Positions 1 through 64,000 of a stretch of DNA of 64,000 nucleotides are shown one piece after another. The DNA is taken from positions 1,272,389-1,336,388 of the forward strand of contig CM121343.1 of the NCBI GenBank assembly GCA_051530055.1. Direction: 5' to 3'. The notes beneath the pieces are model-generated. The model was not told the DNA's origin. It worked only from the letters and a program-made list of their open reading frames with translations, and searched no databases. How positions within the stretch are numbered: position 1 is the first letter of the stretch; the number at the start of each line of letters is the position of its first letter. This DNA is from Neoechinorhynchus agilis (taxonomy: Eukaryota; Animalia; Acanthocephala). A program made the position numbers and the translations under genes.

Positions 1-984
1 TATGCTCTGAGCAAGAAATTGGATAAACCTTTCAGCACCAAAGGAAAAATCACCGTGATTCAGTTGAGTGTTAAATTTGAACAGCATATTGATTGTGGTG
101 GCGGATATATTAAAATTCTGGGTTCAGATGTGGATGTGAATAACTTCAGCAATGACAGTGTATACAGGATTATGTTTGGACCAGATATTTGCGGATCCCA
201 GAAAAACGCTATCCATGTGATCTTGGAACATAAAGGACATTTTTATCACAACAATAACTTTACCCGAAAATGCGAGGATGATATCGATACTCACATCTAC
301 ACTCTGATTCTTGACGAACCGGCCAAAACGTACGAAATTAAGGTGGACAATAAGAGTGTGAAGAATGGATCACTTGAGAATGACTACGATTTTTTGGCAC
401 CTAAAAAAATAAAAGATCCAAAGGCCATTAAACCTGAAGATTGGGACGACCGTGAAGTTGTTGACGATCCAGAGGATAAGAAACCTGAAGATTGGGATAA
501 GCCGGAGTTTGTTAAAAGTTCGAATGCTGAAAAACCTAGCGATTGGAATGAGGAAGTTGATGGAGAATGGGAATCACCTATGGTTCCGAACCCCGAGTTT
601 AAAGGAGAATGGAAACCACGCAAAATGAAGAACCCTGCATACAAGGGACCCTGGATTCATCCTATGGTTGATAATCCAGATTATGTTCCGGACCCACATA
701 TTGGTGTGTACGAAGATCTTGGCTTGGTCGGATTCGACCTATGGCAAGTAAAGGCGGGTACCGTTTTTAGTGATATTTTGATAACTGATGATATTGATTA
801 CGCTGCGAGGCGAGCCACAGAGATCGTGGAAGCGTCTAAAGAAGAAGCGCAAGTGACGAAGTCCGATGATTTAGACGAAAAGCCGTCCTTTGATTCTGAC
901 GTTTCAGAACCTCATGATGATGTGGAAGATGAAGACGATGAAGTTGAAGATTCTATGCCATCAAATGGCCACGAGGAGCTCTGA
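1..984 (+). CDS. CALR: Calreticulin, 5'-partial (frame 1 is open from base 1)
   Basis: IMFGPDICG motif, P-domain repeats (DPKAIKPEDWD, DPEDKKPEDWD, GEWESPMVPNPEFKGEWKP), GFDLWQVKAG, acidic tail and C-terminal HEEL ER-retention signal. No intron in the visible part. Confidence 0.96.
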   Translation, partial: YALSKKLDKPFSTKGKITVIQLSVKFEQHIDCGGGYIKILGSDVDVNNFSNDSVYRIMFGPDICGSQKNAIHVILEHKGHFYHNNNFTRKCEDDIDTHIYTLILDEPAKTYEIKVDNKSVKNGSLENDYDFLAPKKIKDPKAIKPEDWDDREVVDDPEDKKPEDWDKPEFVKSSNAEKPSDWNEEVDGEWESPMVPNPEFKGEWKPRKMKNPAYKGPWIHPMVDNPDYVPDPHIGVYEDLGLVGFDLWQVKAGTVFSDILITDDIDYAARRATEIVEASKEEAQVTKSDDLDEKPSFDSDVSEPHDDVEDEDDEVEDSMPSNGHEEL

Positions 985-1467
985 TTTAGGGTTGCTTTTT
1001 TGATATTTCGGTGCTGTTTGAATCCAATGAGATATTTTCAGATTTAAGTGATTGATTGGAATGCAAATTAGGTTCATATCACACGAGATTGTCGTGTGTA
1101 ATTTTTATGTCTTTATAATTTGTAACGTTTGATCTCGCCAATGTAGTTATTTTTCTCAAATGTTTTGAAGATTACAGGTAACAGCAATAATAGCAATAGC
1201 CTAAACGTTGTATATTACGACTAATGAACCGCTGCTAAATGCGCCCATGTTGATATCTTACCGAAAATGACATTGTAGATCATACGAGCTGCTTTAGTAT
1301 ATCGGTATTCGTCAATGATATTGAGATAACTGCCACCTTGGAGTCAATAGAATATCTCCCTGTTTTTTGTTGACAGATTTTTCCACTTTGAGAATCTGTG
1401 TTTGTAAGATCCTTTTATTAAGTCAAACCTAAGATTACTTAAGGATTGCATTCGGATGGTTGGATAT

Positions 1468-2002
1468 GTTGTTATTTAGGTAGCTTGTCGACACCTGAAT
1501 AAAACCGCGTTAAAGACCAATTAGTATTTCGACTGATTGAATCAGAGTCATTTTATCAATTCAATATATAATTTCATAAGAATTTGCCACAAACACATCA
1601 CATGATTGTTTTGATTTTGACTCGGGAACCAGGAATCGTTAACTCCATAAGCGAAGACCAGCCTGCCTGGTTCTGTATAGAAAATATGAAATTCCATCGA
1701 CTGATAAAAGAGCCGATATTTATATTGAAATGGTCAACATGATGGAAAAGAATAAAGCAAAAGTTTCCATCCAATTACCTGTAGTTGGCCTAAATGCACC
1801 CAGGGAAGCTAGTCTTCGCCTACGAGGTTGACGATCCCGGGTTCCCGAGTCAAAATGAAAACAATCATGTCTTGTGTTCGTGGCAAATTCTTATGAAATT
1901 TTAGATTGAATTGATAAAATGACTCTGATTCCATCAGTCGAAATATTCATTCGCCTTTAACGCAATCCCTCTCAGGTGTCGACAAGCGACCTAAATAACA
2001 AC
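1468..2002. mobile_element. MITE/foldback element with about 203-bp imperfect terminal inverted repeats
   Basis: 1468-1670 (gttgttatttaggtagcttgtcgacacctga...gcctgcctgg) is the reverse complement of 1800-2002 (ccagggaagctagtcttc...tcaggtgtcgacaagcgacctaaataacaac). Non-coding spacer of about 130 bp. No clear TSD. Confidence 0.8.
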
Positions 2003-2118
2003 TTAAGATTATGTCGATATGTGAGGTACCGGGGAATGTGATTAGAATTATTATTTAGTTCTTCACCCGGTGTTTATTAAAGCCATCTCGAATCTCTCTA
2101 AAATACAAGTAGAAGAGG

Positions 2119-2220
2119 GCTGCTATCTACAAAGTTTCTTGTAGTCGATGAAACAGCAGTTACATCGGACAAATAAGCCGGAATCTGAAGACGAGATTGG
2201 TAGGACATAAAAAATTTTAG
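2119..2220 (+). pseudogene. Penelope-like element GIY-YIG endonuclease relic
   Basis: Manual translation AAIYKVSCSR*NSSYIGQISRNLKTRLVGHK matches the PLE pattern YxIxCxxCxxxYIGQTxRxLxxRxxEH, with one Cys mutated to stop. Confidence 0.65.
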
Positions 2221-2909
2221 ATTACTAATTAATTTTTTTAAGAGCGAATGTACAGCAAGGATTTGGTAGATTATGCCCCGAGCCGTGTTTTTCCAACTCT
2301 TGGTACCACGAAAATTTTCTAATTGTTTTGATCAGTTCGCATGCGGCGGATATCGAAGGTGAACGTTGTTGTGGTGCAGATTATGTTAACCTTCATAGAC
2401 GTTTCCATACTTTCGTCGTTTGTGTTCAATGAAAGTACGGATTTTTATAAGCCGGATTAAGATTTTTAAATGTGATTTTCGAAATTAATTCAAACCTATG
2501 AAATCTTTACACTTGAAGTATTGTCTAAGAATTAACAAAATAAAATTAGATATCGATAGATATTGTGGACGTTGTAGCAACTGACAATATTCTTTGATTT
2601 CCGCGACTTAACTAAGCCGGGCAGGTGACACGGTGAAATCGTCAGAACTTATGGAATGAACATTTTAGCCAAATGGGCATACTCGAAGCATTGCTTCACT
2701 TGTTTATAAAAGTTACACATTCTGTGAATAGAAAAATATCGAGCGTTGTTCTAAATGTGGATGAATAACGCTTGATGCATTTTGAGTCTTCTATGAGTAG
2801 AACAACGACTGTTTTAGATGCTGTTTTTGACATGGCCGTATCCATGTCGGGGGAAAATATTCACCTGAGTTTTGCAATAAGTCGTACCGAATATTTTGCA
2901 TGACATATT

Positions 2910-5900
2910 ATTAATTAATAATTGATATAATATTTATTCGAAGAAGACAGTAAGGATCGTAGTTAAATGGTGTGAAACCAGTGATCAAGTAGTTGCCTTC
3001 AGATCATTGCTGCCCATTTTTGTGCTTTTTTAGCCCAGTCGTCGTTGTGTATTTAGGAGTAAGGGAGTAGTTTGCTCAAAGCTTCAAGGAAAGTGCTAGT
3101 GTCGAATAGAAGACTAGGCCTGAAATGGCCCATGAATTCCAGATACTTTTAGAGTTGTGCGGACCGAGTCCGAGTTTGGAAGATCTTTTGGCTTTCTGAT
3201 TAGCAACGCGTAAGAGTCTTTTGAATTTGCTGAGGTCATGCTTTGGAAACATATTAGAAGTGAGTGTGAAGTCCAAAACCGAAATCTTATTAAAAATCGA
3301 TAAAGATGTCAGATTAAAAAATGCATTATAAAAGCCGCGGACCCGTCGTTTCCCTCTACTGATCTGGATTTTAAAATAAATTGCGTTTTTTGTGGGTTAA
3401 GTGATAAGCCCATTTGTGGAAGAGTGGAGTTAAGATATTCCAGTAACTCTGCTAGTTTATTTATGGCAGTTAGGTAGTTCGATTCCTTGATTACCGCAGT
3501 AAAGTAGTCTGCATATAAGGTCAAATCATCGCAGACAGTATAGTTCTTAATAAGGAATTGGGAGGCCAAGCAGAAAAGGATGGATGAGAGCGGTGACCCT
3601 TGCGGCACTCCTCTCGTTTGGTGATAGATTTGTTGGAAAGCATCGTCTTGGAAATAGAACTTTTTAGATTTCATGGTATTGTGTACCCTCGCGATGAGAT
3701 TATAAGGGAATTGGTAGTAGCGGAGAATCCTTATAATAAAATCGATAGCAATGTTATCGAAAGCTTTCGAAATATCAAAAGATATTAAAATATTCGTTGC
3801 TTTCTGATTTAAAGTTAGCTATAATTGCAGTCATTGCCGTATGTACATGAGGTAGAAATCCATGGCATCTCCGATCGATGCAGTCATTGTCCAAGGCAAA
3901 CTGTAACAGAGACCTGGCTAGGGCCCTTTCAAAAATAAAAACCAATGAGTTTTGTATAGATATCGGGCGAACATCTCCTCCGGCTGTAACCTTTTTCCCC
4001 TCTTCTTTATAAAGAAAATTCGTTTCGAAAGGTTAATGTGTGCCCATTCTTCAGGGAGGGCATAGATCACAGCCTTAGCAATTCCGATAATATTAGCCTT
4101 ATTCAGAACATTGGTGGCTTTCAAGCAAATTGAAGAGCCGTTGTCCGAGGTCTTGTCCCTCGACCTCGACCATTGAACAATGTCGGAGGCTTGGAGATCG
4201 GACCTTCTAACCTTTTCTTAGAAACAACACGCCACCACTGAGAAGAGCTTGATATGAGTGTTTAAATCCAACATCTATCCCTGTTCACTTGGTGACGGGC
4301 TCTGCATGGCCAATACAAGGACGACGAGAATTTGACCGCTGAAGGGTTACCTTGCTTCTTTGCACACATCAAGTTTTTCCATAAAGGGAAATAATCCTCG
4401 GGGTTTCACAGAAGCGATTAACGCGCTTGACCGTGGCAAGAAAGTCCCCGCTGGCAGAAATTAAAAAGTTATTAATTTGGACCAGCGTAGCATTCCTGTT
4501 TCCGATGAAAAAGAAATTTAAAGCAGCGTTAAAGGGGTAGATGTTTAGGGCGTTAAGTTTGAATTTCTTACAAAGTGAGATATTCTTGTCAAAAATTCAA
4601 ATGATGCAGTCGTGTCATATTCTCCGAATGGCCAAAGGTTTTAAGGAACATCTTCGCCGCCAAAGGCATAGATCCAGGTATGAAGATGAGAATGAAGCTT
4701 GAAATGTGGGAAAAGTGGGGGAAACAATGTTGTGGGAATCGGTTGCTCTAATTACGGATTTTAGCCACTTCTGGGGTGGATCATTAAAGTCTCCAAAGAT
4801 AAAATCTATATCTGTGTTTAAAGTGGTTTTTAGGCAAACCCTGGACGCAAGTAAATGTATTTTGCTGGGTCTAATGTAAATATTACATAATAAGAAAATA
4901 TCACCTTTATAGTTGAAATAAAAGATCACATAGGACATATTAGGGGATGTGAATTCGGAAACCCGTTTAGGTAAAAAATATGGTCGAAACAATGTTAAGA
5001 GGCCTTGAGAGTTGGCAGAGAAAGGAGATGTTATAAAAAAGATAAAGTCATTAAAAAGACTTATCAGGTTACTTGGAAGGTCTGACATCGGGTAGATCGA
5101 TTTGGTTTCCTGTATCAAAAGTATGTCGCATTCTCTTAGATCGGGCTTCAGTTGCGATAGGGCTGACGACTTCCCTGCGTTCCACTGCACTAACCTGAGG
5201 CTCATCGCGCCCTACCCTTTACGCTTGGAGAATAGTTTCTGAGGCTTCGAGATCATCTTGTGAGTGCCATTCTCAATGATCCGTTTTTGTTCGTCGATGA
5301 TTTGCCTTACAAAATTCTCATTATTGAGGGCGGAAGTGTCATTGTCCTAGGGAGCGTTGGTCGCATTATTCGGAGGGAAGTGAAAACATCCTCTTTTGGC
5401 AGGTACTTCCGAAGGCATTGAAGAAATTTTAAGAAGACCGGAGAGGTTGTTGTTAATAGAGTTGACCAGCGCTTCGAGATGAGCTGCAAGTCTCTTCTCC
5501 AGTCCTTGAATTACATTGTTTATCCTTCTTTCCACCAGGCTCATAACGTTCTCTGAGAACTTCTTGTCCAGTGAACAGAAGGAGATACGACAGTTTTTGC
5601 AAACGAGCAGTGACCCACTAATCCGCAGCTAGCGCATTGTTTTGACGACTTTGGGCATGCTGATGAGTGATGGCCTGCAGCACAGATGGCACACACTATC
5701 TTTTTGGACGGGCATTTTTGTGCCCAATGTCCCCATTTTTGACACGCGTTGCATCTAGGGAAGATATAATCATGCTGATGCGAGATCTCGTTCATTAAAG
5801 AATTTCACCTCCATTGACATAAAGGAGCATGAAGATGTTTTAAGTTTCTCTCGAATATAAATGGGAGCTTTTACCACAGCGCGTGGGATTGGTTTGCCTG

Positions 5901-6275
5901 TTCTTAGAGATTTCAAGAAAAAATCACTTCGCAGCCAAATTTGCTTTCGAAGGCTTTTTTATCTTCTTGTTCTACATCTGGAAATAGACTCGAGACAATG
6001 AATATTGATTTGTAACTGGAGTCCGTATATTTGAGACAGAGGTCATTTTTTAAGTTGTTAAGGAAGTTTGTATATTGTCTCATGAAAATGTCGGAGATGA
6101 ATTGGATTTTCAAGGTGCCTCCATAGTATGAGATCGATTTGATACTGTTATAATCATCTTTCAGCGATCGAAGCCATGGCGTTACGTAATGTTTGTGAAG
6201 AAGGTCCCGAGGTTGGATTAGATTAGTCGTAAACGAGACAGAAAATGGCCATTTTTTAATCGGGGGATCTTGATA
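2910..6275 (-). mobile_element. Non-LTR retrotransposon, family J (ORF1 with CCHC knuckles; ORF2 APE + RT), decayed
   Basis: ORF1 pieces 5913-6113 and 5541-5795 (CNACQKWGHWAQKC, CAICAAGHHSSAC). APE 4615-5205 (VQWNAG, LIQET, NIYIRP, GDFND, YLDL). RT 3309-3674 (RGVPQGSPLSSILF, LYADY). Confidence 0.85.
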
Positions 6276-6276
6276 T

Positions 6277-7400
6277 TATTATAAACACGTTTTACTACTT
6301 AAGAAGAACGATCCATACACTTGCCAGCATCCATCTTTGCTGAAGGTGTCAGGATGTCGGATGTTGAGGCAGGGAGGTGGGACTTGTCTTTGAAGGAGTT
6401 TTACAGGAGAATGACCGATTGAGAGTCTTTCCCCGTTCTCCGGTTGTTAAGGAAAGATTGGGCTTGGGGGAGGAAAGATTTTTGGTAGAGGGTGGTACGA
6501 GCGAGGGGGGATGAAAAAGGTTGGGGGTTACGGGTGTTTACGAGGGATGAGTATTTAGAGATGAGGGAAGAAAATTGTGGAGGGAGTTGAAGAAGACGGA
6601 GGCCGTTTTTGGAGAAAATGGAGTGGAGGTGGGCGTCGAGGGAGTGAAGTCTCACATATTCTCCCTGCTCTCTTGTGGAAGGTTTCGATTGAATGGAGAG
6701 CATTGACGGAAAGGGCGAGGAAAGTGGGTAAGGCGTATGTAAGGATAGGAAGGATGGCAGAAAGATAAAAGTGGGCAAGGTGTTTAGGGGATAAGACGAG
6801 GATTTGCTTTAGAGAGTGTAAATGAAATGTGGGCATCCCAGTTAAGGTTCTCTTGTAAAATCAGGCTCAGTATTCGGAGAGAAGAGGAGCGTTGGATGGG
6901 GAGTGGGAGAGGCGCGGGGATAAGATTGCGTTTGGAAATGTGGGGGATAAGCTCTAAAGATTGAGCGAGGAAATGGGATGGTTGAGCTCGTCCATGGTTG
7001 TGGAGAGGGAGAGAGAGGGAGATGCGATGGAAATGACTGTGAGGTCATCTACATAGAGAAAATATTTGGTAGGGGGAGTGAGGGGATGAAGGTCATTTAG
7101 AAAAATGTCAAAGAGGAGAGGGGAAAGTACGGCGTCTTGGGGGACCCCTTTAAATATGGGCAGAGAAGAGGACAAGAAGTTCCACATTGTATATATTGTT
7201 TGCGGTTGGAGAGGAAAGAGGAAATCCAAGCGAATTGCCAGGTTGGGAGGCCAAAGGAAGCACATACTTGGAGGAGAAGGCAGTGATCTACCGACTCGAA
7301 CGCCCTGGAAATATCCAGTTGCACGAGACGGACGGTTGATGCTGGATTGGAATCCAAGCTGCGCACAAGCGTATCGTAGATGCAGAGGAGGGCATCAGAA
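6277..7400 (-). mobile_element. 5'-truncated copy of CR1/L2-like LINE family A
   Basis: Near-identical to 15440-16600 with a small internal deletion. RT motifs GVPQDAVLSPLLF and YVDDLT. 3' end GTAAAACGTGTTTATAATAAT. Confidence 0.85.
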
Positions 7401-7659
7401 CAGTCATTGGCTGAGGTTTGTTGTATGTTCCCGAAAGACTGCTGACAGGTTTCAGGAAAAGTGGAACTTGGGTTTCTCGAAACTTGATGTATGGTCCCGA
7501 GGGTATGTTGTGTGTCCCCGAGCAACTGGTGGCATGCTTCGACGTTGGATTGTCTCTCTTCATCTCCATCCGTATCCATTAGTCCCGTAACTAGATCATC
7601 GTCCGGAGGAACGGGCGGAAGATTGAAGACATGCGAGGAATGATTTGGTGGCCGTTTGC

Positions 7660-8194
7660 CACCCTCCGCCGTAACACTTGGTTGCGAAAACATGCAGGAA
7701 TACGATACACGCACCGTCCTCCAATTGAGTCACCCGCTTTGTATACGAACAGTTATTTCGGGTCCGAGGGAATTTGTCATATTTACTTCGCTGCCTAGAT
7801 ATTTCACTGTTCTTCTCATCGTCAAATCCACACCTTCTAACTTTAGCGTTTCTGGTCCCATGCATATCGTCTTCAACCTGTTTACCTTAAGACCGTTGGC
7901 CTCCAATGCCTCACGCCACCCTTCCAGACTTCGCTAAGCCGCTTCATGTGTTTCAGCTGTCACAATCAAGTCATCAGCGAACAATAGTGTCTATGGAGGC
8001 TTTCGGGCGATTTGCTTAGAACCCAACACATCCATGATCGTGACGCATAGGAAAGGGCTGAGAGCTGATCCGTGATGCAATCCAACTATAATCTCAAAAT
8101 AGTTTCTCTCCCACACTGCATCTGACACAAGTACAGGATCCTTCGTACATGATCTGGATTGCTCTTGTGTATTCACGGTCAGTGAAATCAACAA
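7660..8194 (-). mobile_element. RTE-like RT C-terminal fragment
   Basis: GLHHGSALSPFL, LLFADDL, EALEANGLKVNR and VKYLGS, read across stops and frameshifts. Confidence 0.75.
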
Positions 8195-9599
8195 TAAGCT
8201 GTTCGTTATGCTTCTTAGTTCGTGACCGGCCTCCGCAACTTATAGCCCCCCTTTTACAGGCTTTAGCTTAGAAAGTTGCTTTATAGTCTAATTTTTTATT
8301 ACGACCCTTTAGAGTCATTTTTAATTATGTTACTTTCAACAAAACTGGTTTTTTAATTCAGAATTTGATGCGATAAGGATGTAATTTAATTAAGGCTTTT
8401 CCCGCGCTCGACACAACTTTTCATAAAATTATTGGGACAAAATAAATTCCCGGTATCAAGACCGGGTCGATCAGGAAGCCTAAATCTACGAATTAAGATG
8501 CCAATATATAAACCTCATAACATAAGCACGAGATATAGTTCAAATATAGCTTAAAACAATTGTACTTGCAGTGATTGGTTCCTTCAATTACCCAAATAAC
8601 AAGAACGCCTGGCAGGATTGAGAGAAAGCTGATAAAAAATTGTTAAGGAGATCCTGAAAAGGATAAATGTGGCATATTAAATATATTACCGTTTTTAACA
8701 ACGGGGAAATAGTTTAGTAATCATTTATTAAGTTCACAGTTAACGACAAAGTTGCACAGCGTTTTTGTTCTGAATGTCAAACTTCAACATTTGAACAAAA
8801 ACTCGGATCATGCGATTTAGTACTTAAGTGTCAGTATTCGATAAGCAGTGATCAATCGTGAATGTCATTTTGCAATTTAAAGAAATCCTTAATATTAGTC
8901 AATGGTGTAAAGCTCAAGAAGCGCTCGTAGTCAAATAAGGCGAATTGCAGACTAAAACTCAGGATTAAGCACCCTTAACTACCTCTACATTTCAGAGAAG
9001 TTCGACGAGACGGGCGAAATATTGGGAATTAATTAATCAATCTCTATTCTTCCCATCAATAAAAAATACAGTGACTGGGCAACGTTCGAGCTGCACCAAT
9101 CGACGTTGCTAGTAAGCCCTCGAAGACGGAATGGGTTCAAGCCGTCCATTAAGCTAGAGCAAGACAACGGGATCGAGTGAAGGGCCAATAGTATTGCAGA
9201 TTCCGTGGGTTTGGGATCCGAAGTAAGCGACCGCCGAGATGGGTCGGGCGGGAGCTTTGCTGGAAGGTCGCAAGCCTAGTTCCGGTGTGAATATCTCGAA
9301 GCATTTCGTATCTTCCACATATCGCTCCTTTTTCACATGAGCACAACACTCGAAATCCTAATTCATTTTACCCTCCTTCGGCCTCGCACCTCCCTATACT
9401 TGCGCTCCTTTTTCCGTGCTGCCGAATCTTCGGGAATATCATACCTTGAAATGAACCTGAGGAAAGACCAACCTTACAAGCGCTCCTGCAAACAATAACC
9501 ACAAATTCCCATCAGAACGGACCTTCCAACCCAACTGGATATTCTCAAACGAACGGACATAGTTTCACCCGAACGGACATTCCTCGACTGGATATTCCC

Positions 9600-10896
9600 A
9601 TCATATAAAGATAATACTAGGAGAGGAGTGCGCCACGCAACGTAGAGTGCTCGTGATGGACCTTAATATTCGAGGGAAATCCAAACAGCCGACAATGAGC
9701 ATTGCGCAGAAAATCAAGTGGTGGAGGCTAAAGGATCCTATACTCAGGGAAAAGATAAAAAAAATGGTGTTCACCAGAAATTGAGCGAGAATGTGGCTGA
9801 ACTGTAACGCTGGTGGAATTAGACAGCCGAAGTGATTCGTAGTGAAGCAAAGAACATCATAGGAATGACATCGGGGAAAGCTCCACCTCAAAGCAAAGAG
9901 ACATGGTGGTGGAATCCATCCGTCAAGGACGCAATCAGTCTGAAAAAGTCAGCGAGGAAAAGATTGGATTTTGACTCTTCGGTCTCGAATGCAGGCGCTT
10001 ACAAACAGGCAAAACGGAAGGCCTCACGAGAATGCGCCAAAGCCAAGAGGGAAGCCAATAACGACATGTACAAGCAATTACAGCGATGGAGTTGTAGAGA
10101 TATGGTCTTCAGATTGGCCACAGTCAGGGATAAATAATCACGGGATATCGTGCTCCTCAAAATGATCATTGATAGCCACGGAAAGACGCTGGAACAATGC
10201 AAGGACATTTTGGATAGGTGGAAGGAATATGTCAACACTCTGCTGAACACTGAGAATGACAGACTGCCTCTAGAGGACGTTCACCCGAATGTCAATATGA
10301 CGAGGCCGTTGCACAGCTCAGGAAAACGAAGACTGGTAGGAGTGCCGGTCCAGATAATATTGTAATCGAGCTGTGGCAATCCCTGGGAGTCTTCGGAATA
10401 AAGTTGCTCATGAGGCTCTTTCAGAAGATAGATATGGCGGAAAAGATCCCGTCGGAATGACAGGGAAGCATATTAATACCGATTTTCAAAGGAAATGTTC
10501 TGCAGTATAGGAGCTACCGCGGCATCCAACTCATGTCGCACACAATGAAACTGTTGGAACGAATGATCGATCACATGATTAGAGAGGCGATCCGAATCAG
10601 CGAGGATCAACGGGGATTCATGCCCGGCAGAAGCACAATCGATGCAATATTCGTGCTAAGGCAGCTGAGTGGTTCAGTGAGATGCAGTGTCCGCTGCACA
10701 TTGTGTTCGTCGATTTGGAAGGTGCGTACGACACGGTCCCTCGAGATCTGGTGTGGGCATTCCTCAGGAAAAGGAATTGCCCCGAACACTATGTCGCCGC
10801 GATCCAAGCGATGTTTCAAGAATGCTACACCGGCGTGCGATGCCACAGCGGAGCCACCGACTATTTCCGAGTCTCCGTGAGTCTGCAACAGGAGAG
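9600..10896 (+). mobile_element. RTE-like retrotransposon fragment (end of APE, linker, N-terminal half of RT)
   Basis: ILGEECATQRRVLVMD, IKWWRLK, KETWWWNPSVK, YRGIQLMSHTMKLLER, GFMPGRSTIDAIF, FVDLEGAYDTV. Cut off mid-RT at about 10896. Confidence 0.85.
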
Positions 10897-12004
10897 GGAG
10901 AGTATGGGTATTGAGGAGCTTAGAGATCGCTCAAACTCAGCTCCTACTATCCTTTAGTCTCCTATTTTTCATTTGGGGCTCAATAGAGTCGAACTCTCAA
11001 GCAATTAATTTTATCTGTATAACAGTACAACAGTATGCATGTGAAATAAATAAATAAAAAAACGCAGACAAATAAGATGCCGATGAATAGCCGAGTAAAG
11101 AATGCTGGTCATGTTCCAATCTTTATGTTAGACCTTAAATGGCAAGTTTCGGCCTTGTGCAAGGAGGGGTCGTTGTTTGGCAAATTAAAAGTGTTAACAT
11201 TCAACCATCAGAAGGCATAACTTATAGTAAAGATGTTCATCATTTACTTTTTATAGCAAATTATAATAATTGATTTATTTGATAATTTCCGACATTGGTG
11301 CAGACCTTCTTCGGTCTATTGCTTGCAAGTTTTTTCAACTATGAATCGTCGACGAGGGTAAGATCCACGAGGCTGTATTTAACGCTGCTGCAATGTCTCA
11401 TGGAGAAACAGCAAGAATTAATGGAGATGATGATAAAGCAAATTGGGATTTAAAAGAAAATGGAAACGCTGCGCAAGACAGCATGTTACTGGAAATATCT
11501 GCTGGGCCAAAATAGAAAGTGTTTCAAATGTGGAAGGATGGGACACTTGACCGCCTTCGAGTATATAAACATTAAAGCTGCTCGAAATTGTAACACGTAT
11601 TAATTTAGTTCCGCTGACTATTTTATTGATCAATATGGCACAACTCAGAGCAAAAGAAACATTCCTTTCCAACCAAAATATTCCTTTGTTTGCTAGATTT
11701 AAATTGCTCCCTCGCTCGCTCCATTCTGCGACTACATGGCCCACTGTGAATAACCAAAGACGATTTAAGAAACACTCGTTTGCAGAATTCGCATTCCTGA
11801 CGCACATCCTCTGGTGTATCATTGCGGTCACTAAATCAATTTTGGTTAATAAAGGATTCTAATTTCAAATGGATGAAATTCTCCTACCTCATTATCCAAG
11901 AAATTATTTCGACCAATCGAACTTTGTGATACTTTCATTTGTGCTTCTCATTGCTCAGCAACCAGTCCGCAATCGCAAACTTCTTTGAGACTTTCAATCG
12001 TTAT
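10897..12004. repeat. Duplicated block, segment A, copy 1 (partner 41815-about 42914)
   Basis: High-identity match by eye from ggagagtatgggtattgaggagc to gagactttcaatcg. Confidence 0.9.
11623..11805 (-). pseudogene. Possible zinc-finger protein relic (C2HC/TRAF-type-like)
   Basis: CEFCKRVFLKSSLVIHSGPC fits CxxC-x11-H-x3-C and is followed by ECFFCSELC. Second copy near 42540-42720. Confidence 0.35.
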
Positions 12005-13000
12005 TTTTGAACTAGGCCTGACCTCAATAGGAGATTACCATTTCTGGGTACACGAATGATCACTTCAGTTTATAAAAAGTCCACGGAAATGAACAATTAT
12101 TCACTTTGGGTTAGTGCCCATAACAAGAACAAAAAAGGGCATTTTCAATGGCATTGTACGTCCAACCTTCAGCCTTTGCAGTGTGAAATGCTTTAGATAC
12201 GAACTCTAGCGGTAGGAGCGAATTTTTAGCAAGTTGGGATATCCAAGAAAGGCCACGGGAGATAAACCAGTCGAAGCGAAACGACTGTGATTCCGAATCG
12301 AACAGAAATGCGAATTGGATTGACGGAAAGTTGTTCACAGACCAACATTTATCGACACAAAATCTCGAAGACAATCACTAGCAGCGGTATGAAAATAAAA
12401 TGCGAATTTTACTTTCGACCGTTCATGAGGACAGAAAATCTCATTTCCCGAAAATACAAGGAGACAGAAAAGAGGGCGCAAATTCATCGGTCAGACAAGC
12501 CGGAATTTTAAGACGAGATTGGCTGAACACACGCGGACCAAGATGCAGGGAAGGGCAGCAGCGTCGAATGTTGCGTTTAACAAGAACAACCAATGTACCC
12601 CTTGTTTGTGGAACTGATGATGAAACCGAAGAGGTACGAAACGTCCGTAATAAAATATTCTCTATCTGGTGAAGACCTAAATAACAAATTGAATCAATTA
12701 CCGAGGTAGTTTATATCATTTTGAAAGAACCTTCTCTCTGTAGAAAAGATTTAATAATGATACTTCTTTTATAGATAAGTAAGAGATTGTCTTTATATAT
12801 CAACGGCTAACTCGCGTGAAATAGTCCTAAATAACAGGATGTCCATGCCATTAACACTTTTTCGTAACCCTTTCATGGTTACTAGATTCCATGGTCATCA
12901 TTAAGAGTCTTATGGTTATCACTAATATTGAAAAACGGCGGATTTGTTACTACTTTATGGAAAAAAAGTTCAAATTTTTACTTATTTCTTGTAAATCACC

Positions 13001-15320
13001 TCTCGACAATTAACACACTCACCACCTCCCGCCGAATTCCAGCTTTTGTCCTTCCTCGACCGTCGCCATCACGCTGGCAGCATTGCCCCGTTGTGCTGCC
13101 AGCGAGATATTTTGTCGAAGGAATACGCCTGCTCTTGAGTCTCCGGTTGCCTCTCTCAATTTCTCCGAGAGATCCTGGAGCAGAGAGAGTGCCGAGCTGC
13201 CGAGCGCTGCATACGTCTCTACCCCAAAGGGGACAAAATAGTGAGCCCTCGATAACTGAATATATTTCCGTATTTTCCTCCTTTCTGCTGCACTGGCGGC
13301 ACCACCGGCGATTTCGAGGGAGTAGGAGATGTTGCTGGCTGCGAGGGTATCCACGCACGTGGCGTCCCAGAGAAGGTATTTGCCCTCCCGCCACGGGAAG
13401 ACCGAAATTCCATCGGGCCTACGGCCGTCTAGTCTACAGAGGTGGGCAGGTTCCAGGATGTTCGGGAAGTTCGCCGTTCTCAACGCCCGAGAAATTGCGT
13501 TATTGATTTCAGAATGGCGTGAGAACCTTCCTGCTGACCTTCTGCAGACGAGACCGTGTCGCCCGCGAGCATCAACCAAAGACCCACATCGACAGCGATG
13601 GGGCGTGCGTATCGGGAGACCAAGTCTTAATGATACTGCGATCCTTGTTACCTCGTCAGTAAGAAGAGTTCCCACTGATGCCAGAGGAACAGCCTCCAAC
13701 CACGCCCCAGATTCTCGTGTTGAAACTGCCAACAGTCTAGCTCGGACGACCCCATCGCGAGAACCGGAAAGTAGAGAGCTGTGAGCTCTCGCGACAAGAG
13801 GTCCGTCCCAGATCAACTGTCTGAGGCCATTCACGGGAACATGGTTAGCGCTTGTCTGCTGGCACCATTCCTCAACCGCCACCACGAAATCCCGGTCAAG
13901 ACAGAACTTTTCCTTCAAAATGTTCTTCGAGACCGGTAGGCTCCCCTCAAACGATCCAAGAAAGGCCGGCAAAGCAAGGTCAACTAGTGCCCGAATTCCC
14001 AATCCCCCAGATGACACAGGCAAAGAAGCTTGTCGCCACGCCTCATCTGAGAGCTGGACATTTAAAATACGCTCGAGACAAGCCCTCACCTTGCCGTCGA
14101 GTTTAGCCAATCCTTCCTTATGTTTGAAAAATGTTGCTGTGCGAACCTTGTACAATAATTTGGGGATGAAGAGCGCGCTCTTTATGAGAAACAAGGCTTC
14201 ATGAGCCGAGAGAGCGCACAACCTATCGCACAGCAACGAAAGTTTCGGTATTATATGGCCGATCTCATCTTCCACATTTGAATCGAAGACGCAACTGCCC
14301 AGGAGGCTGAGTTGTTCCCGAGTCACGAGTTTCAGGCCTGGAGCTACGGCCTCGAACCCAGTCATTAGTTCCTTGACTTTGGCGACGTCTCCAATATTCA
14401 GTATAAGGAGCTCACATTTTCCAGCATTAAGCTCAATGCCCATCTTCGAGGTCTCCCTAATCAGCGTCTCCAGATCGCGCAGTACAACGGAGGGATCACC
14501 TCCGAGCGTAGCGTCATCCAAGTACCGAGCGTTGAAGCTGGAATGGAGAGAATGCGCTATTGGATTTACTGTTAGGGTGAATGCGATTGGACCGAGGGGA
14601 TATCCTTGCTGCACTCCTATTTCGGACCAAATGAGGTGGTCTTCGAAACGCAAAGGAGTCGCCGTCTCGTAGGCATTGAGAAAATACTGGAAGGCTTGTG
14701 GGGCATGATCCCTAATTGCGCAGAACATGCTTTCTCTATTGAGAGAGTTAAAAGCGTTCCGAAAATCGCACTTAAGAATCACGCACGGCTCTGAGCTTCT
14801 CGTATCAAAGTTTCGGAGCGAGTGGACAATAGCTTCCGCCCCGCAGGATGTGCAGCAGCCCAGTTGGACTGGACGAAGTTGCTGTCCGGTTTTCTCTGTA
14901 ATACGTTTGCAGAGAATTTTTCCTGCGAGTCGACGTATCGTCGAAGATACGGCGATGGGACGGATTCCACCTTCTTTTTTTGTGAGGGCACACAATGAGG
15001 CTCCGAAAAATAGGTCCCTTGCAACGGGGTTCAGGTCCTCTCCAGTCAGGCGGTCGACTATTCGAGGAAGCGCACTTCCTAGAGAGAGCTGCTTCACCAG
15101 TTTAAAAGGACATCATGTCCTTTAGGTGCTGAGACCTTAGCCCGTCAAGCCCATGACCCGAACCATTTGCAAAAGATGAGATGGCCTTTTGTAACTCTGA
15201 AATTTGAGTAGGCGTCCTGTCTTGTATGGGAGGAGATGGAATTTCAAAACTTCCGCTACTACATGGGTGCTTCAATTTGAATTAAATTGCTGGCTGAATG
15301 GCGTAATTTAAAAAACCTTC
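13001..15320 (-). mobile_element. CRE-clade non-LTR retrotransposon (RT + zinc knuckle + restriction-like endonuclease), 5'-truncated
   Basis: 692-aa ORF 13019-15097: GGIRPIA, DFRNAFN, GVQQGYPLGP, YLDD, GGLGI, HRCRCG...HGLVC, RHSEIN, RPDG, WDATC, PFGVET. The upstream in-frame segment LKHP...AISSFANGSGHGLDGLR is separated by one stop. Confidence 0.9.
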
Positions 15321-15439
15321 ACTAACGGTAAAAATATTTTATTCTCTATTTCGCCATTTGCTTATCTCTTAGCGCCGTTAAAAACGCATATTTTCAATCA
15401 TAATCACAAATGCAATTCGATTGACTTGCTTATATAAAT

Positions 15440-18400
15440 ATAAACACGTTTTACTAATTAAGAAGAACGATCCATACACTTGCCAGCATCCATCTTTGCT
15501 GAAGGTGTCAGGATGTCGGATGTTGAGGCAGTGAGGTGAGACGTGTCTTTGAAGGAGTTTTACAGGAGAATGAAAGATTGAGAGTCTTTCCCCGTTCTCC
15601 GGTTGTTAAGGAAAGATTGGGCTTGGGGGAGGAAAGATTTTTGGTAGAGGGTGGTACGAGCGAGGGGGGATGAAAAAGGTTGGGGGTTACGGGTGTTTAC
15701 GAGGGATGAGTATTTAGAGATGAGGGAAGAAAATTGTGGAGGGAGTTGAAGAAGACGGAGGCCGTTTTTGGAGAAAATGGAGTGGAGGTGGGCGTCGAGG
15801 GAGTGAAGTCTCACATATTCTCCCTGCTCTCTTGTGGAAGGTTTCGATTGAATGGAGAGCATTGACGGAAAGGGCGAGGAAAGTGAGGAAGGGGTTTGTA
15901 AGGATAGGGAGGATGGCAGAGAGATAAAAGTGGGCAAGGTGTTTAGGGGATAAGACGAGGAATTGCTTTAGAGAGTGTAAATGAAATGTGGGCATCCCAG
16001 TTAAGGTTCTCTTGTAAAATCAGGCCCAGTATTCGGAGAGAAGAGGAGCGTTGGATGGGGAGAGGGAGAGGCGCGGGGATAAGATTGCGTTTGGAAATGT
16101 GGGGGATAAGCTCTAAAGATTTGGATAAATTTCGGGAGAGGTATAGGGTGGAGAGCGAGGAAATGAGATGGTTGAGCTCGTCCATGGTTGTGGAGAGGGA
16201 GAGAGAGGGAAATGCGATGGAAATGACTGTGAGGTCATCTACATAGAGAAAATATTTGGTAGGGGGAGTGAGGGGATGAAGGTCATTTAGAAAAATGTCA
16301 AAGAGGAGAGGGGAAAGTACGGCGTCTTGGGGGACCCCTTTAAATATGGGCAGAGAAGAGGACAAGAAGTTCCACATTGTATATATTGTTTGCGGTTGGA
16401 GAGGAAAGAGGAAATCCAAGCGAATTGCCAGGTTGGGAGGCCAAAGGAAGCACATACTCGGAGGAGAAGGCAGTGATCTACCGACTCGAGCGCCCTGGAA
16501 ATATCCAGTTGCACGAGACGGACGGTTGATACTGGATTGGAATCCAAGCTGCGCACAAGCGTATCGTAGATGCAGAGGAGGGCATCAGAACAAGAGTAAT
16601 TAGGACGGAAAGCGAATTGGGAAGGGGAGATGTTTTTGAGGAAGAAGAGAAGTAGGCGGGTTTTAAAACATTTTTCTAAGATTTTAGAGAAAGGTGAGAG
16701 GATAGAGGTGAGACGAAACGTTGTGGGGGAAATCGGTTTATGGTTTTTGGGTAGGGGGACGACAAGGGCTTCCTTAAAACACGATGGGAAAGAGCCCAAT
16801 AGAAAGCTAAGGTTCGTTATGTGCGTTAGAGGATCGATTAGTTCCGGGGTGATGAAACTAATGGCCCAATTTGGGATAGTCGAATAAGGGGAAGAATGGC
16901 GGGGCAGGCGTTTAAGGATCTCTGGGATTTCGAGAGGGGAAACTAAGGAAGGGCATGTACGAATGGGCGGGTTAGAAAGTGAGAAGGGAGGTTGGGACAA
17001 TGGAGAGGAGGTTTGGGGAGGACAGAAGTTATTATTCATGTAGTTAAGGATTGAGAGGAGATCAGATTTGGGGAGAGATGCGAAGGGGTGGATCTGCCAA
17101 GACCAGTGACATTTTTTTATTTCACGCCACCAGTTTCGATTGGGAACGGACGAGAGACGAGATGAGAGGAATACTTTGCGGGCTATACGGATGCGTTTGG
17201 TCGGTGTGGAGGGAGGGGTAAGCGGGATTGCCTGACCGGAAAGCTTTCGTGACCTGCATTTGAAGGGTTTTTAGAAAAGGCGAAAACCATAGAAGGTCGC
17301 GGTTCGAGATTCGTATTGTTTTGCGAGGAAAGGAGGCCTTCGTCGCAGATTCTATTAGATTTTACAAAGAGCCCATTGCAATCGAGGGGTCAGTGCGAAA
17401 GATGGTAGAGCGGTTTTGCCTGATAAGAGAATTGACACATACAGCAAAGGATTGGGTATGATGATCGCGTTTATCCCAGGCAACGTAGTGGTCGGAAAAG
17501 GAACGTTTTTGAGGTGATGATGGGGACAGAAGGATGGAACAATGGTCAAACGAGGCGATCGGGGGGGGAGTTTGGTAGTGCACGAGTATTGCCTGATGTT
17601 TGAGAAAATTTTATCAATACGGGAGGAGAAGCGTGTGGGGAAAGTAACGAGTTGGGAAAGATGCGATAGCGAGGGCGGGATCGGCAGTGTGTTAAAATCG
17701 CCCAATATGATGAAGTGATCTGAGGAAGCGGAAAGTAGGTCAGTAAATAGGTGGTCTATTTGTTGAAGTGTGTTGGGGATGTTTGAGGTAGGAGATCGAT
17801 AAAGGCTAGCGATAGAGATCTCACGTTGGCCATTGCGGAGGGGGAGATGAAGTTGGATATGAAGCCATTCAAGATCGTCGGAGATGAAAAGGGAGGGTGA
17901 AGAGCAATGGTAAGTGAGAGAGGCGCGGATGAAGATCGATATGCCTCTCCCGTTTAGGAAGTCCCTTGTGAGGTGAAAGGCTTGAAAGTTTGGTATGAAG
18001 GCAGATAATTTGCTATGGGGTGAGAGCCATGTTTCATTAATTACAAGGATGTCGGCGTTGCAAGAAGAGGCCACTATATGGAGCTCATCCAGTTTGGGGA
18101 GGAGGCTGCGCATGTTAGAATAAAAGATTAATGGAAAGGGATGTTTAGAAGGGACATGAGGGGTGGACACTGACGGAGAGGGTTGAAGCTGCGCACAGAG
18201 AAGGGATGGGAGTTGATCGATAGGGTAGTTCGGGGGTAATGGATTCGTGGGTGGACACTGTAGTGAGGGGTGATTTGAGTGTAGGGACCATAGGGGTGGG
18301 AACTGTGCATGCGGAATGATCTCGGGGGGCAAGAGGATATTGGGTGTTGAAGAGGTGTTGGTAAGAAGTGAGGTAGTGTGCGCGTCCAAGGTATTTTTTG

Positions 18401-19310
18401 CTTCTGAGGGGCGAAGCGAAAATTTCCAGATTTGGTAGGGTGCGGAATAGTGGTTTTAGGCAGATGAGAGATGCGTGGTAGCAAGGATGAAATAAGTTTA
18501 GGAGGAGTTAATTTACGAGGCGAGGGATGCTTAACGTAGTCGTTGAAGGATGGTGGGGGTGTATGCGTTTTACTAGAAAATCGGGGTACATGAGAGAAGG
18601 TGGTAGGTTTTGAAGGGGCCAAAGTTGAAACGTAATCGTAGAAGGATGGGAGGGGTTTATGGTTTTTCTAGCAGTACGAGGTGCTAGAGAGGAGGTGGGG
18701 GATTTAGATGAGGTCGAGGAGGAAGGGGGTTCGGTTTTAATTGTGTAGCAGAGACTTAGAGTGCAGGGACGCGGGAAGAGGGGTATGCGGGATGATAGGA
18801 ACGGAATTAAGGAGGGGAGAAGATTGTTGAAGAGAAGACGAATTTGAGTGTGGAGAGGAGTCTTGGAGGGCGCCGACAGCTAAGGGTGGGTGAAGAGGTT
18901 TGGGCGGCGGAACTGAAGATGGAAGGGGTTGGGGATTAGGGGTTTGGGAGTGGTTAGTATTGGGAAGAGGGGAACCGGAGAACATGGTTTGAGCAAGGCT
19001 GCAGTATAGAATCCGCAAATAAATTTCCTGCCTGCTGCCCAAGAATTTGTGCCGAATATTTGAGTTTTGACCGGGCAATCGTCCATGTCACAGGGGACGA
19101 GCTTGGTGGTTGGGCGCTTTGACCTCGGCATTGATTGCAAGTGTTTATGACGGACGAGAGAGAACGTTGAGCTTTGACGATTGACGAGAGAGAGAACGTT
19201 GAACGTAAACGATTAACGAGAGAGAGAACGTTGAGTTGACGAGAGAGCGAACGTTGACTAGAGAGAGAACGCTGAGAACGTGAGTGAGAACGTGTTTAAC
19301 AAAGGAAACC
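15440..19310 (-). mobile_element. Near full-length CR1/L2-like LINE, family A (Cys motif, Pro-rich linker, APE, RT), frameshifted
   Basis: APE 17355-18389 (YSNMRSL, INETWL, YRSP, GDFN). RT 15943-17039 (QFAFRP, DISRA, GVPQD, YVDD). 3' end AAAACGTGTTTAT. Tandem repeats at the 5' end. Confidence 0.9.
19150..19290. repeat. Degenerate tandem repeat (gacgagagagagaacgttga) in the 5' UTR of family A
   Basis: About 5-6 imperfect units with short, variable linkers. Confidence 0.8.
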
Positions 19311-19489
19311 GCTCAGTTTTATACTGAATTATTTTCAGTTTATTCTAAGATGTAAAACCTAAATCCTTTATTTTAGTTTTTATGGTCCAAAAATCATTCA
19401 TATTACTGATCTGAGGGGGTTCAGATTTTTCTATAAACGACAAGATGAATTTTTGTGATTATTACTAGCAAAAGAAAATTTAACACCCA

Positions 19490-20019
19490 GACATAATTGA
19501 AATTTGCCAATTGATGCCTTATTTTAGCAGCTTGTCGAAGGTACCAAAAATATACGGCATATCACCGGGCTCAAATTTAAGACCGTCTGCTTGAAGGAGG
19601 TCATTTTGGAACATTTCATTCAAAATTTGTTTAGAGAAACTGAGGTCGTAAAAAATCCTTCTTTTGAATCCGAAAAGACTCTCGATTTCGATCTATAGTT
19701 TTGTGTTCGATAATAGCACGACAACGAGGTTGCATAATCTCCCTCCTACTGAGTTCCGATCGTTTGTCATAATTCAGTTCCTTACAGGCAGAATGCGCGT
19801 TGAATGCCAGGATGTCAAATTTAAGGAATCTAGGAATCTGTGTACCACCCACGACATCCTCCACAATCTCCCCATCAAGCAAAGTCTGAGGAAGATGATC
19901 TGTAGTGCCACGGTTCGTCACAAACGTATGTAAACAATGGAAGCCAGCCGATTCTCTTTAAAACTACACTCGTTTTTAACTAGCATAAACCGATATGAAT
20001 TATCGGACTTCGCTGTCGC
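19490..20019 (-). pseudogene. RNGTT: mRNA capping enzyme guanylyltransferase domain pseudogene, copy 1
   Basis: HLPQTLLDGEIVED (motif III), IPRFLKFDILAFN (IIIa), REIMQPR...IDRNRESFRIQKKDF, then after a frameshift QADGLKFEP (IV) and DKLLK* (V). Degenerate motif I AKSDNSYRFML lies upstream. Collinear with recalled metazoan RNGTT. Confidence 0.8.
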
Positions 20020-20419
20020 ATTTAAAAGCTAGATTAGAGCGATTTTGAAATTCCCGAAAAATTGTAAATCTTCTTCTTGGTGAACAATCAAACCTGTAAT
20101 ATTCCTCGTTTTCTAATACTTCCACACGGAAACGATGTATTCACTTAGTCAACATGAATCTCTCATAACCGATCGAGCCGAGAATTGTGCGATCATCATA
20201 TTTTTTAGCGGACTTGAAATAGTGATTGGAATTGAAAGACCGATTAAATAATGCAACACCAAGCAGTGTTCTCTTCAAAAATTAGGTAAGCATCAATTGG
20301 GAATATATTCACGATCTAATATTAAATTCAAAGATAAATCTCGAAATGTATTTTGACTATATCATTCGTGTGTGTGATAAAAGTCGTACTATTACAATTA
20401 AAAAGCCGAATTCATAGAT

Positions 20420-21149
20420 TGTACAAGAAAACAACTCCGTCGACCACGATTCCTTTGACGAAGATTTTGAAAATGCAGAGCCAATTCCAAATACAACAGG
20501 TAAATTTAAAATATGCTTTAAATAAAAATTAATATAATATTTTTAGACGACGACCAAGAAGACATTGCAGATGAAAACTCATTAGAAGATTTGCATAGCG
20601 ATTCCAGTAATGACTGGTCAGGAATGGATAATTATGATGACCAAACACATCGAACCATACATCAAGTTATATCGATTACGTTGTTATCGCTGAAACTTCA
20701 ACCGCTATCGATTGCAGTTCAAAAGACTTTGGCAACTATTCCGATGGAACTATAGAAGGAAAAATGCGGCCAGTACGATTATATAAATACAAAATCGACC
20801 AAAATATAAGATTCGAAGACAGTTGGGAAAAATGCTCTCTTCGTCCGAGGAATACGACGGAAAATATATTGAAGTAACTGAGTTGAAGCCACCAGGCGCT
20901 TTATCTACTACCAGAAGCTACGAACGGGTACATATTTCGTGGATAAAACTAATGAAACAAAAGGAGGAAGACGATAAACATACCGATTGGTCCCACGATA
21001 CTAAGAAATGCCGCGATTATGATTGGAAAATTTTTTCAACAGCGGTGCAAATAGAGAAATCGACCAATCATCTGATGGCAGCGAAGAATCTCCAGTGCAG
21101 AAGCAATTGTGATTCGTTCATTCGACCATTGCGCCAGGACGGCAGCTAA
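20420..21149 (+). pseudogene. Unidentified relic: acidic exon pair with a short GT-AG intron, followed by a frameshifted 108-aa ORF
   Basis: Putative intron 20500-20546 (gtaaat...ttttag). Splicing joins EPIPNTT|DDDQEDIADEN in frame. ORF 20823-21149 recurs at 21418, 44349 and 51879. Confidence 0.4.
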
Positions 21150-21351
21150 GTTATCCAGAACGGTGGCGTAAACGTTTATAAACTCTCGGGCATTATATTA
21201 TGGTGGCGATGCTTGCGTCAAAGCCAGTAAAAATATATAGCGTTGAAAGATGATAAGAACAAACAAATAAATATTTGCAAGTCGTACCTCGACACAAATA
21301 TTTGGAATGATAGTGCATTTTATTGGCAACTCAGAAATTCCAAGAATAACT

Positions 21352-21769
21352 CGGAAAAATGCGGCCAGTACGATTATATAAATACAAAATCGACCAAAAT
21401 ATAAGATTCGAAGACAGTTGGGAAAAATGCTCTCTTCGTCCGAGGAATACGACGGAAAATATATTGAAGTAACTGAGTTGAAGCCACCAGGCGCTTTATC
21501 TACTACCAGAAGCTACGAACGGGTACATATTTCGTGGATAAAACTAATGAAACAAAAGGAGGAAGACGATAAACATACCGATTGGTCCCACGATACTAAG
21601 AAATGCCGCGATTATGATTGGAAAATTTTTTCAACAGCGGTGCAAATAGAGAAATCGACCAATCATCTGATGGCAGCGAAGAATCTCCAGTGCAGAAGCA
21701 ATTGTGATTCGTTCATTCGACCATTGCGCCAGGACGGCAGCTAAGTTATCCAGAACGGTGGCGTAAACG
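21352..21769 (+). repeat. Local duplication of about 20757-21174
   Basis: Apparently identical, 595-bp offset. Absent from the copies at 44 kb and 52 kb. Confidence 0.9.
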
Positions 21770-23039
21770 ATACATTTTCGTGCTTGCTACCAGCTTTACA
21801 AGCAGGTTAAATCATAGCTTCGTGGTTCGTTTATTATTTTAGTTTTAAATATTTATGTTGGATTTTCATTTACTTCATTGTATCAAACTACCTTAAAGCA
21901 TAAATAATTATCTCAGTTAGAAGAAGATTTATCGACACCACGCAAATAAATGCAAAGATTATTAAGAACTATAATATTTCTCAATACCAAATCGATCAAG
22001 GAACGTCATTAGTTCAGTGCGTAATCAATATTTATAATGTGCTTTTTAATATTACAGAAGGAAAAATGCTGTCAATAAGACATGTCAATTGGTGTTTTTT
22101 TATCAAGAGATAGAATCTACAGCTTATTGATTTTTATTGATACTTTTATTCATTGGAAGGGACACTTTCTTTTTGATAGTTACTTTACTCTTGAATTTGA
22201 CATTCATCTTTTGCATCACTTGATCTCCTGGACTTTTTTCGGCAATCGATAAACCTCAAGCAATTTAATCTCAATAAGCTTATCCAATTCCTCCTTAGAT
22301 GTTGATTTGTTCATCGGTGTAATTATATTTCGATACTACATTTCTGCCCTGAGCTTGGGAGAATCTACATGGATATCGTCTTTTGGATTCATATTATGAC
22401 GTTCACAAGATAGCTTTTCATTGAATATTTTATAGCAATTCTCCCGATTGCTTTTGTATCTCCCATTAAGATGCAATGGTCCGAAATGCACACTGAGAGT
22501 ATTGATACTATTGATTTTTTTGGCACAATTAACATTTTAGCATATTGGTGAAACTATCATCGTCGTCTTTAGCGCTTCTTTTCCTACTATTTCGTTCATT
22601 ATTTAAGTTAGATTTCTAAGATTGAGGCCTTTGAACTATTTGTTAAAGAATCACTTCAGCGACCGACGTAGTGCTTGTTGGAATTGTTTGGGATTCCGCA
22701 GGTTCGAAATTAGCGTCCATATTTGCATTTCAGCTGTGGGGGCTGAATTCAAATCTTTTCCTTCGTTCAATGACGACAAAACGGTTTCAATAAAATTAAA
22801 TGCTTCAAAAGAGAAGAGATATTGGATAACGGTTTCCACGCAATTTTTTTCCGCGTTGCATCCTCTCAAAAATCTAATGAAATCCTAGCAAGAAATTTTT
22901 CTATTGAATCGAGGGTGTAAATTTCGGACAAACTTACATCATGAGATCTCAAATTGAATCTGTATTTTTGGGTATTTTTGAAAGATTTAAAAACTTACAA
23001 GCAATACCACAAAACAAAAACGTTATCCATCAAAAAGGA

Positions 23040-26000
23040 TAGTCAACGTCATCTCTCTCGTCACCATCCTCTCTCGCGTGAACGTCCTCCAAAATCGAAA
23101 ACAATTGGCGATACGATTAAATCTTAATCGCCGTGCTAACCTTCATGGCTGGTAAAAAGTCCCGTAACCCAGCCTCTAAGGAGATCACCTGTTCGTGCCA
23201 AGGGTGCTCGATAACAACCCTCATCGCCTCAACGCGCCCTTCTTTATCTGTGGGTTCTGCTGCGCCAAGCTGCTGATCAAATTGGCACCAGATCGAATAC
23301 CGTTTGGAATGCATTAGTCAATAAATAAGTTGTCGTCCGTTCAACACACGCCTTCTCCTGCCGTAAATTTGTGGATACCTCCCAAGGAACCCGCTGTTCC
23401 TTGTCAGAAATTGGACATACAACTGTTTTCCATCCCTCATCAGAAAATCGTCACACCTCAGGCATACTAGTCAAAACAGAAACACACCTCAGTGACTCAA
23501 ACAAAGACCGCAGCCATACCTAACTTCACTCACTTTCACTCTGTTAGAGACCCAACCCAAAAAAATTCGGTCGGCCTTGAACAATCCACTTGCACTCTAG
23601 ATGAACAGTCAACCACACCGTCACCCGACTTGACACCCATATCGCTACGACCACCAAAACTGACATTCTCGTCATTACGGAAACCTGGCTCTCCCAATTT
23701 AATAAGGACACTGCCATCATTCCCGTATTCTCCCCATTTCACCTAACTAGAGATGATCGTTCTGGAGGAGGCGTCTCTATTTACTTGAAGTCCTCCTTAC
23801 CATACACCATCTCCACCCCTCATTATTTTATATCAGAACATCTCGAATGGGTTCACCTTCAACTCTCTCTTTCTCTTCGTAACGGCAGCCGTGAAATGAC
23901 CGTCGCCGGTGTTTATCGCCCCTGCCTTTACTCCCGCAGCAACATCTGAATAAATCTACACCTTAATTAATGACAAACTATTGTTAAATTCTCAACATTT
24001 CCTGATTCTAGGAGACTTCAACCGTCTCCCTGCTCCACCGTCACTCTCTGATCTCTTACAACTAGCAAACTTCCCCTTGCGTGGTTCATCCAAACTAAAT
24101 AAAATCTTTACCAATATAGCCAAATATTCCGCTACCATTAAACTCCCACCCGTAGCGACCTCGGATCACTGCGCCATCCTCCTCAGACCAATTGTTCCTC
24201 CGAAGCGACAGTCCTCCGACCCTTTCGCGGTCTGGAATAAACGTGAGCATCACTCTCACTTCTTCTTCAACAAGGTAAGTGATGCTCTACCCGGAATCCG
24301 AAATTCTATATACAGCAACGACCCGTCTAAAGCCATGGCGGCATTGCACAATACTTTAGTCCATTGCATGTCTTTCCCTCGGAAAATGATTCGTATGTCG
24401 AATCGTGATCCACCATGGTTTTCACCTTTACTAAAATCACTGCAAGACAAGGTGAAAAAATCCTTTCGCTCCCGACATCCCGATTACCCAGAAATCCACA
24501 AGAGATTCACTGAGCACCTTCTTCACGCTCGCAAAACCTTCCTTTTTTCCAAATTACCGTCATCACCTAATCGTTCCTGGTGAAGCGAGATCAAAAATGC
24601 CATAGGCCTTCACAGATCTCAGCCTTTCGCCAATCTGCATAAATGTCAGCTCGAAAACACGCTCAACTCGATGAACACTACCATGTGCCCTCCCAAATCT
24701 TCCACTGACACAAGCGTCGTACGCCCCTGCGACGATCGCAACCATATGACCGGTGTTCCTCATTCACGCGTCTCCACTCTTGAGGTTTTCCTACTCCTCA
24801 AAAAACTACCACGTACATCATCCCCTAGCGCTCCGAATCCCAACTGGGCCATTCGCATTATCATTTCCTTTATCTTTGAGCCTCTAGCTCATATCATCAA
24901 TTCTAGCTTTGAAACGGGGATTTATCCAGACTGCCTGAAGACTGCTCGCGCCATTTCTATCCCTAAGGCGGGGAAGCCCGTTTCTCCGACTTCCTTTCGC
25001 ACTATCTCTCTACTCTCGCCGTTTTCTAAAAATTTTGAAAAATGTTTCAAAACTCGCATCCTCCCCATCTTTCTACAAAACATTTCGTTGAACCGATTCG
25101 GCTTCCGACCAGGATTCTGTTGTACTGACGCCCTCTTGTGCATTTACGATTCGATCCTGCGCAATCTTGACCAAGAACCGTCTTTCATTTGTCGCCTCAT
25201 CCAGGTGGATCTTGCCAAGGCCTTTGACTGTGTAGATTACGATCTTCTCGTTAAGGCCTGCGAGAAATTTGGCTTCTTACCCTGGCAAATAAGCTGGCTC
25301 ACTTCTTTCCTCGCAAACCGGTCGCAATATTTTCAATGCGGGAATACCTGCTTAACGACGCTTCCCATACATTGCGGTGTGCCACAAGGAGCTATACTAT
25401 CGCCCTTACTTTTCGATATCTTCCTCAACGACCTTACACCCCTCTCAACGTCCGCTAAATATTTCCTTTATGCGGACGACCTAACCATCATAACCCATGC
25501 CCCTCCATCACTCTCGCTCAACCTCACGTCCGCAGAGATTGAAAATCTTAAAGATTTTTGCACCACCCATCAACTCTCAATTAATTTCTCCAAATCTTAT
25601 GAACTTATTCCGTCGCATCGAAAACCTAGGACTGATATTCCACCGCCCCCTCTCGATATCCGACGCGTCACATCGCTTCGCATTCTGGGCCTAATCTTCC
25701 AACGCAACCTCAAATGGGACATTCACATTAATGGCGTCGTAGCAAAAGCCACTGCTAAATTGCATTTAATCAAGCGCTTGCGTTGCTTTCCTCTCTAAAT
25801 AAACTAGCCTGCAAAATTTGCTCCAAGGACCTCCCACCAATCGAAGAACATCTTTCCCAAATCTTCGATAAATACATGGCCTCCCTGCGTTCATTTCCAT
25901 CTAAATTTCTCCCGTTCATCTCGCCAGGGGAACCCGTCCGAAATACGCGATTTCCGAACAGATTCAATCCGCCTCTCCCTCGAACCACACTATATAAAAA

Positions 26001-26186
26001 ATCATTTTTTGCCATCGCACAATACACCCATGAGTCTACGGCCTCAATCGAAGGAAAGACTCAAGCGAATGCGACGACTTGCAACTCATTCCGAATTACA
26101 ATCTCAATCAAACAGCACGAATCCAAAGATACATGGTTCCTGTGCTTGTTTGTGTGTGGAATAATAAAACGTGTTATTATTATTAT
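23040..26186 (+). mobile_element. Near full-length CR1/L2-like LINE, family B, copy 1
   Basis: ATG at 23145 with a Cys motif. APE (DILVITETWL, RSGGGVSIY, GDFN, SDHCAI). In-frame stop at 24583. RT 24671-25798 (FGFRPG, DLAKAFD, GVPQGAILSPLLF, YADD). 3' AATAAAACGTG(TTA)n tail. Confidence 0.9.
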
Positions 26187-26826
26187 AAATAGGTTTATCG
26201 ATCAATAGATAGCGAGGTATTAGCACAAACGTTTTTCCCTCCACATATTTTGGAACATCACGTGTATGGTTTCCTGAATGAAAAGTAGCCAATCAGCATG
26301 CACTAATTACCTGTCCTTGTAAAAAACATCGAATTTTAATGCTAAAGTAGCTGTGAGGTATTATCAACAACTAAGTCGCTTGTTCCGAAACGAATTTTCA
26401 CGCCTCATTAGTTGTGTGTCATCAATTTTGCGGTTCAATCGACAGATAAAAATCGACCTCTTTGACACGTATCGGTATTTCAACCGTAGACTATCAATAT
26501 GTTAGTGATATCGTTTGTAACGTCTTGATAAGTGTCGAAAGCGACACAGTAAAGAATTCCCCAATCAGAATGTTGCAAGTCAGCGGGGTTTTAGTGATAT
26601 GAAATGTCATAAAATTTGCAGAAATTGCATTAGTTTTAATTTGGGATTATTTAAAAATCACCGGTCATTCGAAGCGCTGCGTCAGGTTTATAGAAACATT
26701 TTGCTGTTATGTAACTGAACTTTTTCGTACATAATCAGAAAACCTGATAAAGATAGTAAAGCCTCCAAAATCTCGACTAACCGCAGTTTCCTAATTTTAG
26801 ATAGTTTAGAGCTACAGATTTGAAGT

Positions 26827-27681
26827 ATGACGACAAGACAACCATTCGGGATAAGGGCACCACCAATCGAGGAAAGCGCACAATTCCTGCGGAACTACAT
26901 CTCTGGTCAAGCCAATAGTTTCAGTCATCCAGATCCACCAACGTTCGACATTATTCACCAAGGTCACCAAATATATAATCCCTTCGATGATGATTTTTAC
27001 CTCGATCGAGAAGTCGAAAAAATTTTGGAAAACGCAGAAGATAATACTATAAATAATTGTGCACCTCCGCCCGGCTTTGATGATTTCACTTTTATTTTCA
27101 ATGAGTCACCACCAAGCATTAATGAATTCAGTAACAATCATTCATCGATTGGAAATGCAGAATATTGCTTACCTCCACCGGGTTTTGAAAATTGCTCATT
27201 TACTTATTACGATAACGAGCCCGAAAACGAAGGATACTTCTCAACTCCACCAGGTTTCGAGAACGTGACTTTTGATTATTACGATTCACGATCAGGAATG
27301 GACGAATATGGCTCACCTCTTCTCTATTTTGAGAATCCGGCCTTTAATCACGAGGAGTCATGGAATGGAAACGAAGATTACTACGAATCGTTTCTCGATT
27401 TTCAGGAATCAACCGTTATATTTAATGAGTCGTCGTTGGAATTCGAAAAATACAGCCAGTTTTTCACTCTATTTAATGAAATCGAGTCAAAAGAACCTCA
27501 AGGTCGTTATGTACGCCCAGCGACGTGCAAGATAATAGATTTGCAAGACAGTAGCACGCAAACGGAACCGAATATCGTATCGAAACCTTGGAATGGATTG
27601 ACAACAATAAAGAATATTATTGATGCCGTTTACCAAGTGGCCGTTACGGCATTCAACTACTTCAGAAGGATATTTTTCTGA
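26827..27681 (+). CDS. Orphan 284-aa acidic, aromatic-rich protein with three P(P)PGF repeats, copy 1
   Basis: ATG-initiated uninterrupted ORF, AATAAA 22 nt after the stop. No recognisable domain. Confidence 0.55.
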   Translation: MTTRQPFGIRAPPIEESAQFLRNYISGQANSFSHPDPPTFDIIHQGHQIYNPFDDDFYLDREVEKILENAEDNTINNCAPPPGFDDFTFIFNESPPSINEFSNNHSSIGNAEYCLPPPGFENCSFTYYDNEPENEGYFSTPPGFENVTFDYYDSRSGMDEYGSPLLYFENPAFNHEESWNGNEDYYESFLDFQESTVIFNESSLEFEKYSQFFTLFNEIESKEPQGRYVRPATCKIIDLQDSSTQTEPNIVSKPWNGLTTIKNIIDAVYQVAVTAFNYFRRIFF

Positions 27682-27959
27682 CCATTCACAGTTTAGTATG
27701 TTAATAAAATGTGTTATTATTATAGTTTTGTAACTGTTCGTTAAATTAAAAACGTTTCATATTCGAACAAGGCCTTGGCTCGTTAGCATTTATACAATCA
27801 TGCAAATCCTTGGGAGCACTTGATTTTTATATCACACCATTTCTTTATTTGTGGTACCCAATCCTCCGATGTTCTAAATTTGAATGACCAAACTTCGTTG
27901 TCCTATGCGCGTAAACCTTTTCGATGAACATTCTGATATGACGCTTTCCCTTAACAGAA

Positions 27960-28345
27960 CGAGATTTTAAAATAAAATTTGTTTTAAATGAGGTGTAAGG
28001 ACTGTCAATATGCGAGGGCCACGGAACCAGAACATCCAATATTCAATTTCGAAGTGCCTGGCAAGTCTTGGAATAGACTATATGTTAACTTTACAGGTCC
28101 GCGTGATGGCGTTTCGAATTTGATAATGATTTCCTCATTAACGAAATGGGCTGAAGTGATATCAATGACAAGTATGACAGCCGAGGCAGTTATCAAGGAA
28201 ATGAGGGATGTATTCGGTCGATTAGGCATTCCCGAGAAGTTAGTATTAGCTCAAATCAATTTCGACGAATCCTGGATGGGAATAAACCCCCATCATCCAA
28301 GATCGAATGGACTTGCTGAACGCTTCGTACAAACGTTTTGGCGTG
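27960..28345 (+). mobile_element. Ty3/gypsy integrase fragment
   Basis: CKDC (HHCC half), WNRLYVNFTGP, TKWAEV, FGRLGIPEKLV, HHPRSNGLAERFVQTF, with an internal deletion. Confidence 0.8.
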
Positions 28346-28859
28346 CTTGTGTGTGTGTTTTTACTGGGTGGGTGCAGTTGTTCAATTCTCTACGTGTGTT
28401 GGCTGGCCATGCACAACATCATTAATATGTGCTCTTTCTTTTCAAATTTCTGCACGCACAAACGACTTTAACCCAAGTACTGTGGACTTTTTGTGGCCAG
28501 CAGCTGGGGCCGATGAAAGTTTTATGGATGGGAAGATCAATGCATCTTACTTGATGGTCCTCACTATTTCACTACGCGCCGCAACGTTGAGCTAATAGGC
28601 GATGGAGCGTTAAGAGTTATCCGTTCTCTGGAGGAATTTCGCTGCCTCATGGCGAACGATGATGAACTTGGATATAGGTTCCACATTGAACCAAGCTTCA
28701 GTTGCCATACGTCCGTTAAAAGAAAAGAGGAGGCTATTAAACGCATTGTCGGGTTTATATTTGACGAACGATTCAATAATAGCGTATGATTTGTGGCATG
28801 TAGTGATCGGCATAGTAGAGTCGTTAGCTGCAGGGCAACGTGACTCTACTTCATTTATG

Positions 28860-30290
28860 AGTGTGCACACGGACCTCGGTCGATTCCTCTGGGGTGATTG
28901 AATTAGTTTGCTGTAGGTCACATAGCTTAAAGCGGCTTAGCAGACACCGTGTCGCATACAAAGGTTTGAATAAACTATTTCCTGCCACTTGCCCTGCTGA
29001 TTGGGCGACTACGCGCTTAGACTTAGAAACTACTATGTCCATATTTGCCAATTACACAGCACAGAGACCTATGCGAGGCAAGAGCATGGCCAATGTGATT
29101 TTCCAGTTATGCAGTTTCAAATGTGCTAACGCTACGGTATGCGGTCTTCTGCTGGCCTCCTTATCTAGTGGGACGGTCAGACAATTTCTGGATTACTTGC
29201 TATCAAAAGGATGTTGCTGTCTATCCACAAAAGACTTAGTGACCATACTGAAGGAAGCTGGTGATGCTTGTCGACGAACGCATCGCGGGGGCATGAGCTG
29301 TCGGTACATGAGTCAGCGATATTTCCATATTGGTATATGGTATCTTCACGTGACATGAACATCTCTGACTGACCACAGGAGATTGTGAATCGGCAGACAG
29401 TGTCTGAGATCACTGACGAGGGTGACTTCCCTTTTGTGAAGTACATTGAGTTGTCTATTTCATATGATATAAAACACCTTTGTAAAAAGGTTCGAAAGTG
29501 CCCAATGGACTGGCCTACGTTTGTGGCCCAGAGAAACTGCATTGTTTCAGCTGGTAGTACCGGAGGTGTTAAAACGACAATCGACGGAAAAGACGTGTCA
29601 GCTGGCAAGAATATCTATTTTGAGAATACTCCAACAGACGAAATTCTTAGATGGATTGATGCTGAACCGGTGATAGTGGCAAACGGTTCTGAGAAATATG
29701 AACTCGGTAAAGCCAGGTCAATTTATGGAACGCAGCTTATGGATTATCTGATTATGACTTACGTTCTTATGCCTCTTGAAGTATATCTTGATACAATAGC
29801 TGGTGTGCAGCACGTTAATTCCCCACCTTTGTCCTTGATTCGGCACAATTTGCGTTTATCTGCTTCCAGCGTTTCGACTGTTACTGGCCTCATGTTAGAT
29901 TACTCGGATTTCAACATACAGCACACTTTAAGCATTCAGTCGTGTATGTATTCGATTCTATTGCCAACGCTGCATTGGCCTGCAATTGGAACAGCGAATA
30001 CACTTGAAGGCCGCCAAATGGTGTGCGAAGGCCATTCTCAACTGCTGGTGCACTGTCCCTGGCAATGGCTGCAAGGTCCGGGTACAGCAGGGCCTCGCAC
30101 AGCTTTCATAAACAGTATGTTAAACAAAGCTTACTTGGACGCAGGTATAGCTGGCACTGCTGCTCTGATACGGAGCGTCCCACCTGTTACGGCGCGGTTC
30201 CATCAAGATGATGGCGTTTGGATCTCTTCCACTGATGAGCGTTTCCTGGTTATGCTGTACCACCTTATGATCGCTGCCGGATTTAAGTTT
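28860..30290 (+). other. Endogenous viral element: totivirus-like (dsRNA virus) RdRp, pseudogenised
   Basis: Ordered motifs NISD*PQEIVNR (DWxxExxxR), WPTFVAQR...AGS, KYELGKARSIYGT, MLDYSDFNIQHT (motif A), GPRTAFINSMLNKAY (B), FHQDDGVW (degenerate C). ORFs 28861-29358 and 29385-30368. Confidence 0.85.
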
Positions 30291-30688
30291 GTTCCTCCCT
30301 ACGCCATTGCGCTCGCAGACTCCTACAATTCAAGGATCCGATTCGTACTCCTCTTCTATCTGAAATAGCTGGGCCAAATGGCTCACGGCTGTCAGCGCCA
30401 CCTGAACAGTCCGTACCCACCACGGTGATGAGCTTCAACTGACGGTTTCGCTGCCTCCGGCGACAGTTTCGCTCATTTCGACGCTCAAGTCGTCGGCGAG
30501 AGCTACGACGCCCTCGCCTTTTCCCGTTGCACTAGTGGATTTTGTTACTCCTGTTCGCTGCCGCATCACCAAGTGGAGCGGCACACCGAGCCCGCGTTGA
30601 CAGGCTACTATCAGTAGCTGTTTGGCCGCCGGAGCTGCTTCCTTTACGTGACCGACAAGAATCAGTAACATCAGGTCCGATCATCGTG

Positions 30689-30749
30689 GTGCTCTGAATG
30701 TTAAAGTGAAGAAATTAATTTAAGCGCGGGTAAACGGTGGACGTAACTA
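30689..30749 (+). rRNA. Isolated 28S rRNA fragment (region just upstream of the R2 target site)
   Basis: gtgctctgaatgttaaagtgaagaaattaatttaagcgcgggtaaacggtggacgtaacta versus the recalled conserved 28S GTGCTCTGAATGTCAAAGTGAAGAAATTCAATGAAGCGCGGGTAAACGGCGGGAGTAACTA. Not a functional gene. Confidence 0.8.
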
Positions 30750-33700
30750 AGCGAAAACCAAAGGACAATTACTTCTGCGAAAACCGAAATTTCGAGGAAC
30801 TGTTCCTTGAGGAGATTTTCTGACTGTCAGGTTTAATTCCTGTATCTCGCTATAGGTACCTGCAAGATATAACTGATAAGGGCCTGAGCTCTGCTCATTG
30901 TGTTGTTTGCCCGAGCACTGCCCTATTAACCTGCCACTCACTCGCTCCCGCAAAGAGGTTTTATTTTGGGCCAAAAGACGCAGTTTTGGGGTTTTCAATG
31001 CAGCCGGTTTCATTTCCGCCCACCCCGAGCGATTCGTTAAGGGAAATCTCAAGACGCAGTTTTTACTCGACGTCTGCCGTATTTTTGGTGACGTAATTTT
31101 AAAAATTTTACTAAAATTGTATAATTTTTGAAATTCAATCAATCTTCATTTCTCGACAATTAACACACTCACCACCTCCCGCCGAATTCCAGCTTTTCTC
31201 CTTCCTCGACCGTCGCCATCACGCTGGCAGCATTGCCCCGTTGTACTGCTAGCGAGATATTTTGTCGAAGGAATACGCCTGCTCTTGAGTCTCCGGTTGC
31301 CTCTCTCAATTTCTTCGAGAGATCCTGGAGCAGAGAGAGTGCCGAACTGCCGAGCGCTCCATACGTCTCTACCCCAAAGGGGACAAAATAGTGAGCCCTC
31401 GATAAGTGAAGATATTTCCGTATTTTCCTCCCTTCCGCTGCACTGGCGGCACCACCGGCGATTTCGAGGGAGTAGGGGATGTTGCTGGCTGCGAGGGTAT
31501 CCACACACGTGGCGTCCCAGAGAAGGCATTTGCGCTCCCGCCACGGGAAGACCGATATTCCACCGGGCCTACGGCCGTCTAGTCTACAGAGGTGGGCGGG
31601 TTCCAGGATGTTCGGGAAGTTCGCCGTTCTCAACGCCCGAGAAATTGCGTTATTGATTTCAGAATGGCGTGAGAACCTTCCTGCTGACCTTCTGCAGACG
31701 AGACCGTGTCGTCCGAAAGCATCAACCAAAGACCCACATCGACAGCGATGGGGCGTGCATATCGGGAAACCAAGTCTTAAGGATACTGCGATCTTCGTTA
31801 CCTCGTCAGTAAGAAGAGTTCCCACTGATGCCAGAGGAACAGCCTCCAACCACGCCCCAGATTCTCGTGTTGAAACTGCCAACAGTCTAGCTCTTAATTT
31901 TACGCAATTTCAAAATTTTATTTAAATTTCATTTAATTTTACTTAATTTTTCTTAATTTCTCTCCTTTTTATTATCTTTTTTTATCCAATTCAGAGTTTA
32001 TGAGTTCGTCAATAACTTGCGGAATTCCTGAGCTTTTACAGATAGAAATTTTTTATCATATCACTCCGGAAAACCCTTGGAATGTCCTATATGTTCGTTT
32101 CTAGCTGTAGGCAAAACGAAACATGGAGTCTTCCTCGAGCATATTGATAAAAATCATTCGCGTGGGCCGGTAACATGGGTCTGTCAGATTTGTAATAAAT
32201 TTCGCCACGCCGCTCCAGGAAGCGTAGGCACGCATTCTCGTAAATGCAGGGTTCAGAATGTTTTATTGCATCGGAAAATCTTAGAAGAAATTGAACCAAT
32301 CATCCATAAGAAAGCTGTCCTCGATGGGGCCGTCGTCAGATACACGGGAAACGGTTCGCCAGCCTATGCCCTTGTTGTGGCGTTCAAATTTCCGGGCTGG
32401 GCCCTAACTACCTGCTTAAGTATGTGATGGGAACGTACGATGGAAGCTTTACAAGGATACTCATGGCCAATACCAGACCTTCGAACCCTGTCAAGTTCGC
32501 GAGGGGAGTGAAACAAAAGGATCCCCTCTCCCCCTTTCTTTTTGCGCTGTGCGTGGATGAGGCCCTAAAAGAGGTTCGTAGTCTTGAACTCGGATGCTCA
32601 CTCAAAAACGACGCACGTCTATCACATATGATATACACTGACGATGTGCTTCTACTAGCGGAAGATAGCACACGCCTGCAAAGGATGATCGATTCCCTAC
32701 AAGTCAAACTGAAAGAGATAAAGTTGCAATTAAGCGCGGAAAAGTGCATGGTGTACCGACAGACTTTCAACTGCGGGAAAATGAAGGTGCATACGGACTC
32801 CGAAATGAAAGTGGACGGTGTGATACTTCGGACAATCATTGAAGGAGACCCGGTCAAATACCTAAGGGGAACCCCCTGGAAGGAAACGACGCTTGAAGAG
32901 GCACTGGTCATTTTGGACTCCCTCTTTTCTACGGTAAGTACTGCGCAGCTGACCCGCACCCAAGCAGCTCATATTCTCAATGATTACGCTCTGCCATCTC
33001 TTTTGGCTAGACTCGAAGCCTCATGGGACATATCGCCGACGAACCTTATGAAAATCGATGAGCATTGGAAGGTAAGGTTGAAGCGTCTCCTGGAGCTTCC
33101 TAGATGCGTGTGCGACGGAGCATTTTATCTACCGTTGTCGAAAGGTGGACTTGGATTTCGGTCCGTGCTTCACGAGGTCCAGACAAGGAGGTTGGGCGCC
33201 CTCAGATATGTGCTAAAAAGATACGGAGACGCCGTTGATCTTAAAAAGGAGGTCAAGCAATTGACTACACACTTCTGCAAAATGGAGACCTGCGATCTGA
33301 GTAACCTCTCTCCTAGCGGAGTGTTTCAAGAACATTGTGTCAAACTATGGAAGGGGGCTACAACGCAGGCCCAGGATTCCAATGTTTCACTGATGGCTAC
33401 TGCGACCGCTACCTCGTTTCATTCCGATACAGGCAGGATCGCCACGGCCGGTACGTGGAACAGGTGAAGCTGCGGCTTCAGCTGTTGGAGGTGGGCTCAG
33501 TGCTAAGCCGCATGGACCACCGGAGGTCAAAGGGCAGTCGGCACTGCACCGCCCCTGTGGAATCCTGTGCCCACGTCCTCAATGGGTGCGATCATGCGTC
33601 CTCTATAATAACGAGGAGGCACGACAAGGTGCAGGCACGCCTAGTGTGGTCCGTCACAAAGGGACCATCCGCTAGATTTGAACAGTTAACCGAGAATCGT

Positions 33701-34212
33701 TTTTACGATGACGCCGGCAATCTCAACAAATCGGATCCAATCTTACGAAGCAAAGCCTCCGGTGACGTGTTTATTGCGGATGTCGCCGTTTACTACGAAA
33801 CAGGTCCAGAGCGGGCCGAAGAGGTGATGCGAAGCAAGGAGAGAAAATATGCGCCGATCATTCCGGTGGTAAAAAGGCACCTAAACATCCCAACGCATAA
33901 GGTGTTCACCATCGGTCTTGCAGTGGGCTCACGAGGCACTTTCAGCCAACCCTTGCTTCGCCGCCTGAAGCTCCTGCCAGCGGGGAAACGCACGGCGCTC
34001 AATATGGCGCAAACGGCCGCCGAACAATAGATGGTAGTCTTCCACACATTCATGGGAAGACGCTGGAGGATGCGTAACGAGAGTTAAAAAGAAACAAGAG
34101 GAAATTGACACAGTTCAGCTAAATTGAATTAATAATAACGTAAAGCAAAGTAAAGACAGCAAAATGGTAATGTGTGAGTGTGTAATTCCTTTAATAATAA
34201 TAAATGAAGCCC
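30750..34212 (+). mobile_element. R2-like retrotransposon, internally deleted and frameshifted, with a nested CRE fragment
   Basis: N-terminal CCHH and CCHC fingers (32077-32250). RT (RGVKQKDPLSP, IYTDD, GGLG). CCHC (HCTAPVESCAHVLNGC), RRHDKV, (P)D...ADV...KERKY and VGSRG RLE motifs. 28S flanks on both sides. Confidence 0.85.
31151..31893 (-). mobile_element. 5'-truncated CRE copy (RLE domain only) nested in the R2 5' region
   Basis: Closely similar to 13001-13743. ORF 31169-31882. Confidence 0.9.
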
Positions 34213-34233
34213 TAGCCAAATGCCTCATCTAAT
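34213..34233 (+). rRNA. Short 28S rRNA fragment (downstream half of the R2 target site)
   Basis: tagccaaatgcctcatctaat equals the recalled TAGCCAAATGCCTCGTCATCTAAT with a 3-nt deletion, directly after the (taa)n-rich R2 3' UTR. Confidence 0.65.
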
Positions 34234-34710
34234 CAGGGTCCATAGCGACCAATTAAGACGCTTAATATCAAGCCATTCACTGATAAGCGAAGGAGAAAAC
34301 GGAATATAGGCCGGAAGCAATAGATAGAGATTTCAGGAAATGACAAAAGTATGAAAATAACGACAGCATTCATTTCTATCAAAAACAAACCAAGAAGAAA
34401 TCAACCAAATCGGAGAAAATGTGTAAACACGAAACAAACACGGCTTTCTTTTTAGACGTCGATCGAATCGTTTTGTTATCGTCAGGTACAAGTTTTCTTT
34501 TTTTAATGATAGAATTATTGAAAAAGTTAATCTTCCTTCAATTCTTATTTCGAATGTCTACGATTGATCGGAAAGCAGAAAGTACTCAAAACTATAGAAG
34601 GTTTCGAAGAATTTATATTGTAAGACTTGTAAATTTGATGATCGTTATCCAGCCCGATTTCCATCTTCATTGAATAACATGCAAGTTTAAAACTTCTTAA
34701 ACCCTTAGGC

Positions 34711-34920
34711 CGCATGTGAGGCCGACTGTAAAGTGCATGTGTCCATCGGCGGCAATGCAAGATGGGAAATACAATGCGAAACAAATGCTCGGACACGCGC
34801 TTTCGCCGACGACGGCATATGCTCCAAACATTTCATCCTAGGACAATTCGCGAAAAAAACGAAATTTGCTATGGTCACGAAGGCGTTTTACGGAAAAGGT
34901 GCTGTTGTGGAGACCAAAGA
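34711..34920 (+). pseudogene. Possible THAP-domain relic
   Basis: CEADC...W...ICSKHF...GAVV resembles the C2CH THAP signature, but the spacing is short. Confidence 0.3.
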
Positions 34921-35619
34921 GTTTTGGGAAACATCCAATGCCAAAAACTCCACAGAATATATAATGATACTTTTGTTGATTTCAACGGACGTATTGATCG
35001 GTAAATACATTTTTGTCTGAATTTAGTGGAAAACGGGGCAAGGTTTTGTATTGTTGTTTTGCTTTTAAATAAAATGGAGATAAATAAAAGAACAAAAAAA
35101 TTTTCTGAAACGCAAAAACAATAACGTTCAAATAAAATAAAACATTCTCACAAAACAAAAACTTTTCTAGGTTTTACAATTGCTTCATTCTCGCTGAAAA
35201 ATCAGTCAGCAATTTTAGTTCGGAATAAAGTTAGACGATTTCCGCATTTCAAAATATTACCGCAATTTCATGGAAAAATTGATTTCCTTCTTACTTGAAC
35301 CTGAATATCTCCTCAGCTTGAAAAGTCGAAATGCTCGAATTCATTTTCAATCACTCGAAAGAGCACATCGACGCCGTTCTAGAAAAAATGGTGAAGCGAA
35401 GCGCACACTCAATTTGTAAACACGGAAGAAACACGGTTTTCCTTTCCGGCATCGATCGAATCGTTTTGTTATCGTCAGAGAATTACCAACGTTTCGCATA
35501 ATAATAATAACACGTTTTATTAAAGCCAAAAGAATGGAACCAATGTACGACCCTTGTACCTTTGGGTCCTCATGTCCGTTCGAAACAATCAGTTTGGGAC
35601 TCACCAATGGTAGCGAGAA

Positions 35620-36160
35620 TTCATAACTCTTTAATTTCAGATTCTTGTAACCTGGTGAACCGAACTCGATTGGCGTCAGTCTCTACAAGAGAATCGGGGG
35701 CTTGGCTCAACGCTATCCCGATTGCTTCTGTGGGTACCCTTCTCTCATTGCAGTGTCCCTGAGACTTGGAGTACCGATGTGCACATCCCATCGATGCCGT
35801 TGCAAGGCGACCGTGGAACCATCGGGACGCCATTGTCTCGTCTGTCGGAAATCAGGCGCAAGGTACTCACGACACGCCGAAGTGAATGCAATTCTTAGTC
35901 GTGCCCTGAATACTGCGAATGCGCCCAACATCCTAGAGCCGAACAATTTTTGCCGACTCGATGGCCGTAGACCGGACTCTGTCACAGTATTCCCGTGGCG
36001 AGAAGGAAAATGCCTTCTCTGGGGCGCCATTCGCAGCCAGCAACATTAAATTCGCTACCATTAAACAGCAACCGCCGCTGAGGAAGGCAAAAGGACAAAG
36101 TACCGGGACCTGAGTCGAAATCATTATTTTGTTCCCTTTGGCGTCGAAACGCTCGGGTAA
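35620..36160 (+). mobile_element. Diverged CRE fragment (RLE region)
   Basis: STRESGAWLNAIP, HRCRCK...HCLVC, RHAEVN, RRPD, PFGVET. Confidence 0.8.
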
Positions 36161-36169
36161 GGGAGAAGA

Positions 36170-37450
36170 ATATGAGAATCATAATTATCGAAAAGAAACA
36201 ATTTAGAAAAGCCGGTTTCTTGAAAACATAACATGTTAACATAATTATCAAATATACAAGGAGTAAGAAAAACGGGAAGACGCGAAGCCCTAGAGGCATT
36301 AAATGTAATGAAAGAGAAAGGAAAGTCCTTTAGAATTGGCACAAGTCATTAAGTAAATTTACGACGTTTGGAATCAATAGATTCCAAGTTACGTGAAGAT
36401 GGGGAAATATTCCTTTTAGAATGTTCACAATCAATCCATTTTTTTAGAGAGTTTAGGTTAGGTAATATAGATGATGTGTTAGAGGAAGAGTCCGATACAC
36501 AACAATTATCAAGTTTGTAAAGAATCCAAGTGGGGATGTCCTTAATAAAGGAGACTTTTTTACCGGTACCAAGTGGAGAAGTCGAGCGGGAAAATACTAA
36601 ACTATCAAAAGAAGCTTAGAGTTGTGACCATTATAGGAAGATTGAGTCTTCAACTCCTTTGAGGAAAAGCCGTCCGGAGAGAGAGGAGTTTTGTGAGGAT
36701 AGATTTCTCTATTATTTTTATTATAGTAGAACCGCTGCTTCGGTGATAAGGAATCGTCAAAGTATTTTTGCGCGAACTTGCAAGAACGCGCAAAGGCCGG
36801 ATGACTCTTGCCACAGTTGGCAGAATCGGAGTGAGAGCAGGATGATTTGTGGTGAGGACCTGCACAAAAGATGCATCTGGAGGGAAATACACAGTCCGAT
36901 TCGTGGTGCCCCCATCTAGAACACTTCTGACAGATTATCAAATTATAGTCATAGAGAAAGTCCTTATATCGGTCGAAAGTGACCCAGTATGAAAAGAAGC
37001 CTTTGCCGGAGTTAGCCAAACTCTCAGCGACATTGATTGTGGCTGAACATTGATGGCGTAGGCGGAAGTGGCATTGCGTCAAAATAAATATTTAACCAGT
37101 TTAATTCCTAACTCATCCTCAATTTTGCGAAAGTCAACAGAATCCAGGTCTTGAGGAGGATTCCTCATAAGAAAGGTGACTCTACGGGAAAGGTCAATAG
37201 ACTGTATGCTTAACTCCCCCAACATCTTAGAAAAGAGGTCTTTGCCTGCCACGTCGAAGAAGACAAATAGAATGTGGAATTTAGTCACCGAGAACCTCTT
37301 AATCAGAAAATTCATCGACTTCTCTCGACCACTAGGCTGTAGGTACTTCTCGTAGTAATTACGCGAAAATTACGAAGGGGATTTAGTACTCATGGCTTCT
37401 TTGGGAATTTTAATAACAAAGTCTTCTTTTCTAACCGGACGCTTAAACTT
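36170..37450 (-). mobile_element. Distant family-J-like LINE fragment (ORF1 knuckles + APE start)
   Basis: CQKCSRWGHHESDC, CIFCAGPHHKSSC, CGKSHPAF. APE start FITFNAS...LCFQET. Truncated against the CRE fragment. Confidence 0.7.
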
Positions 37451-37506
37451 TGATGCGTCAATAGAATGTTACATTTGATCCCCTTGGGAAACTTGTGCAC
37501 AATCAC

Positions 37507-37564
37507 TCAAAACCTCGCAATCACTCAGGGAGGGGTCAAAACCTCGCAATCACTCAGGGAGGGG
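37507..37564. repeat. Perfect 29-bp tandem duplication
   Basis: tcaaaacctcgcaatcactcagggagggg x2. Confidence 0.9.
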
Positions 37565-39879
37565 ATAGTAGGTACAAACCTTAAACTGGACATGTCCGAA
37601 TTAAAGTTGATCTGTTGGATGAAAGGAGCGCAATTTTGCATCAACGAAACAGCGCTCATTCGGCCATTTTTTATCTATAATGGATAATTTAACCACGGTG
37701 GTGTGAATGATCTAACGTTTTATACAAACATAATGTCGTCTTGGTTTATTGATTATACTTACTCAATTACGCCTAAAGTAGACTTATATTTGTTCAAAAT
37801 GTGTACCGGGCGCAAAATTACAATAGTGAACTCAAATGCAAAAATATGATTTAAATTACATTTTGTTAAAATGTAATAATGAAAGTCCCCATAAAATGCA
37901 ATCAATGTAGCGACCTATTTCACAAATACATTTCGTCTCTTTGCAAGATAAAGGGCTGCCAGAAGAGAATCCATCGACATCTTAAAAATCTCTTAAAGTT
38001 TTTGCCTTCATTTCTGACATTTCCAGCATTTAATTCTGGTGTTCCGGTTGGAAAATAATAAATGTTTATTGGTTTTTCGCGATGGTGCACCAATTACTTT
38101 CCCGCAAATAATTATATGTTAACAGTGAAAAATCCGTTCAAATAGCAGCACTACATAAATAATCGATAACCACGTTCTTGGAAGAAGATCGTGAACCTCG
38201 TCAGTTCTAGCTTTACCCAAACGGTCGTATTTTCGAGAGAAGCTAATATCCTATTTACGAGAACAAACTAGGTGAGAAAATAGAGATATTAGGTAAATAT
38301 CTCAGCATTTATTTTCCATTACAATAGTTTTTCATTGAAATATACGGTGTACTGCAGCATTGCAAACACAAGGATCGTAAATAGAAATGAACGTGTCATT
38401 GTCCTTAAAATTAATGATACAAAACTGGGCTCACGTCCGGAACTCCAATACGTACTTCAAGAGAATTGAGCGCTCATCTAACATTTTTTTCAAATTTGAT
38501 TTATCTTTGAACATATCACTGTTTCTTGTTCGTTTTATTTCTTGTCTGAATTTTGACAACAAGATGCTTCTTATTGACTTCGATGCATAGTGCAAAATGA
38601 AGGTTAAATGAATTTGTATCAAAATTCAACCTTTGTCTATAAGTGCGTTTTCAATCTTTTTTATCCTAGAAATAAAGCAGCTCTACGTATATTTAGCAGC
38701 TATCGAATAGTATATTTATATAGCACAACTCGAATTCTATTAGATCTCCGAATGAATATGACACCGTCCTGAAATATAAAGAATCATCCGTGTTAGAACG
38801 TTCTTACAATTCTGCCAATCCTTTTTGACATTAAAAGTTATCTGTGTGTTCCCCTGCAGCCTTCAATGAACGAATCAAACTAACGCCCTGGTGTAATTTT
38901 CACTTACCTGTATTTATTCCGATTAACACCCTTAAATGTTTTCCACGTTGCTCGCAGTCTAAATACCGACGGGCAACCAAATGCCGAAATTACCATCCTC
39001 ACAGAATTTAAAATTCGGACTTGAAGCAAATAACAAAAAATCTGCGAGTCAGCGAAGGTTTTAATTATCGCAAATATGAATTGATAAGAAACGCAAAGCT
39101 TCTCAGAATGACTGATCATTTCAGTTCGAGCTTCAAGACTTGTTCGTTGTATCATTTTAGCCGAAAAAAGTTTAGACATGAATTCAGAGTATCTTAGCCA
39201 TGCTACTTGTGGTGGAATATCCGCTGTTGTAAACAAAACGACGGATTAATCAAGTCTAGTTCATCCAAGTCATCAACGAACTTTCTCACTGAAGGTAGAC
39301 GACAAGGTAACCAGGCCCCGATGACATCCAAAAAATGGCACTGCAAATTCCGATTTAGGATTTAATGAAAATGAAGACAGCTTAGCCCAATCACATTTAA
39401 CATTCGAAGTCGTTACTAAGTAGTACTCACCCGACGAAACCTTAACTGAAAGATTACTATACTGAGCCTGGATTAATTTAGAGAACAAATACGCCTGAAG
39501 ATCGGCGGGCATAAAGATGGAGGTGTTGAAATCTTTTGGTTGACGCTCATCATTAATAGAGTCGATCGTCCTCCTGACCAATGAAAGTTTAGGAGGTTAG
39601 CCAAACACATAAAATTGGTGATGACCGTCAAGCTGGCTCCATAGGATGATAATGGAGTGTCTAGATAAGCAACCACTTTATAGGGACTAAAACTACTCAT
39701 ACCAGCAATATCCTCCAGAAAGATAGTCATCAAGAGTTCTCTATCTCTGATATCCAATAGCATTTTCATCAACATAATCCAGTTCCAGATCCAGTATAAA
39801 CATCATAAAAGACTTCCTTCATCTTTGATTTCCACGGAATTCACGGAAAAAAGAAAGGGAGGGTTCACGTAGTTATACG

Positions 39880-41650
39880 AAGAACGTCTCTATAGCTAAT
39901 TACAACGTATCAAATGCTTTTACGCTACCCTCTCACACTGTTCTTAAAACCTCGGAACTATTTTTTACAAGATTGGTCCGAGATTGTTGATCTCCGGAGA
40001 TTCTCACGATGCTTTCTAACTCCATCTCAACATACAGGGAAATCTGTAATTGGCTTCTCTGGAGGCTTACAATCTGTTATCTTAAGAAAATGGAAACCGA
40101 AACTTCTCATACAAAAAGAGAACGGTGATTTTGCCTATCAAGTTCTATCGATGATCAATCCCTTTTATTCACACTTTCTTTCTCTAGGAATGCACTTGAT
40201 CATTGCGAATTTTTATGTTGCACCTCAAAAAATTTCTTTATTTTTAAAATCAAACGCCAATAAGATTCAGGTATGGAATCAAGTCGTGGTTGGAGGAGAT
40301 ATTAACTCAAATTTTTTAACCCCATTTTTTTTAAACTATTCCAATTTCATAATCCTGTATTACCGAAATTTCCGTCTTTTCACAATTACCGGAAAGATTC
40401 CCATTAATTTTTAGATTGTTTATTCATTAAGAAATTTCTATTCAATTGACTTTCTACCCCACTCTACAAATGCAGTCTCAACAAATAATGGGACACGGTT
40501 GTATTGATTTATCTGATTTCTCTCTTAGAAAATTTAATGAACAAATTACCCTATTAAAATTATCTTAGACTCTGCTAACTCATGCTTGGTAAAGAAAGCT
40601 TTTATACGTATAGAATTCAATTCTAAAAATGCTAATTTGATCTACAATTAAGCTCCAATCGCAAATCTTTGTAACATGACAGAAATGTACAAATATTATA
40701 TGTGGCAATTTTACATTATATTATATAACGAGGAATGGGAAATGGACAAGAAAGCTCTTTTTTATGTGAAGCCTACTCTAAACTCGGCTGGAACATTATT
40801 TTAAAAAAGAAATCCATCAGCTGGAAAGCTAAAGCTGCAAGTTGGGTTGGTTCGGTATCTTATCCTTTGGTCGTTAAATCTACTCTTAACGCTCATACCT
40901 TTAATGCATTTATTAAACCTCCAATTCCCCCCCAGCAAAATATCGCAATAAATCAATATCTTTATTGTCCGGGGAGTAGGAATCACCTCAGTAACAAATA
41001 TTTTAGTTGGAATTTGAGTGAAGAAGAGTTACTAAAGGCTTGGAAATATAATTCATCCCTTGCAAATAATAATTATGCAGTTTCACCTTTTATATTATTC
41101 ACTAGTGTGAATGAAAAGAACAAATTGCTATTTTTAAAACACTTTAATGGCAAAATCAACATTGATGAATTAATAGAACTACATGTTGTAAAGAATATCT
41201 TCATCTCGAAAAACGAAGCTAAAATCACTAATGCCTCCCATATTTGAATTATTACAATACAAAACCCTGCAATCTCGGTCCTTGAACGAGAAATTGAACA
41301 TAAATTAATGAGTGATCTGTTGAAGAGAAATTCTATTCCAAAATACTTTCACTCTATCAGACGAATTCTAAAAAAACATTTCAAGTTTCAATTGGACCCC
41401 GCAGTCATGTACAACGTATTATTAACATTTATTAGCGGATTGATTTGCTTTTTTGCACGAGGACGTCCCCCAGAACTTAGAATGTTCTTTTTTAATAAAT
41501 GCAGAAATAAATTACAAACGATTTGTCGACAATTTAATTTTAGCTCTACTCTCCTCTCAGCACTTTATAGAATTTTTCCAAGGTTTATTTTTTCCGCTCT
41601 AGTAGTCCCCTTTCTAAATATATATTGGACTACAGTAACTTGTTTCTGAT
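39880..41650 (+). mobile_element. Heavily decayed L1/Tx1-like element (APE + post-RT region)
   Basis: IANYNV, IANFYVAP, VVGGDINS (APE). WKAKAASWVGSVSYPLVVKSTL resembles the L1-type post-RT segment. RT core not seen. Confidence 0.5.
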
Positions 41651-43069
41651 TTCATGCTCACAGAATACCTCTTTTAGAGATTCCACACTTAGTAAGAAAA
41701 ACAATTTTAGGGGGTGATATTTTTAATAATTTACTAGTCTGATTTTGCAAAATGACTGAAAAAGACAAAAATATATGTATGTTTGATTCTCAAAAGTAAT
41801 TTTTAGTAAAAGAAGGAGAGTATGGGTATTGAGGAGCTTAGAGATCGCTCAAACTCAGCTCCTACTATCCTTTAGTCTCCTATTTTTCGTTTGGAGCTCA
41901 ATAGAGTCGAACTCTCAAGCAATTAATTTTATCTGTATAACAGTACAACAGTATGCATGTGAAATAAATAAAAAAACGCAGACAAATAAGATGCCGATGA
42001 ATAGCCGAGTAAAGAATGCTGGTCTTGTTCCAATCTTTATGTTAGACCTCAAATGGCAAGTTTCGGCCTTGTGCAAGGAGGGGTCGTTGTTTGGCAAATT
42101 AAAAGTGTTAACATTCAACCATCAGAAGGCATAACTTATAGTAAAGATGTTCATCATTTACTTTTTATAGCAAATTATAATAATTGATTTATTTGATAAT
42201 TTCCGACATTGGTGTAGACCTTCTTCGGTCTATTGCTTGCAAGTTTTTTCAACTATGAATCGTCGACGAGGGTAAGATCCACGAGGCTGTATTTTACGCT
42301 GCTGCTATGTCTCATGGAGAAACAGCAAGAATTAATGGAGATGATGATAAAGCAAATTGGGATTTAAAAGAAAATGAAAACGCTGCGCAAGACAGCATGT
42401 TACTGGAAATATCTGCTGGGCCAAAATAGAAAGTGTTTCAAATGTGGAAGGATGGGACACTTGGCAGCCTTTGAGTATATAAACATTAAAGCTGCTCGAA
42501 ATTGTAACACGTATTAATTTAGTTTCGCTGACTATTTTATTGATCAATATGGCACAACTCAGAGCAAAAGAAACAATCCTTTCCAACCAAAATATTCCTT
42601 TGTTTGCTAGATTAAAATTGCTCCCTCGCTCGCTCCATTCTGCGACTACATGGCCCACTGTGAATAACCAAAGACGATTTAAGAAACACTCGTTTGCAGA
42701 ATTCGCATTCCTGACGCACATCCTCTGATTTATCATTGCGGTCACTAAATACATTTTGGTTAATAAAAGATTCTAATTTCAAATGGATGAAATTCTCCTA
42801 CCTCATTATGCAAGAAATTATTTCGACCAATCGAACTTTGTGATACTTTCATTAGTGCTTCTCATTGCTCAGCAACCAGTCCGCAATCGCAAACTTCTTT
42901 GAGACTTTCAATCGGCCTTTAAAAACGCATATTTTCAATCATAATCACAAAGGCAATTCGATTGACTTGCTTATATAAATATAAACACGTTTTATTAATT
43001 TAAGAAGAACGATCGTTTCACGATGAACTTTTGTGACTACTACCAGCAAAAGAAAATTTAACACCCAGA

Positions 43070-43597
43070 CACAATTAAAATTTACCAATTGATGCTTTAT
43101 TTTAGCAGCTTGTCAAAGGTACCAAAAATATACGGCATATCAACGGGCTGAAATATAAGACCGTCTGCTTGAAGGAGGTCATTTTGGAACATTTCATTCA
43201 AAATTTGTTTAGAGAAACTGAGGTCGTAAAAAATCCTTCTTTTGAATCCCAAAAGACTCTCGATTTCGATCTATAGTTTTGTGTTCGATAATAGCACGAC
43301 AACGAGGCTCCATAATCTCCCTCCAACTGAGTTCCGATTGTTTGTCATAATTCAGTTCCTTACAGGCAGAATGCTCGTTGAATGCCAGGATGTCAAATTT
43401 AAGGAATCTAGGAATCTGTGTACCACCCAAGACATCCTCCACAATCTCCCCATCAAGCAAAGTCTGAGGAAGATGATCTGTAGTGCCACGGTTCGTCACA
43501 AACGTATGTAAACAATGGAAGCCAGCCGATTCTCTTTAAAACTACACTCGTTTTTAACTAGCATGAACCGATATGAATTATCGGACTTCGCTGTCGC
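43070..43597 (-). pseudogene. RNGTT: mRNA capping enzyme guanylyltransferase pseudogene, copy 2
   Basis: ORF 43209-43499 nearly identical to 19631-19921. Confidence 0.8.
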
Positions 43598-46182
43598 ATT
43601 TAAAAGCTAGATTAGAGCGATTTTGAAATTCCCGAAAAATTGTAAATCTTCTTCTTGGTGAACAATCAAACCTGTAATATTCCTCGTTTTCTAATACTTC
43701 CACACGGAAACGATGTATTCACTTAGTCAACATGAATCTCTCATAACCGATCGAGCCGAGAATTGTGCGATCATCAGATTTTTTAGCGGACTTGAAATAG
43801 TGATTGGAATTGAAAGACCGATTAAATAATGCAACACCAAGCAGTGTTCTCTTCAAAAATTAGGTAAGCATCAATTGGGAATATATTCACGATCTAATAT
43901 TAAATTCAAAGATAAATCTCGAAATGTATTTTGACTATATCATTCGTGTGTGTGATAAAAGTCGTACTATTACAATTAAAAAGCCGAATTCATAGATTGT
44001 GCAAGAAAACCAATTCCAAATACAACAGGTAAGTTCAAAATATGCTCTAAAAAATTAATCAAATCTTTTTAGGCGACGACCAAGAAGACATTGCAAATGA
44101 AAACTCATTTGAAGATTTGCATAGCGATTCCAGTAATGACTGGTCAGGAATGGATAATTATGATGACCAAACACATCGAACAATACATCAAGTTATATCG
44201 ATTACGTTGTTATCGCTGAAACTTCAACCGCTATCGACTGCAGTTCAAAAGACTTTGGCAACTATTCCGATGGAACTATAGAAGGAAGAATGCGGTCAGT
44301 ACGAGTATATAAAAACAAAATCGACCAAAATATAAGATTCGAAGACAGTTGGGAAAAATGCTCTCTTCGTCCGAGGAATACGACGGAAAATATATTGAAG
44401 TAACTGAGTTGAAGCCACCAGACGCTTTATCTACTCCCAGAAGCTACGAACGGGTACATATTTCGTGGATAAGACTAATGAAACAAAAGGAGGAAGACGA
44501 TAAACATACCGATTGGTCCCACGATACTAAGAAATGCCGCGATTATGATTGGAAAATTTTTTCAACAGCGGTGCAAATAGAGAAATCGACCAATCATCTG
44601 ATGGCAGCGAAGAATCTCCAGTGCAGAAGCAATTGTGATTCGTTCATTCGACCATTGCGCCAGGACGGCAGCTAAGTTATCCAGAACGGTGGCGTAAACG
44701 TTTATAAACTCTCGGGCATTATATTATGGTGGCGATGCTTGCGTCAAAGCCAGTAAAAATATATAGCGTTGAAAGATGATAAGGACAAACAAATAAATAT
44801 TTGCAAGTCGTACCTCGACACAAATATTTGGAATGATAGTGCATTTTATTGGCAACTCAGAAATTCCAAGAATAACTCAAATAATGCCAAAAACGAAAAA
44901 AAGTTTTGAATGATAGATTTTCGTGCTTCCTACCAGCTTTACAAGCAGGTTAAATCATAGCTTCGTGGTTCGTTTATTATTTTAGTTTTAAATATTTATG
45001 TTGGATTTTCATTTACTTCATTGTATCAAACTACCTTAAAGCATAAATAATTATCTCAGTTAGAAGAAGATTTATCGACACCACGCAAATAAATGCAAAG
45101 ATTATTAAGAACTATAATATTTCTCAATACCAAATCGATCAAGGAACGTCATTAGTTCAGTGCGTAATCAATATTTATAATGTGCTTTTTAATATTACAG
45201 AAGGAAAAATGCTGTCAATAAGACATGTCAATTGCTGTTTTTTTATCAAGAGATAGAATCTACAGCTTATTGATTTTTATTGATACTTTTATTCATTGGA
45301 AGGGACACTTTCTTTTTGATAGTTACTTTACTCTTGAATTTGACATTCATCTTTTGCATCACTTGATCTCCTGGACTTTTTTCGACAATCGATAAACCTC
45401 AAGCAATTTAATCTCAATAAGCTTATCCAATTCCTCCTTAGATGTTGATTTGTTCATCGGTGTAATTATATTTCGATACTACATTTCTGCCCTGAGCTTG
45501 GGAGAATCTACATGGATATCGTCTTTTGGATTCATATTATGACGTTCACAAGATAGCTTTTCATTGAATATTTTGTAGCAATTCTCCCGATTGCTTTTGT
45601 ATCTCCCATTAAGATGCAATGGTACGAAATGCACACTGAGAGTATTGATACTATTGATTTTTTTGGCACAATTAACATTTTAGCATATTGGTGAAACTAT
45701 CATCGTCGTCTTTAGCGCTTCTTTTCCTATTATTTCGTTCATAATTTAAGTTAGAATTATAAGATTGAGGCCTTTGAACTATTTGTTAAAGAATCACTTC
45801 AGCGACCGACGTAGTGCTTGTTGGAATTGTTTGGGATTCCGCAGGTTCAAAATTAGCGTCCATATTTGCATTTCAGCTGTGGGGGCTGAATTCAAATCTT
45901 TTCCTTCGTTCAATGACGACAAAACGGTTTCAATAAAATTAAATGCTTCAAAAGAGAAGAGATATTGGATAACGGTTTCCACGCAATTTTTGTCCGCGTT
46001 GCATCCTCTCAAAAATCTAATGAAATCCTAGCAAGAAATTTTTCTATTGAATCGAGGGTGTAAATTTCGGACAAACTTACATCATGAGATCTCAAATTGA
46101 ATCTGTATTTTTGGGTATTTTTGAAAGATTTAAAAACTTACAAGCAATACCACAAAACAAAAACGTTATCCATCAAAAAGGA

Positions 46183-49100
46183 TAGTCAACGTCATCTCTC
46201 TCGTCACCATCCTCTCTCGCGTGAACGTCCTCCAAAATCGAAAACAATTGGCGATACGATTAAATCTTAATCGCCGTGCTAACCTTCATGGCTGGTAAAA
46301 AGTCCCGTAACCCAGCCTCTAAGGAGATCACCTGTTCGTGCCAAGGGTGCTCGATAACAACCCTCATCGCCTCAACGCGCCCTTCTTTATCTGTGGGTTC
46401 TGCTGCGCCAAGCTGCTGATCAAATTGGCACCAGATCGAATACCGTTTGGAATGCATTAGTCAATAAATAAGTTGTCGTCCGTTCAACACACGCCTTCTC
46501 CTGCCGTAAATTTGTGGATACCTCCCAAGGAACCCGCTGTTCCTTGTCAGAAATTAGACATACAACTGTTTTCCATCCCTCATCAGAAAATCGTCACACC
46601 TCAGACATACTGGTCACCACAGAAACCCGGCTCAGTGACTCAAACAAAGACCGCAGCCATACCTAACTTCACTCACTTTCACTCTGTTAGAGACCCAACC
46701 CAAAAAAATTCGGTCGGCCTTGAACAATCCACTTGCACTCTAGATGAACAGTCAACCACACCGTCACCCGACTTGACACCCATATCGCTACGACCACCAA
46801 AACTGACATTCTCGTCATTACGGAAACCTGGCTCTCCCAATTTAATAAGGACACTGCCATCATTCCCGTATTCTCCCCATTTCACCTAACTAGAGATGAT
46901 CGTTCTGGAGGAGGCGTCTCTATTTACTTGAAGTCCTCCTTACCATACACCATCTCCACCCCTCATTATTTTATATCAGAACATCTCGAATGGGTTCACC
47001 TTCAACTCTCTCTTTCTCTTCGTAACGGCAGCCGTGAAATGACCGTCGCCGGTGTTTATCGCCCCTGCCTTTACTCCCGCAGCAACATCTGAATAAATCT
47101 ACACCTTAATTAATGACAAACTATTGTTAAATTCTCAACATTTCCTGATTCTAGGAGACTTCAACCGTCTCCCTGCTCCACCGTCACTCTCTGATCTCTT
47201 ACAACTAGCAAACTTCCCCTCGCGTGGTTCATCCAAACTAAATAAAATCTTTACCAATATAGCCAAATATTCCGCTACCATTAAACTCCCACCCGTAGCG
47301 ACCTCGGATCACTGCGCCATCCTCCTCAGACCAATTGTTCCTCCGAAGCGACAGTCCTCCGACCCTTTCGCGGTCTGGAATAAACGTGAGCATCACTCTC
47401 ACTTCTTCTTCAACAAGGTAAGTGATGCTCTACCCGGAATCCGAAATTCTATATACAGCAACGACCCGTCTAAAGCCATGGCGGCATTGCACAATACTTT
47501 AGTCCATTGCATGTCTTTCCCTCGGAAAATGATTCGTATGTCGAATCGTGATCCACCATGGTTTTCACCTTTACTAAAATCACTGCAAGACAAGGTGAAA
47601 AAATCCTTTCGCTCCCGACATCCCGATTACCCAGAAATCCACAAGAGATTCACTGAGCACCTTCTTCACGCTCGCAAAACCTTCCTTTTTTCCAAATTAC
47701 CGTCATCACCTAATCGTTCCTGGTGAAGCGAGATCAAAAATGCCATAGGCCTTCACAGATCTCAGCCTTTCGCCAATCTGCATAAATGTCAGCTCGAAAA
47801 CACGCTCAACTCGATGAACACTACCATGTGCCCTCCCAAATCTTCCACTGACACAAGCGTCGTACGCCCCTGCGACGATCGCAACCATATGACCGGTGTT
47901 CCTCATTCACGCGTCTCCACTCTTGAGGTTTTCCTACTCCTCAAAAAACTACCACGTACATCATCCCCTAGCGCTCCGAATCCCAACTGGGCCATTCGCA
48001 TTATCATTTCCTTGATCTTTGAGCCTCTAGCTCATATCATCAATTCTAGCTTTGAAACGGGGATTTATCCAGACTGCCTGAAGACTGCTCGCGCCATTTC
48101 TATCCCTAAGGCGGGGAAGCCCGTTTCTCCGACTTCCTTTCGCACTATCTCTCTACTCTCGCCGTTTTCTAAAAATTTTGAAAAATGTTTCAAAACTCGC
48201 ATCCTCCCCATCTTTCTACAAAACATTTCGTTGAACCGATTCGGCTTCCGACCAGGATTCTGTTGTACTGACGCCCTCTTGTGCATTTACGATTCGATCC
48301 TGCGCAATCTTGACCAAGAACCGTCTTTCGTTTGTCGCCTCATCCAGGTGGATCTTGCCAAGGCCTTTGACTGTGTAGATCACGATCTTCTCGTTAAGGC
48401 CTGCGAGAAATTTGGCTTCTTACCCTGGCAAATAAGCTGGCTCACTTCTTTCCTCGCAAACCGGTCGCAATATTTTCAATGCGGGAATACCTGCTTAACG
48501 ACGCTTCCCATACATTGCGGTGTGCCACAAGGAGCTATACTATCGCCCTTACTTTTCGATATCTTCCTCAACGACCTTACACCCCTCTCAACGTCCGCTA
48601 AATATTTCCTTTATGCGGACGACCTAACCATCATAACCCATGCCCCTCCATCACTCTCGCTCAACCTCACGTCCGCAGAGATTGAAAATCTTAAAGATTT
48701 TTGCACCACCCATCAACTCTCAATTAATTTCTCCAAATCTTATGAACTTATTCCGTCGCATCGAAAACCTAGGACTGATATTCCACCGCCCCCTCTCGAT
48801 ATCCGACGCGTCACATCGCTTCGCATTCTGGGCCTAATCTTCCAACGCAACCTCAAATGGGACATTCACATTAATGGCGTCGTAGCAAAAGCCACTGCTA
48901 AATTGCATTTAATCAAGCGCTTGCGTTGCTTTCCTCTCTAAATAAACTAGCCTGCAAAATTTGCTCCAAGGACCTCCCACCAATCGAAGAACATCTTTCC
49001 CAAATCTTCGATAAATACATGGCCTCCCTGCGTTCATTTCCATCTAAATTTCTCCCGTTCATCTCGCCAGGGGAACCCGTCCGAAATACGCGATTTCCGA

Positions 49101-49329
49101 ACAGATTCAATCCGCCTCTCCCTCGAACCACACTATATAAAAAATCATTTTTTGCCATCGCACAATACACCCATGAGTCTACGGCCTCAATCGAAGGAAA
49201 GACTCAAGCGAATGCGACGACTTGCAACTCATTCCGAATTACAATCTCAATCAAACAGCACGAATCCAAAGATACATGGTTCCTGTGCTTGTTTGTGTGT
49301 GGAATAATAAAACGTGTTATTATTATTAT
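46183..49329 (+). mobile_element. LINE family B, copy 2
   Basis: Almost identical to 23040-26186, with the same stop and frameshifts. Confidence 0.9.
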
Positions 49330-49969
49330 AAATAGGTTTATCGATCAATAGATAGCGAGGTATTAGCACAAACGTTTTTCCCTCCACATATTTCGGAACA
49401 TCACGTGTATGGTTTCCTGAATGAAAAGTAGCCAATCAGCATGCACTAATTACCTGTCCTTGTAAAAAACATCGAATTTTAATGCTAAAGTAGCTGTGAG
49501 GTATTATCAACAACTAAGTCGCTTGTTCCGAAACGAATTTTCACGCCTCATTAGTTGTGTGTCATCAATTTTGCGGTTCAATCGACAGATAAAAATCGAC
49601 CTCTTTGACACGTATCGGTATTTCAACCGTAGACTATCAATATGTTAGTGATATCGTTTGTAACGTCTTGATAAGTGTCGAAAGCGACACAGTAAAGAAT
49701 TCCCCAATCAGAATGTTGCAAGTCAGCGGGGTTTTAGTGATATGAAATGTCATAAAATTTGCAGAAATTGCATTAGTTTTAATTTGGGATTATTTAAAAA
49801 TCACCGGTCATTCGAAGCGCTGCGTCAGGTTTATAGAAACATTTTGCTGTTATGTAACTGAACTTTTTCGTACATAATCAGAAAACCTGATAAAGATAGT
49901 AAAGCCTCCAAAATCTCGACTAACCGCAGTTTCCTAATTTTAGATAGTTTAGAGCTACAGATTTGAAGT

Positions 49970-50821
49970 ATGACGACAAGACAACCATTCGGGATAAGGG
50001 CACCACCAATCGAGGAAAGCGCACAATTCCTGCGGAACTACATCTCTGGTCAAGCCAATAGTTTCAGTCATCCAGATCCACCAACGTTCGACATTATTCA
50101 CCAAGGTCACCAAATATATAATCCCTTCAATGATTTTTACCTCGATCGAGAAGTCGAAAAAATTTTGGAAAACGCAGAAGATAATACTATAAATAATTGT
50201 GCACCTCCGCCCGGCTTTGATGATTTCACTTTTATTTTCAATGAGTCACCACCAAGCATTAATGAATTCAGTAACAATCATTCATCGATTGGAAATGCAG
50301 AATATTGCTTACCTCCACCGGGTTTTGAAAATTGCTCATTTACTTATTACGATAACGAGCCCGAAAACGAAGGATACTTCTCAACTCCACCAGTTTTCGA
50401 GAACGTGACTTTTGATTATTACGATTCACGATCAGGAATGGACGAATATGGCTCATCTCTTCTCTATTTTGAGAATCCGGCCTTTAATCACGAGGAGTCA
50501 TGGAATGAAAACGAAGATTACTACGAATCGTTTCTCGATTTTCAGGAATCAACCGTTATATTTAATGAGTCGTCGTTGGAATTCGAAAAATACAGCCAGT
50601 TTTTCACTCTATTTAATGAAATCGAGTCAAAAGAACCTCAAGGTCGTTATGTACGCCCAGCGACGTGCAAGATAATAGATTTGCAAGACAGTAGCACGCA
50701 AACGGAACCGAATATCGTATCGAAACCTTGGAATGGATTGACAACAATAAAGAATATTATTGATGCCGTTTACCAAGTGGCCGTTACGGCATTCAACTAC
50801 TTCAGAAGGATATTTTTCTGA
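49970..50821 (+). CDS. Orphan PPPGF protein, copy 2 (283 aa)
   Basis: In-frame 3-nt deletion and a few substitutions relative to copy 1, including third repeat PPGF to PPVF. Confidence 0.5.
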   Translation: MTTRQPFGIRAPPIEESAQFLRNYISGQANSFSHPDPPTFDIIHQGHQIYNPFNDFYLDREVEKILENAEDNTINNCAPPPGFDDFTFIFNESPPSINEFSNNHSSIGNAEYCLPPPGFENCSFTYYDNEPENEGYFSTPPVFENVTFDYYDSRSGMDEYGSSLLYFENPAFNHEESWNENEDYYESFLDFQESTVIFNESSLEFEKYSQFFTLFNEIESKEPQGRYVRPATCKIIDLQDSSTQTEPNIVSKPWNGLTTIKNIIDAVYQVAVTAFNYFRRIFF

Positions 50822-51134
50822 CCGTTCAAAGTTAAGCATCGATTATTAATAAAATGTGTTATTATTATATAGTTTTGTAATTGTTCGTGAAATTAAAAAT
50901 GTTCCATATTCGAACAAGGCCTTGGCTCATTAGCACTTATACAATCATACAAATCCTTGGGAGCACTTGGTTTTTATATCACACCATTTCTTTATTTGTG
51001 GTACCCAATCCTCAATGTTCTAAATTTGAAATAGTGAGAGCGTTGGTAAGCGTGTACGCGAATTTAGAGGTCAGGCCAGAGATCGACGAAGCACTCCAGA
51101 ATCTCTAAACTCCTGATATTTCTAGGCCAAACTA

Positions 51135-54100
51135 ACCTAGATTAGAGCGATTTTAAAATTCCCGAAAAATTGTAAATCTTCTTCTTTGTGAACAATCAAG
51201 CCTGTAATATTCCTCGTTTTCTAATACTTCCACACGGAAACGATATATTCACTTAGTCAACATGAATCTCTCATAACCGATCGAGCCGAGATTTGTGCGA
51301 TCATCAGATTTTTTAGCGGACTTGAAATAGTAATTGGAATTGAAAGACCGATTAAATAATGCAACACCAAGCAGTGTTCTCTTCAAAAATTAGGTAAGCA
51401 TCAATTGGGAATATATTCACGATCTAATATTAAATTCAAAGATAAATCTCGAAATGCATTTTGACTATATCATTCGTGTGTGTGATAAAAGTCGTACTAT
51501 TACAATTAAAAAGCCGAATTCATAGATTGTGCAAGAAAACCAATTCCAAATACAACAGGTAAGTTCAAAATATGCTCTAAAAAATTAATCAAATCTTTTT
51601 AGGCGACGACCAAGAAGACATTGCAAATGAAAACTCATTTGAAGATTTGCATAGCGATTCCAGTAATGACTGGTCAGGAATGGATAATTATGATGACCAA
51701 ACACATCGAACAATACATCAAGTTATATCGATTACGTTGTTATCGCTGAAACTTCAACCGCTATCGACTGCAGTTCAAAAGACTTTGGCAACTATTCCGA
51801 TGGAACTATAGAAGGAAGAATGCGGTCAGTACGAGTATATAAAAACAAAATCGACCAAAATATAAGATTCGAAGACAGTTGGGAAAAATGCTCTCTTCGT
51901 CCGAGGAATACGACGGAAAATATATTGAAGTAACTGAGTTGAAGCCACCAGACGCTTTATCTACTCCCAGAAGCTACGAACGGGTACATATTTCGTGGAT
52001 AAAACTAATGAAACAAAAGGAGGAAGACGATAAACATACCGATTGGTCCCACGATACTAAGAAATGCCGCGATTATGATTGGAAAATTTTTTCAACAGCG
52101 GTGCAAATAGAGAAATCGACCAATCATCTGATGGCAGCGAAGAATCTCCAGTGCAGAAGCAATTGTGATTCGTTCATTCGACCATTGCGCCAGGACGGCA
52201 GCTAAGTTATCCAGAACGGTGGCGTAAACGTTTATAAACTCTCGGGCATTATATTATGGTGGCGATGCTTGCGTCAAAGCCAGTAAAAATATATAGCGTT
52301 GAAAGATGATAAGAACAAACAAATAAATATTTGCAAGTCGTACCTCGACACAAATATTTGGAATGATAGTGCATTTTATTGGCAACTCAGAAATTCCAAG
52401 AATAACTCAAATAATGCCAAAAACGAAAAAAAGTTTTGAATGATAGATTTTCGTGCTTGCTACCAGCTTTACAAGCAGGTTAAATCATAGCTTCGTGGTT
52501 CGTTTATTATTTTAGTTTTAAATATTTATGTTGGATTTTCATTTACTTCATTGTATCAAACTACCTTAAAGCATAAATAATTATCTCAGTTAGAAGAAGA
52601 TTTATCGACACCACGCAAATAAATGCAAAGATTATTAAGAACTATAATATTTCTCAATACCAAATCGATCAAGGAACGTCATTAGTTCAGTGCGTAATCA
52701 ATATTTATAATGTGCTTTTTAATATTACAGAAGGAAAAATGCTGTCAATAAGACATGTCAATTGCTGTTTTTTTATCAAGAGATAGAATCTACAGCTTAT
52801 TGATTTTTATTGATACTTTTATTCATTGGAAGGGACACTTTCTTTTTGATAGTTACTTTACTCTTGAATTTGACATTCATCTTTTGCATCACTTGATCTC
52901 CTGGACTTTTTTCGACAATCGATAAACCTCAAGCAATTTAATCTCAATAAGCTTATCCAATTCCTCCTTAGATGTTGATTTGTTCATCGGTGTAATTATA
53001 TTTCGATACTACATTTCTGCCCTGAGCTTGGGAGAATCTACATGGATATCGTCTTTTGGATTAATATTATGACGTTCACAAGATAGCTTTTCATTGAATA
53101 TTTTATAGCATTTCTCCCGATTGCTTTTGTATCTCCCATTAAGATGCAATGGTACGAAATGCACACTGAGAGTATTGATACTATTGATTTTTTGGCACAA
53201 TTATCATTTTAGCATATTGGTGAAACTATCATCGTCGTCTTTAGCGCTTCTTTTCCTACTATTTCGTTCATTATTTAAGTTAGATTTATAAGATTGAGGC
53301 CTTTGAACTATTTGTTAAAGAATCACTTCAGCGACCGACGTAGTGCTTGTTGGAATTGTTTGGGATTCCGCAGGTTCAAAATTAGCGTCCATATTTGCAT
53401 TTCAGCGTTTGTAACGTCTTGATAAGTGTCGAAAGCGACACAGTAAAGAATTCCCCAATCAGAATGTTGCAAGTCAGCGGGGTTTTAGTGATATCAAATG
53501 TCATAAAATTTGCAGAAATTGCATTAGTATTAATTTGGGATTATTTGAAAATCACCGGCCATTCGAAGCGCCGCGTCAGGTTTATAGAAACCTTTTTGAT
53601 GTTAAGCAACTGATCTTTTTCGTAGATAATTAGAAAACCTGATAAAGATAGTAAAGCCTCCAAAATCTCGACTAACCATAGTTTCCTAATTTTAGATAGT
53701 TCAGAGCTACAGATTTGAAGTATGACGACAAGACAACCATTCGGGATAAGGGCACCACCAATCGAGGAAAGCGCACAATTCCTGCGGAACTACATCTCTG
53801 GTCAAGCCAATAGTTTCAATCATCCAGATCCACCAACGTTCGACATTATTCACCAAGGTCACCAAATATATAATCCCTTCGATGATGATTTTTACCTCGA
53901 TCGAGAAGTCGAAAATTTTTTGGAAAACACAGAAGATAATACTATAAATAATTGTGCACCTCCGCCCGGCTTTGATGATTTCACTTTTATTTTCAATGAG
54001 TCACCACCAAGCATTGATGAATTCAGTAACAATCATTCATCGATTGGAAATGCAGAATATTGCTTACCTCCACCAGGTTTTGAAAATTGCTCATTTACTT

Positions 54101-55124
54101 ATTACGATAACGAGCCCGAAAACGAAGGATACTTCTCAACTCCACCAGGTTTCGAGAACGTGACTTTTGATGATTACGATTCTCGATCAGGAATGGACGA
54201 ATATGGCTCACCTGTTCTCTATTTTGAGAATCCGGCCTTTAATCACGAGGAGTCATGGAATGGAAACGAAGATTACTACGAGTCGTTTCTCGATTTTCAG
54301 AAATCAACCGTTATATTTAATGAGTCGTCGTTGGAATTCGAAAAATACAGCGAGTTTTTCACTTTATTTAGTGAAATCGAGTCAAAAGAACCTCAAGGTC
54401 CTTATGTACGCCCAGCGACGTGCAAGATAATAGATTTGCAAGACAGTAGCACGCAAACGGAGCCGAATATCGTATCGAAACCTTAGAATGGATTGACAAC
54501 AATAAATAATATTATTTATGCCGTTTACCAAGTAGCCGTTACAGCATTCAACTACTCCAGAATGATATTTTTCTGACCATTCAAAGTTAAGTATCGATTA
54601 TTAATAAAATGTGTTATTATTATATATTTTTGTAATTGTTCGTGAAATTAAAAATGTTTCATATTCGAACAAGGCCTTGGCTCATTAGCACTTATACAAT
54701 CATACAAATCCTTGGGAGCACTTGGTTTTTATATCACACCATTTCTTTATTTGTGGTACCCAATCCTCCAATGTTCTAAATTTGAATTAGTGAGAGCGTT
54801 GGTAAGTGTGTACGCGAATTTAGAGGTCAGGCCAGAGATCGACGAAGCACTCCAGAATCTCTAAACCCCTTTTATTTCTAGACCAAACTTCGTTGTCCTA
54901 TGCGCGTAAACCTTTTCGATGAACATTCTGATATGACGCTTTCCCTTAACAGAATGAGATTTTAAAATAAAATTTGTTTTAAATGAGGTGTAAGGACTAT
55001 TCAATATTCAATTTCGAAGTGCCTGGCAAGTCTTGGAATAGACTATAGGTTAACTTTACAGGTCCGCGTGATGGCGTTTCGAATTTGATAATGATTTCCT
55101 CATTAACGAAATGGGCTGAAGTGA
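51135..55124. repeat. Duplicated block, copy 3 (about 20027-22730 joined to about 26515-28160)
   Basis: Deletion junction near 53405 removes the family B LINE and its flanks. Ends inside the integrase fragment (…gctgaagtgat). Confidence 0.88.
53722..54486 (+). pseudogene. Orphan PPPGF protein, copy 3, premature stop
   Basis: TGG to TAG after VSKP removes the last 30 aa. Confidence 0.55.
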
Positions 55125-55216
55125 TGTTCCCAAGCTACTAAAAATGCCGTAATTATGATTGGAGAATTTTTCAACATCGATGTTAATAGAAAAATCGAGC
55201 GGTCATTTTTCGCTTA

Positions 55217-58200
55217 TGGACTCGTTACCACGCGATCCTCCCGATGGGCCGGAAAAGTCTCAAAACCACCAAATTCCTTGAAGTCAATTTGATTCAGCAA
55301 ACAAGGAGCAAGTGATTGCTGAATTTCGAAACATACAATTTGATGCGACAGACGATGCCGGCAAGGAATTAAAATACATAAACAAGTCAACATGGAAATG
55401 GCCTTATTCCATTTCCTTTAAGGCTAATTCAATCCTTTATCGGGGAACACTCCAAAAACGTCTCCTCACACCATGGTTAAAATCCAATAAGAACGAAAAG
55501 TACAGGATCCGCTCAATCTCGTACTTCGGAGGAACCCTTAAAGTTTAATTCGCCTCCGGCGAAATTCTGATGGAATATGGGAAATTCCTTCAAAATGTGG
55601 ACACGACCAACCTTGAAATGTCGAATACATGTTACTTATCTACATTTATAGTGTCGGGATTGTCCCCAGAAATCGACCAGGAAGATCGAAACAACTTCGA
55701 GAAGCGGTTCGGATGTGCGATACTATTCCTAAAAGGGCAATAAAGCGGCAAACCAATACCGAGAGGAGTAGTCAAAGCACCCGTGGACGTGCAGAACTCC
55801 CCAATCAAAAGCGAATGCTATTTCAACAGTATGCGGATATATTTTACAACCAACCCAATCTCGATGCAGGACGACTATAATTTTGCCAGATGCAGCATTT
55901 GCCATGTATGGGGCACTGGGCTCAAAACTACCCGTCAAAAAGAACGATATTAGCGTTCTGCGCACAAGGTCACCACTTATCGAATTGCCCAAAATCGGCT
56001 AAACATTGCGCCAATGGACGAGATGGAGGATTATGTTCGGGAGGTTATAGATGAGCAAACCAAGGTTTGTGCCAGGAGGAAACATAAGCTCATACCAAAA
56101 AGGGGCCTCATCTGCAATGAGCCTAAGACTGGTGCAGTGGATCTCAGGGGGACTCTTAGCAATTCGTCGTTTGACCACAGCGATCTCTTCATCAGACATA
56201 ACTTTCGTGCAAGAAACTTAATCTCTCCATGGATTAAGCGACCTGCCAATTTCCTTTAGGTTGTTCACTGGATGATTGCACCGTCTTCATTACAGCGCCA
56301 GTCGCGGATAGTTCTCAAGGGCTTTTATCGGTTTTTAAAAGGACATTAAATCCCTAACGTTTATCTCGATTCACCTCCCCTGACTTGTCATGGGATTTAT
56401 TTTTGTTCTGTCTTTTTGGAAGGAATCTAACAGCCTGCAATATCTACATCCGTCCTCGAAAAATACATCTGCCTAAATCAAAAGAGTTATTGTGCAATCT
56501 TCTTAATTCAGGAGTTGACTTTGTCTTTGGTGATTTTAATGATCCGTCTCAAAAATGGCTGAAAGCTGTTATCAAGTCTACAGACTCACATGAAATAATT
56601 TTGCCACAATACCCCACTTTTTCTTCGCAGAACTTTTGATATCTGGACCTGTGCCTTTGGCGTATAGCATTGTGGTTTAAACCCTCTGCGTCGGCCCAAA
56701 TTACCACTAGCGATCACACTGGGCACGATCTTGTCGTTTGGAACCTTTAGAGGAATCAACTTTCATGTAAGAAATTGAAACTTAATGGTTTAAACATCCA
56801 TCTTTTTAACTTGCTTCTAAATCTGTTCTGCTGTGGTAACACAAATGCTAGCTTGGCAAAAATCAACGAATTTGTACGTCTTGTAGGGTGGAAGCCATAG
56901 TCCACGCACTCCGTACATTTGTTATTGAGAACGCCAAACCCTGTGTGATCCTGAAATTAGATTTCCGGAACGCCTTCAATTCCGCTAATCGCGATTCGCT
57001 TTTAAAAGCTGTCAGAGACCACGTACCGGAGGCTTACGGGTATTTTAGAAATTCGTACGAAGCTGCGACCCCTCTTGTATTCAACGATCACATCATTCCT
57101 TCCGAAAGAGGCGTTCAACAGGGAGACCCGTTAGGTCCCATTGGTTTCGCGCTCACAATAAACGAATTAGCGCACTCTCGTGATGCGGAATTCAATGCCT
57201 GGTACCTGGACGATGCTACGCTAGGAGGCGATCCCCAGGTAGTTCTTCGTGACCTGGAGAAAATCAAGATGGGGGCTAGCAAACTGGGCATTGAATTGAG
57301 CACAGAAAAGTGCGAAATTCTATTCTGTAATATAGAGAAGGGTGCTGCAAAAAACGAAATAAAGCACGACTTTCAAAATTTTGCACCCGGACGGGATAGA
57401 AATAATCGACCTGGACCGGCTTAAGCTTTTGGGCAGTTGTGTTTTTGATGCGAATGTCGAACAAGAAATTAACAGCCTTCTAGAGAAATTATCGGTGCTT
57501 TGCAATAGGGTATGTGAGCTTGGATCACACGAGGCTCTGTTCTTGATAAAGAATACCCTCTTCATCCCCAAGTTCCTTTATGCTCTACGCACTGCGCCGT
57601 TTTTTAAGCACAAGGTTCAGCTTGGCAAGCTAGATGACAGATTGAAGGACTGTCTCGAGCAAGTTTTAAATGCCCAGCTGTCAGAAGAGGCATGGCGACA
57701 AGCATCCTTGCCTGTATCTTCTGGCGGGTTGGGCATCCGGAAAACAGCAGACATATCCCTGCCCGCATTTTTAGGCTCCTATGAGGGAAGCAGAAGCGCA
57801 ATTCAGTTCATTTTGAAATCTACTTATCGTATTGATAGGCATTTTGAAGAGGGAATCAGTGAGTGGTGTACACTGACCAACTCCGATCAAGTACCTGTGA
57901 ATGGCCAAAACAATCTGTGTGGAATCGACCTCTCGTCGCAAGAGTTCAAAGCTCTCTCTCTCATCAGACTAAAGCGACGACGTTGTACGTGCCAGGTTGT
58001 TGGCAGTCTCCACTAAAGAATCAGGTGCTTGGTTAAATGCAGTCCCGTTGCCATTTGTGGGTATTCTCCTCTTCGACCAGGCAGTACGGGTCGGAGTTTC
58101 AATGAGACTAGGACTACCGATGTGTCATCCCCACCGTTGCCGTTGCGACACAAATATGGATTCGTCGGGACGTCATGGTCTCATCTGTAGAAAATCAGCC

Positions 58201-59100
58201 GGTAGATTCGCAAGACATGCCGAAATTAACATTTTGCTGATCCGGGCACTTGTTACGGTACATGCCCCCAATATTTTGGAGGGGTGTTCGTATTTCCATG
58301 GCGGGAGGGTAAACGTCGCCTCTGGGACGCCACTTGTGTCGATACACTCGCAGCCAGCAATCTCAAGTTCTCAGTGGTTCAAGCTGGAGGTGCAGCGAGC
58401 GCTGCGGAAGGACGGAAAACGGCGAAATGCCTCGATTTAGCCCGGAACCATGTGTTTGCACCTGTTGGGGTTGAGACCTACGGATCTCTTGGTAGCGAGG
58501 CTCTTCAACTTCTGAAGGATCTGGAGCGACACCTTCAGGTTACAACCGGCGATGCAAGGTCAGGTCAATACCTGATTCAAAATATCAGCATCGCCGTGTT
58601 GAGAGGCAACACTGCAAGCATTCGGGCGACAATTGAGGGCGAGGACGGCTAGGCATATAACAGTTTGTGAGCGAGCGCTAATATAAATACATTTGACTTT
58701 AAAAAAATTCTACCTCGAATGGGATTAGACCTTAATCCCGAAAAAATGATTATAAATTCTCGCTCTACTTCTGGAAAACGCAAGATCAGGGAATCTTACA
58801 AAGATTAGCAGAACTTGGAGGATTCAATGTACCTCAAGAAAATTGATATCTTTGGATTTACTCTCACATCAAATATGAGCAATAAGGCAGGCTTATCCGA
58901 ACTGCAAAAACTTTTAAAAGTTGCGCATGCGAAATTACGAATCACAAACCATGTGATCAAATCGATCTGGAGTTGCTGAGCAGTGTCCGGTTTAGTTTTT
59001 ATTCAAGAGGCCGTCCACCTGAGTAATGTGAAGACACCGACTGGGCGGAGAAAACTAAACAATGGGGCGAATTTCATGTTTAGCTGGCAATTGTAAGACA
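55217..59100 (+). mobile_element. Family J LINE interrupted by a CRE element
   Basis: ORF1 from MDSLPRDPPDG, WKWPYSISF, knuckles near 55890-56010. APE 56190-56750 (NIYIRP, GDFND, YLDL). RT tail resumes near 58700 (LPRMGLDLNPEK, FGFTLTSNM), homologous to 3076-3400. Confidence 0.8.
56885..58690 (+). mobile_element. Diverged CRE element (RT + RLE), frameshifted
   Basis: DFRNAFN, GVQQGDPLGP, WYLDD, GGLGI, WDATC, VGVETYG. Confidence 0.88.
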
Positions 59101-59219
59101 AAAAAGGAACCCTACTTGTCAATCCCATCTCCTCTCTTTCCCTATGGTTTTTTTCGAATATATTATATGTTGTTGTGGAAGTGAGGGGGTTGTTTTAAAT
59201 TAAAAAACTAGTTATACCA

Positions 59220-59973
59220 GGATCATATCGGTGCGATTCGACTTAGGAGGAGAGGATATCACCATAATATCGGTCTATGCCCCTCAAATCGCATGTACAG
59301 AGGAAGAGAAACAGCAATTTTGACAAAGCTTATCGGATACTGTTGCGAACTCGAAGAGTACTCGTTGTGCGATTACAGGAGGCTTCATTGGACATGTGGG
59401 AAATAGAGACATTTACGAACGAGTTCATGATGGGCACAGCATTGGTGAACGAAACGCCGAAGGTGAAAAGCTTCTCGACTTGGTCCTTTCAAGAGAAGTG
59501 CGACCGGCGAACAGGTTTTTCCAGAAAGGTGATAGGCATATTACTACCTATTCGAGCGTTAGAAAATCTAGTCAAATTGATTTCATCCTTTACCCGATAT
59601 TACTATGGAGCGAAATAAAGAACGTCGAAAGGATTCTCGGAGAAGAATGTGTACCACAACATGGAGTAGTAGTAGCAGACTTGACGATCAGAACAAAGAG
59701 GAAACGGTATGCCCGGAAAGTGAACCCTCGAATCAGGCGGTGGTAGATAAATGAAATTGAGCTTCGAAAACGAGCTGGTGATTCGCTAACAGGTCAGCTG
59801 GAAATGGTGGTTTACGATCCAGATGTATACGGTGGAACGAATCATCAAAACTAATTTTGGAGGAAGAAATAGACATTCTTGGGCAGACATCGGGCAGAGC
59901 GCCTCCATCAGGTAAGGAGAAGTGATGGAACCCAAGGGTAAAAGAAGCGATAGGGCGAAAGCAAGATGCTAAG
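59220..59973 (+). mobile_element. RTE-like APE fragment
   Basis: ISVYAPQ, GERNAEGEKLLD, SQIDFIL, GEECVPQHGVVVADL. Confidence 0.8.
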
Positions 59974-60148
59974 TGTGATGAAGGCGATCGATAGATCGCG
60001 TCGATAGCGCTAGTGGACAGCAGTCGCACATGTGCGTATAGAGGGTTTTGGTGTGTTTTGAAGTTTTGAGGAGTGGCTATTAAAAACTCTCCAGTTTCGA
60101 AGCATGAGTGATAGCGATCCGAGTACCACAAGCCATACGAACACTACA
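59974..60148 (+). mobile_element. Putative 5' LTR of a Ty3/gypsy element, followed by a PBS at 60151-60160
   Basis: TGTGATG...ACTACA termini, internal ATTAAA, then AC + TGGCGACGAG, complementary to the 3' end of a tRNA-Ser(GCU)-type tRNA (recalled sequence). Confidence 0.6.
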
Positions 60149-60840
60149 ACTGGCGACGAGTTGCTAAAACGAATCTTGGAACAGCAACAAGAACTATTGC
60201 ATCAACTTCTCACGCGGAACGAAAACCCCAAGAAGGAGCGCGCATTTCCATTCCGTCCGTTCGAAGAAAACAAGGAGACCTGGGCCATTTACAAACAGCA
60301 ATTGAGCTATCATTTCGCCGCCCAGGGGATCGTAGATGATTCAAAGAAACGCGATTTATTCCTCTCATGGATAGGGCCGCCGGCATATCAGCTCATCACA
60401 AGCTTGTGTGCCGGGAAGGGGGTTGAGCAATATGGCTTTCAAGAGGTCCTGAAAATCTTGGACAGCCACTATACGAAACCCGTCCAGTTCGTGACGGCGC
60501 GTTTCGTCTTTAATCAATGCGAAATGAAGTCGGATATGAGCTACGCAGGTTGGATCGCTCAGCTCAGAGAGAAGGAGCGGTTGTGCCTATTCTACGATAA
60601 AGAAATCACTATTGAAAAGCAAGCAATCCAAGATCGAATTCGTGATCACATAATAATACAAAACTCCGCACAATGAAGCTCGGGACAAGGCTCTTCAGAT
60701 GATTTTCCCTTCGCTATCAGATGTTATGAAGGCGTGTGAAACTTACGAAATGCTGAAGGACACAATGTGGAAAAAAGATCCAGTGGACCCGCAAGCAGAC
60801 ACAAACATCGATGAGCTGTCACTTGTATGCATTCTATTGT
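60104..60840 (+). pseudogene. Ty3/gypsy gag, frameshifted and truncated
   Basis: PFEENKETWAIYKQQL, FLSWIG, ARFVFNQC, IRDHII, then ARDKALQ...SLSDVMKAC in another frame. Confidence 0.75.
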
Positions 60841-60849
60841 ATTATATGT

Positions 60850-63240
60850 AACGGTACTTTCCTACGTTGCACCGTAGGTATAAGCCGTCAGATAGAATTA
60901 GACTCCGCAAGGGATCTAAAATAAACGACAGTAGTCCTGTTATGCGGGCAATTCGCGTCTCTTAAAATCAGGTCATCGTATGTACGACAGTTCCCTTTGC
61001 CTTTACGATACAATGTCGTTGGTTTCCAGAAAAGGAAATGTTGTACGACCTGTAAGCAAGATGCCTCGGACCGAATTATATTGCCCTGGCGATCATATTC
61101 GATTGAAAGATTTAAAATTTTCTTCAATATTACTAGATCCAAAAAGGAGTGTTTGTTGGTAGAAATATTGTGAAAGGAAGGATTGTTAGGCATGATAAGA
61201 GAATGGGAAGGATTGACAGCGTTAACAATGGCCCGAGACCATTTCAAGGGTGGATCATTAAAATCTCCCACAATAAGATCGATGTTAACCCCTAGGGGCC
61301 ATTTGATTTTGTCTTTTACATGCGAACGATGAATGAGACCTGGTCTTATGTAAATATTCGCAAGGGAGAGATAGTTCTTTTTGAAAAGTATTTTAAAAAT
61401 ACTGTAAGACAATTCCTCAGAGGAATAGGACATGATCAGTGAGGGAACAAGGGAAGATTGAAAAATTGAAATAAGGCCTTGTGAGGCAAGTCCATAGGAA
61501 GGAAGGACGAAAGATGTGAAAACCGAAGACTTTAAAAGGGGCAGATGAACATATAGTTGCTCTAAATTAAAAACGCTTTTTGACTCTTGATTGAGAGCTA
61601 TGGATATTCCTGGTAAATATCGAGTGAGCTTAAAAAGGTTGGTCGCACCGCCACAATTCCACTGCAACACCTTAACATTGCCTACCTTCTCCTGAGCCAT
61701 CGAGTCAAAGTTTCTTCGCATTGGCATTTGAAATCAAATTGGCTGTTCCGTTGTTGATCAGCCTGGATTGGGCTTCAATTATTCTTGCAACGAATTCAGA
61801 AGTTGATTGATCTTCATCCATCACAACATCATCCTCGTGCTGTGAGCGAGAGCCACCATTCGGCTTTTTGGCTGCTCGTGCAACCTTTCCAAACACATTA
61901 GCTCTTTTGAGTGTTGTATAGCTTTGTTCTGGTAAGCACGAGGAAAAAATAGTCTGAATGTTCATTAACTTATCAATTAAGACGCTCATCTTTGTTTCAA
62001 AAGCCAGCATTGCCTCCGTAAAACGAGCTTGCATAATCATTAGAATCTTGTTACAAGCTACATCTAATTTGCTCTCTAGCAGCTCCATGGTTACCACTTG
62101 AGTAGAGGGCACGTTACCGGAAAATCCTGAGAAGTTAGAGTTGGCGTCTTGTCGAAAGGAGGATGTTGGAAGCAATGAATTGAGTTTAGGCGCTACTTGC
62201 TTAGTTGTAGTAATGAGCTTTTTCCTTTTTTCCACCGCGTTAATACGAGAATTCTGAGCCCAGGCCCGGTAATTTTTGAATTCTGGGCATCTTTTGTAAA
62301 AAGACGAATGCTGTCCTTGACAATTTGGGCAATGTTTATTTGAACTGGTACATTGATCCGAACCGTGAGAGGAATCCCGACAGTGACAACATCTTTGTGA
62401 GAAGGATTGGGGCAGTGTTGGCACCAATGGCCCCAATGCTGACAGATATTGCATTGCGGAAAGATGAAATCATCTTGCTCATAGTTTGATTTCATTACGA
62501 AGTTAATTTCGAAGCAGTTGAAGGAGCAAAATTGTTGAGAACATAAGTCATCACGCATATTCCTTTGTCCTTCCACCATGGCAATAGAAATAGGTTGGCC
62601 CGTCCTTCTTGAGTTTAGAAAAACTTTATATTGCATCCAAAAGTTTGTTCGAACTCGTCCCGTTCTTCTTTGCTGAGAGAAGGTTCAACACCTTTATCCA
62701 GAAATTGAACTTGTTGAGAACTGGGCGTAATATCGTAGGCTTCTTTAGGGGGGTTAGATTTCGAAAACTTGACAAGGTGATCCAACCAATTGTGTGAAGT
62801 CAGGTAGATAGGTAGGGTGCCGGCGTAATATGTGATGTGATCGATCCTTTTAATACCATCGTTCTTGAAGGTACGAGTCCACGGACTTACTGCTTGGTCG
62901 TACATGATTTGTTTGGGTAGGATAGGTTTGGTTTTAAAAATGGCTATGAAAGGCCATCTTTTTGTCGGTAAAGAAGAGTATTTTGGAATTTGTTGCTTTG
63001 TCGATGTCAACTGGGAATTGTTTACCAGGACTTGAGATTGATGCTCGAGATCAGAGAGCAACTGCTCTCGCTTCTCCAAGGACATTGGAATTCGCAAGTT
63101 GTTAGAGCTCAGCGAACCACCGACATCCAAACCTCCACGATCATCACGAGGATCGGAAGGTCTCGAAAGGAAATCACCAGAAACAACGCTTTTTTCGTTA
63201 CAACGAAAATTGCGCATGTCGGTTTTTGTCATCCGTAATA
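60850..63240 (-). mobile_element. Family J LINE, 5' half (ORF1 + APE)
   Basis: KRWPFIAIF, ITYYAGTL, knuckles CNICQHWGHWCQHC and CPNCQGQH. APE VLQWNCGG, LNQES, NIYIRP, GDFND, FLDL. Confidence 0.82.
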
Positions 63241-63415
63241 GATCTTAAATGCGTACATACGGTCGATTACATTATCGATCGGTTTAGTACCTGTTTGCAC
63301 AGTTAAATTGTCGTTAATTATTCGAACGTTGTTTTTTTGTTTAATAAAACTCTCCAAGTGCAGTACAATTTATTAAACAAAAAAACAAGCTGAACAACAA
63401 GAAGCAAAGACATTC

Positions 63416-64000
63416 ATGTCAAGTACGGTCGAGACAACCATGCTTAAAGTTACCGATAATCTATTGAAACCCGATAGATTACTCACAGTACCAATCGATA
63501 GCAACTCTCATGGAATATTCGGACACTGGTTTACGACTTTTGAGAATTATATCGAAGATCTTGAAATTGATGACAAAGGAAAATTGATTCGTTTGATAAA
63601 CTGCGTTGAATCGAGGGTGTATGCTCAAATCAAATCTTGCAAAGCATATGAGGAGGCAACAAGCTGTTTAAAAAAAGCATACTGCAGAATCACAAATGTC
63701 GTTGCAGCGAGGTATCGTCTAATAAATCGACGACATGCTGAATCAGAGTCCATAAGGGATTACGTGACCGAACTTAGATTATTAGGTAATAATTGGCAGT
63801 TTAACTGCGGATGATGCAAAGGAGGAAGCAATAAGGGAGTCATTAATTGCTGGGCTATGCTCCGACAGAATGAGACAAAAGCTGCTCGAAAAAGCGAATA
63901 TATCCTTAGAGGAAGCGATTCAGCAGGCATATATTATGGAATAAGCTGAAGCCGATTGCCGCTATTTCAATACCAATCAATACAATTACATCGGAAAAAA
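63416..64000 (+). pseudogene. Ty3/gypsy gag of a second family, frameshifted, runs off the window
   Basis: KPDRL...HWFTTFENY, ARYRLINRRH.ESESIRDYVTEL, then AIRESLIAGL...RQKLLEK...SLEEA. Confidence 0.7.

Follow-up and report, generated by a model that had tools for sequence, protein, structure and literature searches.

Toti-like double-stranded RNA (dsRNA) viruses have left many traces in arthropod chromosomes, and the accessible text of PMC10636211 reports 5686 toti-like endogenous viral elements (EVEs) in 593 of 1188 arthropod genomes. The described counterpart in Acanthocephala is a set of 18 rhabdovirus-like sequences from Pomphorhynchus laevis (PMC12548735). The available portions of that paper state that no other virus of P. 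laevis had been described, call its assembly the sole one of the phylum and state that almost nothing is known about viruses of Acanthocephala; a toti-like acanthocephalan element does not appear in those portions of its main text, where 'toti' occurs once, for Perkinsus. The main text of the P. laevis genome paper, to the extent available, contains neither 'virus' nor 'viral' (PMC7310846).

The locus described here was found in a 64-kb window, the whole stretch of 64,000 nucleotides that was analysed. It is very probably a decayed endogenous piece of a toti-like dsRNA virus polymerase, likely copied by a host retrotransposon reverse transcriptase after infection of the germline of an acanthocephalan, likely Neoechinorhynchus agilis. 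Like the arthropod elements, it is part of a gene of a toti-like dsRNA virus that lies in a host chromosome; it differs from them in its very likely acanthocephalan host, and in being heavily broken with no sign of domestication. With the rhabdovirus-like EVEs in the available text of PMC12548735 it shares the character of an RNA-virus fossil in Acanthocephala, those being derived, unlike the element, from negative-strand viruses. Because toti-like EVEs are known by the thousands in arthropods, the element itself is of a common kind, a dead EVE like many others; what gives it value is the link it makes between a clade of dsRNA viruses and Acanthocephala. The novelty is apparently a toti-like EVE in a new host phylum, together with an acanthocephalan virus lineage that is apparently undescribed. 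The features to which the text refers are the following.

26827..27681, plus strand: multi-copy host open reading frame (ORF) of 284 aa in an N. agilis protein cluster, not part of the viral element
27988..28338, plus strand: integrase-core fragment of an LTR retrotransposon (rve_3, E 2.4e-4, below the curated cutoff)
28337..28475, plus strand: 139-bp stretch common to the second copy, no homology found
28476..30296, plus strand: decayed toti-like (RdRP_4) polymerase fragment, residues ~5-630 of ~1030 aa
29373..30368, plus strand: 331-codon ORF, a chance-open composite of ~190 viral, 51 off-frame, 66 viral and 23 non-viral codons
30297..30690, minus strand: high-copy repeat fragment that begins exactly at the end of viral homology

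The viral identity of the element was first proposed in a sequence-only reading, which named the RdRP_4 profile (PF02123) as a check. Indeed, ORF 29373-30368 matched RdRP_4 (E 2.4e-14, 53.6 bits, cutoff 22), the sole viral match among the 24 window ORFs scanned with Pfam. The series of polymerase motifs listed in that reading was recovered in full, in the stated order and on the plus strand, in the translation of 27900-30800, the motifs being SD*PQEIVNR, WPTFVAQRNCIVSAGS, GKARSIYG, DYSDFNIQH, TAFINSMLNKAY and HQDD. The reported loss of a tryptophan to TGA corresponds to the in-frame stop at 29370-29372, inside SD*PQEIVNR, and the reported degeneracy of HxDD holds as well, since motif C reads HQDD and its GDD is lost. 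GDD was kept in motif C by all eight relatives checked. The GxRTxF motif is present as described, but it straddles a frameshift where motif B is some five codons short. A PDB sequence search gave a best match of only E 0.35.

Frameshift-aware local alignment to the relative P0001 (1029 aa) paired 28476-30296 with residues 5-630, and 232 of the 598 aligned residues were identical (38.8%), at the cost of seven frameshifts and one stop. The frameshifts lie near 28571, 28751, 28884, 29301, 29945, 30004 and 30098. Alignments to P0002 and P0003 started at 28595 (39.0% identity) and 28900 (41.4%), respectively, and placed the 3′ breaks within a few codons of those given by P0001. The start at 28860 proposed earlier is therefore too far to the right, as homology to P0001 reaches left to 28476. 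For the 5′ extension (28337-28899) the score summed over four relatives was 180, whereas the best of 147 random stretches of the window scored 147 (0/147). Taken singly, the score of P0002 was reached by 0/147 random stretches, that of P0001 by 1/147 and that of P0273 by 7/147; P0003 gave no 5′-extension signal, its score being reached by 66 of the 147. At the other end, viral homology stops at 30296, before the EFLR motif (present in 7/8 relatives checked), and ~400 further residues, the 3′ 40% of the gene, are absent.

The count of about 330 open codons in the sequence-only reading was accurate for the ORF as such (331 codons), and the viral frame occupies only ~190 + 66 of them. Between these two parts run ~51 off-frame codons (~29945-30098), set off by three frameshifts whose net shift is zero, and the final 23 codons are non-viral. 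The accompanying impression of a largely intact frame was not sustained in view of the seven frameshifts, the stop, the broken motifs B and C and the missing 3′ part. The element is thus a dead polymerase piece of 1.8 kb, which cannot encode a working polymerase because of its lesions and the loss of catalytic motifs, and a present role as protein is excluded.

Relatives of the element were sought in large protein collections. Of 1.84 billion representatives, 229 matched at E<=1e-3 (best 8.8e-61); 10 relatives were found among longer proteins, and 25 with P0001 as the query. All named viral matches, among the matches listed, were toti-like and the phylogeny agreed, in keeping with the identity proposed at the outset. 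The nearest relatives, P0001, P0002 and P0003, are full-length polymerases (1027-1040 aa), each located on a Logan contig of 6.3-6.4 kb. They belong to the same clade as the element, with which they share 39-41% identity, and differ from it in having intact frames with all motifs; they are therefore likely to represent living viruses. A genomic context search returned distant loci only, two in viral_contigs (26-29%) and one in metagenome_contigs (31%).

Trees were midpoint-rooted, with gappy rows included and without ICTV exemplars, so that no genus or family is assigned, and the element was entered with X at each break. A clade of the element, P0001-P0003 and P0008 received a support of 100 (32 rows, IQ-TREE quick), an 11-row clade including the element 99 (50 rows, FastTree) and a 9-row clade including the element 98 (22 rows, with the two shortest members and many outside rows left out). 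Among the 10 other members of the 11-row clade six are named, and 6/6 are from P. laevis (KAI0985060.1, KAI0981942.1, KAI0986997.1, KAI0980754.1, KAI0981717.1 and GJ496_002573); the other four are P0001-P0003 and P0208. These trees show the element to be included in a clade in which every named member comes from an acanthocephalan.

The P. laevis pieces resemble the element in belonging to the same RdRP_4 clade, in being fragmentary and in lying on genomic contigs (78-198 kb). They differ from it in sequence, with only 30-41% identity, and are unannotated hypothetical proteins. This degree of identity suggests different viruses of one lineage and, presumably, separate integrations. The pieces are apparently non-monophyletic in the trees. 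P. laevis belongs to Palaeacanthocephala and N. agilis to Eoacanthocephala, which are different classes. In the gene model of P0008 (P. laevis GJ496_002573) a CCHC zinc knuckle (residues 80-93) is combined with a polymerase piece belonging to the clade, hinting that an LTR retrotransposon may be the neighbor there too.

The limits of the clade were also considered. For ten of 138 proteins the score against the clade was at least 95% of that against sequences outside it, and three of these ten were ties (P0174, P0287 and P0288), P0287 and P0288 being 24-28% identical. P0174, from Caligus, was rejected as a clade member, since it fell outside the clade in the 50-row and 22-row trees. Toti-like polymerase pieces (P0174, P0211 and P0153) occur, unannotated or barely annotated, among the proteins of Caligus rogercresseyi and Sergentomyia squamirostris, and P0153 likewise lay outside the element's clade in the 50-row tree. 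Ilomantsi totivirus 1, Hattula totivirus 2, Hanko totivirus 8, Murri virus and Mute swan feces associated toti-like virus 2 have RdRP_4, a length of ~1000 aa and the same motif set. The named Finnish totiviruses are 27-33% identical to the element, and the named invertebrate-associated totiviruses, which we take to belong to the order Ghabrivirales, were all outside the element's clade in the trees containing them.

The clade pattern predicted an acanthocephalan host, and the cluster of a neighboring ORF agreed. Five window ORFs were looked up in a protein collection and one, 26827..27681, was found there. It sits on an NCBI contig of 7,816,151 bp, and its cluster comprises 13 members that are 92-97% identical, 11/11 of the named ones being from N. 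agilis. No Pfam match and no usable ESM Atlas match was obtained for this ORF. On these comparisons the host is very likely an acanthocephalan and likely N. agilis.

The suggestion that the virus behind the element was undescribed is consistent with these results, as the nearest named relatives are the P. laevis pieces and the clade was not found in print. A toti-like or dsRNA virus lineage of Acanthocephala was not found in the full-text literature, a scope outside which most subscription journals lie. In the supplements of PMC12548735, as far as available, five of the clade accessions, their prefix and the species name were not found; the rhabdovirus-like records of that paper were not found there either, so its tables may list these proteins. 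The clade is likely an undescribed virus lineage of these parasites. The balance tips slightly towards an acanthocephalan toti-like lineage that would have infected the germline repeatedly, in two classes using different fish hosts, and that would still be alive, as the three full-length polymerases suggest. The earlier fossils came from one gut-derived assembly and could not be assigned to the worm with certainty. With a related fossil now on a megabase contig of a second worm, which belongs to a different class, the worms themselves become the likely hosts, and the three orphan polymerases P0001-P0003 thereby gain a host hypothesis. Were the lineage real, it would comprise the first dsRNA viruses to be attributed to Acanthocephala; viruses of parasites are relevant to parasite biology and to fish disease.

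To follow the element into its flanks, five runs holding all or part of the stretch were compared as contigs. X1 is a DNA run and perhaps the source of the window itself; X2-X5 belong to a second study, are RNA by guess only, and their contigs indicate presence, not transcription. On the 5′ side, the integrase-core fragment, presumably Gypsy-type, lies on the same strand as the viral block and abuts it directly, the boundaries overlapping by 2 bases (28337-28338). Its frame stays open over the junction (27988-28425), ~28 codons into the 139-bp stretch, which may be chance (1 in 3 for the frame). Part of the fragment recurs at 54881-55125, and an X3 contig of the integrase element departs from the window sequence at 28338. 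The 139-bp stretch is possibly viral sequence preceding the polymerase ORF; sought as an upstream capsid ORF by tblastx against the three distant loci (L001-L003), it gave a best E of 0.71. A slippery-site-like heptamer at 28444-28450 was rejected, being out of register with the polymerase frame.

On the 3′ side, X1 depth rises from 91 to ~19,000 across 30296-30340, and several contigs carry other sequence before 30297-30300. The minus strand of 30297-30690 resembles, we presume, the start of a LINE endonuclease frame; a Pfam search of this repeat was without a match. Among the 24 window ORFs scanned, RVT_1 was found in seven, a LINE-type endonuclease family in two and an integrase core in one. 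No target-site duplication longer than 5 nt was detected at the junctions, no A/T run of at least 7 or poly(A) at the element, and no LTR pair around the integrase/virus junction. The kind of reverse transcriptase cannot be read from the locus because a target-site duplication (best 5 nt) and an A/T run of this length are both lacking; LTR and LINE candidates are both present in the window, and neither is singled out by the junctions.

X1 further contained variant contigs, ~1-4% different, which cover 28337-29828 and continue beyond both limits in other sequence, for at least 255 letters on the 5′ side. They skip 28420-28485 and 29055-29101, have no gap across the frameshift at ~29301 and no listed change at the stop at 29370, and their gap clusters across the 5′ frameshifts total 18 and 9 nt. 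Compared in this way, the variant contigs indicate a second copy with the same lesions and different flanks; short and unlinked as they are, they presumably form one such copy. The lesions common to both copies would therefore reflect one integration, then decay, then duplication. As the flanks differ and the lesions are shared, the junctions seen today probably differ from those left by the integration itself.

The course of events that we favor starts from the fact that dsRNA viruses have no DNA stage, so that a host reverse transcriptase must have copied the RNA in the germline. Germ cells of the worm would have been infected by a virus of the element's clade, and its plus-strand RNA would have been reverse-transcribed by an LTR or LINE reverse transcriptase and inserted once. 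The inserted polymerase piece would then have decayed neutrally, and later duplication and rearrangement would have given two copies ~1-4% apart, with shared lesions and different flanks.

An alternative account of the capture takes the integrase/virus junction at 28337-28338 as primary: an LTR reverse transcriptase would have jumped, by template switch, from the RNA of its own element to viral RNA, and the hybrid would have integrated. The direct, same-strand abutment with its 2-base overlap fits this account, as does the zinc-knuckle join in P0008 of P. laevis. Same-strand association with LTR elements is also the pattern in Aedes, where 543 of 614 LTRs share the polarity of their EVE in the available text of 10.1101/127498. 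However, the second copy shares the lesions and departs at 28337 into at least 255 other letters, so that by parsimony it has the older 5′ continuation and the integrase junction came later. A random later break of the second copy at 28337, next to the 28338 at which the integrase contig departs, is unlikely, and on the simplest reading the integrase junction is secondary. Neither an LTR pair nor a target-site duplication over 5 nt accompanies the junction, and in a region this rich in transposons any neighbor is likely to be one. A primary template switch is thus doubtful. In the favored course the second copy probably keeps the older 5′ continuation and the Gypsy junction of the window is later; the lesson of this element is that an adjoining LTR fragment need not mark the original capture.

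Some properties of the second copy are recorded here. In the polymerase-homologous part of 28542-29612 the two copies differ in length by 18, 9, 3 and, less certainly, 45 bases. All are multiples of three though both copies are frameshifted, which may be chance (~1 in 27 to 1 in 81); two length differences in the upstream 139 bp are not multiples of three. The 5′ piece of the second copy (28485-28811) had a depth of 33 and 37, against 2-4, in two guessed-RNA runs, where it was the deepest part of the element, and of 6 and 4 in the other two; contig depth of this kind (4-37 vs 2-4) cannot show expression.

Most likely the element is inert today, and if it acts at all it would be as RNA, a candidate piRNA precursor, and not as protein. 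The antiviral piRNA source raised in the sequence-only reading was also considered in a form under selection, in which case the element would lie in a piRNA cluster and antisense piRNAs would target a circulating relative. This is improbable. Targeting by piRNA base pairing needs closer sequence than ~40% protein identity; the closest intact relatives are only ~40% identical to the element in protein, too far for base-pair targeting, and the lesions suggest age. The idea draws on the transposon-dense setting and on two precedents: in the available text of PMC12256650 PIWI, piRNAs in clusters and a ping-pong signature are described for acanthocephalans, N. agilis among them, and EVE-derived antisense piRNAs are documented in mosquitoes in that of 10.1101/127498. 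If the lineage is real, its fossils, the element among them, may feed the worm piRNA pathway, a prospect to be rated just as low.

That a contaminant or a chimeric assembly joined viral or foreign sequence to worm DNA in silico is very improbable. One X1 contig covering 28261-28518 bridges the 5′ junction to the integrase fragment with 0 differences. A second, covering 29792-30326 with 0 differences, extends 30 letters beyond the 3′ junction, just under the bridging rule of 31, a shortfall that speaks for the chimera reading. The gut origin of worm samples from fish is a further caveat, voiced for P. laevis in the accessible text of PMC12548735. A live dsRNA virus, however, would have neither DNA nor eight inactivating lesions. 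X1 depth on the element was 74-148, of the same order as the 85 of the unique flanks. Pieces of the element recur in the second study, where contigs of X2, X3, X4 and X5 were identical to parts of it, short, and bridged no junction by 31 letters. Window-type contigs were absent from X1 over ~28520-28880 and 29056-29548, and such holes prove nothing. The element thus lies in host chromosomal DNA, in a transposon-dense setting, with its 5′ junction bridged. Together, the RdRP_4 match, the lesions, this junction and the N. agilis-type neighboring ORF bear out the endogenous toti-like dsRNA virus origin first proposed from sequence.

Domestication into a working host gene derived from the polymerase, as with the planthopper ToEVE that was co-opted, is hardly credible: the 331-codon frame has an ATG at 29505, NCBI gene models have been built on such pieces in P. 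laevis and co-option is known (PMC10636211, available text), but the frame is a composite over three frameshifts and runs into a repeat at its end, neither motif B nor motif C is whole, EFLR is lacking and the second copy stops at 29828.

The surrounding window holds further repeats. A 6.1-kb unit is repeated at 99.1% identity at 21766-27884, 44909-51030 and 53406-55125. This tandemly repeated unit carries a LINE and the acidic 284-aa ORF with PPPGF repeats, whose multi-copy family consists of N. agilis hypothetical proteins; the LINE reverse transcriptase at 24584-25795 had best matches that were 27-40% identical.

No Rfam match at the gathering threshold was obtained in the 64-kb window. Below this threshold, a 28S rRNA fragment was recognized at 30689-30735 (LSU_rRNA_eukarya, E 4.8e-7), at the start of the plus-strand stretch 30689-34030. 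It is followed on its 3′ side by a non-coding stretch, zinc-finger codons at 32032-32427, a reverse transcriptase at 32310-33467 and a likely restriction-like endonuclease frame. We take 30689-34030 to be an R2-type element that carries a piece of its rDNA target and lies outside the rDNA array. This R2-like element is interrupted at 31151-31893, on the minus strand, by the 3′ end of a different non-LTR element, which shares 96.6% identity with 13001-13743 and has very high X1 depth.
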